A stretch of 64,000 bases of DNA from Takakia lepidozioides (lineage: Eukaryota; Plantae; Bryophyta): positions 44,888,001 to 44,952,000 of the forward strand of contig CM060733.1 of assembly GCA_030704615.1 (NCBI GenBank), read 5' to 3'. Every line of letters starts with the position of its first letter. Position 1 is the first letter of the stretch. The notes under the pieces were generated by a model that saw only the letters and a list, made by a program, of their open reading frames with translations, was not told the DNA's origin and searched no databases. Shown here piece by piece: positions 1-64,000 of the stretch. The position numbers were made by a program, and so were the translations under genes.

Positions 1-297
1 CTTCCAAGGAGCCATGTTTAACAACCAGGAGATATTCATGATGGTACAACCAAGCAATTTACAGCCTCCATAACTCAAGGACAAGTGAAATAAGGAACCA
101 CAACAATACAACCTCCCTCACCCAAAGACAGGACAAACAACATCACAGAGACAGTCAAAGGACATGTCACGTGCTTGTATAAGAAAATGCAATAATCTGA
201 CAGAAAATGAGGAAGAGTCGATGCCTTTGAAGAACACGCAATGTATGCCAGATGAAAATCGAAGTTCAATCTTTCGGTAGACCTGGGGCAATCATAC

Positions 298-2096
298 CCA
301 GCGATAAAAGAGGAGAGCAAATATCTGTGATGCAAATGACTGGCTCCATACTTGTACAAAGATTGGGAGGATTTCCTTTCCATCGTCTGGAACTTCTGCA
401 TAGTGCTGTGCAAACACTTCATAAAAGCAAAGAGAGGGGCGATTGCCAGTGGCAGTCTTTGAAACTATGTCGCCATCTGGGATCTGTTCCGAACTATAGA
501 GTCGTGCAGCAATTCCATCACCATAACAGCCACTTCAGCTACAAATGTAGCATTTTCATGCACAAGGGATAATTTTCCGACAATGACACAACGTCCAAAG
601 GCCTCATGCAGAGGTATCAACCACTAGGGCCTCATGTCAGCCCAGGATTGCCATATCACTTCCACAAAACCGGAAGCAATCCTGAGGGTATAGTAGGCAG
701 GCTTTGATAATGGTGCTATGAGCTCTTTCACCAGCTCCTCTATTCTATGGTAACAAGCACCTTCGGATTTATATCTACCACCTTGGAATCCATAACTCGC
801 CCAATGGCATTTCTAGCGATTTGGGGCAATAACTCCTCCAACCACAAAAGCATAGAAAACAATCATGTGTAAGTTCAGATTGCCTCATGAAAGAAAGAGA
901 TCACAGCAAAGGGATAGACAGCTACCTTGGGCCCGCGGGTCAACCTCCAAGGCTACATCAGTGAAGAGCTGGCGAAGCAGATCACCTCGCTCGGTTGGTG
1001 TGTCAAGCGCCTGTCATTCATACATAGAACCTTTATTCCCTCTCCTCTCTTGTGCTACAAAAATAGTTCAATACTGACGATTGGTTTGTCTTGGCAGGTA
1101 TGGGTCAGAAATCCCCCTATTGGCGGCTGAGGCGCTTTTCTATATTATAACGATGTCCGTAGCAATATTTGTTCGACGGCGGTTTGCATCTCCAGAAAGG
1201 ACACATCTGATGAAAGAATGTTTAAGTCGAGGACCTTGTGTGGAGCATGGACCAATCTGCCACCCTTCAGCCATTCAGGCAGTGGTTCTCATTGCGGTAT
1301 TCCCTTCTTCATCATCCCAACAACTGTCCATCCTTTCATGGGATGGGGTCTTTGTCTTCTTGGCTCCTTATCTCTACTCACTGTGATTATCAGCCTTGTC
1401 CAACTCCCAGTCTTAACCACATGCTGCAGGTGCAGGACAACTAACTAGAATCTTGATCATGCATTGCCATGATGAAGATCACCAGATTGGATTGGCGTCC
1501 ATTAACTTACAACAATCAAACAGAAGCATACAGTTGATGGGCTACAAACTTCTACCTTTATAGGGTGGATACACATTGATGCAGGGAATCACTACTCTTA
1601 GTCAAACCCAGCTGGATATCACACATTTCCCCAATTGATCCATCTACTCTGGGTCAGTAAAGAATCAAAGCATAAGGGCTTGCGTCATATCTGTAGCAGC
1701 AAGAGAGTGATTGTCACCAATAACGGAATTATTTTTCACTGCCGCTGCGCTCTCTCTCTGCAATTTCTGCTGTTCTACCGTGTCCTATGGCCTCTGGCCT
1801 TGCCCTGCATAACCTTCTTCTCCTCTCTCTCTCTCTAATAAGCCACCAGACAGCTGGAAAGCTACATTTTCACCCTAGAGAGAACTGATTGCCATCCAAC
1901 AATCAGGCAAGTCCCTGCCATGACAAGTGGACTAACACATGCGCAGAGATAAACCAAAATACAGGTCATTGTGTGGGGCACAGAGACATGAGATCAAAGG
2001 TAGTACTTTATTCAGCTTGCGCTGAATTTCAACAGTGAGTTTCTTGCGGAAGGCGGAGTACTCCGGCGGCGGCCGCTGCTGGATGAGGCTCCCCAT
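298..2096 (-). CDS. Paralog A of a conserved uncharacterised plant protein; exons 1-3 (2096-2007, 1010-926, 506-298), continuing beyond the window start; possibly pseudogenising
   Basis: Exons translate to MGSLIQQRPPPEYSAFRKKLTVEIQRKLNK / ALDTPTERGDLLRQLFTDVALEVDPRAQ / ...RPSLCFYEVFAQHYAEVPDDGKEILPIFVQVWSQSFASQIFALLFYRW. Exon lengths (90/85/209 nt) equal those of the copy at 32971-34447. The exon-3 acceptor reads TTGCTG instead of TTGCAG. Confidence 0.8.
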
Positions 2097-2323
2097 TGAA
2101 CCACAGCCGCACACTTATGCGACCTGGTTCCACCGGCTGCAGTCTCACCATGGCAGGTCTGCCTCCCTCCTTCTGCCTTGTTTCATACTTCCCCTTTTCT
2201 ACTCCAAGATCTAGTGCACAGGTGCAGCTTGCAGAATATCCAATTGTGCTCAAAACAGTTTTTAAGGGCAAATAGACGACCTCTTTTTCATTCCTCGTTT
2301 TTATCCAAGCTATATGGCGTTAA

Positions 2324-3379
2324 CGTATATGGCTGCAATTTCAGGCAGCTCTTCTATGTAAATGTTGTGCACACAACATCATGGAATCCCTGGAGCATTG
2401 TCTCCTTCAATTTCAGGCTCCAGCCAAAGTTTGGCCTCTGGTGAGAGTATTCTACAGATACTGGAACCCTAGGGTCTTATCCCCCTTGGATATCCTCCTA
2501 ATCTACAACCAGGGATCTAAACAGAGAGCCATATCTTTCCCTGTGTTTGAGACCCTCAGGAGCTCTACACTATGGCACCTATGGAAAGCTGGATGACACC
2601 TCAACCGTTTCTGCCTTGCTTGCACATATCTTCTCTGATCTGGAGATAGAATCAAGAAAAGCTTGGTCCAAAACATCTGCAGATATTGAGCGGAATTCAA
2701 GCAATGCGGCAGCAGCAATTCATGCTACCTTCCAGACCACCTGGGGCCACCGTGGACTTATCTGCAACTCCCCAGAGATTGACAACTGCGTTTGGAACGA
2801 CCTTCCACCCGCCTGCTGGCGTGACCACTGCTCGACCTTGCACAGTGTCCCCTGAGTTCGATCGAGATATCAACTGGAAGCACATCAGGCCTTCATCATC
2901 GGTTTCGAGGCTTCAGTACAGATAGGGTGATCTCAATTTGGAGAGGATAACAATGTTCTCAGTTCACTTAGGCTGGTTTCATTTCGGAGGTGATCACACG
3001 ATCCACCCACACTAGCTTTACCATGGAAATGTTTTGACTGCTAAATTACAGTGTAACAGTTCCTGCGGCGCTCTAGTCTAGTTCTCACGAAATGCATCCT
3101 GGGTTTCCATAGACATATTCAGACACTGCTGTTGGGTTCTCTCAGTCAGGCGATCCTGCAGACATAGCAGATCCAACTAAAAAGTGCCAGCCCTAGGGCA
3201 GACAGATCTTCTTTATTGATCACTCTCTCATACTGAGACGAAGGGTTCGTTCTTCACTGTTTGCAGTGTGTAAGTTATGCCTTATGGCTCATCCGGGGTT
3301 TTAATTTTTTCCCCCCACAATAACTTACAATCATCATCTCAAGGGCTACTTCCCCTTTCTGCCACAAAAAAAAAAAAAA
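2324..3379 (+). mobile_element. 5'-truncated L1-type LINE (ORF2 C-terminus, 3' UTR, poly-A) inserted upstream of paralog A
   Basis: Translates to ...ESLEHCLLQFQAPAKVW...STLWHLWKAG, the Zn-finger/LWxxWK end of plant L1 ORF2. Ends in an A-run at ~3366-3379. The segment is absent from the paralogous site near 32713-32728. Confidence 0.8.
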
Positions 3380-3979
3380 GCATAAACAGCTCATCTGCAG
3401 GCACTCCTCGGGAGTGTCAAAGCACAGCACTCTCCACAGTTTGTGTACAGAGCGCAATCATGCTATTCTCCAAAATACTCTCCAGGAGGCTGTCGTTGGG
3501 TGCGCCGACCAAATGCAGCACTTGAGATTCCCGGCAATCTTAACACCCCCCCCCCCCCCCCGCCTTTTCTCCACACCAGCTGAACAGGGAGTATCCGCAA
3601 CTCATCAGTGCGATTTTAACACTTTCAAGCTACGATATGCCTGTTTGAAGAAGTGTCTATAGCTACTTTGTTCCATTGTACTGGGCTAACTCTCTCCTAA
3701 GTATTCCCTCTCTCTCTCTCTCTCGCGCTGGTCTACTGCGCCACTCCACTGTCTACTCTCATCTCGTCTCAACCATCGTGGCCTATCTCACATCTCGTCT
3801 GGGCTGCACCCTCTTTTTGTTTTTCAGTGGCTCCGGAAGGAATCTCTCCCCCCACCACAAATTCCGCCTATTCTCGCCGCCCTTGGCCCCCTCCCCCCTC
3901 TGTCTGCCCATCGTTGGTTCCCCGCTTTCTCTGATTGTAGCTCGCTCTTTGCTGACCCCTGTGCGCCGGTGGTGCCTCC

Positions 3980-6320
3980 ATGGACTCACGAGGAGGTAGT
4001 GACAATCGCAAGAAGCGAGGAGGCCCCTCCCTGCCCAGCAAAGGCAAAAACCAAGCTTGGATCAAGAAAATAGCTTCCACAGATGGTTCTGGTGCCTCAA
4101 TTCTGGGGAAGGGCCCAAGCTCCAGTACAAACCCCCTCCCACCCCTCTCATCAACCTCCCCATCGCCTGCGGACACCACATGGGAGGATACACTGGCCCC
4201 GGTCCATTCTGAGCAACAAATTCTAAAGCTGGACAAGGACAAGCTAAAGGCTCAAGCTAAACGCCCTCGGCGTCCAAAAGAGGTATTCTCGACTTCCCTG
4301 GCAAGCTGAGATCAAGAGCATGGACCAGAAAGTGGCTCGCAGAGCACTTGGGCGCCGAGGGCGGTTTGATTCAACACTTTTGCACGTCTATGGGAAGAGG
4401 GTTCTATACAGTGTTGTTTTCCTCGGAAGCAGAAGCAGAAAATGCTTTAAGTTTCAACACTCACAAATCAGGTGCAAAAGTGTTCATCTTTCCTTGGATC
4501 CACGATTGGGGACACAAACAAGGAGTCCTCTGGAAACCCAGAGTTACCTCACGTCGTTGCCAGAAATTGGCTCCAACTTCGGTACATTTATTGGGACCAT
4601 TAATGTCTATGAGCCTATGTAGGATCAGATCTTAAGTGTTGACAATGAAGCGGTGCACTTCGACTACAACAGAGATAATGGTATCCCCAAATTGGTGGTC
4701 CTCATGCCTGCAACAGCCACCATTGCACCTTCTATCAAGCTCCCAACAATTGATGATTCTTACATTGTGGTGGCAATCCAAGAAGAGATTCTGGCAACAA
4801 TCTGCTTCACCTGCAATGCGGAAGGCCATGTCAAAGCGGACTGCCCAAGGAGCTTGCTCAACTCTAAAGATGATGCACCGCAGGATGTATCCGGCTCCTC
4901 AAAGCCGCTGATAATCAGCACTGAAGGTACATAGACCGTTCCAGCTACTCAGGAGGCTGCGCCAGGGGCGAAAGAGAAAGAAATTGACAACATGGCCATG
5001 AAGTACTGGCACTCAGCCAAGGAAAGGAAAAGAGAGGAGGAGCCAAAGGTCTGGAACCACCCTCATCGACCCTGCGGTTTTTTCCCTGTGAGAATCATGG
5101 AGGACTGGGCATCTTTCCCATTCTCTGAATCAGACCTTATGCAGCTTGATACCAGCAGCATGGCAATCGCCTTCCTGGAGCTTCACTCTTTCAAAAGCAG
5201 GGCACTACCAGGATGGGAGCCTGGCTCTGATTATGCCAGACATAAAGCTGCAATCTGTGTCACACCGCTGCTGTACACTTTCATTGACGATGAAACCAAT
5301 TTTTTCCTGCCAAGTATCAAAGATGGTTTCCAGTCTGTCTGGGTCAATGAAGCCACTGCAAATGCTTTTGGAGTAGGTAAGGAAAGAGAGATCACCCTGG
5401 CCCTCTCTCAAGGCATTCTCAAGGTTTTCTTTCCTAACCTCACCCTCTCCATGGCGCATATCCAAAACATTGGCATAGTTGTGGATAACAATATTTCTCA
5501 CTCCGATCTGGCTTTCATTCATGTACTGCCTGTCATTTACTGCAAGGATCTTGACAGCTCAGGGGCACATGACAAGTGGCTTTGGGTGTCAAAGGCTTAC
5601 TTGTCTTGCAGGGTAAAAGATCTTTATGAATGGTCTCGCAGCGCAATGATTTTCGGAGAAGGCATCAAACTGGTGGAGGAGCACTATCAAATGCTGAAAG
5701 CCAACCCCAAAATCTCTCAGCAAGAGGTGAACAACAATAGAGAGCTGGTGTTGCATGTGGAGAACACTATGATGGCCTCATCGACTGCAGTACAGGAGCA
5801 GCCAATTAACTTCTTGCTGCCGGAGGAGACAGTCGAGTCTCCACCACCGGTAAGCATGGCTTCTCATGCTTGCCTCCCCCCTCCCCTCCACCCTGGATGC
5901 TGCTCCTCTCTTATTCTTTGTGCCTCAGGTGGGAGAGCACAAGAGAGTATGGACTCTCATGTTTGACAACCACTCTGAAAAACAAAAATACTCCCAGGAT
6001 GGTGGGATACCGCCACATCTCCTTCATCCCCCTCCGCTGTTCTCTTTTTGTCCAATACCCTGTCCTGGACACTTACCTCTGAAGGGCTATCGGTTCACAA
6101 GGATGGGGGGAATCAATTCCTGCTACTGGGAAGCAACAACAAGAGGAAGAGGACCAAAATAGTTTTTTTGTGGGAACTTCCGCTGCTGCACGCTCCACCA
6201 GTAGGCTTCAAATGGGTGTCCACCCTGCACCCGTCAGATAAAAGGACAAAATTTTACTATGCTCCCTCATGGCCATCAAATCGTGGGATCACCACGGGCC
6301 TCAAGCCCTCCCACCCATGA
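3980..6320 (+). pseudogene. LINE ORF1, frameshifted; zinc knuckle followed by a long extra C-terminal region
   Basis: Starts MDSRGGSDNRKKRGG at 3980. CFTCNAEGHVKADC at ~4803-4844. ORFs 4653-4934 and 4992-5966 share a frame and are separated by one TAG. The last piece ends at TGA 6318-6320, overlapping the ORF2 ATG. Confidence 0.7.
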
Positions 6321-9300
6321 CTCTGTCCCTCCGGAGCTGGAATGTGAGAGGTCTGGGATCAGACCACTCTGCCCCAAAAAGGGCGAGAGTTAGACAATGG
6401 GCCTCGGAGTTCATAAATAAATCCTCTCTTCTTTTCTTTCAAGAGCATAAATTGGACCATGCTAAAATTGCCTCGCTGGGGGGCTCTATCTGACCATCTG
6501 CTTTTGCTTTCTGGAACCCCACAGTCACCGACTCTAGCGGGGGTACAGCTATTTTGGTCTCTCCTTCTCTGGGTCAATATGTCCTCTCTAATGAAATTTG
6601 GGTTCAAGGGCGTGTACAGTTTCTTGCCTTCAACCTCGGTAACACTCTGGGCACTATGGGCCTGCTGAACATTTACGCCGCCAGTGATGAGGAGGGCAGG
6701 GTTGCCCTGTGGGAGTTAATTAGAGGGAAGCTGCTGCTTTTCCCACATATCCAGCACTGGCTGCTCGAGGGAGATTTCAACATGGTCGAGGATGACGCTG
6801 ACCGCTTGGGCCATTCCACAAACAATCTCTCAGCATTGGAAAGAAATTCCTGGGAAGCATTGTGCATGGCAGTAGGGCTGCTGGATGCCTCCCCACCAGG
6901 GCAAGAGGAGCTAAAGTTTACATGGTCAAACAACAGAAATCCTCCAAATTTATGCCAAGCCCGACTGGATAGGTTCTACTGCTCCGCCTCATTGCTGACA
7001 TGGTAAAAAAGGATACCGATTCAACCAATTCTTCCTGGTTTCGACCACACGGCCATCCACATCATGCTGAGCACCCCGGGATCCAGGGTAAAAAGGTAGG
7101 GGCTTTTTCAAGCTAAATCCAACCATTCTGGAAGATCCACTGGTGATTGAAGCCCTCAAGAGCGCTTGGTCTTCCGAAGTTCACCCTTTCTCCTCTCCCA
7201 CCCTGCTGTGTATGGCTAAAATGCAGAGCCTTCGAAATCAGTGCCAACTCATTTCCAGGGAAAAGGCCGCGGAAAGGACCAGAAGACAAAAGGCTCTAAC
7301 AAAGTGCTTGCAAGTATGCCAGTTCCAGCTGCAATCAGGGCAGCAGGGGCCCCAGACACTGGCCTCTTACACAACTGCCAAGAGGAACCTTGCAGAACTA
7401 CTGCATGCCAAAGAGCAGTTTATAAGGATAAGAGCGGGGGTCAATTGGTCTCTCAAAGGAGAGAAAATGAAGAAATACTTCTTTGCAAAGGCGGCTCAAA
7501 GGAGGTCTGCTACACTGGTGCCAGCCCTACAACACCCAGACACTGGTCTTCCCACTGATAACCGCAAGATTATGGCCAGAGTGGCTGCCTCCTATTTTGA
7601 GAAGTTGTTCCAAAGCCAGCCCTCCACACAGACAATGGACCAGGCCAGAGAGACGTTAATTCAAAGGATCCCATGTACTCTGTCTCAAGCGGATAAAGAT
7701 CACCTCTCCGCACCCTTCACCACGCACGAATTGGGGCTTGCAGTTAAATCTATGGCCCCTAATAAATCTCCTGGGCTGGACGGATTACCAATTGAAGTTT
7801 TCAAGATTCTTTGGGATACCATAGGGGAGGACTTCCTGCTGATGGCAAATGATATCCTGGAAAAAAGCCTGATGCCCTCTCAGATTTCAGAGGGCCTCAT
7901 CACTTTGATTTTCAAGAAAGGTGACAGGGATTGTAGGGCCAATTACCGCCCCATAACATTGCTAAACTCAACGTACAAGATCATAGCAAAGGCCCTGGCT
8001 CTAAGGCTGCAACCGCTCTTGCCCACCATCATCAGGAGGGACCAAACAGGTTTCCTAAAGGACCGTCTGATCTTGGATAACATATTGCTGGCGCACGAGG
8101 CTCTCCATAGAGCTACCATAAACAATCAGCCACTGGCTTTCCTGATGCTGGACTTCGAGAAGGCCTTCGACTCCATTGACTACAAATTCCTCCTCGGGGC
8201 AATGGAAAAGATAGGTATGGGGGGGCCTTTTCTTACTTGGGTGAACATTCTGCTGCAATCCGCCTCTAGCAAAGTCATGGTTAATGGGGTGATCTCCAAA
8301 TCCTTTGCCATCTCAAGGTCGGTCAGACAAGGCTGCCCACTGGCACCTTTTCTTTTTCTAATTGCAGCCGATTCTCTTGGGCACCTTCTAGACTACAGAC
8401 AGGATATTGTGGGCCTGCACCTCCCCACGTATCAGTCAGAATTGCTAAAGCTCAGCATGTATGCAGATGACACCTCTTTATTTCTGGACAACTCCAAAGA
8501 GCTCTGCAGGCTTTGCAGACCTTCTGCACTGGATCGGGTCTTAAGGTAAACTGGAAAAAGTCCATTGGTATCCTGTCCATTCTGCAAAACGGGTGCCAGG
8601 CCTCTCACTGTCAACCTTGGGGAGAAGACATAGGCTTGAGATGGCTGCAAGCTGGTCAAACACATACCTTGCGGGGGCACCAAATAGGGCTAAACATTTC
8701 ACGTGACTATGAGGCAGGTCATCACTAAGCTATTCTGGAGCCTTCCATGCTGCAGTTTGGGACCCAGACAAAATCCTCACCAAGGAGATTAAAGCCCTGG
8801 TCAGGAACTTCCTCTGGGGGGCCACACCAGCTTCACCAACAAAAAAGAGCCCTTGTCTCATGGGACCAACTCTGTCAAAAGAAACGCAAGGGGGGGCTGT
8901 GCATAATTGATCCGGGTTCTCAAATCAAGGCCCTGCTAGCGAGCTCTCAAGCACACAGGCACAGCCCATGGAGCAAGTTCCCGGGGAAGTCACCCCCTAT
9001 CACTTGTATAGGGCATGCAAGAGAAATGGGTATTTTTTAGGGGGGTATTACTTTTACTTTGGGTATTTTTAAGTACCCTATAATGACATAATTTTGTAAT
9101 ATGGTGAATTTTTGGCATGCTATTTTAATTATATATTTTCTTGTTTTAAACAAATATTAGACACCCTATATTAGTAATATAATAAAAGATTTTTTTTAAC
9201 AAGACAACTGAATTTATTATTTGGTTGAAATAAATTCTTTTAAAGCATTTGTATCATCGGCATTCAAAGTATAAACGTATTGTGCTCTATCGAAAGTCAT

Positions 9301-9780
9301 AGTGACTGAACTAATAATTGAATCTACATCTATTCACTTATTGTCGATATGATCATATTTGAATTTAAATTGTCCTCTAGGTTTTGAGAAGTAGTTTAAT
9401 AACACTATAACTGGTGTGGTTAGTCTATTTAGGAGATCAATAGGCTCTTGCGATATCCTCTACCTGTTCCATGCTTTCTTTCTCATTTTTTGGAATTTTT
9501 CATAGGTATTATCTCAACCCTATAATTATTTTATTTTAAAAAATTATTATTTTAGACCCTATACTAAATTTAAATTCCCTTATCACAATATAATGTACAT
9601 TTTATTATTTTTAAATGTTTTCTAATTTTATCTTTCCTGAATAAATTGCTCCCTATATTTTTTTGCACGTCGGTTGGAAATTTTTGGAAGTGACTTCCCC
9701 GAGAGCAAGTTAGTTCAGTCTTACTTGCTGGGATCTATCCCTCAATCCCCCCCCTCTGGATGCGGCCACATGATCTATCG
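6317..9780 (+). pseudogene. LINE ORF2 (endonuclease-reverse transcriptase), disrupted
   Basis: MTLSLRSWNVRGLG at 6317; RT ORF 7143-8549 with YADD; VSWDQLCQKKRKGGL at ~8855-8900. The frame ...SPWSK|LVQSYLLG is restored by removing the 8980-9703 insert and one TSD copy. Confidence 0.9.
8980..9703. mobile_element. Non-autonomous AT-rich TIR DNA transposon (MITE-like), 724 bp, 8-bp TSD
   Basis: 14-bp TIR CCCGGGGAAGTCAC / GTGACTTCCCCGAG (1 mismatch), flanked by the direct repeat AGCAAGTT at 8972-8979 and 9704-9711. No ORF. Confidence 0.88.
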
Positions 9781-10219
9781 AGTTTGAGTGTAGCAGGGAC
9801 AGTGGTAATGGTGGAAGACTTACTGAGGCTATGGCCACTATCACATCTTGTGGCTACTTGGACTTAGAGGAACGACGGTACAGCGTGAGCGGTGAGGCAC
9901 GCTCACGTTGGCTAACGTGGCGTGAGCCCGAGCGAAGGCCATATCAGCGCGAGCAGAGCCACGTCAGCGCGAGCGAAGGCCATATCAGCAAATGCCACAG
10001 AACTTACAGTCAAAGAAAGAATACCTATTCCCGCTGGACCTATAACCGTGAAAATAGGCCTCTAAAGTATAATGAAATTCGACACCATTATAAAAGATGA
10101 GCACATGGCTTCAATGAATAGGTAGGACCGTCAACTCCTGACCTATGCTGCATATTGCAAACAAGACGACACCATTTACAGTGGCAATTGCCAAAAATAT
10201 ATATATACATATATATCCC

Positions 10220-11185
10220 CTGAAATGGTGGGCGGTAGCGCACACCACTTTCAGTGGCATTTGCAGGCCAAAAAAACCCGTGAAAGTGGTGTGCGGCACC
10301 TCAGTGGCATCTGTGGGGAAAAAAAAAAAAAAAAAACCCCTTAAAAATCCCCCAAAAGAAAAAAAAATCCCCCCCAAAAAGGGGTGTATTTCCTGGCACC
10401 GCACACTAAAACAAATACCCTAAAAAATACCTAAAACCCCTTGAAAGACATTAAAAAACCTGTAAGAAAAACCTAAGAAAACCCCCATAAAATGAAAAAC
10501 AAAATCCCCTGAAAAGGGGTGTGCGGCACCGCACACCTCTTTCAGTGACACCGCACACAAAAAAAACCCTAAAAACCCCTAAAAACCCCTAAAAATGAAA
10601 AACAAAAAATCCTGAAAAGGGGTGTGCTACACCGCACACCTCGTTCAGTGGCACCGCACACAAAAAAAACCCATAAAAACCCCTAAAAAACCCCAAAAAA
10701 TGAAAAACAAAAAACCCTGGAAAGGGGTGTGCGGCACCGCACACCTCTTTCAGTGGCACCACACACTAAAAAAAAAACCCTAAAAAAACCCTAAAAACCC
10801 CTAAAAACCCTGAAAAATCCCGAAAAACAAAAAAAACAAAATCCTGCAATTGCCTAAGTAAACCCTAAAAACCCTAAAAAATCTGAAAAACCCTTAAAAC
10901 CCCCCAAAAAAATTCCCACTTTCAATGACATATGTGGGGAAAATAAACCCCCCTAAGAACCACTTAAGAAAACGGTAAAAACCCTAAAAACCCTTAAAAA
11001 ATCTGAAGAACCTTTAAAACCCCCCCAAGAAAAATCCCACTTTCAGTGGCAGTTGTGGGGAAAATAAACCCCCCCTAAGAACCCCTTAAGAAAACGGTAA
11101 AACCCTAAAAACCTGAAAAAACAAGAAAAAAATTTAGTTGCATCTGCGGGGGAAAAAACCCTAAAGACCCTAAAGAAACCCTAAT
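10220..11185. repeat. A/C-rich tandem array: ~104-bp units with a GGTGTGCGG-CA-CCGCACACC hairpin, ~122-bp units and degenerate AAACCCT motifs
   Basis: ~104-bp units start at ~10511, 10615 and 10720. A second unit type occurs at ~10857 and 10976. Many AAAACCCTAA motifs and strong strand asymmetry. Confidence 0.85.
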
Positions 11186-11449
11186 TACCCATCATCTATA
11201 TCATCTTTCATTGTGCCCACTGTCAATATCGATTGGATCCTTGGCAACTGCGCTCTTCATATAATTTTGTCACTAGCATGCCTACAGGGTTCATCGTGTC
11301 CACGGTTATGGGTGTCATCTGCGGAATTGCGTACAATAACTTTTGCAAAATCCTGGGGCAACACCACTCACATGAGCACAGGCTCACCACTCATGATCTA
11401 GCATCCCTCGACTTAGATGGACCTAAGCGCCAGCTAAGGGGCGATTATG

Positions 11450-12070
11450 ATAGACTAGTGGCTCCACTAGTGTTGTGGTAGCATTAGTGGTGTACTAATG
11501 ATGAACTAGTGATAGACCAGTGTTTGGTGTGTACATATGTTGTGTGGTTTTGGACAACGATGTAGTTGTTGATATGTATGCACACGACAGTTGTCAAGTT
11601 ATTTTACCATTAGTGTGAAGTTAGTTAGGAAATAGCTAGTTTTTATATATTGACATTTGGGATTGACCCAAATGTCAATCCAGGAGCCAATGTATATTTG
11701 GGTTCCTGACGTGGTTACCTTCACGACAGATCGCGGTGGGCTCATCTTTCTCGAGTTGAGCCTCACCGCGTCTAGCTATGGCGCCGTAGTGTAGATTCCC
11801 CATGACATGGGGTGCACTTGGCTCAACTTGTATTTGAGTGATAATTTTATATATGGATGAGTTTATGCTTCAGCTTTGTGCGTTCGCATGAGCTTGTGTG
11901 TACTTTTTTTTCTTTATCATTGTGATGGATTAGTAGTGGGGGACTAGTGGCAGCCTAGTGATTGCACTAGTGGTGGACTAGTGATAGAGTAGTGTTTGGT
12001 GTGCACATGTGTTGTGTGGTTTTGGACAACGATATAGTTGTGTAGCGATATGTATGTGCACGACAACTTT
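11450..12070. repeat. Diverged ~130-bp direct repeats with ACTAGTG sub-repeats flanking two hairpins
   Basis: 11508-11590 resembles 11980-12066. Perfect 13-bp stem ATTGACATTTGGG/CCCAAATGTCAAT at 11649-11679; imperfect hairpin at 11732-11770. Confidence 0.7.
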
Positions 12071-12102
12071 ACCTTCATGTAGCACTAACGACATAGTTCA
12101 TG

Positions 12103-12827
12103 TGTCGCGCACCTCACTTCAGTAAGCTCCCCTTTAAGTCATAGTTACTCGCTTTGATGCGCGCGCCTAACTCCCAATCTGGCCGTCAGGCCAACTTGGA
12201 GCTTTGGCTGCTCACCGGGACATAACGGTCCCCCTTTGCTCTTCCAAAAGACCCTCCACCAATTTGGGCCTAGTGGGAATTCTTTTTGGTAGATGGCAGT
12301 CCGGAATAGCTCCCCACTCTTTGGTCGCTTTCCGGATCGCTCGCTTACTCACTAGTTTTTGGTCACAATGGGCTTGCACCGTTCTCGGGGTTACTACTCC
12401 CTATATATACTTCTGTGACTGTCCGCGGCAGTTTCACAAACAACCATGCCATTTTATGGCGAACCACCACGAAGACCCTTGACTCCCGGTGATGAGTCGC
12501 GGTGAATCTTGGCCCACCCACCACGGTCCCATTGGACCGTGATGAGTCCCAAGACTCCCCACTACTCCCACCACGAGGTCTTCGCCCCGTGGTGAGTCCT
12601 ATGCCATCCCCACTAAGTCCCGCTAAGCTACCACCACCCCTTGTGGAGTCATCCCCACTTCAACTCGGTGTGCGGGGCTCCACTTAGTGAGTACCTCCGC
12701 CTCCTTGAGTGCCTTGGGCCCTCAAGGGTGCTTCAGCCCCCCGTACCTATCGCTGCCACTGCCCCCACCACAGGGGCAGCCCCTCTTGTGTCCCGACCCT
12801 CTGCCCTCAAGGCAAAGGGCCGCGACA
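12103..12827 (-). repeat. 3' LTR (725 bp)
   Basis: Termini TGTCGCG...CGCGACA form a 7-bp inverted repeat. Homologous to 18343-19043. Preceded on the minus strand by PPT-like GGTAGGGGTGTG (12839-12828). Confidence 0.88.
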
Positions 12828-13734
12828 CACACCCCTACCAACAGGGAATCGATGTCCTCATCGACTTGTCCATTTTGTAGAAACGAACATCCAAGTTGTG
12901 GCATCCCACATCAAGGAGTTTGTTTCTGTACCATGGCGTCCCATGGCAAAGAACCAAACCCCACACTTGACTATACTCTCCACTAGCTAGTTCGGCCGAC
13001 TTCCTCCAAGTCCCGACCAAGGGTGGAGCCTCTCAAGCTCCTCCCATTGCACTCTTCTTGGCCTACTTCAAGGCCAAGGAATGATCCTCCCCGAGGATTG
13101 AATCGCCTTACTGCAACAACATTGCTTGCGACCGCTCATGATGCCGCTTTTGGCATCACCTTGAGTAAGGGTTCACCCCGAACCCTCTTTGACTAGGAAG
13201 ATAACCTTGAACCAACCGTGCGCCCCAATCGCTACAATTGGGTCCGCCTTGGAGTGCTGGCCTGAGGTGCGGGAACACATCGAAGCCGCACTACGACTTC
13301 ATCCCGAGGCTACACGATTATAGTACGTGAATAGAAGCACGTAGCTTCTGTGTTAGCCCGCACTACAAGGCAACCCCCTCGGTACCGTAGTTATAGTACG
13401 CATACGCGCCAGGTGTGCACTAACACGTGAACTCCCAAAGAAGGCGCAAGTTTCCTTGCCCTTTGGATGGGAGTCACCCGATTTCGGCACTGCGCAAACA
13501 CACAATTAACCTAATTTACCTCTCCCACTTTTGTAAGCTTAGCATGCATTCTACACACTAGCCAACCATACCATGCATCACCATTCCAAACAAAATAGGA
13601 TGCACAACATTTGGAAACCATTTCATTTATAACAAATTTTGTACAATACAAGTTTTTGCAATCGGATTCTTGAGCTTAGCTAAGCCGGGCTAAGCATGCA
13701 TTTCCTCCCCCATGATCCAAGGTTGATGTCCCCA

Positions 13735-16700
13735 TCAACGCTTCTTCCGCTTTTGAAGCCGCCCTTCGAACGCTGCAACCGCCTCAGATGCTTTTCCCAT
13801 TTCTGAGGCATGCACCCAAGATGCCTCCACATGATGATAGCCCTTCCATTTCACGAGATACTCTGTTTCTCGGTTCTTGAATCTCCTTGACTTAAGCACT
13901 GCCTCCACCTCGTACTCAGGTTCATTTTCATGATCCAACAGCACAGGTGGCGGACGCAACACTTGATGCCGATTCGGACGCGCTTCATCTTTGAAATAGG
14001 GCTTCAAAAGGGAGACGTGGAATACTGGATGCACCTTGCTATTTGCCGGCAGCTCCAATTCATACACATCCTCATTCATATCCTTTCGGATGCGAAAGGG
14101 TCACGCATACGGAGGTACGAACTTCGGACTCACTTCCGGAGGTAGTCGGAAATTCTTGATGTTCAACCAGACCTCCGTGCCTGCCTCAAACTTCACTTCC
14201 CTCCGCTTCCGATTCGCCTGCCTTTCATACCGTTTCCTAGCTTTGGCAATGTTGTACTTTGCGAGCTTCAACAAACGCTCGCGTTCTTCCAATACCGCGG
14301 CTGCTGTCGGTTCCTCAACGTTCTAGGCGGCCCAACTTGTCGGCACCAGAGGTGCTTTTCCATAGACCAATACAAAAGGGGAAACTCCCGTTGCGGAAAG
14401 TTTTGTGTTATTATAACAGAACTCTGCCGCGTCCAAATGTTCCACCCAGTCTGATTGGTCTGTCGACACGCAATTCCGCAAGATCTGCTTCACTACGGAA
14501 TTCACTCTTTCCGTTTGGCCGTTCGTCGTAGGTCGGAAGGTGGTGCTCATCTTCAGCCTCGTCCCCATCTTCTTCCAAAGTGCCCTCCAAATTTACTTGT
14601 AAACTTTGGATCGCGGTCCGAGACAATATCCTTCGGGAGTCCATGAAGCTTGAAGACGTGGGCGAAGTAAAGTCGTCTCGTCTCCTGCGCCGTTGCCGCC
14701 TCCTTGGTGGGGATGAAATGGCCCATTTTACTGAACCTATCCACCACCACCACCATGATCGCATCGAATCCTTTTGACAGCGGCATAGCAGTCATGAAAT
14801 CCATCGAAACACTTTCCCAAGACCCCTCTGGAATCGGCAAAGGTTATAACAGCCCCGCTTGCTTCTTGTACTCGCTCCGGTTTTGTTGGCATGTGGTGCA
14901 TGTCTTGACATACTCCTCGGCCTCCTCCCTCAGTTTGGGCCAGAAATACTCTTTCTTCAAGAGTGTCGCGGTGCGCATGGCTCCGTTGTGGCCCGCATCA
15001 TGGCATTCCCTCAAGAGGCTATCTCTGATCCCTCCTTTCGGCACGTAGAGACGCTTTTGCTTATACCGGAGTAGTCCATTTTGCAAGTAGAACTGCGATT
15101 TAACCCCCATCCTCAAGTCCCGCATCACGGACTTTGCTATCTCATCCTTCTTGCAAGCCTTCCGGATCTTCCTTTGGAGTGTCGTCTCGCCCCCGTACAC
15201 CAACATGAGCTGCTGTTTCTTACTTAAAGCATTGGCCACCACATTGTCCCGTCCCGGTTTGTACTGGATATCCACGTCGAACACCGCCAAAGTATCTTGC
15301 CACCTAAGTTGTTTTGGGGACAACTTAGGCTGCGTGGCAAAATACTTCACCGTGACATTGTCCGTGAACACCTTCACTGGATTGGAACCAACATAGTGGC
15401 GCCAAAGCTCAAGACAATGCACCACCGCCTTCCTCTCTTTTTCGTGCGTCGGCCACCGTCGCTCCACTTCATTCAGTTTCTTACTTTCGTAAGCCACTGG
15501 ACGTCCATCTTGCATAAGTACACCCCCAATCGTGAAGTCCGACGCATCTGTATGAATCTCGAACGGATGGTCGAACTCCGGGATTTTCAAGACTGGAGCT
15601 TCCGCCATCCGCTGCTTCAATTCAACAAAAGCTTGGTCACAAAGGTGTTCCATATCCAGACTTTGGATTTACACAGAAGGTCTGACAGTGGCCCCGCGAT
15701 CTTGACGAAATTTCTCACATACTTCCGGTAATAGGAGGCGAGTCCTAGGAAGGATCGCACTCCCGGGACCGAAGTCGGAGGCTCCCGGTCCAAGATCGCC
15801 CTCACCTTTCTGTCATCCATTTTGATCCCATCCTGTGTAATCACATGCCCCAGGAACTCCACTTTAGTGACCCCGAATTCGCACTTTGGAGCTTTGGCGT
15901 ATAGCTTCCCTTCTCGCAATTTCTGAAACACCCTTTTGAGGTGTTCCAGGTGCTCCTCCTTGTTTTCGAGTACACCAAGATGTCGTCGATGTACACGATC
16001 ACAAAGTCATCCAACCACTCCTGGAAAAGGCTGTTCATCAGTGTGCTAAAGGTCGCGGGTGCGTTGGTGAGCCCAAAAGACATCACCAAGAACTCATATG
16101 AACCATACCTTGTCCTGCACGTGGTCTTTTCCTCATCTCCTTCCGCCACCCGAATTTGATGATAGCCGGAGCGCAAATCGATCCGGCTGAAATACTTCGC
16201 TCCTGCCAACCGGTCGAAAAGGTCGTCGATCCTTGGCAAAGGGTACCGGTTTTTTATAGTCACCTTATTCAGAGCCTTATAATCGACACACATCCGCAGC
16301 GTCCCATCCTTCTTGTCTGCGAATAGCACCGGGGCTCCGTAAGGTGACTTACTCGGCTGGATGTACCCCTTTGACATTAGATCCTTGAGCTGAGTCTTCA
16401 ACTCGACCAACTCTCTGTGGCTCAACCGGTAGGGCGCCTTGGCAGGCAGTTCCGATCCCGGTATCACCTCAATCTTGTGGTCAACTCCTCTTCGCGGTGG
16501 CAAGCCGCTTGGTAAATCCTCCGACATCACATCCTGGTATTTCTCCAAAATCCTCTTGATCCAATCTGGGCTCGGCTACCCATCGCCTTCTCCCTTTACT
16601 TCTCTGACGTAAGCAAAAATTGGGGCTCGTGTGACTCCTCCACGACCCACTCCTTTGCTAACAGAAGGTTTATTCGCCCTCCCATGGGTTTGGGCATTTC

Positions 16701-18287
16701 CGACACTCATAAAATTTCGCCACCATTCCCACATGGTAGCGTGAGTACTTTCTTGCGGCCATCTATGACCGCTCCGGATTTGCTAAAAAAGATCATCCCC
16801 AAAATAAGATCCACTCCATCGATCTCGCAGATGGTGAAGTTTTCACGTCCCTCCCAACTCCCCAGTTGAAGAGGAACATCGAACGCCAACCTCGTCGCCC
16901 GTTCTGGTTCTCCTTTGGTAGAACGCACCTCAATAGAGGCCCCCACGTCACTTGTCGGGAGTCCCAGCTTTTGTGCCGTTGCCGGTGTCATGAAGGAGTG
17001 CGATGCTCCTGTGTCCACCAACAACGACACGTTAGTTCCGGATATTATCCCATCTACGAACAATAACTGGCTCTCTTTACGCATGGCACCAGTTTCTTGA
17101 CACAATTCACAAGAATAGTCGCCTACCTTGCAAGTCTTGGCAACCACCGCTTCCACCAAGCGAGTGATAGAATCCTCCGACAGCTCTGTGGTCGTTCGAG
17201 TCATGTTCAACTGTCGGGGTTTCGTGCACTTCTTGCCCATGTGCCCGGGCTTCCTGCAATTGAAACACACTCCATCGAAGGTCGCCTTCTGTCCGCCATA
17301 AGCCACTGCACCTGCTTTTCCTTTCGCAGCACCGGGTGTCGCCTTGACGTATGAAGGCCTTCCCTTCGATTTCCACGTGCCATTGTCGCCGCGTGGCCTA
17401 TCCCACTTCTTTTTCGGTCGGAAGGAGTCACCTTCCCGCCGGGCCCTCTTGTGGTTCAGCTCCGTACGGCCTTGTCTTTCACCCCTCGGGACATCCGAAA
17501 AACATTCAGCCTTCTCAATTGTCTCGTTCAAATTCTTAGGTGGCTTCTCCTCCAACTTCCGCCTGGCCCATGGGGCCAGTCCCGCCACGAAGTTGAAGAC
17601 CGTTTTTGGTTCTGTCATGTCCGCGACTTCGAGCAACAGCACATTGAAAGCCTGAACATATCCCCGAATGTCATCCGTTTGCTTCAAATTCCTCATCTTG
17701 TCCCGGGCGAACCAAGACGTATTGAGGGGCACAAACTGTCTCTTCATCAATTCCTTGAACCCACTCCAATTCAAGGTTTCCGGATTTGGACCTCGGTCGT
17801 GAAGACGTTTTTGCCACCATTGTTGAGCATAGCCCCTCAAATAGGTGAGAGCCACTTCCACCCGATCCTCGTCACTCAACTTGGCCGCCCGGAAGTACTG
17901 CTCTAACTCCAAGAGCCAGGTGTTGAGTGCTTTCTGATTTCGGACGCCCTCGAAGGTGTCGGGTTCCTTAGGCTTCACCTTAAATTTTGCCTTAGTGGAA
18001 GTGGCATTAGTCGCCTTCAACACGTCTTTCAACGTCCCGCCAAACTGCGCCAACAACCCTTCCCAAAAGGCTGCCGGCATGGGAGGCATCTGTTGGTTTG
18101 TTGGAGCTCTCAGGGATTCCTCGAGCTCCGACTCCTCAGATTCCTCCCGCTCTTGAGCGGCCTCATTTTCAGAAACATGCATCGCTTCCTCAAACGGCCG
18201 CCTTGATGACACGTCGCCCCCATCGGACTCAGCAAGATCATCATCTTTTGGGCCGTTCCGCTTTCGCTTTGGCTTGCCCGACCCCAT
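13735..18287 (-). pseudogene. gag-pol polyprotein (Gag, CCHC knuckle, aspartic protease, RT, RNase H, integrase, chromodomain) with frameshifts and stops
   Basis: CFNCRKPGHMGKKC; LVDTGASHSF; [16 protein letters not shown]; HTDASD...AYESKKL; HDAGH...CTTC; VDRFSKMGHF, NGQTERVN; EYEVEAVL...YLVKWKGY...EASW. Split over seven or more ORF pieces. Confidence 0.95.
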
Positions 18288-18328
18288 GATGAGGCCAATC
18301 CCTAGGACGATCGCGTACTGAACTCTAA

Positions 18329-18340
18329 GCTCTGATACCA
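18329..18340 (-). promoter_or_regulatory. Primer-binding site complementary to the tRNA-iMet 3' end
   Basis: TGGTATCAGAGC on the minus strand, 2 nt from the 5' LTR end. Confidence 0.92.
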
Positions 18341-18342
18341 AG

Positions 18343-19043
18343 TGTCACGCACCTCACTTCGGTAAGCTCCCCTTTAAGTCATAGTTACTCGCTTTGATGC
18401 GCGCGCCTAACTCCCAACCTGGCCGTCGGGCCAACTTGGAGCTTCGGGACATAACGGCCCCCCTTTGCTCTTCCAAAAGACCCTCCACCAATTTGGGCCT
18501 AGTGGGAATTCCCTTTGGTAGATAGTAGTCCGGATTAGCTCCCCATCGCTTTCCGGCTCGTTCGCTTACTCACTAGTTTTTGGTCACCAACGGGCTTGCA
18601 TTGTTCTCGGGGTTACTACTCCCTATATATACTTCTGTGACTGTCCGCGGGGGTTTCACAAACAACCATGCCATTTTATGGCGAACCACCACGAAGACCC
18701 TTGACTCCCGGTGATGAGTCGCGGTGAGTCTTGGCCCACCCACCACGGTCCTATTGGACTGTGATGAGTCCCAAGACTCCCCACGACTCCAACCATCAGG
18801 TCTTCACCCCATGTTGAGTCCACCCCCACTAAGTCCCGCTAAGCTACCACTACCCCTTGTGGAGCCACCCCCACCACAATCCCGTGTGCGGGGCTCCACC
18901 TAGTGAGCGCCTCCGCCTCCTTGAGTGCCTTGGGCACTCAAGGGTGCTTCAGCCCCCCGTACCTATCGCTGCCACTGCCCCCACCACAGGGGCAGCCCCT
19001 CTTGTGTCCCGACCCCCTGCCCTCATGGCAAAGGGCCGCGACA
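18343..19043 (-). repeat. 5' LTR (701 bp)
   Basis: Termini TGTCACG...CGCGACA. Similarity to the other LTR stops exactly at CGCGACA. TATATA motif inside. Confidence 0.88.
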
Positions 19044-19049
19044 TCCTAC

Positions 19050-19740
19050 CTCCTCCAATCGCACTCACACTCCATGAAATTTAAACCCTAACCCTCTCTT
19101 ATATCTCACCCGAAACCCTAACGATCTACTTATCTTTGAGCATGATCGCAACAACCTCCCGGTGAATAGCTCGTCGAGCTATTCAACACCCTGGTAGGGG
19201 AGTAGGGTGGGGGCGGGCTGGGCGGATGGTGGCAGCTAGGGCTGGGGCTGGGCCGCCAAGAGCCTAAGCTTGGGCGGGTAGGTTAGTGCGGGGGCTGGCA
19301 GGTGTTGGCGGGCCGAGTTGGTGCCATGGCTTGGGAGGTTTGCCACTTTTGCCCCAAGGTTGTGCCATTTTGGCTCTTGTAGGGGGGCGCGGGCCCACAC
19401 GTGCCCCATAAACGTGTTGGGCCTCGGGAGAGGGGTAGGTGAGGGGACAAGGGAGCCAGCGTCATTACGACATGGCTACCGAAAATTCATGGGCGGGTAA
19501 TGCCGTGAGTGGAGAGCATTCCCGGATTTAAGGGCCTGACGCCAAGGGTGGTAGCCCGGGGGAAGGCCTCAAAATCCGGGAATGCCCACGTTACCCTGCG
19601 TAAAGAAATAAGATGATTTCTTTCCTTTTCATCGTTCATTTATCCTTTCTCTGCCTTAGTCGCTTCCTGCAAGAAAAGATCTTGAAGGTAAAGATAAAGA
19701 AATGTCGCAGGTGTGCATTACACAAGTGTGTAATGCACTG
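19050..19740. repeat. GC-rich, hairpin-rich segment, probably one arm of a DNA transposon
   Basis: Palindrome GAATAGCTCG-T-CGAGCTATTC (~19164-19184); inverted repeat GCATTCCCGGATTT...AAATCCGGGAATGC (19516-19585); GTGCATTACAC-AAGT-GTGTAATGCAC (19713-19738); two AAACCCTAA telo-boxes. Confidence 0.5.
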
Positions 19741-20187
19741 GTAATCGTGCGGGCTGGCTCATACGTTGTATAACGCGCAGAATTTTACAAAGAGAAATCA
19801 GCCCTAGTTCTTTACGAGATCTCGAATCTTTTTAGATCAATCAAGTTACATATTCTATTGTTTTCATCCAGTAAGATTAAGATTGTAGATTTGAAAGTCC
19901 TGATGTGCATGTAAGTTTTGAGGATCTCTTTAGAGCTTCAAATTTGTGCCCTTCAAATTTTTTGCAGATCTAGTGACTAAGGGGTGCAAGGCTTTTGGGC
20001 TCTTGAGGGGAAAGTTGTTTGTAGATGCTCGGAGAGAAGGATACAACATATTCTTACAGAATTTGACTTCATAAATTTGTCAATGATGACATTATCTACA
20101 TCTGAATGCACGACAGTCTTCCCAAAGAATAGAAGTCCCCACCAGAGTGTCAATGTGCGGTTATTTGATTTTTTTTAAATTTTATAT

Positions 20188-21338
20188 CAGTGTTATGGAT
20201 ATTTAACTTTAACTTTGTATTCACATCCTACGGTTCCGAGGTTTTGGAGCTTTCCCGTTTATGATATCCTGCCGGTTTGCAACAAATACAAAATTTAACC
20301 CTGTGCAGTTATGGACAGTTTATGTGAAAATAACGTTCGGCGGTTCAGTATCCGGTTATCAAATAAATCCAAGCTTAGTTTAGTAAAATAAAATACCCCA
20401 AACTTAAAAATCTAATGTATTAATTTTTTAATAAAAATAGTTACAATTATTAGGATAGAACATTGAAGAGTACTATTAGGAGATTTTTTTATATTGTAAA
20501 TAATGCAAAAATTGCAAGTGACCATTCAAGTCTCAAAAAATTGGAACGCGTCATAAAATATGAAGTTATACATATGCCTGCCTCTTCAAATGAAGATAGG
20601 GCCAGCTCATGAGTACGACACCCTCTACTTCTATTAATTTAATATGTCATGGTTTGCGTTTTTTTTGGGCCCTGCCTTTGTAGACCCCCCTAGGTACTAG
20701 TAAGTAGTAAGTAGTAAGTAGTGAGTAAATAATAAGACTAAGGGAAGAGAGCCCCGGCTCTCTTTATATACTGGGCGGTGGGACCTTCTAGAAGCCCGCT
20801 GATCCCTGGGGGGTGGGACATTTCTAGAAGGTTGCCATGGACACTTTTCCAAGAGCTACGGCTGTTGGGTCCCATTGCTGCACTATCCATGTATTAATGT
20901 CCCTGGCATAGGGTGCGCAGTTTTCGGGGCCCTCTTCGAGCCCTCTTCTTTGCCTTAATACAGACTTTTCCGTTTCATGTGGGCCCTAGTTAAATCCTAG
21001 ACCACTCTCTAATCCTCATACCCCTTTCAAACCTAGCCCCTTATCTATGTCCGGTGAACTCAATAATCGGCTCTTGTCTGGACTATAACCTCCAGTTTTA
21101 AATGCCAGATATATGGGTTCGTAACTTGCTTCTTTTAGACCACTAGTTCTGGTTCAAATCAAATAAAAATAATATACAAACCCACCGGATCTGGTTATCC
21201 CATCTCTTCATATCCGGCGGTTCTTAACGGAGGCGAATATATGATATTTTGACCTCCGGCATATCCACATATATATATATTATCCAGGTTGGGTTTTGCG
21301 GGGGGTTTGAGGCTGAATCAAATATCTCCAGAACACTC
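20188..21338. mobile_element. Old non-autonomous hAT-like element
   Basis: Degenerate ends CAGTGTTATGGATATTT / AAATATCTCCAGAACACTC, with CGGTT/ATCCGG subterminal motifs at both ends. No TSD recognisable. Confidence 0.45.
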
Positions 21339-23599
21339 GTCCCCACATGGAAAGTGACAATAATGAGGTTAATAGTTAATTGTTGACACAAAAAAACTTA
21401 CAAAAATCAACACACACCTACATTTTAGTCCTCCTAAATAGTCCGCTCCTCCTTTTTTTTGCTACGTTCTTTTCAATGCTTTGCGATATTGCAAGCTCTA
21501 GTATTTTCTCGGCTGCTGGTGTTATTATTATTTTTTCGCTCCTAGTTCTTTTTCCTTTACTGGGGGTGGTTTTCTGGTTATTTTAACTTCGTTATAGGGT
21601 GGGATCTCCTTGTTAATGTTTTACACTTGACGAGAAAAATAATATATATATATAAAATTGGATAGTATTTAAGTTCTTACCTACATGTATCATAGATTTT
21701 AAATGATATCATATATAAATTTTATATGTAAATCTTGAATTCAAATATAGCTTGAATTCAAGGAAAACAAATTAATATTATTATAATCAATAGACTATAG
21801 ACCTCCGACCCTGAAATTAATTACCGACATTAGTTTTCCCTCTGATAATTTCATGTTTTAAAGTTCAATTCCCAGGGTTTTTCAAAAACTAAATCAATTT
21901 CATCTTTATTATTCTCTAACAATAATATACATGCATACATATACATATATATATATATATTAATTTTGTACATTTTGTATATTTTTCAATTTTACTACTT
22001 TTAAATTATCTAATTGCATTTTTTGCTCCCAACATATCTCATCAACTAAGCCATTCCGAGATGAACCCCTTGCTTTTTCCTTTCACTGTAATTAAAGGGC
22101 CTGATTAAGTTGTGAGCATTGTTTTTAATAAATTTAATAATAAATAAAAGGGGGACGGAGGCCTTGTTAGTCAAATTAAAAAAGAGAAGGAGGAAAAAAT
22201 AACCTCACCACGGCCATAAGGGGATATAATTGTAAGGAACCTCCCAAAAACGGCCGCAATTGGCAAAGAACAAACAAACAGAACAAGGCTCACATACAAC
22301 CAATGTCCAAAGGAGAAGCAAGAAGGAACAAGGAACCTCCTAGGAGAACCACTACCTATGAGGCCAAGAGCTGACTATACTATAGGCAGCCAAAAACAAA
22401 GGGGAGGGAGTAGACAATCAAAGGAAAGAAGCAGAGAAAGAAGATAGTGAAAATAAAAATCCCCAAGTGATTATTCTTTCCACTTCAAGAAAATAACTCG
22501 AAAAAAAAAACAAAAAACAAAAAACAGGAAGGGCCACTATGGGCAGGGTGACGAAAGGGCAGCGTTGCGTTGGAAGGTCCCAGCGCGGCGAGGTCAGGAG
22601 GGTCAGTTGAACGTGTAGTTTCAACTGAACGCTCTCTCCTCAACTATCTCCTTCTCCATACTCTTCATCTCATTTCAGGTGAGCTTCACAATCCGCTTCG
22701 CCATGACATATTAGTAAGTAATGCGTTTGATTCCGTAGAACAGTGTATAACATGATTTGTTTGATTGGATGTGCAGTGGCAAATTGACAAATCTTTAGTT
22801 CCAAAGATGTTAGTGGCTAGGCACCTGTTGGTCGCTTATGTGTGGTGGCAGAGAACTTCCAGAGCCTAACGTGATTGTAGGAAGATTACAGCACTGGGTT
22901 GCAGAGTTCTCATGAACCCAAGTTGTGGAAGGATTTGCAAAGCTCATTTGTTTGACAGTGCTTGTCAAATTGAAGCGGGGAGTCATGTATCGATTGTGAG
23001 GCTTGACCAACATGGCGGGGAAGAACGGGAAATGAGGGTCAGAGGATAAATGGCAATGACAACATAGTTACAATGGTACCAAAGACCTACAATCTTCCCA
23101 TAGTAACCATGTAAAATAACTTTATCTTTGCTCTAGGATCCACGAACGCAATCAATTTATTTCTGCCAATCTCTCTACTCTTTGCAATCTATCTCTTCCT
23201 CTTTATTCTCTGGATGACTAGTTGCATATTCCAGGAACATTATAAGATCCAATTGATATCTCAACTCATATGATTCTTATGCGTACATTCTCTCTTTGGT
23301 ACTGTACTCTAGATAAATAGTACTGTTAGACAACGCTATAGACACACAGATGTCCCATTTCAGAGGTCATGTGCACGAGAACCTCCAATCTAAAGAATCA
23401 CTCAAACTGGAGTTGTAATATGTTTATGCTGAGGGTCGTTAGGGACCAGGGCTCTGTTCCTTTTGTTTTCCATGTCCCTCATATTCCTTTGAACATCTAG
23501 AAAAGGGGTGGGGGAAAAAACTTCATTCCTTTGTTCTCTTTCCATCAGTGCAAGTTGTAACCATGATCGTTGTTAACCTCTAACCTGCTAATCACGTAG

Positions 23600-26500
23600 A
23601 TGCAGGGGAATGAAGACACCAACTTGGAGGTAGAGCTTCCAACGTTATGAATCTAGTCTAAGTTAGCACAAGGGTTAACAACACAAAAGTCCCAAAATCA
23701 TGCGTTCAGAATGGGACGTAGTTGCTTTTGGGCTGCTTTTGGCTCTCTCTTTTGGTGGTTGTCTTACTCATTTGAGCTTTCCGCGGACGTTATTATAAAG
23801 TACCATTTCATTTCATTATTGTCTCTTGTTTTTTCCTTTTGTCAAAGCTCTTTGAGCAAGTTTCTACGGACGATATAAAGTGCCATTTCATCTCTCTCTC
23901 TCCGCGTCTGTGTGCTTGTCTCTATCAAGGTAATCACAGTACTAGAGTGAGTCCCTCACAAAGGCAGTATTTGTTCCATTTGCGCGGGTTCTACAACCAC
24001 AAAGCTACGGCAAACAACGTCTTATGAGTACATTCTCTCTGTTTTTTGTGTGTGACAGCATATACATAAGATATTGCCCAATCACCTCCGGGAGCATCTC
24101 CAACTAAGATTTTTTGGTGGGGACAATTTAGTTCAGTGTTTTGAAAGAAAATCGGGAAACCACCCACAACAATTATGAAGAATCTAAATCACAAACTTGG
24201 GAAGCCGGTAAATGCCAACCCTCAATCCCTCCTCCAGGCTGAGCCAGAAATCTCACTCCCTTCTTCCTGCTTCATTGGAGAGTTGGGGACCTTTAAGTTG
24301 AAATTGTCTAGAACATAATAAACCTTGCTGATGTGAATTGATAGAAAGATGTGCACGCGAAAGCATTAGCACTGGATCAAGAGCGCTTTGACGTTGCATG
24401 CTTGAGGCAAGATATAATTGACGAATATGAGAAAAAGAGTGGAGAGCTATTGGAGTACCTCAACTCCATGGAGTCGGCATTTGATCACCAACGAGTCGAG
24501 TATGAAGAGCGTCAAGTTGCCCTTAGGAAAGAAAACGAAGAATTGAAGAACGAGTTGGAGCATGGCTGCAGGTTCTATCACACTCACTTAAGATGTGCTG
24601 GCTGGCATCCAGCAATCCAAGAAATTTCTTTCTTATTAACAACACAGTCCTGGAGACCGAAATGAAATGAAATGAAATGAAATGACACTTTTTAACGTCC
24701 GCGGGAAGCTCAAAGAGCTTATGGGACAAAAAGCTCGATGAGACAAAAAGAATAAAAATACAGCCCAGAAGCAACTATGCTCAAGGGATTGCCTAAGGGT
24801 CAAAGTTCCCAAGCATTTCTGATCCTCATAATGGAAGACGTCAGTGAGAGATTGAGTTCGACGGAATAGACAGTGGAATTTCCCACGGATCTCAGAATAC
24901 AGAGGGCAATTCAAGGAGAAGTGTTCAGATTCAGTTTCAAATTCTTGGTTGCGCCCCGTGCAAGCTGGGAAGAAAGGAAGTAATTGGTTGACAAAAAACA
25001 CGGAACATGGGGAGCAGAGACTAGGTACCTGCTAAGAGTAAAGCTTGATCCACATGCAGAAAGCGCACTAAAGCACTTGGGAAGCCAAAACCTGTAATTT
25101 GCATTCTATACTGGTTCATAAATTGAAGCATCTTTGTACACAAAGCTGGCTTGACTGCTATTGGTCAGCCAAACTACTATTGAAACAATAGCACAACAAC
25201 TAGGCTCACCATTCTGACTCGAGGTGCCTCACACTCAATTAGCTTTTCTCTGTAGCTGTCACAGTTGCTAGAGTTGGTCAGCAACCTTAACAACGTACCA
25301 TTTACGTGCTTTCTTTCTTCCCCACTCCTCTCCATACATTCTATTACTGAGAGAGAAAATGAATGTGATGCTTGCAGAGCACACTTGACTGAGCACATCC
25401 CAAAGGGACAACAACGGGAGAGAAGGAATTGGGAGGTCGATCGAACTATTGACATCCTTGAGGTTGAGGATAAGGAACATGAGAAATGCCTTAGGAAGAA
25501 GCATAAAAGGGTTCAGGTCAGCCAACATGAAATTCTTGTAATTGTATGACTCCACCTATACTATCTGTCACCACACAATTTTGTGGATTGGGTGATATAG
25601 GGACATCTGGTGGATAACTTTCTTATTTCCCTCCCTCTATATATACGTATCTCTTTCTATGCATCTTATTGCACACTGTCATGTCATCCCTATAATGAAC
25701 CCACCATTCCTTGACATACTTGGGTGGCTCAAGCATCATACTTTGTCTCACACCGAGTGAGTCAAAACCCGCAACCAGCTCCTGAATGTGTCATTACCTG
25801 CAAGGGCTACCCTCTCAAGGGTGTCGATTGCCAACATTCAAATAGAACAATCAAGATGTGCATCGGTCTCTAAGATATGACCACAAGGTCACAGATTTCT
25901 CATCTCCTTCTCTGGGTGCAATAGACTTCTGCTCATGCAATAGACTCCTGGTGGATTATAACTTTGCAGACTCCGCACTCCCACGTGACCGGCCTATTCC
26001 CATAGCGACCCCCACCGTACATGTTCACAATGTTGCTATTTGACAAGTCAGCGAGACTAGTAAGAGTATCCAAATTGCCTTGCCAAGTGATTGTTGAATA
26101 CCGAAGGACCTCACAAAAATCTGGCAACCCATCAGTCATGTTCATCAAAATGCCGCTTGAAAGTACTCATCATGTTTAGGAACTACTGAAAAAAAGTATT
26201 TGGGAATGGTGGAATAACAGGAGCTGCAAGGGGTGGTGGATGACTTGCAGCTAGAGATCACCAAAAAGGAAGAGCTATATCTTCGCCGCAAGAAGAAAGA
26301 GGAAAGGATAAGGAATCGCATGGAGTTTGAAAACCATGAACTTAGGCGGAAAGCTGCCCTTGGGTGGATGCTAGGCTGCCTCTCTGGTATAGCAATCTAT
26401 CACATTGATGGATCCAGTGGAAAAGAGGGATGAGACTAGGACAGAAAAAGTGGGGTAGCACTTAGCAAGGTAAGCACTGCTTGAACTCCATAGAAGAATC

Positions 26501-27356
26501 TCCATGCCCTCCCAAACACACGCATGCACTGGCTGTGCTTAAAGCCAGTCCAATGCGTACTCTCTCTCACACATAGAGTTCTTTCATTTATTTCTCTTAA
26601 TTCTTTCTCTCTAAGGTGCGACTGCCAGTGGTTGCCTAATGTGGCTAATCTCCGATGCTACTGTGTAAGAAGATTGATACAACTTCAAGTTGCAGCAGTA
26701 AACTTCAACAAGATACGTCCGGAAAAAAAAGACATGTTTATAAGATAACGCTCAGTTGTGCCATCTCTCTGCCTACTTGGGAAGAGAATTTGAACTTGCT
26801 CAATCTCACATGAGAGTAGGAGCTCATGAGAGTGAGAACTTCAGTTGACAAATTTACAGTGACATAGACAGCCAACAGAAAGGGCTATTATTCAAGGAAA
26901 CATAGAAAGCTCGATGTATGTCAACATTAATCTCATGTGTACGTTCAATATTAAACCTGTGGGTGGTGTGGTCTGGCAGAGCTGTATTTGCGACTTGATC
27001 CGGCAGAGATTGGGAAAGCTGGAATTATGAAACTGGTCCGCAAAGTGCAAAGAGAACTAGAATGTGGAAACCATGTCTTCAGCGGGGCAGGAATGCCCCC
27101 CATTCTGGAGTATGAATTGATAGAAAGAGAGATCCGACGATTAATTGATCATGCTCAAGCGTCTCGTACTATACCGCTATGGACAGGCAGTGAGAAATCC
27201 TGCGCCATGATCAGAGCTGAAAGTGTAAAAAGATTACCCAGACCATTCTCTGGCGAGCTGTCTGGTGACCAATGGAAGCGGATGTGCAAGAGCAAAGCTC
27301 TCCCGCGAGGCCAGGCAGAGGCTCTTAGACCCACCACCGCACCCTCAAATCTGTGA
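23600..27356 (+). CDS. Spliced orphan coiled-coil protein, ~310 aa (exons 23600-23629, 24345-24571, 25378-25516, 26221-26386, 26980-27356; possible extra exon ~27797-28010)
   Basis: Four GT-AG junctions join in phase (0, 2, 0, 1) to give an E/K/R-rich heptad protein (...VEYEERQVALRKENEELKNELE...ELQGVVDDLQLEITKKEE...). A candidate 5' UTR donor CAG|GTGAGC lies at ~22679. Confidence 0.55.
23720..23890 (+). mobile_element. Two very short tandem 3' ends of an RTE-type LINE family
   Basis: TTTGAGC...CGGACG.TA..AAAGT..CATTTCAT occurs twice and matches the reverse complement of 24660-24780. Confidence 0.6.
24660..24945 (-). mobile_element. 5'-truncated RTE-type LINE with a (CATTT)n tail
   Basis: Minus strand encodes ETESEHFSLNCPLYSEIRGKFHCLF...FHYEDQKCLG, an RTE-like C-terminal motif, followed by a short UTR and ~5 CATTT units. 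Confidence 0.7.
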
Positions 27357-28150
27357 GTGAAATACTCTGACTATAAAAGAACAAGAATCTACAGAGGTTT
27401 AATAGTTGTTCAGAGGTTTGTTTTCCTTGCACGTTATCCTGCATGCCCAAAAAATTGGTGCCACATCGAAATTTATGCACTAGATGTCTGGACAAAAACC
27501 CTCGGTCAATTTGCATTTACAAGGTGGTTTGCAACTGCAAGAATGACATCAATTGCTGTTGGTGCTCATACCTGTTTTGGGTCTGTCTGTGTGCTTAATG
27601 ACAGTGCAAGGGAGTGATCAGAAGAGTGTCATGAGAGAGTGACTGGAAACTGAAAGCTTGAAACTAGTCCTGCGTCCTGGATGTGCAGACAATCAAACCG
27701 ACAGGCCACAGCTTGTTCCCAGTTTGTAGTGAATTGCATTGACCAGAAGCACAGCGCACCCCATAGTTGTTATGTTACCTGTCACCCCCAGCCCCAGATT
27801 GAGCTTTTGAAAGAGAAGCGCATGCACGACGTGCCTGCCCCCAAGAAGGAGCCCCCTGGGAGCACATGGATCTGGCTCATGGAGAGCGAGGAAGATGCGA
27901 CAAATTCTTGTCGTCAATCGGAGCTCAAAAAAATGCTGAGAGGTCTGGAGAGCAGCGTGAGCTACCTCCTCGGCCAAGAAAGGCGACGACGCCTGGAAGA
28001 GACAAGGTGAATTCCATCTTTCTATGTCTAGGACCAGTTATTTTTTCCTTACCCCTCATTAATAAATTTTCAGGGCTACAATCCCCATGTTCTAAGAAAA
28101 AGAAAAAGAAAAAGTTTGCCATATTTCATACCAGTAGGGTCGGGTCTAAG

Positions 28151-28191
28151 CCCTAAACTCTAACCCTAAACTCTACCCCTAAACCCTAAAC
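28151..28191. repeat. Short degenerate interstitial telomere-like tract (CCCTAAA)n
   Basis: ccctaaactctaaccctaaactctacccctaaaccctaaac. Confidence 0.7.
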
Positions 28192-29029
28192 TTTGTCCAT
28201 CTAATCTCGAATGATTCTTGCAATTTTTGGGAAAAGATGGCGTCCTGGGCAGCAGATCTGCGGAGGTCATTTGGATGGATAACATCTATTCCAAAGCGTG
28301 CCTTCGCGGCTTTTACAATTCTGTGTTTTCTTTCAAAATTTGATTACCCAAGCTCCGGTGTCATTTTCCCAAAAATAAAATGATATGTATAGCCTTGTCA
28401 TTTTATCCTCCGAGTAACCATAAATTATTATGTCTATTTATTTCTCCTATGGATTTATTTATCCTGCGGGTAAAGGGTAAAGGCTAATATTTTGGTAAGG
28501 ATAAATGATCTACCCTTTATATACCCCTCGAGTAAATAAAGGATATATTATTTTTTTGGTTGAATGAGGTTGATTGTATCACATGTTGTGTGAACAATAT
28601 GAGGGATGATCATGATGGTATTTCATCAAAGACAATAATCAAAGACCATGTAATGTAATATATAATTTTAAGGTCTAGGGCTGATAGGATGACATATCTG
28701 TATCAGTTCCCCTCTATGTTCCCTATAAAGCATCATCTCAATCAAGAGCAAGACTCTCATCAACATCATGGAATTCCTCTACCATACCCTCGAATTCCTC
28801 ATCAAACTCAGCCATTGAAGCCTTAATATGCACCAGGACTATGGTGCATTGGTGCCTCCAGTGAAGCCCTCTTATGGAAAGGAGATCGATACCCACAAAT
28901 ATGGTGATAGTGAAGGCAAATAAAAATGAAAACCTCTTCTAATGCTTGTATAGAGAAATTAGATTCTAATTGCTGTGATGATGCCTAGCGTTTTTTTGCT
29001 GACGATTTTTTGCCAAATTTCGACCTCAG

Positions 29030-30256
29030 AAAAATAAATTATGGATGAATTCGCCAAATATGGATGATATAAATGGATTTAAGTATGGAAGTGGATGATT
29101 CTGTCCTAATTTCAATGGATAAACAGAATGTATGGCTATTTTGTGCCAAACTTTGTAGCCATTCGCGCTATTTTCCAAATTCCAGAAAAAAAACACTGAT
29201 GATGCCCTTTCTATGGTACACAAGGGCAATAGGTAGAAACACCTAAAATGGATCATTTAAAGAAATGTGTGCAGTTTCAGGTGTGCACTCTCGTCGTATA
29301 TATTTTTCTGATGTGGGCACATAGAAATGAAATTTAATACAAAATAAATAAATAATTCCCGAATTGTTTTGTAATATTGGTGAATATTCAATGTGAAATC
29401 ATGGAATAACCGTGAATGGACCAGTGGGGGGTACTATTTTGAACAGGAAGTGCACTTTGTTTGGAGCCAAAGGTGCCCAAAAAGTGTGCATCCTCATTTT
29501 ACTGATTAAACAACATAGTAACATGGACCATGTCAGTCAACTAACCTAACCATTTATTGACCTTAAAGTAACCTCCCACCTTAAGGAAATCTGAGCTCAA
29601 GGTCCATTTGGATTAAACTCAATCCTGGATTATTGATCTAGTTGAAACTCAATCATGTTAGGATTCTTTCTCTATCAAAGTGCGCACCGATGGTTAAGTA
29701 TGTATGACGCCTCCCAAAGGGACCGTAACTTATGGTGTCACTTCACCACAAGGGTTACTGCATTCCAGCGAAAGGTGGACACTTTCACGACATGGTTTGA
29801 ACCCACAACCACATCCAACGTGGTATGTGCCCATTACCACTGGGCTAACTTGTCCGGTAAGTGATATCAACATGATCATGTATGAGTTATAAGGGTTCAT
29901 TGGAGTTCCATCGTGGCCCACCACATGACCTAATTTGGACCGCTTGTGATCAAAGCACATATGGTTGTATTTTTCTAGGGGTCCGTTTTGGGTACAACTC
30001 CATTTTAGGTGTTTCTACCTTACTTGTACCTGCTGCAATGAAGCCCTTGTAGGCAGGATAATGGTACACCTTGGAGATGGTAGGCCCCCTTATATGTAGA
30101 CAGTAGGCTAGTGTTTTTCATAAGAAATTTGGAAAACAGCACGAGTGGCTCCAGAGTTTTGCAGAAAATAGCGGTACATTCTGTTCATCCACCTCTGTAC
30201 CATAATCCATTTATATCATCCATATTTGGCAAATTTATCCATAGTCTATTTTTTAT
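29030..30256. mobile_element. Foldback/long-TIR non-autonomous element
   Basis: 29030-29253 is an imperfect reverse complement of 30000-30256 (e.g. GCCAAATATGGATGATATAAATGGATT and GGTAGAAACACCTAAAATGGA). Confidence 0.75.
29700..29836 (-). mobile_element. tRNA-derived SINE (degenerate)
   Basis: Minus-strand box A TAGCCCAGTGG and box B GGTTCAAACC at tRNA-like spacing. 3' boundary approximate. Confidence 0.55.
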
Positions 30257-30399
30257 ATGCAGAAATGAAATGCGATTTCATCCATGAAAAAACAGGGGAT
30301 TTGTGACAGGATATCCCATTGCATTTTTTCTATTTTTTTTTATTTTTCTCGTTTCTAAAGGAAAGCTGGGAGGGACTGCTCACAATTCAGGCCCTTGAT

Positions 30400-30568
30400 G
30401 AGGGGGAAAAATTAACTCCCTTTCAGATAAGCCATTAGGCACACAAGAGGGAAACATCACCACCAGACCGGTCACGAACAATCCACACACCGCGCAAAGG
30501 GCAGTGGGTTTGAACCCTGAACCACCAGGGCGATACACTGTGCACTTACCAGCTGAGCTATCAGCCGG
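30400..30568 (-). mobile_element. tRNA-derived SINE
   Basis: Box A TAGCTCAGCTGG and box B GGTTCAAACCC on the minus strand; no complete cloverleaf. 3' boundary approximate. Confidence 0.65.
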
Positions 30569-30969
30569 TGTCATTTCCTGATGTCGAAATTCACCAATAA
30601 AAAGACGTTGTAGGAAGGATGGTGTGCCCTTGCCACTTGGTATGTCCCTTATAAGTTATGTTCGCAACGCCTTTTGAGATGGTACTCGAGGGAGGTCCCT
30701 TGTCAAGGCCTTCCTACTTAGGCATTAAGAAGAGTTTTATTTTTGCTATTTATCCTCCAGAAGTATATACTTACCCATGGGTAAAGGCTAGATGGAAATT
30801 ATTTACCATTCGGGTAAGGGTATCTGAGATTATTTACCCGTCTGAAGGGTAAGTGTAAGGTAAATGAAATGGGCAAACCCGGGTAAATAATTTACCCTTA
30901 CCCGGATAAATCTGGGTAAATGATTTTCCCGCACAACACTGGATCTTTCCGCTGCATATATATATATAT

Positions 30970-31148
30970 AAAAGATAAAAGATAAAGTTTCTTTAACGTC
31001 CAGTGAATTTACAGAGCCTACTGCTCAACACACAGGCCATCGAGGGCCCAATGGACGGTCTGAAGGCACATGTTGAAGGATTGAACCCAGGATCACCTAG
31101 GTTATGCACAGGCAAGGCACAAACACCAACCACTGGGCTACCTGCTCA
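30970..31148 (-). mobile_element. tRNA-derived SINE with a (TTTATC)n-like tail
   Basis: Box A TAGCCCAGTGG, box B GGTTCAATCC; 3' end GGACGTTAAAG followed by a simple-repeat tail. Confidence 0.65.
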
Positions 31149-32970
31149 AGTGCATATACTAATGTGGTTCCACCTTCTCACTGGCTGGCTCCACACCAAC
31201 CCTAAGTTATATGAGGGAGGAATGTGTTCCACGCATCTCCCTTTCCGCAACGTGCTTCCTCACTTGCACCCACGGGTTCCTCGCTCCCGCCCCACTGGGA
31301 CCCACAAGAGCTATACTTTAAAAATAAAAATAAAACAGAACAGGGGATACTTCAAAACCGTCCGGGTTCAAAACCGTCAGTGTTTTTGTTTTTCGTTTTT
31401 CCAAAATCGCGGGCAGGGCCACATGTGAACTCTGCCCGGTGCCCAGGTGGCAAGAATAACGAGGTGGCAGGGTTAGAAAAGTGGCTATATACCAAGTGGC
31501 ACGTTCAAAACTGGTCCACGTTTTCAAAATCAGGTTCCTAATATTTAACTACTGGCGCTTTTTGGCAATATTTTTAGATTTTATCCCCATAATTCCTTTG
31601 TACAAGTAGCTGAATCTGGAGATTTTTTGCTAGAAAAAGAAACATATTTATTGAAAAAAAGAGAGGAAAAAAACACACCAGGCAGCGAATGATTCTGAGT
31701 CCTCTTTTTGCTTAAAACGACAAAGAAAAAGAAAAATCGAATAATTCCAAATAAAGCATCCAGGGCCAGATCCCTGTTCTCTTACCAAAAAAAAAAAAAA
31801 ACTGGTGTTCTCCTTTTAAACGACCAAAAGAGAGAAAACAATAGAAATAACAAATAACGAAAGAAAGCAATACACGCGTATGATGTGACTGTACATTCGC
31901 TGGTTTAGGGCAGCTAGGCTCCTCTGGTAGGGCCCCCTGTCTCTTTGCCACCACTGGTCCCCGCCACTGAGTGCAAGGCACGTATCGCCACGTGCGAAGA
32001 CGCAAGTGGTGAGAAGGCATGCGGATGTCGTCTTCCTGCTAGCGCTTTGGACGTCAGACGGAAGCTGGCTGCCATTTGTGCCTCGATTCTCGGAGCCTTG
32101 TTTGTCGACTAAGCAATGCTCGCTGTTGCTTAATTGGTAAGCTGATGACGTTGCGCAAGCTTTGTTCCTATCCGCTGAGTCGCTGACCTATGCCATCCCT
32201 GTTTTTCCGTTTTGGTTGTCTGTGTGTCAATCAAGCAAGGAGATTGGCCGATCTGGCGCTGAATTGCCTTATCCTCCCTGTCATTGTACCTGCATCCTTA
32301 GACTCGGGTTTATCAGGATTTTTCCTCAGGCAGGAATGCACTTGATGTTTTGATCTCCTCCTTTGCCATCTGTGTTCTGGTTCTCCAGGTCGTTCTCCTC
32401 GCTGTTATTGTGTTTACTCACGCCCGGTACTCTGAAGAACTTCCATCCCGTTTGCAGTGTTCCTTCTTCAGTACTTGTTGCAGGCCGTTTTCTCGTCCCT
32501 TCCTTCGGCTCTTGTTGATGTTCTGTCGTCTCCCTTAATCTACACGACACAAGCCTGAATTTTCTCTGACGAAAATACTGTTATCCTCTGCATTTGCACC
32601 GGTACCTGAAAATTCACTGACGAGAGTAGCATGATTGCGCTCCGATACACAAAGTATGGAGAGTGCTCTGCTTTGACACTTCCGAAGTGTGCCTGCAGAT
32701 GAGCTGTTTATGCATTTTGATAGAGAGATACGTTAACCCCATAGAGCTTGGATAAAAAGAGGAACACTGAATGAAAAAGAGGTCGTCTATTTGCCCTTGC
32801 CCTTAAAACCGTTTTGAGCACAATTGGATATTCTGCAAGCTGCACCTGTGCACTAGATCTTGGAGTAGAAAAGGGGAAGGATGAAACAAGGCAGAAGGAG
32901 GGAGGCAGACCTGCCATGGTGATACTGCAACCGGTGGAACCAGGACGCATAAGTGCGCGGCTGTGGTTCA

Positions 32971-35900
32971 ATGGGGAGCCTCATCCAGCAGCGGCCGCCG
33001 CCGGAATACTCCGCTTTCCGCAAGAAAATCACTGTTGAAATTCAGCGCAAGCTGAATAAAGTACTACCTTTGATCTCATGTCTCTGTGCCCCACACAATG
33101 ACCTGTATTTTGGTTTATCTCTGCGCATGTGTTAGTCCACATGTCATGGCAGGGACTTGTACAACTTGCCTGATTGTTGGATGGCAATCAGTTCTCTTTA
33201 GGGTGGAAAATTAGCTTTCGAGCTGTCTGGTGGCTTAGGAGAGAGAGGAGAAGAAGGTTATGCAGGGGAAGGCCACAGGCCATAGGACACAGTAGAACAA
33301 CAGAAATTGCAGAGAGAGAGAGAGAGAGAGAGAGCGCAGCGGCAGCGATTAGAAATCCGTTAATTGTGACAAGCACTCTCTTGCTGCTACAGATATGATG
33401 CAAGCCCTTCTGCTTTGATTCTTTACTGTCCCAGAGTAGATGGATCAATTGGGGAAATGTGTGATATCCAGCTGGGTTTGACTAAGAGTAGTGATTCCCT
33501 GCATCAATGTGTATCCACCCTATGAAGGTGGAAGTTTGTAGCCCATCAACTGTATGCTTCTGTTTGATTGTTACAAGTTAATGGACGCCAATCCTATCTG
33601 GTGACCTTCATCGTGGCAATGCATTAGGTGATCAAGATTCTAGTTAGTTGTCCTGCACCTGCAGCATGTGGTTTGTTTCATCTATTTTTGTAGCGCAAGA
33701 GAGGAGAGGGAGTAAAGGTTCTATGTATGAGTGACAGGCGCTTGACACACCAACCGACCGAGGTGATCTGCTGCGCCAGCTCTTCACTGATGTAGCCTTG
33801 GAGGTTGACCCGCGGGCCCAAGGTATCTGTCTATCCCTTTGCTGTGATCTCTTTCTTTCATGAGGCCATATGAACTCACACAAGATTGTTTTTTATGCTT
33901 TTGTGGTTGGAGTTATTGCCCCAAATAGCTAGAAATGCCATTGGGCGAGTTATGGATTCCAAGGTGGTAGCTATAAATCCAAAGGTGCTTGTTACCATAG
34001 AATCGAGGAGCTGGTGAAAGACCTCATAGCACCATTATCAAAGCCTGCCTACTATACCCTCAAGATTGCTTCTGGGTTTGTGGAAGTGATATGGCAATCC
34101 TGGGCCGACATCAGGCCCTAGTGGTTGATACCTCTGCATGAGGCCCTTGGAGGTTGTGTCATTGTCGGAAAATGATCACTTGTGCATGAAAATGCTACAT
34201 TTGTAGCTGAAGTGGCTGTTATGGTGATGGAATTGCAGCACGACTCTATAGTTCGGAACAGATCACAGATGGCAACACAGGTTTAAAGACTGCCACTGGC
34301 AATCGCCCCTCTCTTTGCTTCTACGAAGTGTTTGCACAGCACTATGCAGAAGTTCCAGACGATGGAAAGGAAATCCTCCCAATCTTTGTGCAACTATGGA
34401 GCCAGTCGTTTGCATCACAGATATTTGCTCTCCTCTTTTATCGCTGGGTATGATTGCCCCAGTCTACTGAAAGATTGAACTTTGAATTTCATCTGGCATA
34501 CATTGCGTGTTCTTCAGAGGCATCGACTCTTCCTCATTTTCTGTCAGATTATTGCATTTCCTTATACAAGCACGTGACATGTCCTTTGACTGTCTCTGTG
34601 ATGTTGTTTGTCCTGTCTTTGGGTGAGGGAGGTTGTATTGTTGTGGTTCCTTATTTCACTTGTCCTTGAGTTATGGAGGCTGTAAATTGCTTGGTCATAC
34701 CATCATGATATCTCTGGTTGTTAAACATGACTCCTTGGAAGTTTTCTGAAGCTGAAATTGTGATGATGGGCCATGGTGGTTGTAGCAGTTGTTTGAAATC
34801 CCACAAGAGGAGGCAGAGGGCCTTTTACGTTACGCCACAGCATTTTCAGAGGGTGCTAGTAACATTTTCTGGTATGGAGTGACCCTTCTTCTTTCTTGTG
34901 ATTTCTGGGGCTGTACCCTATCTTCACAATTGGCACTCAAAATGTATAAGAATTAAGCTCCATTTGTTCTCCTTGTATAGTTCTTGGAGAAACTTGATGT
35001 CAGTTGATTGTGATTGGCTTTTTTCTTATCAGCAAAGTTATCTATCTAGTCTTAGGCATAAATGCTCGATTGCCAGCACCTATGTGTTGCTACAATGTGA
35101 CATTATTCTGCCCAGACTGTAGGAAGGTTTCATAGGTATGCAGTTCTTTTATTTGTATCCTAGTTTCTCCCTTCATAACCTAGCATGAGGGGATAACCTA
35201 TAAAATGTTCCAATAATCAGAATAGTGGATGGATGGGCTTCAAGTTATGTCCATTGTGCTGGGAAAAAGTGATGTTAAGGAGTCTGCTGGGTGAGTGGGG
35301 CCTGGCCTTTAGACATCTCATTCATGGACTTACTAGACTGCCATGGGCTGGCGTTTATTGCTGTGAAGGATGGATGTTCAAAGCAACATACGACGATTTT
35401 TTTCTTTGTTCAATGTGAGTTGTTTTCATCATGTAATTGGATGAATTGTTCATTTGGGTTTTTAAACTTCCATGATGTACTAGGATTCCAGCATACTTTG
35501 AAAGTCAAGCCATCTACATGTTCTCTAGTTCGTATCTTCCTTGTTTTTTCGGTTGCTGGACAGCTGTAGTAAATTATTGCTTTGAAGGAGATAATAATAG
35601 GACTTCAGTTTTCAAGTCTGAAGAGAGGGTAGTTTGGTTTTTATGGCTTCTGCCATTTATTTTGGATGGCTACGTTTGTCAAGTGCAGTACCTATTTGAG
35701 GAGGTGTTCATGGATCGGACTCGTTTAAACCGGATTCCCATGCAGGTGGTGTGGGCTTCCCCCTTTTGACAATGATCTGACCCTCCCTTTTCTTTCTTCT
35801 CTCATTGGTATTGAACTGTTTGGATGTTCACACAGTAGGTGTCAAGAAATAGAGAAAGTGAAGTCATGTCCAGATCTGTTGTGGTTTTGGATTTGTGACA

Positions 35901-37922
35901 GCTAATGAGATCCTAACACAAGATTTTTCAATGTTTTTCCCAGTGTATTCACTGAAATATCAGCTTGCGAAGGTATGAGTCGTGCACTAACCACTTTGGC
36001 TGTCTGGTTGGAGCAGGCTCGACGAGACCTCATTTTATTGCTATCACGATATTTTTTCTTCTATGAGCCAGGTAACATATTTTATCCATTATATCCATAG
36101 ATGTCTTCTGTATGACTGTGATGATGATGGATACAATTGATGTTTTTGTTATCTTATGCAATTGGGTTAAATATGTACACTGAGCTTTGAAAGTGCTCAA
36201 GCATTGTTTGTGCAGCTGAAAGGCTGGAAACTTTTCTACAACAATTTCCCATGCTAGGCAATGTCTCGGTGAGGCCAGCAGACATCTTTGTTATCGAGGT
36301 CACAGATCAGGTATTTTTGTAATGAGCTACTGCAGGGATGGAAGGTTTGTCGGGTGTTTTGGGGCCTCTTTTTTGTTTGAAGGTTGGGTCTTGTGGCTAT
36401 TATCTGGTCAGTTGCTCTTGTAGTCTGCCAGGTTAGTGAGGAGACAACTCCGAGCCTGTGCTCATTCAAGTAGTGCAAAAATGTTCCCAAGCATAAATTG
36501 TAACTTAATTTGGGTTGGAGTGTTACAGCTTCAAAAAGTGAAGGTGGAGCTGGTGCTGCTTCACTACCTTCACAGCATGAAGGCTCTCAAAGGTAACGCA
36601 GTCTTTTAATGGGATGTCTGAAGCTGATTGTGGTTTATGACACTGAACTTGTTAGTATTTATGCTTTCTCTTTGTGTGGTAGACTCTGGTGTCTCCTGAT
36701 GAATCTCATCGCCAGTTATGCTGGTGTGTGCAATAGTGATTCAAAGCACAAACTTTTAGGCCCAGTCATCCCTAGAGGTTTGACAAGGTTGTGTTCCACA
36801 GGGACAGACCTCTCCAAAGTCTTGTATTTGGCTCCCACCTTCCAGTCAAAGAAAAGAGTTTTCCTCTACAAGAAAGTTTGGAAAGATAAAAATGGTTTAA
36901 CGCTCCTTTTGCTTGATTTGCCTGGGTTCCACCAAACATTTTCTTACCTTAAGCCTTAAGTGGAGACTAGGAGAAGTGGCACCACTGTCATCAACCAACA
37001 CAACCATATGCTAAGCTTGGGCATATGAAGCAGTCTTTGTGGTGGTACATGCAAAGCAATTGCTCACTAATGAGAAATAAGCCAGCCAACCTGGGACACT
37101 TACAGTCAAAGATTTTTTGTGCCCGGTGGAAACAAAATGGTTAGCCATTTGGTATTGTGTCCTAAGTCCGACCTAATGATTGTGCAGGGGTAGAACTGCG
37201 GGTGACTACTAGTACTCGCTTGAAAACATCACTATATTCCTTTACAGCGCCAGGAGGGCCCATGTATCCAACACGTCCTGTTCGACATGCTGCCTGGGAG
37301 ACATTAGATGTGCTTTTCCCGGTATGTCTTTATTCCCCAACTTCTCAGTGCTTTGGTGGTTGGGTCCCCATCCCCATCGGTAAATCTGGGGTACCCTCGA
37401 TGAAATCGACATCCGGATAAGTTGGTGTTTTGCATCGTACAAACATTACCCATGCTTCAATATCCGAACAATTAGTAGAGGGCGATTTTCCCACAAATAA
37501 TCTAGAGGTTTTAGCACTGAGGTTGCAAGTAGGAGGTCATGTGTCAAGGTTACATGTTTTTATGCCTTAAACATCCCATATCAGCAGATTGGGGAGTACT
37601 CTGGAGCTGGTTTTGTACTATTTCCACAAGCCTCTGGTGATAGTGAAAGGCTCAGGGTCCAAATTTTTGGAAGGGAAAGTGAGTAGTTAACTGACGAGAA
37701 TAGGAGGGAGGGTATTCAATGCAGGTCGGCCGGCACTTCCGACACATTATAAGCCTCTTCTTTCGGCTATTGCACCCTTATTATTGGCCAATTTCGATCT
37801 GGAACTATGTGATAACTGTAATCACGGCCATGTACATCAAAATATTTAGTGTGTTGAATGACATCTTGGAGTGCTTGGTGGGTCGTCGTGATATACCAGG
37901 CAACGCCCGCTTTAATGAATGA
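32971..37922 (+). CDS. Paralog B, conserved uncharacterised plant protein, 11 exons (32971-33060, 33738-33822, 34239-34447, 34789-34871, 35369-35414, 35689-35745, 36017-36071, 36216-36310, 36529-36592, 37188-37321, 37725-37922)
   Basis: All junctions are GT-AG and in phase. Motifs LCFYEV, QLWSQSFASQIF, LYSFTAPGGPMYPTRPVRHAAW and VGRHFRHIISLFFRLLHPYYWP match a conserved plant family that I recall as Arabidopsis AT5G59960-like (from memory, unverified). Confidence 0.88.
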
Positions 37923-38800
37923 TTCTTTTGGCTCAAAACTTTTTCAAGAGCTATCAAATGTGCCAGATTTTGGAACACATGGTTGTTGATGTGGATGGGT
38001 GTTGGACATCAATGAAGTTTAACCTCAGGGTTTTGGAAATTTTCACGATTATGTTTCAAACAGTATTTTCTGTTTGGTCGATTTTATTGTGACTATTGGT
38101 TTTCATATTCAATGTATCCTTGCTTACAGTTGTGCTTCCTTTGGCAGTCAGAGATACAGTTTTACAGGTTGTAGCAAATCTTCTTGCTGATGAAATGTGG
38201 AAAGGATCGAAACACAGAAGTCCATCAAAACGGGAGGGTTTAGGTTAGTGATGTGACTCAATCTCTATCAGACACATTATAAGCCTCTTCTTTCGGCTAT
38301 TGCACCCTTATTATTGGCCAATTTCGATCTGGAACTATGTGATAACTGTAATCACGGCCATGTACATCAAAATATTTAGTGTGTTGAATGACATCTTGGA
38401 GTGCTTGGTGGGTCGTCGTGATATACCAGGCAACGCCCGCTTTAATGAATGATTCTTTTGGCTCAAAACTTTTTCAAGAGCTATCAAATGTGCCAGATTT
38501 TGGAACACATGGTTGTTGATGTGGATGGGTGTTGGACATCAATGAAGTTTAACCTCAGGGTTTTGGAAATTTTCACGATTATGTTTCAAACAGTATTTTC
38601 TGTTTGGTCGATTTTATTGTGACTATTGGTTTTCATATTCAATGTATCCTTGCTTACAGTTGTGCTTCCTTTGGCAGTCAGAGATACAGTTTTACAGGTT
38701 GTAGCAAATCTTCTTGCTGATGAAATGTGGAAAGGATCGAAACACAGAAGTCCATCAAAACGGGAGGGTTTAGGTTAGTGATGTGACTCAATCTCTATCA
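37741..38800. repeat. Apparently perfect 530-bp tandem duplication covering most of the last exon and the 3' UTR
   Basis: 37741-38270 is repeated at 38271-38800 with no difference seen by eye. Confidence 0.95.
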
Positions 38801-39237
38801 GCTTTCCTTCAACTCTCCTCTGCAGATAGCTCTGCTCACTTCAGGTACAGCAACATCCTTGTCCAAGTTGCATTGGCTGACAGTACTGATGACCTTATTA
38901 TAAAATTGCAAATAAAATTTGATGCTTGCTTGCTCTCATCTCTGAAGCACAAGAAACAAAACGATCTTAGTCAAGCCATGACAATTTGTCGGTGGATTTG
39001 GTTTCAGCATGTTTCACTTTGGCTAGAACTTGCCCACTTACAGAACGGACACATGTCAGCAACAATCTCATGACAAGGGACAACCTTGGAAGAATCAGAA
39101 ATGAGTGGACAAAGAGAGCTTATAAACAGCCTCACACCACTCCTGATAAAATTTCATTGGGCCATGTGGTATAGCTCTGAATTACATTCACAAGTAGCTT
39201 CTGACTGGCCTAGAAGGCAAGGGACCCCTGTGAGTCA

Positions 39238-42200
39238 CTAAGACAGTAAAGGGCTTCCCTCTCGAATGAGCACAAATATGCTACCACCCTCTCCGCGGGA
39301 AATGCGTAATTCCTCATCCAGGAATGTGGTCAACAACCATGACTGTGCCTGATTTGCCTGAATGGGGAATTTGAAGGGTGGTTGACCAGATAAGGTTCTT
39401 GCCACAGATGTTGCAGCATCTTGTAGCGGGCGCAGCACTCCCTGAATGGGTGTCAAATCAATGCTCTGGCCCAAAAACTCCATAGTCTCTGGAATTTCAA
39501 TGGAGTCTGTGAGCTGCGGAGTGCCAATTATTCCCTCCTCAAATTTGATCTGACACCGCACAACCAAACCATCCTGGAATTAGTTTCAGTCATGATTTTT
39601 TGATCTTTCGTATTTGGAGTGTGTGCATCAGGCACAGGACAACTGCAGAAATGTCCTCATAAGATGTTTGTCTTGTGGCACACCCAGTTTGGACACAACC
39701 GGGGCTTAGCCTTGAGGACCAACAGCATAGAGAGAGAAGGAAAGAATACAATTTTAAGCATCCACAGAGGCACAGGCAGAAACAAACCAAGAATACTAGA
39801 GAGAGAGAGATTCATTACGTCAGGCCCAAAGAAGCATGGGAGGGGAGAGAGAGTGTGTGCTTTCAAAAAGTTATAGATGCACATAAAGAGCCTCCTTTGC
39901 TCCTCCACTATAGTTGAAACTATACCAAGTGACCAAACAATCTCAGGGCTGGTGCCCACAGGGGAACTAACGAAACTTACTGGAGCTTCAACAAACTGTC
40001 GGGGGTTACCTGCACTCGTTTTGGGCTGCGCACTTCAAATGATGCAGAGGTACTGAATGAAGTGGTAGCCAAGGGCCCCTCAAAAGAAACTGAATTCTGC
40101 ACTGTCAATGCCTGGGAGTCTATGGTCTGCGAAATCTCACCAACTTTGACTAGAGGCAGGTTACCAGTGGCCAGCAATGGGAACAGCTCAGAAAACGATG
40201 TGTACCTGCATAGCACCCCAACAGCTCATTGCGAGGTTTTGAGAATGAGCTTCCAGTGATCATAATATAATACAAATGTAAAAGATTCCCATCTAAGTGA
40301 GATCCGAGGCTTCTTGACTTCACAAAGGCATTCCTTGAGTCATGGGTTTTGTTCTACTAGGCAATCAACAGTAGTTATAGATCATAACAGTACCTTGCTG
40401 TACTTAACAAGGTTCACATGCCCTGTGAAAACAGACCTTGGTACCTTATGCATTAGTCACCTTTTGTGCATGTGAAGGACGAGGGATACGAGGGAGGGGG
40501 ACATGGAGCATGGTAGGATCAGCTTCTTTGATGAATGTTCCTTCAGAAATAAAAAGCACATATACTTAGAAGAGGAATAAGGCAGCACATTTTGGAACTT
40601 TCCCATTCTGCAGGACTCCCATCAAGGTACACCTTTTGGTCAGTCATTTTCCTCTCAATGGCACCCTTGTTGGAACGGAAATGCACACTACAACGTTGTA
40701 ACAATTTACGATGGGGGCTGATATGAAACTTTGCAAGGAGGAAGAAGACGCACGCTAAGATCCATTTGCCGTTGAGAAGGGTCAGAGCTTCAGTGGGGGC
40801 AGGTGTGGGGTTTTGAGCTTCCAGTTGTGTAATGAGCTCAATGACCTCTGCCCGAGTGTCGCTACTAGCATTCAAGCCACGTTGTGTGCCATAAAGTGCA
40901 TCCACCAGTCCTTGTTTCAGCTCTCCCACCCCTGTGACACTCTCTCTAATGGCTGTTGCAACATCAGTGAGGCTCTCTCCAGAACCGTTTTCCTTTGGGG
41001 GTTCAAGGAGTCCAGCAACCTCATCATCGTCTCTGCAACCATCCACAAGAGTGACTTGTCAAATCTCCAAAAGCAAGCTAAGATCGTCTTCTTTCAAGAG
41101 TTTGTCTGACAATTAGATGAGGGTTTCCTCCCTCCTGTCTCCTCTCTGTCTAACAAACAAGTACATCCCTGCCAATTAGTATATAACAAATCTCTCCAGG
41201 ACGTCAGCCAATATTTTGTCCATATCGCTCCATTGCTTCAAAACAAGATCTGCCCCTAGCTTGAGCTGGATGTTAGTGGTTACTCTTGGGTCCAGTTTTA
41301 CCAAGGCTTTGAAATTGGATATTATACGCACCGATTCTCTGGTCGTGGGAAGTGTTGCCTTAAGATGATCAAAACTTTCTGGAAGTTATCAGCTCTCCTA
41401 CATAGACATAGCTGAAGTCATTTCTGCTGACAGGAAAGATATGTATCTCACATACATTTGGACAGGACTTGGATGTTGCCAAAGAATGTAGTTTCTTATA
41501 CCATCTTACACTTTCTGGATGCTGGGCAGCACTTTAGAGTTTGAACTTCACAAGAACACCGGTTCGCAATGACACATGCATCTACCATCTCCATAGTTAG
41601 TAAATATAATGTCACAGCTGGTGGGCGGTTCTGTGTGTTGTGTATGCCTGGCATTAGAACTGCCATAGAGGGAGCATAACAGCACATTGAAGCGAACCAT
41701 TTTCAATATAATACAGTAACGATAATTAGACAACTAGAAGTATCATTGGATCCTTAGCCAGGGTTTCTAGACCTTCACTTTCCAACATATCAGATACAGT
41801 GATCCTAGTAGCAACTCGCACCCAATACCCGGGGGGTGATCTTATTTCAGATCCTTGAGATTTGGATAATCCTTAGCTGCAGATATTACCTGTGTGATAG
41901 TAATCAGCACTAAAGAAAGCTACTGCGATTCGTAAATATTGATATCATGCTGCATACCTGGACTTCGGATTGGGCCCTGTCAGGAACAGCCAGCCTTACT
42001 GTGCTTACCAGCTATCACACACAATCATGAACTTCCTTCTTCACAATGCAAAGTGAACTCTGACACGAAATTGGCCATACTATACAGGGCCTGCTCAAAC
42101 TCCATGAATGGTAGGACGAATCTCTGCAATGCAACACTCTTAAGTTACTTTAGCTGAGCGTCCAGGCCAGTTCACTCCCACAACTTCTTCATTACACCAT

Positions 42201-42500
42201 TTTGAGTACCTTCCAAAAAGGGAAAGACATCGAACAGACAGAAATAGAATACCCGGCACCGGCTGCTGCAGAAAACAAACCCCGCTTCCTTGCAACGTGC
42301 AAGCTGTGGTGAAACAACCCATGGAACGATCGCGAAGCGTTCGATGTGGCAGAGCGAAGTTCTGCCAGTGACGATGCCGACATTCTCCGCAGCAAGAAGG
42401 ATGATGACGATGGAGAAACATGCAGATGCCCCTCAGTTTGCAACCCCTGAAGTGACTGAACTATGGCAATAGAAGACGTTGCAGCAGAAAACACCGCCAT
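39238..42500 (-). CDS. FBN1: Plastid lipid-associated protein / fibrillin (FBN1/FBN2-type), 4 exons (42500-42253, 41032-40754, 40205-40010, 39549-39238), 344 aa
   Basis: Ser/Ala-rich transit peptide; [79 protein letters not shown]. The joined length of 1035 nt is in frame. Confidence 0.93.
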
Positions 42501-42599
42501 ATCTCTCCCCTCACTTTCCTTTCAATCTTGTGGAGACAACTTCGCTGTGTGAGCTCCCTCGTCTCTCCACTCGCTCTCCTTCAACTCTTCCAGGGCCTC

Positions 42600-42990
42600 G
42601 TCTCTCACACACCATGTGTTGGGTCCCACGAGCCCAGACACGTGTGTACGCACAACGATCACGAGTCCAATTCGGCACCGGAGAAATTCAACCTTCAACT
42701 TTCCCAATGCATTCCGAGCATATCAATATCCCATATCGTTTGCCCTCGGAGGATGAAAGCTACATAAACGTGGAGTCACCAGTAATCGCCACCTCGCCCA
42801 CGACTTAAAAACCAAATCAGTTTGTTACAATATTGTGGTACCCGACCTCACCCGACATGTAAAGGCCCATTATGAGGAGTATATCATCCATCCAAAGTTC
42901 ATCCATTGAGGAATAAAAATTAGGAGTAGCATCCGAGTCCCGTGAACGCCGTGTTTGTTGGTAACCGCCCGAGCAACTGCCGCTCTTCAG
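42600..42990. promoter_or_regulatory. Putative short bidirectional promoter between fibrillin (-) and the giant REJ gene (+)
   Basis: Pyrimidine-rich 5' UTR-like sequence and a donor (~43075) face away from the fibrillin 5' end. GGCCCA site-II-like motif at ~42864. Confidence 0.35.
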
Positions 42991-44612
42991 CGGACCTTCT
43001 ATTCGTTTCTCTCCCTGCAGTTCGCCATGCCCCCTTCTTCTTCCCCTCTCTCCTCACTGTTGTGCAGGCTGCAGGGTCAGTGAGTTACAGTGATACCTCT
43101 CTCTACTCTCCTTCCCTTGCCCAGACCCTTGGCCCACCGGCCTCCCACGAGCCCAATGGGACTTGCTGCTCACTGTTCTGCTCTGGTGACAAATTTTTGT
43201 CTGTCGTTGTTTCTTCTCTTCTTTTGGTTCCAGTGGATGAGAAGAGTGATCTCTTCTTCTGCTCTCTCTCTCATCAGAGAAGGGCTGCACACTCGTGCGA
43301 TGGGAGGCCCCTCATAAACTGAAAGCAGGTGCCGGGTTTTCAGTGAGCTGCTGCACCAGTGTGCAGTCTACATGTTTTGGGAAGGGAATTCCTGCAGAGC
43401 TTCACCAATGGATGTGCTTGCTGTACATAGATCTGTTTGATTAGATATGTTCAGTAGCCAATTGTCATGAGATGGGATGAGACAAGGGTAATCCTAAGGT
43501 GATTTTGGATGTGGAGAACTAGCTTGGTTTTCTGCCTGCTCGACGTGAAGGGCATAAGGTGCAGTAACATGAATTCTAGAGGTGAGGGAGGATGTGTTAG
43601 GCACATTCAGGAGTCAATGCTGAGCTTGACCCTCATTTGGGTAAAAATCCTTGGCCTACCCTTGTTGTGAGACATTATGTGAACAAGTGATTTGAAGCAA
43701 GCTGGAGGACAGAAGTTGTGTGAAGAGGTTTGCCGGTCCTGTCACATTGGACAGGTGGAGCAGTTATGAGTCTCGACCACTCTGCCCTCATGGTATACAC
43801 CTGCCTCCCTTCCCTCTCTCATTCCAAGTGCATCGAAAGTAGTATTGGAAATGAGATAGAAGTGACTATACACATGCCCTGTACATCGCACCAGATTTTC
43901 ATAAACTGCAAGTAGTGTGGGTCTCTCAACCAGCCAGCATTCACAAGTTGCCTTCTAGCCTCGTCATGTCCAGCTGCAGCATGCTGAACTCTGTTGTCCT
44001 GGTTGCATGCAACAAGACAGGCTGGGAACTGAAGATCAATGTTTCTACTTCCTAGTTTCCTCTCTACCTATTATGCAATCTGGGGCACTACTTTTGCCTA
44101 CTTAGAGAGCCAATCCCTGGCAGAGGTGCTCCATCACAGTATCTGAATTGCCTTGGCGCATACTACATGAGGCTCTCCACTCAGAGAGAATCTATTGAGT
44201 TGAATTGTAGCTTTCTGGCTGTTGTGGCTGGTTGTTGGGAGCCCCAATTCTCATTTTAATCTTGTTTTCTATTTTCCTTTGTCCCATGCTTACCTTTTGT
44301 GCTTCCTCTGGACATTATTCTTTCTTTGATTCTTTCTTAAGTTTGCTTTATGTGTCTGTTCCTCCTAAACAGGTCAGTGGAAGGAAAACAAGAGGGAGAT
44401 CTGTGTGATCCATTCTTGTTTGCACCTGTCTCTTAAAATTCTGCTACTGACATACTGACATACTGAAATCCTAGAAAAATGCTAAAACACCGGACATTAC
44501 ATTGTTTCACTTGAGGTGATTGCATTGATGGCCATTGAAGCTGAGTTCAGGACTAAGAAAAGAAACAAATAATTGAGCTCAGTTTCTCACCAGCTCCAAT
44601 TGGTGATCACAG

Positions 44613-47600
44613 ATGGGCCGGAGGAGACCAACCCGAGAACTGCAGACTTTAGGGAGTTGTATCATCTGCTTATTTCTCATGGGACTCTTATTTCATGTCA
44701 CAGTGGTATCCGGTGGAGGTGAGTACCTGCAAGCCACTAGTTAGCATCATCTAGACTTTCTAGCAAAAACTGCATATCAAAGTGTGTGCCTTCTCTGATA
44801 CGTTTGGAAAAACGATTGCTGCATAGAATCACATGGGCACACCAGTTCTGTAGATCACTTAGAATCAGAACCTGCTGTCATATTACATAGCACTGCAGCT
44901 TTCATACGTACGCTTTCGTAAGTACTAAGTAATGGTGGGGAGGGGCTAATGCAATGCAGGATCTGCACCAACATACAACCCAAAACTGGGAACAAGCAGG
45001 GGTGGGACTCAAATCAAAGTGCAGTCAAACGATCGCACATGGACCCTCCAGCAACACTTTCTTAAAGTGGGCTCTGGACAACCTATAGCAGCTGACCATG
45101 TTGTGGCACTGGACAGTGACACAGTGGAAGCCCAGTTTACCATGCCTCCGATCCCAGAGGGCACTGGTAAAAAAGGCGTAGTCCAGCTCTTGTACTCACA
45201 TGATGGCAGTCCCTACACTGCTATTGGCAAGTTTGTCTACTATGGTATGTAAAACATGTGCAATTTGAGCATTCTAGTCTTCAATACAAAATCAGGTCTT
45301 ACGGTAACACGAAGGAATGACCATTCTGCAACCTGTAGGTTTCCAAACAGAGCAAGTTGATCCCCCTCAACACATTCCTTCGTCCCTAGGTGCACGTATC
45401 CCAATATCAACAGTAATAGACACTCACAAGCTTTCAAATCACGTTGCTTTGTGAATTGAATTTGACTTATGTTTCTTAAGTTGTAGATTATGACCAATAT
45501 AAGATGTTTGCAATAACAGATGGGAAAATATGGGCCACAAGGGCCTTGAGCCTCAGCAATGAAGAGAGCATATGGAACCTCCAGAGTAGCATCTTCCCTC
45601 GAAGCTATAAATATTCGTTGGTGTCAATGCAATACATGCCTACTTGTAAGTTGGTGGATGGAACTGTCACTCCGGCAAAATATCCAATTCTTCATGAATA
45701 TGCTCGCCGGAAAAATGCAAAATTGGCCATTGACTGCTCAATCACAGACCCTAAACGCATTACTCACATCTCCCTCAACAACCAGGAGTACATTGGAGTC
45801 AGAGGTAAGATTTTCATGACTCTATATCAAACCTAATCAATGATTATCTCCCCCCAATTTAATACACCAGCATGCATAGAATGCCATACCGAGGCCATCT
45901 CAGCAACCGTAGAAACACTTCTGGTGCAGCTTAGCAGAGAAGAGATGTCTCTTCTAACTAAACAAAAGCTATAAGAATAGTAGTGAAAAAGCAGACCTCC
46001 CAGGCCATCTTTGGACGTGATGCTCTTTCCTTTATGAGACATTCCGACACATATTGGAGGCATTCCTGGTCCTCCGTGACGATAGAATGTTGCAACAAAA
46101 ATTACCTGTCTGCACTATAATAATTCAAAGTGACTGTATTGACAGGATTGGAACCCCAATTTCGTGAAAATAACAGCCCATTTATGGAGCTGACTAGACG
46201 TCAACTACACCGATCAAAGGTCTCCCCTGCCCTTTCCTCCCCCCCCCCTTTTTTTTGTTATAAAGGGGATGAAGCCCTGTCCCTTTATTACTAGTTTTGT
46301 ACAGAGGGAAGGTCAAATTGCACATCATACTTCCAATAAACCTTGGTGAATCTGAGACTCACAGAGTGCAGAATCCACAAATGCAACAGAAGACACCAAA
46401 AGACCTAAACCACAAGTGCATGGAGGTCATGCTCTCCTGCATGAGGCACTCCATGTCCCTTTGGACCTGCCCTGGCCATAATAAATTTATGTGTTCTTCA
46501 GCTTCTCTCTCTGTCAGCTACCTGAAATTGATTCTATTTTTCCCCTTCTAATAACTCAACGATACAGAAAGGCAGCAAGTGGCACTGCCATGATGAGCGA
46601 AGTTGGGACTCTAAAGTAGAATGATCCGTCATGGAAGACCCAGGTTCTAAATCTTTGTCATCTCAGTGACCTGCTTCTATGATCAGGAGGCCGAACGCCG
46701 GCTTGCAGCAGCTATTCCAGTATGTACCACTCGGGATATCGGGATGGGACTTTCCATTTTGATTATTTTTGCCACTCCAACAAATCCGGGTGTTGTGAAT
46801 GCTACGACGGATGTCGCTGGCACCTTCATAGGAGTTGGGGGGCCAATTGCTTATGTGGTGAGCATCATAGTTGGAGCTCCTGGAACCTACCAACTGATCT
46901 CACTTACTCCGTCTTGTACAGGTACAACTACAGGGAATATTTGTTCTGCATTTGATGAGACTTTTTGAAAAGAACACAATGCACTCACATCTTTTGAAGT
47001 ATAGCAGATCTTGTCAGCCATGAAAATAGTCATCTACTAGTTACCTCGCTCAGCGAATCTCTAATCTGAGAGAACTTCAGATCACTTACTTGCATATCCA
47101 AGAATACCCTTGAAATTCATACTTGAAGTTAGGCACATCTTTCATATCGAAAACATTGTGCGCAGGTGTGAAAATGCCGCTGATATTCAATGTCTCGGGG
47201 CCCCCTTCGCCTCAGTACAGTTTTGTCAGCTCCACATTCGATCCGGCAGGGTACGACTCAGGATCCTCTGTCATATTCACCATCACGTCTGCTGATGGCC
47301 AGGGAATAATTCCTACAGCCATTCTTGGTGGTCCCTTCCCCTTTCAAGTGACCCTCGTCCAGTCCACCAATACTTCTGGCAATGGCCTCACCTTTCCTGT
47401 TCCGTTCAATGTTGTCGAACAACAGAATGGCATCTGGATGGTGACATGTACACCAACCCGGTTCTTGCCCACAACAGGTGATCCTCATCACTAGTGTCAC
47501 TACCAATTCACATCTTCTGACAATGATTTTGACTTCAATCTTATCATGTATGGCATTACCACCATACAATCTCCGTGGACATTGTCCACCATCCACATGA

Positions 47601-50600
47601 TGACTATCGTTTAAGATTGAACTTTGTTCTTCAGAATGAATGCCTCAATGTTCCCCACAATAAGAGCCGACTATACACAACAGTGATCGCTCCTTTTCCA
47701 CCTGTTGACATCGATACATGTGGTGTCATTTTTAACAGGAACTGTGAGTCTCAACAGTCTTATTATTGTGGACGGGGCATTCAGTTTTAAAATGAAAGCT
47801 CTAAATGCAAGTGAGGCAGCTGCTACGTTCATGCTGTATCCTAATGGCACTTTGCCTGCTGGCCCAACTGTTTTCAGTGTAGATGCCCAAGACACCCTCC
47901 CAAAATACATGGTCATTCATCAAATCACAGCTCAGGTGAGAAATTGCATTACAGATTGACGTTGTTGATTAAGTTTGTGGATTTGAGATGCCTGAGCAGT
48001 CAACAAGGTTTTCCAGGTAGGTGCTGCTGATCATGTTTTCCCCTTGGGCATCTCAACAAAAAACCAACTTTTAAAGGAGTGAACTGAATTGAACCGCCTG
48101 CCCATCCATGCAACGTAATACTTCACCACTACAAAGATTTGAAGGTGAATTCATAATTTGACTGAACAATCTCTAAAAAGAAAGATAGAAAAGAGGAAAC
48201 CTCTAATGTCCACAGTGGGCCACAATAGCCCATAGGACAAACCAAGACCTCAAACACAAATGGGCATAATCTCATGGCTGTGCATCTTGCCCAGGTGTCA
48301 GATCCATCCGGCACAATGTTGGTCAGCAATATCTGTGATGTGGGGCGTGCAACAGTTGGCTGCTTCTTTCCAATATTCCTAAAAAAGGCAGGTGTCTATG
48401 TCATCAATGTGACCATCGACAGTGGCACTCTTCTGGAGCCTGGGGTACGAGTACTGGTCACTCCTGGCATGGTCTCTGGCCCAATGTCCACCATGGCCAT
48501 TGAGGGGGTGATTTCCAACAATACCCAAAAGTCTGCTGGTGACACTATAACCGCGGTTCTTACCCTGCAAGACACTTATGGAAATGCTGGTAATACAGCC
48601 TACACCTCGGGAGGATGGAATACAACAGTGATCGTCATGCTCACAGGCGATAGGGGCTCATCTATTGGCATGTCTGTTAATGCTGGGGTGGGCTCTACCA
48701 ATGCTAGTGCCCAGGTGACCACTGCTGGGTATTATGTCGCCTCTGCTTATATTGGCTCCACTGGCAATGCCCTCCAGGGATCTGGAAAGTATGGCTTTTA
48801 TGTTAATGCGAATATTGTCAATACTACAGGTAACCTCCAATTGCATTCTCCTGGATGTTCATTACTTTACCATCAACATGATAATATACTACCCCACTGG
48901 AGTCCACCTTCCAAATGGAAGGCAGTAGCCCAGGAGTCAACCTGCTCTACTCCACTGGCATCGAATTTCTGACTGCTCATTCGCACAAAGTAGTCTAGGA
49001 TATCCGAGAACAAATCTGTTGCTTTCTTTTATGCTGTGAATTTATGCATGACGGCAGTACATGCAACAGTAACCGACCAAAAAATCTTTGGTTTCAGGAG
49101 TAAAGCACCATCAATTCCTTCTTAAGTCAGTTGGCCTTCATGTGTGGCCTTTTTACCTTCTTTCTTTAAGGCTATGATCACAGTTTGGTTGGCAACTCTT
49201 CATAAATCCGCAGGTTGGACAGGCAACATAATGGTGGGACAAACGGTTGCTGGAGTGCTCACACCTGTTGTAGTGGCCCTGAAAGACTCATATGGGAATG
49301 TGATAGATGGCTCCATGCTGAGGGCAACTCCACATCTCGTCATACAAATGGGGGGGCAGAACTTCTCAGCTCAGGCTGTTGGTAGAGTCTTCCAACTGAT
49401 GCTGAACCAAACAATTGCCAAAACTGGAATTATTATTACTGCTAGCTATGGGTCCACTGAAGTGGCCTCTTTTAATGCTACCTGCATCCCAGGTGACTAC
49501 CTTACAAATTTCCCTGAAATTATCCCACTTGGTGTCCATGTACTGTACAATTGTCCCAGGCGACGTACAAAGAATCTCAAACTTCCAGAAAATGCACATT
49601 TTGATAGCCTGCATATATAGAAGTAAAATACATCATGCTGTCTTACTGGCTCTCCCAGAAAATGTTGTAGAGCTCTGTTCAGTTTGATGTTCTTTTAGTC
49701 ACTTTGACCCTCATGATTACCTATATCATAGAGACTTCTGTTGTGGTGTAACAGTCAACATGCTGCATCTGACTTGTCATTAGAAGCAAAGATCTGGACC
49801 TAGCTGCCAACTTAACCTGCTCTCCAGAGGGCCATGGGTTAAGTGTCCCTTGGAGTTTGGTTGCAAATCAGATGCAATACTCATGTTTTTCTCTGGGAAA
49901 TAAGAGTTCCTGTTTCAAGTTGGCAGCTTGAAATCTACAAGAGGGGGCCCTTCACAAGTATGTAAATAACAACATACTTATGAAGAGGCATGTGACATTC
50001 TCCCAGACATTGTCATATGTATAGCCCCCACCGGAAGTCAGATCTTGTTGAAACTAACCTGTGTACAGGGTAATCCAAGGTTTATCTATTTGGAGGCCAG
50101 AGTGCAAAAATAGCATTGGGAACAAATTTACTGAACTTTCTTGAGGTCTACTATGAACAGGTCCTGTTGATGTCACCACCTCAAAGGTCATTGTCTCCCC
50201 CGTGAAATTAACAGTGGACGAGGGTGGGACCCTCACAGTCACTCTTATGGACTCTTATGGTAATCTCGTCACCTCCACTACCAATCTCGAAACCTTTGAT
50301 GGAGCAGCTTTAGTCAAGGATGACAATTTGGGGGCAACAAGTTTGGAGTTGACAACCGATCCTGATGATGCCACTGGTAATCCATATACTTTCTTCTTCA
50401 GAGCTCCCACAGTTGCAGGAGACTACTATGCACGCATCCCAATTGGGAGCAAAATGTTAATGACTGAAGCAATAATTGCTGTGGTACCTGGCGATCCCGT
50501 GGGCGCTCACTTTAGTATAAGTGGCGTGGGCTTAGGAGACGCACAACCGGGAGGAAGCTACAGTGTATATATTACTGCCAGAGACATGTACAATAATGTG

Positions 50601-53600
50601 TGGCAAGGAGATGGCTCAAAACTCAGTGTGACCATAGCTGCTGGAGACCTAACAGTGGCTGCCTCAGACCAGTTCATCACTAGTGATCCTGTGAGGGGCT
50701 TCAAACTTACTTTTAAGATACCAGCTACTACTGGGCCTTGCACTATCACTGCTAAAGGCTTTGACACAGATACCACGAGCACAGTTATGACAATGCGCAT
50801 TGTTGCTGGTGATTTCAAAGCAGCAGTTGTGGAAGAGCTAAGGCAAGGGGTGGTTGGTCAGTATTCTTCTTTCTTCCTGGTGGCCCAAGATGCAGGAGGT
50901 TTCTGTAGGGATAATCCTGCCTTACCACCAGATCGCTTTGCAATAAGATTGTGCAACAATGTCACTTGTGGCCGGGCTACAGTGAATGATCGGCACTTGT
51001 CAGGTGGCCGCTACACAGTTACCTGGAGTGCTCCTGCTGTGGGCAACTACCAAGTCCAATTTTGGACACCCAGCGGAATCATGTCTCCCATCCAAGCTCT
51101 CACAGCCATCTCTTCAGCAAAGACTGACAGAGTCATGTACTACCCAAGGTGTAACGGCGTGCCCCCAACAAAAGCCACCTGCCCACAATTTTACAGCATA
51201 GTCGCCGGTCAGGTGGCCACCTTCAACCTCTCTTCAAACAATGAACCTCCCAATGGTCCTAATGTCAGCATAAGCTCAGGGGGCAACTTGCCCGCCATCT
51301 CCATGACTGGTGGCAGGATTATTCGCCTTGTCGACCAAGGAGATGGAACCTACACTCTTTCTTATACAGCAACCTCGACTACAGCAAGCCTCACCATTGT
51401 TAATGGAGTACCCAGTACCATACCCCTGAGAATTACACCAGGGATCACAAGTTCTATCAAGTCAACTTGCCAGCTCTCAGTAACTCTGCCAGTGACTTGC
51501 GAGGCTGGCAGTAATATGAGTGGCTCTTTTAATGCAAACGATGCAATGGGCAACCAGCAAGATTACAGCCAATATCCATATCCCAATGACAAATTTATGC
51601 TCTTGGCAATCAACAAGGATACAGGTGAGAAGACGGTAGCGATGGTGACATTCTTACCAGACGGAGCCGGCAGCTATAGTGTCGCCCTGACAATGAATTG
51701 GGCCGGCATATACACTCTGCAGGCCACTTTGAATGGGGTGACCATCCCTCTGCTTGGGTCTGATCACAAAGTGCTTACATCGAGCACATTTGCTGTCACG
51801 CCAGGTGCCCCAGATCTTGGTTCCATGGTGTACCCTCCCCAAACCATGCAGCTCACAACAAAGGCAGGGGCTACTGGGAGTGTGACAGTATACTCCATGA
51901 AAGATGTGTTTGGGAACTCCATTCCAAAAAATCTGCTCCAGTGCTCAGCAAAAATAACTGATGCAAACGGGAATGACTCCACCATGGTTTGTGCATTGAA
52001 TGACGACTATGTCACCTTCACTTACACCAATCTCAGCACAGCCGGATCCGACTACACTTTCCAATACTTCATTGCTGCCAATGGGGTTGAAGTAGGCTTG
52101 ACAAACCCTTTGTTTATTGCCCCTGCCGATCCCTGGCCCACAGCTTGCAGCATCACAACTCCATCTCCAATAATGTCACAAGTGGGGAGTAAGACTTTCA
52201 TAGAAATTCAGTGCCAGGACAGGTACAACAACTCCTGCCTTGGTGATCTCTCAGGTCAGTTCACAGTCACAGTGGTGAGACTCGGGGGTGCGCCAAACTT
52301 GCCACCAATCTTGGCAAGTACAGCGTTGTCAACTGTAACGGGAAAAATTGAAGCTTACTTTGTTCTCAAGCAGTCTGGAAATTTCACTGCCACTGTGAAA
52401 TTTAGCGACACCAGTGGCTCCATCATTGGCTCACCTCTTTTAATTTGTGCTACCCCTGCCGATACCAGTGTGAATCTCACCTTTGCATCTTTGGCAGCTG
52501 CTCCAAGGAAGCTGGTGACTGACAAAACCCCTGCTAGGGTTGTGGCCGGGACGTTAAACCTTGTTAAGGTTGTGGGTGTTGACATCAACGGAAATCTCCA
52601 AGATGTTTCTAAATGCAGCAACGCAGTTGTACCAACAGTAACACTCAGAACAGACGACACTGGGAGTGATGGTGCCGGTGCAGGAGTAGCACCCCTGGTG
52701 GCTGCACCGATAGCTACCCTCAGTTACACAGACCCCGGTTGCGTATTCGTCTTCAACTTTACAGCCACTGCGGTGTACAAAGTTGGGACTTACACACCGG
52801 CGAAGTATGAGCTGAAGGTGACATGGATCTCTGGTGCTGCCACAAATGCCACTGACATTGCTGGCAGTCCCTTCCTTTTCCAACTCGATCCAGGAACCTT
52901 GGACATTCCAAGCACAGTAATCCAGCTCTCAGGAAGGGGGGCTGGGCCAACAGGATTGAGCACCACCTTTCTGCTCTCAACAAGGGACAAATTTGGCAAT
53001 GCCCCTACCTACAACCAGACTCTCAATGTTTCGGCAGTAGTGGCCCCAACTGGCAGTTTAAAACCTTTCGAGAGACGCCTGCTTGGGAGCGTGGATATAA
53101 TCACCCAGCCAGGTGGTTTCAGTGACTTGAACTCCTTGGAACTCTCTGAAGCGTTTGATGAGGACTCACTTGAGGCCGTGGGCAATGTTGGCCCTGTCCC
53201 ACTCATGATGCCTACAGTCATCAACAATCTGGATACCACTTACTCCATCTCATTCACTGTAGTCAAGTCAGCAGCTTATGATATATTTGTCTACATGAAT
53301 GGTATGGTTTTGCAACCAACCCCAGCTTCCCCAGCCACCATCAACTCCTATGTTGTCGTTCCAGGAATACCAGACATCACTCGCCTGAAACCCATAGGCA
53401 CAGGCATAAGTGATGGCAAAATAATAACAGTTGGGACCACCATAAACTTCACAATCAACCTATGTGACAATTTTGGTAACCCCGTGAACATGTCTGCGGA
53501 AACAGATCTGCTGAGGAACTACATGAATGGAATTGCAAACCACTCCAGTATCAACATTCAGAGGGCCATTGGCAATAACACAGTTTCCATCAGCCCTTTG

Positions 53601-56600
53601 CTTACAACTGGAGGAACCTTCTCAACTGCCAATGGTGTCATTCTGTATTCTTGCACCCCCAACATAGTTGGCTTGATGAATATTGCCCTTGCATACGGTG
53701 ATGTTGGCTCACAGAAGATTATACTTTGGTAACCCCGTGAACATGTCTGCGGAGGAGGAAACAGATCTGCTGAGGAACCTACATGAATGGAATTGCCAAC
53801 CACTCCAGTATCAACATTCAGAGGGCCATTGGCAATAACACAGTTTCCATCAGGCCCTTTGCTTACAACTGGAGGAACCTATCACAACTGCCAAATGGTG
53901 TCATTCTGTATTCATTGCACCCCCAACATAGTTGGCCTTGAGAATATTGCCCTTGCATACGGGTGATGTTTGGCTCACAGAAGATTATACTGCTTACTGA
54001 TGTGGGCGATCCTGAACCCAACAATTGCCTTGCTTTTGGAGACCTGGGTGGGATGATTGGTGCAGGAAATTCAGGCCATATTACAGTACAACTTGTTGAC
54101 TCAAATGGTCTAGCAGTTGATCTAAGTCCATCTTCTGGTGGTGATTTTGTAAGGCTGAGCATCACAGCAGTCAATAGCAATGACCCAAACTATAATCCCC
54201 CCATGCCCCCCGGTGTGAGCTCTAGTGACAATGGAGATGGCACCTTCTCTCTTCAATATGACACATTCAGAACAGGCAACTTCACAATTTTTATCCTAGT
54301 GGGTAGTCCCGACAAACCATTGGGTGGGAAAAGTGATGGCTACCCTCTGCAGGTCAGTCTTTCAGATCATCCATCACAACTTTAAAGTTCACAATGAATA
54401 TAAGTAGGTTGTATTCTCAACGTGCTTGTCTGCTCATTCACATACTTCTGAACAATCAGGCACTTGCAACCATGTCCACATATGTGTGTGAGATACTTCT
54501 GAACAATCAGGCACTTGCAACCATGTCCACATATGTGTGTGAGAAATAGGAAGAATCTGTAACCCCTTTCTTTTTCTCCTCACAACAGCAGACAGGACGC
54601 AGACAAGAACACAAAAATTTAAACGTGCAGTATATACATATGAAGTACGCACATTAATTTACAGGCACACACCAATGCAGTCTCATTAATAGTAGTGAAA
54701 ACAAAGTAATGCAGTGGTGATTACCTTCTGTTGGGAGAAAAGGATAACAGAAGTGAGTGGGTATCAGGTGTGGGCAGCCGCAACAGTAATTGAAAGGACC
54801 ACAGTGTCCATGGTCAGCAATGGAACTACCAATCGGGCAGGGCAAGATTGGATACAAATTGAAGTCCAGGCAATGGATGGCTTCCAAAACATGCAAGACT
54901 ATGTCTTGGCACCCACCGATGGGTTCCAAGCAAACATTTTGCAGCCTGACAACACTTTAGCTATGGTGGCCCTAAATCGAACCTGGCAAACAGGTGACAA
55001 TGGACTCTCCTATGCAGTTTGGACACTGAATTTCCTTCCCCTGCAAGCTGGCCCTGGCAGCACCTACACTTTCATTATCATTTGGAGGAATGACACTACA
55101 GATATTCCAGTACCTTCCCCAGCAATGGTGGTGAACACAATACCTGGCATGCCATCCTCAGTAAACATGAAGGTAACTGTCAACTACAAGCATCAACATA
55201 TTGGTGAGAATCATGCTGCACTCATAAGACTAGCACAACAATCCACAACAATCCGCTGACTTTTGGCCCTTTACTATAATTTTTGGAACCATGCTACAAG
55301 GCTTACCTTCCACAGTGCGGCACATGTCAACTTGGAGACTCTAATTCCAACTTGACTTGGGCTTAAAGAGACTTTAGAGAGATGACCCATCACAATTGAA
55401 GTGAAGAAACTCTAGCCCGTCTGGATTGACATGATAATCATCACCTCCACAAAGCTCCCCAAGAATACTGGGAGATGTGACCGGGACACTAAGTGATATT
55501 TAGATTCTCAATAAGGAACTTGCTTGCTGGTTTCATCATTGGAGCTAAGATTCCCACACCTATGTGGGTGCATGGAACATGGCTTACAAGTGGGAAGTCA
55601 TGGGCATCATTGAGCTGTGGGAATCCAGAATGTTAAGCCCCATTATGCACAGCAGCCAGTGGTCACTTAAGAGACACGGTAACCAGTGAACCAATTTTGA
55701 CATTAGAATATCCATGGACATGTCTCACCAACCTTGACTAATAAACCACAACTATGGGGCAGGTGACTGGTTCAGGGACCTCATCTGCAAGTGTGGGAGC
55801 ATGGGCCACTATCATGATCCGGCTGTTTGATGATTTAAATAATCCTATAAGCTCAGTGCCAGACATTGCAGATGCGAACATCACAGCCTCACTATCGCTT
55901 GGGAAAATCTTGAATCAGACAATGGCAAATTGCACCATCTCCTCCAACCCACCAGCATCTGTGTGTCATTACATGGTAACCACACCTGGATGGTATGTTC
56001 TTGACATCTTTTCCAACAGCAACAAGTTGAAGTCACTTGGTATACAGGTGGGTCACGGCCTAGTAAGTGGGTCCAACTGCATAGCGTCTGGTGATGGAGT
56101 GGGTACCACTGGCATACCACTTTTCCCAGGAGCACCAACAACCTTCAACATTCAAACATTTGACCACGAGAACAACAGTGTCCCACAGAACAAGGTGTAC
56201 TTTGAAGTCAAGGGTGAGAATCTCAACCAATCAGGTGTCATAGTGCCTAAGGGCGGCTTTCCGATCTATGTGTCGGATAACTCTTACCAGGTACAGTACA
56301 CCCCATTGCAAGCGGGTATTTACAATGTTTTTGTGCGAAGGGCATCTGTTGATATCATGGGATCTCCATACCAGATTGCAGTTGAAGTTGGGCCAGTGGC
56401 TCCAAACTGTATACTTGACTCACAATCACTTGATCCATGTCCTGTTGGTGGCACAAAAAATATCACACTGCTTTCCCGAGATGCATTTGGGAATGTCCGA
56501 ACGGAGCAACAGGATATCCTTCATGTTTTCAAAACAGTTGATGGTTTCCCTCAAGAGTCTGAAGCTGATATCATGTCACCAGTTGGCAATGGGGCCTACA

Positions 56601-59600
56601 GCTATGGCTTCAACTGTGTAAACGACACCCTAATTCAGGTCACCTATGATGCCATGCTAGTGTACTCTGGCAAAATTGAAACCATTATCGGCCTAGCAGA
56701 TGCCACTCAGTGTACACTTTCACTAGAGAATGCAGTAATCAGTGCTGGAGCTTCTGGGCGTGGACTGGTTGTGACAAGAGATCTTGGTGGTCATCCACTT
56801 ACATCAGGGGGCCAATTCATGAAAATTCAGTATTGGACTTTGTCTGGTACTAATGATACAATGTCAGTGTTCGATAACGATGATGGTACTTACAGTGTTT
56901 CCTATCAGATCCTGACTAGTGGAATATACTATGTGCTTGCTGAACTAAACGGCTTCTCTTTCTCCTCACAAACTCTGCTAGTTCTTCCAGGCACACCAAA
57001 TGCTGGCCAGACCAGTGTGATGCTGGATCCCAACGGTTACACTGTCAATTTGGAAGGGTCGTTCATGATCCAAATATTTGATGAACATAACAATAACATC
57101 ACAGAAAGTGGAGCCCTGGACACTAGTTCCTTAAGCTTGTTCTACATCAGTGGGGAGGTGCCAGCAAGGACTGCAATGTACACAGCTGCCAATTTAGTCA
57201 TTGAATTCAACCCACAGAGTTATTCATACACTGTTATATTCACACCTAGCCTTCCAGGCAATGTATATGTAAATCTGAAGGTGGAAGGTGAGGGAGTCCT
57301 TAACTTTGGAGCACCTTACACTGCAGTGGTGGCACCCCTCCCACCATCTCCCACAAACTTTGACCTATGGGGTGCTGGTATTGAGGCTGGAGGTGTAGCA
57401 GGTGAAAACACGTATTTTTATGTGCGGATAAGAGATTCACAGGGGACCATTGTGTTTACTGAGCCAACCGACTCCTTTGATGTGAAGATTTCCCCATCCT
57501 CGCTGGTTCCAGGCGGCACATCATCTTCATATATTGGCAACGGCATAGTCCAGTTCAGTTATCTGGTTGTCCAAGCCTCATCAAAACTCAGTGTGGCAAT
57601 TTCTTATGGGGGTGTTCGTCTTCAGAACCCAGTCAATGTGCAGGTGAAAGATTCAGCAGGTCAAATTGATGTTTCACAGACAGTGGTCCTGGGCCCTGAT
57701 GGAGTACCAGTCAGCACCTCAGTGCCACTCGTGAGTGTTGTGGGAACACCAGATACGAGCATAGCCTTCATGATCCAGCCCCATGACAGCGATGGACTCA
57801 TTATCACCAACCCAAATCCCAATGACACACTTCCCACTTTCCTGGTAACTATTAGCGGGGGAGGCTCTCCTCTAGCCGTCCAGACAGATCCAACTGGCTG
57901 GTCTTTTGAGTTCACAGTTCCTATTAGCACTACCAGCCAGAACCTGTTTGTCGCTGTTCAATCAAATGCAAATGGTGGGGTCCTTACTGATGTAAAAAAC
58001 AGTGGGTTCACCATCTATTTTGCACCCGGACTCTCATCTCCATCAAACACAGTCATTGTGCAAAGCCCATTGAGCTCAGTGAGCCCAACGCAGCTGATTG
58101 CAGGACAAACCATAAAGATAACTGTACAAGCATACGATCAATACAACAACCCACAAATCTACAACATCCAAAACCTTGATTGCTTTACAGCCACCTTGAA
58201 CAGCTTCCCATCTGGAGATGTAGTTGACACACCAGTGACAGGCCTCAACAACGGGGATCTCACTTATGATCTACTCCTCACAGTCACAGCAGTGGGTGAC
58301 TATAATGTGACCATATATCTTAATGGAGAACAGGCTACCCAACTCCAGCTCTCGGTAGTCAACAATGATTTGTCTTTGACAAGTATTACATTGGTCAACC
58401 CACAATTGGATCCCATGATGGTGACAATGGAAAGCACCTTCACTATCTTTGCATCTGACATATTTGAGAACCCCATCACCGATGCAGGCAATCTGTGTGT
58501 CATACTGCAACATAAAATAACTGGTGCTAACTACAGCACCAGAGTCCTGCCATCAAATGACACCACTGGCCAATTCCAGGTGTATATTATACCAACAAAC
58601 GCAGGCCAATACTTTATCTTTGTGGGTGATGGCACTGCCAGAAGTGGTGGAAGCGCCTACAACCTCACACTAGTCAATATCTGGCCTGGTCCTGTTTCTC
58701 TCAACCTGACAAACACATCAATATTAACACAAGTCTACAAGGCTGGAACCCCTGCAATGTTTACTATTCTTGCCCTGGATGCACATAGCAATTCCAATTA
58801 CACAATTCCCCAGGTAACTATCATCCCAGCTTTCCCCGGATTGCCCTATGCGGCATCAGTGGCATCACCCTGTGGGTCTGCAGCAGAACTTGATGACTCA
58901 GCATCATGCACACCTACTGCTCCATTGTATACAACTACAGTCACATTCCTTCCCCTAGCACCTGGGATTCTCAATATCTCCATTACGTGGGATACAGACA
59001 TCAACATCACCTACAACAACATTCAGATACTACCGGGAACTAGGCCTATTGCATTGAGTGCCAAGTTTTCCCACAATCTTGGTTCTATTGCAGTAAGTTT
59101 TGACATACCAACTGATGCAGGATATACAGCCTTCAATGGGCTAAATAGTCCACAATTTGGCTGGGAGAGGTGCAATAACACACTAGACCAGTCAGTCATT
59201 GAAAAGGTTGGCACAGGCCCCGTCTGCAATTTCAAGGACTCAACCACTATGGTCATCCAGCTTGGTTACAATGCAACCATCTTGCCATCTGATTCTGGAA
59301 CAGGTGACCACATCTCTCTGTCAGGTGACATTTATAACCAAGATGACACCTCATCTCCAGTGTTTGGGTGGGTGCCACTAGGAATATCGGACAACAGCCC
59401 CCCACCAGTAGCACGACTGGTGGGAGCAAGCATAACAAGTGTGTGTGACAACCTTACCTTGGATGCATCAGGATCTAGTGGAGCTGCAGGACGGCCCTTG
59501 CTCTATAGCTTCACTGTGAGAGGTACAGGTGATCCCGACAAGCTAGCAAACGTTGCCAACCTGCTTGATACGTTACCGTCGCAAATGGTAGTCACAATTG

Positions 59601-62600
59601 AACATGGCCTATTGGATGCGGAGCAGACATACATATTCCAGGTTGTAGTGACAAACTATCTTGGCATATCCGATACTGCCCCACTCACTGTCCAGACAGT
59701 GCGTACATCTATTCCACAGGTAAAGTGCTTCATCTCTCCGAGATTAAAAAGAAACTGTGACTGCCCCTTGTACGATGGAATGATTCTTTAAAGCATGAAT
59801 ACTGGTCCTCTCTGTTTGTTGCTTCAAAGGATCTGTCTCATACTGGAACACCATTTAAGGCACAGTTGGCACAGTCCCAAGCTGAGACCACTCTCACTAA
59901 GGAGGTGTAATTCGTCTCTTGCTTTAGTGAACATTCACTGACGTCAGATCTGTCAGTAGCTCACACATTTTAACACTTGAAAGTAACACCAAAGTGCTCA
60001 AACTAGACGTGACAAACTCCTTTGTTTTCAATGCTAAGAAGGAGACCCGTTGTGTGCAGGTGTCCATTCGTGACAATGTCAAAATAATTGAGGTTATGAG
60101 GTGGGAAACTGTAGAGCTAGAGGCCCGTGCACATCTTGCACAGGGATTTAGTCTGCAAGCAGACGGAACCTGTGCGCTCAGTCCATCATCAAAGGGGAAG
60201 AAAGTCAAGTACCCTCCTCCTGCACCTCTTATGTATGAATGGACTCAAACTGGGGTATCAGTTTTGGACGAAGACGCGGTGGGCTGGAATGCCCGAAGCT
60301 TGAACATACCCGGAAATCTTCTTAGACCAGGATTGATCTACAACTTCCAAGTCAAATGCTGGCCAGCAGGGTCACCCCAGCTCTCCTCCACTGCATCTGT
60401 AGCAATCCATGCTACACCATCTCCCCTTGCTATCAAAGTTGTTGGAGGGGACCGAAAAATAAACGCCTCAGAAGACCTTTACCTCAAAGCTTCTGTATAT
60501 GACCCTGACGATTCAGTCGATTCTAATATTGACCAGCCACACCCTTACGAGTTCAGCTGGAGTTGTGATAACCTCAATCTGAGTAGCTATTTTGATGCCG
60601 ACATCTATCCCAACGTTCCAGGAGCCATCAAACAGACACTTCTAATTCCTGCATCGATACTTCTGGATGGCATGACCTACACATTTACTGTGACGGTGAG
60701 CTGGAAGCCAACAGTTTCTTGGAAGTCTAGGCAGGTCCAGTGATGTATTTGTGCAAACGTGATTTAGATAACAGCTAATAACCAGTCTATTCAAGTGTTA
60801 TAATGCAAACTTGATTTCTCTGTACACTTGCTCGTAGATCATTGAACCCAAGAACCTCTTGTGCAGGTGGCCAGGGCTCCATACACGGACAAATCACGCA
60901 CTGATGCAACAGCGACCGCAACTATTATGGCTTCTACATCTGCCATGAACATAATAGCAAAAGTGACCAATGAGGCAGAAGTGCTCACCTATGGGATGTC
61001 ATCGTCACGAATGCTGAAGGTGATGTGCAGCGCTGGTCTGGGAACCTACAAGTGGCTGGTGGAGTCTAGCGCTGATGAAAGAACGAAAGCAGAATTGGGG
61101 GTAAGTATTTGCTTGGTTCTCCAATACTCCAATATGGCAAGGCCATGAAGGCCACTCCTAATGAAGCTGTGGCTAAGCTTGAGAACACAGAGTAGATCAA
61201 AAATTGCCCTTCCAGATTGCGCTCAAGGATTTCAGGAAATTCATCCTCTACTTCGAACATGCGAATTTTACATTTCCGAAATATGATGACGCATGAAAAC
61301 ATGGTCTGAATCACAATGCAAAATGCTTGACAGTTGATGCTCCATTAGCCTTGACCACATTGCCTCTACTCACAGGTGATAATGCTGGAGGAGAATACCA
61401 TGAAGGTCCCACCCCTGACGTTGGTGGCCGGGGCAGTCTATAATTTCACGTGTATTGCCACCAACGCAATGGCCACCGATGCTGCGTCGGTATTAGTGAC
61501 CACCTTGCCTGAACCCTCAGGTATCAATTTCTCATGGCTTAGAGAGCATCAAGGAGCAGCACTTCTTGGGGCTTCTAGTGAGAAGCTTCATTTTAGGTTT
61601 AAACGAATCTTGATCGTCAAAAAACTCCAGATGTTCGCTGTAGCAAATTGTAATGCTGAGGGCTCTGCGACTAGACCTTGACTCCCGCTTAATCCTTGCA
61701 TATTCCGAGGGTAGGTAAGAATCGCAAGGATTATGTAGGGAGTCTATCGTCTTTGCCCTGTACAGACTCCTTGTTAACTTCACAATATATTGGAACCACC
61801 CTTTGCGTCATCTACCGAACAGCTACACACACAACAAACATTTTCATTGACAATTCGCCGATGCATACCAAGCGGAAATATGCCTGTGTCTGCGTGTATG
61901 AGAAACTGGGGTGTGCTGTTTTAAGACCTCCCTGACATATATTGACTCAGTGACTTCCTTTCACAGGATGTGAATTTCCCTCTCTTCCCTGCAGCTCTTT
62001 GAGGGCGAAAGTCACTTGGTACTCTGATTCACAGTGACTCTAGGATACTGCAAACTGGTTTGCCCAAGTAGTTGAGCAGAAATTCAATTTGATTCATACC
62101 TTGATAGCGTTTTGCCACAGGTGGGACGGTTGAACTGAGCGCAAGTCCTGGAAACCCACACATCGCAGGCACAACTACCTACTCACTACGGGCATATGGG
62201 TGGAATCCTGGAGGGGACCTTATAGGCCCGTTGAAGTACGAGTTCCGCTATGTACTTGGGGACCCCACAGGCGGTTACTTGAAGGAGGTCATCATCCGCC
62301 CGGTATCGCTCGTAAACAAAGTGAGTGAGGTGTTGGTGATGTCTGGTACAGTTACATTCAGGGTCTACATAATCAATCCTGGGCCTGTTCGGTTTCTGCC
62401 CAACGACGCACCCTACGGTGCACTCTTCGAGTTTGAGCCAATTGTTTCGAAAAAAGGTCTCCGCAGAGGCTTGCTCGGCCTTCCCTCCACGGTCACCAAC
62501 TATTACAGCTTTGCCAAGAAGGGAATGTACTATCGATCCCTTGTAGCCATGGAGGCCTACGGCAGCGCAACGTTCCCCAAACCAGCAGGTCAGTCCCAAA

Positions 62601-64000
62601 GCTTTTCAGTACAGCGCTAGATCTCAGATGCATAGTGAACAACATGATGAGGCTGCTCTGTAGTGATTAAGTACGACACAGATCTTCAATGCGTTGATGC
62701 CTGATCCTAGCAAACAGAAAACCCAAGCCACATGTATGCACGTTCAATCAAACAAACCCGCAAAAAAACGTAAAGAAATCAGTGTATCAATCTAACAGAA
62801 GTCTGTTTAACTAACGTCCAGCGAATTAAAAATACTGAGATCATGAACTTAGAACTGAGTCATCATTTGGATGTTGTTGTAAATCAAGAGGCGATATCAT
62901 AATGCAGGCGGCTGCGGAGGGGGCGGCAACAAGAAAGTGATCAAAGACATGTTAAAGACGATAACATTCAATGACCCACAGTACCCAGCAGCCAGCCAAG
63001 GCAATGCGGTCCAGTCGGGATCGGGCCCCTACATTGCTTTGTTAACTGCGAGTGTTTACAGCAGAATCATAAACCGCCCAGGGAATTTGAACTTTGACGA
63101 GTTCAAAAATGCACTGCACATTTTCCTAGAAAAGCTTGACAAGGTTGCAATGTATGGAGTCAAGGTGCCCACAAGCATTAGCAGGCCATACGAGACTTTT
63201 ATAGATGCAGGTGATGCGTTTGTGAAGGCAGTGAAGCTAAAGTGCTTCAAGAGTTCCACCCAGGCACAAGCCATGATGGATCGGACCTCCATCATCCCAA
63301 TCTGGCTGGCAGAAATGTTATACCGCGACAACGGATTTGAGTCACCCAGTGTAATTGAGCGTTCAACGTTCACTGTTGGAGCCCTGAGCTTCAAATTGCC
63401 CCAGAATGCCAACAACCCACTGGGGGGACCAATCTACCTGTCTGGACAAATGGGTAGCTTCTTTGCCACAATCACACTACAGAAGGGCGGGGGCAACGAG
63501 TTTGGCATCGCAGCAAGCTGTTTTACCAAGTTCAGCCCTCTTTCAGCAGCAGGCACGTCCTCATTAAACAGGGATAAGAAGCTCATCAAATTGTTGCAAG
63601 TTTGCGACTTCAGTATCCTTGGACTAACTGCAGCTGACTTCTTTACGCTCACCGTCACTGGTTCTTTTATGAATCTCAGAAGAATTGGAAAAGGGTTAGC
63701 GTACAAGGCACTTCAGCTGGACAGGCATGGATATGCCGACCCCTCCATCCTGCAAAATGTCGTCCCTGCAGTAACAGGAGTATCCTTCAACTTTGTGGGA
63801 TCATATGCACGAATTGCCCTCGTCAAAGTCAAGACAGACAAGAGCTTCACCCCAGTTGGATGGCAAGGTATGCACGAGAAGTTCAAACCTCCCAAAGACA
63901 AGTATAAGCCACCCCAGGATTTTGTAGCTAGGGCCGAACGTATGGTGTTTGCTGAAAGTCAGAGTGCTGCAGAAAGTCGAAGGAGAGGGAGAGTGTGGGG
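44613..64000 (+). CDS. Giant secreted or cell-surface protein: signal peptide, IPT/TIG domains, many filamin-type Ig repeats, REJ/PKD1-like module; >4000 aa, 3' end outside the window
   Basis: Exon 44613-44718 encodes a signal peptide (MGRRRPTRELQTLGSCIICLFLMGLLFHVTVVSG). Exon 44960-45244 is IPT-like (PKLGTSRGGTQIKV...FVYY). Repeated DxxGN, DxGDGTYxVxY and IxGSP filamin motifs in ORFs 50202-53732 and 55754-59791. REJ hallmarks CDNLTLDASGSSG, GGDRKI...YDPDD...YEFSWSC, GGTVELS...GW...PLKYEFRY. About 17 exons; the last one in the window starts at 62908. Confidence 0.88.
46250..46480 (-). mobile_element. Short L1-like 3' fragment in an intron
   Basis: Minus strand ends AATAAAGGGACAGGGCTTCATCCCCTTTATAAC followed by an A-run. 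Confidence 0.4.
53472..53991. repeat. Exonic tandem duplication (253 bp plus a 267-bp insertion-riddled copy), probable assembly artefact
   Basis: The second copy (53725-53991) differs almost only by small insertions. Deleting it fuses ...GSQKIIL to LTDVGDPEPNNC in frame. Confidence 0.9.
54442..54543. repeat. 51-bp perfect tandem duplication in an intron
   Basis: ATACTTCTGAACAATCAGGCACTTGCAACCATGTCCACATATGTGTGTGAG x2. Confidence 0.9.

What the first reader, a model, noticed from the sequence alone, without database searches (positions are those of the whole stretch)
44613..64000. Giant filamin-Ig + REJ (polycystin-1-like) surface protein in a land plant: candidate gamete or flagellar recognition receptor
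Seen: a signal peptide, two IPT/TIG-like domains, ~3000 aa of N-glycosylation-rich filamin-type Ig repeats, then a full REJ module and a helical-then-beta region, still open at the window end. Known: extracellular filamin-like Ig arrays define the FUS1/GEX2 gamete-adhesion family. REJ modules define polycystin-1 and the sea-urchin receptor for egg jelly, and I do not know of them in angiosperms. Inference: this fuses a GEX2/FUS1-like rod to a PKD1-like module and may be an uncharacterised sperm, egg or ciliary receptor retained in plants with flagellated sperm, possibly partnering a PKD2-type channel.
Basis: partly seen in the sequence, partly recalled or inferred. Interest (0 to 1): 0.85.

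Follow-up and report, generated by a model that had tools for sequence, protein, structure and literature searches.

The report
Moss polycystin-like surface rod lacking channel
Mosses and liverworts carry a giant (about 4,600 amino acids) cell-surface protein built like the outer half of animal polycystin-1 or sperm egg-jelly receptors, including a GAIN domain that I found no report of in land plants, but it has lost the self-cleavage site and the whole membrane-signalling half, so it is probably a lipid-anchored adhesion rod, and its role in gametes is untested.

Summary
The gene is real: 17+ exons, 44613 to about 60 nt past the window end, about 4,600 aa, in what the homologs indicate is a moss. 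It is collinear with Ceratodon, Sphagnum and Marchantia genes and under purifying selection (dN/dS about 0.1). Order: signal peptide, IPT/TIG domains, 23 detected (probably about 28) filamin-type Ig repeats, REJ. The 'helical-then-beta' last exon has no Pfam hit but folds as a GAIN domain (Foldseek E 7e-9 to BAI3; Z 13.7 to CELSR1), which makes this a polycystin-1-type ectodomain. Unlike polycystin-1, every bryophyte copy lacks the GPS cleavage motif and any multi-pass membrane region. Five moss homologs end in a GPI-like tail; Sphagnum and M. paleacea copies have no evident anchor. A protist protein has the same domain order with GPS and TM helices intact, so this looks like a truncated old receptor, not a new GEX2-PKD1 fusion. 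A PKD2 partner is unlikely. The frameshift at 53725-53990 is an assembly error. A gamete role is plausible (about 45%) but untested: no expression data. No paper or earlier scan note on it was found.

The parts
44613..44718 (+). Exon 1: ATG and signal peptide
   Evidence: Sequence and GT donor; no signal-peptide predictor was available
44960..45244 (+). Exon 2: IPT/TIG domain 1
   Evidence: Atlas TIG clusters at 0.95; 49% identical in Sphagnum; no Pfam hit
45339..45389 (+). Small exon, start of putative TIG domain 2
   Evidence: Splice sites and phase read from the sequence; inferred
45487..45804 (+). Rest of putative TIG domain 2. Phase requires a further short exon somewhere in 45805-46686, which I did not find
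   Evidence: 42% identical in Sphagnum; phase check and failed search
46687..49492 (+). Five exons starting the Ig rod (46687-46921, 47166-47477, 47739-47935, 48295-48829, 49214-49492)
   Evidence: 45-65% identical and collinear in Ceratodon; repeats by family HMM
50161..54352 (+). Large Ig-rod exon (about 1,450 codons in the organism), interrupted only by the assembly error
   Evidence: Pfam Filamin; one ORF of 1,447-1,469 aa in Ceratodon and three other loci
53725..53990 (.). Assembly artefact: indel-ridden duplicate of the preceding 266 bp standing in place of 420 bp of real coding DNA
   Evidence: 93.6% identity with 10 gaps to the upstream copy; short-read contigs of X1 and X2 carry 420 other letters here and X6 has the same flanks; same 420-bp gap and matching flank peptides in Ceratodon
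54768..55172 (+). Exon with one Ig repeat
   Evidence: 67% identical in Ceratodon
55763..59719 (+). Large exon: nine detected filamin-type Ig repeats, then from about 59045 the PKD/REJ N-terminal part
   Evidence: Pfam; AlphaFold pLDDT 89 and fold search; match to the pre-REJ part of protist P0062, E 1e-14
60060..62588 (+). REJ module, four exons (60060-60734, 60867-61100, 61376-61520, 62121-62588)
   Evidence: Pfam REJ E 1e-11; E 6e-33 on the Ceratodon ortholog
62908..63845 (+). GAIN domain with a degenerate GPS: no Cys or Trp, Ser-Tyr-Ala where His-Leu-Thr/Ser is canonical
   Evidence: alignment; no GPS/GAIN Pfam hit in 11 homologs
63846..64000 (+). Basic/polar stalk and likely GPI omega region; hydrophobic tail and stop expected about 20 codons past the window
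   Evidence: Aligns to residue 361 of 363 with the closest homolog L015, which ends soon after in a hydrophobic tail; the window's own tail was not seen

Best explanation
A bryophyte descendant of an old eukaryotic polycystin-1-like receptor (TIG/filamin-Ig rod, REJ, GAIN, TM helices) that kept the ectodomain and lost the signalling half. It is secreted, N-glycosylated and, in most mosses, held on the outer plasma membrane by a GPI anchor just below a non-cleaving GAIN domain. GAIN and REJ form a membrane-proximal base, and about 28 Ig repeats project the N-terminal TIG domains roughly 100-150 nm outward as an adhesion or recognition rod. It cannot signal by itself; any signal needs a partner. 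Shown: domain order, GAIN fold, missing GPS motif, missing TM region, purifying selection. Inferred: GPI anchoring, rod length, non-cleavage, adhesion. I commit, as the single most likely site, to wall-less reproductive cells (sperm surface or egg/archegonial canal). The structural part is about 85% likely; the confidence given covers the whole statement including the reproductive role.
For: GAIN fold after REJ. GPI-like tail plus stop in five moss loci. Same domain order with GPS and TMs in protist protein P0062. Rod geometry resembles filamin and invasin/FdeC adhesins. dN/dS 0.07-0.12 among mosses. All named close homologs are bryophytes; no angiosperm-labelled hit appeared, and the GAIN exon hit only 5 of 1.84 billion representatives while still finding Marchantia at 33%. 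Ig-rod (FUS1/GEX2, PMC12069490) and REJ-GPS proteins (Ectocarpus male gamete, sea-urchin sperm, PMC4700764) are gamete-surface proteins elsewhere.
Against: No expression evidence: no run on record as RNA holds the gene and the one RNA-guess run shows no sense splice junction. No named fern, lycophyte, hornwort or charophyte homolog was found, although all have flagellated sperm. No sign of the fast evolution common in gamete-recognition proteins (region-wide averages only). Sphagnum and M. paleacea models lack the anchor. One plant carries a deleted, frameshifted copy (L008/L009). Unchecked first-reader notes report decaying flagellar genes in this genome.
Confidence: 0.45

Rival explanations
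1. Same protein, vegetative job: a GPI-anchored or secreted tether between plasma membrane and wall, or a surface/mucilage adhesin of protonema, rhizoids or spores, sensing wall stress or holding substrate and microbes through a partner kinase or channel.
For: Uniform purifying selection. GPI proteins commonly act at the plant wall-membrane interface (general knowledge). The anchor is absent in Sphagnum and M. paleacea models, which fits a matrix protein. Range so far follows bryophytes, not all plants with motile sperm.
Against: No vegetative RNA holder found either. A rod over 100 nm long is hard to fit under a primary wall (inference). No angiosperm homolog, though angiosperms have the same wall-membrane needs.
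Confidence: 0.35
2. One reading: a complete PKD1-like signalling receptor, made by fusing a GEX2/FUS1 rod to REJ, whose membrane part lies beyond the window and which partners a PKD2 channel on flagella.
For: REJ + GAIN is the polycystin-1 ectodomain signature. Ig_GEX2_N passes its Pfam cut-off. Chlamydomonas has split polycystin parts (MST3, SIP, PKD2; PMC11015965), so a separate membrane subunit is conceivable.
Against: Homolog reading frames stop within about 35-110 residues of the last GAIN strand, and no long hydrophobic ORF follows in the four flanks scanned. No GPS motif. TRP channels are described as absent from plants (PMC8318260). The protist P0062 also hits Ig_GEX2_N, so that hit is not GEX2-specific.
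Confidence: 0.07
3. A relic that is losing function: the gene is broken here (frameshift at 53.7-54.0 kb) and split in database annotations.
For: Apparent stop at 53730. Ceratodon and Marchantia annotations are split. A degraded copy exists in L008/L009.
Against: The break is an assembly error. The frame is continuous in four other loci. dN/dS is far below 1 in every region measurable.
Confidence: 0.05

Closest known systems
Polycystin-1 family (PKD1, PKDREJ, sea-urchin suREJ)
   Same: Long Ig-type ectodomain followed by REJ and then GAIN.
   Different: No GPS cleavage motif, no 11-TM/PLAT/channel region, no cytoplasmic tail; filamin-type instead of PKD-type repeats; no lectin or LRR domain detected; GPI-like end in most mosses.
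Protist REJ-GPS receptors: P0062 (EukProt label 'Rmarinus', probably Rhodelphis marinus, from memory, not verified), P0063, P0064; Ectocarpus Esi0130_0068 (PMC4700764)
   Same: P0062 has TIG repeats, filamin/Ig_GEX2_N repeats, REJ and GPS in the same order; 26% identity over the REJ region, E 4e-28.
   Different: They keep an intact GPS (His-Leu-Thr) and several TM helices; P0062 also has EGF and IQ motifs and nine TIG repeats. Orthology was not tested by a tree.
FUS1/GEX2 gamete adhesins
   Same: Extracellular filamin-like Ig array; Pfam Ig_GEX2_N hits above cut-off.
   Different: FUS1/GEX2 have seven Ig domains and one TM helix (PMC12069490, PMC13601591). This protein has about 28, plus TIG, REJ and GAIN, and no internal TM helix.
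Adhesion GPCRs (BAI3, latrophilin, CELSR1)
   Same: GAIN fold, Z 11-14, 8-11% identity.
   Different: No 7TM region and no GPS cysteines, tryptophans or catalytic His.
UniRef100_A0A8T0IAX4 / Ceratodon KC19_4G183500, M758_4G186200; Sphagnum CAM6030427.1; Marchantia paleacea Mapa_000092
   Same: These are the likely orthologs; the first is auto-labelled 'PKD/REJ-like domain-containing protein'.
   Different: The database models are partial or split, have no GAIN annotation, and no paper in the library names them.

Membership tests
Polycystin-1 (PKD1) family | REJ module in the ectodomain | tested here: met
   Pfam PF02010 E 1e-11 on a window exon; 6e-33, 5e-24 and 3e-30 on orthologs
Polycystin-1 (PKD1) family | GAIN domain directly after REJ (helical subdomain A plus beta-sandwich B, PMC3321182) | tested here: met
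   AlphaFold model pLDDT 79, pTM 0.81, six N-terminal helices then a beta sandwich; top Foldseek, VIA and Atlas hits are GAIN proteins. Rests on a predicted model from 11 sequences
Polycystin-1 (PKD1) family | GPS motif with His-Leu-Thr/Ser autoproteolysis site | tested here: not met
   No PF01825 hit in 11 homologs. Structural register (309 to BAI3 866, 298 to latrophilin 837) puts Ser-Tyr-Ala at the site; no His in any copy. Cleavage itself was not assayed
Polycystin-1 (PKD1) family | Multi-pass (11-TM) region with PLAT and channel domain | tested here: not met
   Homologs stop shortly after GAIN; no long hydrophobic ORF downstream in four loci. DNA beyond the window itself was not available
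Polycystin-1 (PKD1) family | Assembles with a PKD2-type channel | not testable with these tools
   Genome not searchable; a review states TRP channels are absent from plants (PMC8318260)
FUS1/GEX2 family | Extracellular filamin-like Ig domains | tested here: met
   Pfam Filamin and Ig_GEX2_N; fold search
FUS1/GEX2 family | Seven Ig domains and a single-pass TM helix | tested here: not met
   23 or more repeats; no TM helix in the annotated orthologs; only a terminal GPI-like tail
FUS1/GEX2 family | Repeats closer to GEX2/FUS1 than to other filamin repeats | tested here: inconclusive
   Filamin outscores Ig_GEX2_N (148 vs 64 bits; 77 vs 32) and no FUS1 chain appears in the top fold hits, but no GEX2 sequences were on hand for a tree
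FUS1/GEX2 family | Gamete-specific expression and role in gamete attachment | not testable with these tools
   No informative RNA run
Adhesion GPCRs | GAIN followed by a 7TM domain | tested here: not met
GPI-anchored proteins | Signal peptide plus C-terminal small-residue omega site, polar spacer and terminal hydrophobic tail | tested here: inconclusive
   Pattern seen by eye and hydropathy (KD 1.7-2.5) in L001, L002, L015, L016, L017; absent in Sphagnum and M. paleacea. No predictor was run, and the window's own tail lies beyond its end

The most novel reading that the evidence does not exclude
Bryophytes keep the ectodomain of a polycystin-1-like receptor as a stand-alone, non-cleaving, GPI-anchored GAIN protein on sperm or egg, where it serves as the long-range gamete adhesion or recognition molecule of non-seed plants: a GAIN domain used with no membrane signalling unit.
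Probability: 0.3. Interest if true: 0.88.

Novelty: new variant of a known kind. Interest (0 to 1): 0.64.

Why it matters
GAIN domains are known from adhesion GPCRs and polycystins, where they sit on a membrane signalling unit. A conserved land-plant GAIN that has lost both the cleavage site and the membrane unit extends the domain's range and offers a natural test of what GAIN and REJ do apart from tethered-agonist signalling. It also supplies a concrete, single-gene candidate for cell-surface adhesion in mosses and liverworts, testable by knockout in Ceratodon or Marchantia, where molecules for sperm-egg attachment are poorly known. It has been easy to miss: database models are split and Pfam does not see the GAIN domain.

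Tried and rejected
Sequence methods did not identify the last exon: Pfam, PDB sequences, Atlas features (best 0.83) and profile comparison to protist GAIN regions were all blank; only structure did. The third homolog search (REJ alignment) returned only its own query, so range outside bryophytes is poorly sampled. Metagenome scans gave nothing or only Sphagnum-like copies. A TIG HMM from P0062 matched only 18 residues of exon 2. The short exon needed between 45805 and 46686 was not found. Gene-ID and topic literature searches found no description. The identity of 'Rmarinus' could not be confirmed. Pseudogene reading rejected. Contamination rejected: introns and exon order are shared with mosses and the neighbours are a plastid fibrillin gene and plant retroelements.
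Full report
Observation. The + strand from 44613 to the window end holds one multi-exon gene. Searched exon by exon, the two large exons give Pfam Filamin (E 2.5e-21, 1.5e-43) and Ig_GEX2_N (E 1.9e-7, 2.1e-17), and exon 60060-60734 gives REJ (E 1.1e-11). Exon 44960-45244 has no Pfam hit but is nearest to IPT/TIG clusters in the ESM Atlas (0.95); the second TIG is inferred from motifs only. A family-built HMM finds 23 Ig repeats in the window's exons, and the gaps suggest about 28. Exon lengths sum to about 4,550 codons inside the window. One short exon between 45805 and 46686 is required by phase and was not found.

Is the gene intact? The frame breaks at 53725-53990, where the assembly has a 266-bp copy of the preceding DNA with 10 gaps. 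Short-read contigs from the probable source sample carry 420 other letters there, and a second sample of the same species shows the same flanks. Ceratodon has exactly 420 bp between the same points, in frame, and the flanking peptides match. Three other loci have this exon as one ORF of 1,467-1,469 aa. The break is an assembly error. dN/dS is 0.07-0.12 between mosses where dS is measurable (near saturation, so approximate) and 0.2-0.38 among Sphagnum copies.

Relatives. Exon-by-exon collinear genes occur in Ceratodon purpureus (45-75% identity), Sphagnum balticum (42-65%), Marchantia paleacea (30-41%) and several unnamed assemblies. The window groups with Ceratodon-like copies (moderate support), so it is most likely a moss. 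The last exon hit only 5 of 1.84 billion representatives, one of them a spurious bacterial protein. Range is therefore bryophyte so far, and weakly sampled (one search returned nothing new). More distantly, P0062 (EukProt 'Rmarinus', 5,663 aa) has TIG repeats, filamin/Ig_GEX2_N repeats, REJ, an intact GPS and TM helices in the same order, and the moss repeat HMM recognises nine of its repeats.

The last exon. Pfam, PDB sequences, Atlas features and profile comparison were blank. AlphaFold on an 11-sequence alignment gave pLDDT 79, pTM 0.81: six helices then a beta sandwich, the layout defined for GAIN (PMC3321182). The top six Foldseek hits are GAIN structures (BAI3 E 7e-9). The independent VIA search agrees (CELSR1 Z 13.7, rmsd 5.0, 269 aligned; BAI3 Z 13.4), and the best-scoring Atlas row is a REJ+GPS cluster (TM 0.62). 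REJ followed by GAIN is the polycystin-1 ectodomain signature. The GPS, however, is gone: no cysteines or tryptophans, and the structural register against BAI3 and cleaved latrophilin places Ser-Tyr-Ala where His-Leu-Thr/Ser belongs (register could be off by one). No bryophyte copy has the histidine. Non-cleavage is an inference.

The C-terminus. In five moss loci the frame ends 60-85 residues after GAIN in a small-residue site, polar spacer and terminal hydrophobic tail, the pattern of a GPI signal; Sphagnum and M. paleacea copies end in basic tails without one. No long hydrophobic ORF follows in the four flanks scanned. The window aligns with its closest homolog up to residue 361 of 363, so its stop is expected about 20 codons past 64000; an unchecked scan note places an unrelated gene 1,766 letters further on. 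The window's own tail was not seen.

How it most likely works. A secreted, glycosylated, probably GPI-anchored rod: non-cleaving GAIN and REJ at the membrane, about 28 filamin-type Ig domains as a stalk (fold matches: filamin domains Z 16-17, FdeC/invasin adhesin rods), TIG domains at the tip. At about 4-4.5 nm per domain (general knowledge) the stalk spans 100-150 nm. It has no means to signal alone. Adhesion or recognition is inferred from architecture. The most parsimonious origin is loss of the membrane half from an old protist-type REJ-GAIN receptor, not a fusion of GEX2 with PKD1: FUS1/GEX2 have seven Ig domains and one TM helix, Filamin outscores Ig_GEX2_N, and P0062 has the same combination. 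A PKD2 partner is unlikely, since TRP channels are described as absent from plants, though Chlamydomonas shows that polycystin parts can be split across genes.

Where it acts is open. For gametes: gamete-surface precedents for both Ig rods and REJ-GPS proteins, no angiosperm hit, and the fit of a long rod to wall-less cells. Against: no expression data, no named hits in other plants with motile sperm, no excess of amino-acid change, and unchecked notes of decaying flagellar genes in this genome, which may themselves be assembly errors like the one shown here. I put a reproductive role at about 45% and a vegetative wall or surface role at about 35%.

Novelty. Databases auto-label one fragment as PKD/REJ-like. 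It works like a polycystin-1 ectodomain but fails membership on GPS and TM region: a new variant of a known kind. Interest 0.64.

Noticed in passing
window 54442-54492 and 54763-54772: Further assembly errors: a 51-bp duplication in the intron and small indels at the acceptor of exon 54768, both absent from short-read contigs. Apparent frameshifts in this assembly should be checked against reads.
   Followed up: yes
window 54041->55142 and 55177->60989, run X6: Contigs of the RNA-guess run join these places. The first skip has CT..AC ends (an intron on the minus strand); the second removes 5.8 kb. Could be an antisense transcript, a deleted copy or a chimera.
   Followed up: no
window 51985->53396, 53400-53650 and 58440-58920: Loose ends and doubled depth in X1/X2 point to diverged or deleted fragments of this gene elsewhere in the genome.
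   Followed up: no
L008:2019-10345 and L009: An unnamed plant has a copy with most of the rod and REJ missing and a frameshift in the GAIN exon: loss in at least one lineage, or a dead paralog.
   Followed up: partly
L007 (SRR33208241): Diverged homolog (24-41%) with a different intron pattern, organism unknown; may extend the range beyond mosses and Marchantia.
   Followed up: partly
PDB 9fqr_Hn, 8glv_AE, 9y6s (fold search): An axonemal doublet-microtubule protein of sperm, Chlamydomonas and Leishmania also matches the GAIN-like model (Z 10-11); chain identity not checked.
   Followed up: no
window about 53071, 46699 and 62462: Arg-Arg-Leu-Leu-like motifs recur at domain junctions (in the large exon, at the start of the rod, between REJ and GAIN); possible processing sites (from the sequence).
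   Followed up: no
window 39800-42500, minus strand: Divergently oriented plastid fibrillin (PAP)-like gene about 2.1 kb upstream of the start codon; named from recalled motifs.
   Followed up: no
window 4992-8549 and 14844-18341: LINE-type reverse transcriptase ORFs and a Ty3/gypsy gag-pol element, read from the translations.
   Followed up: no
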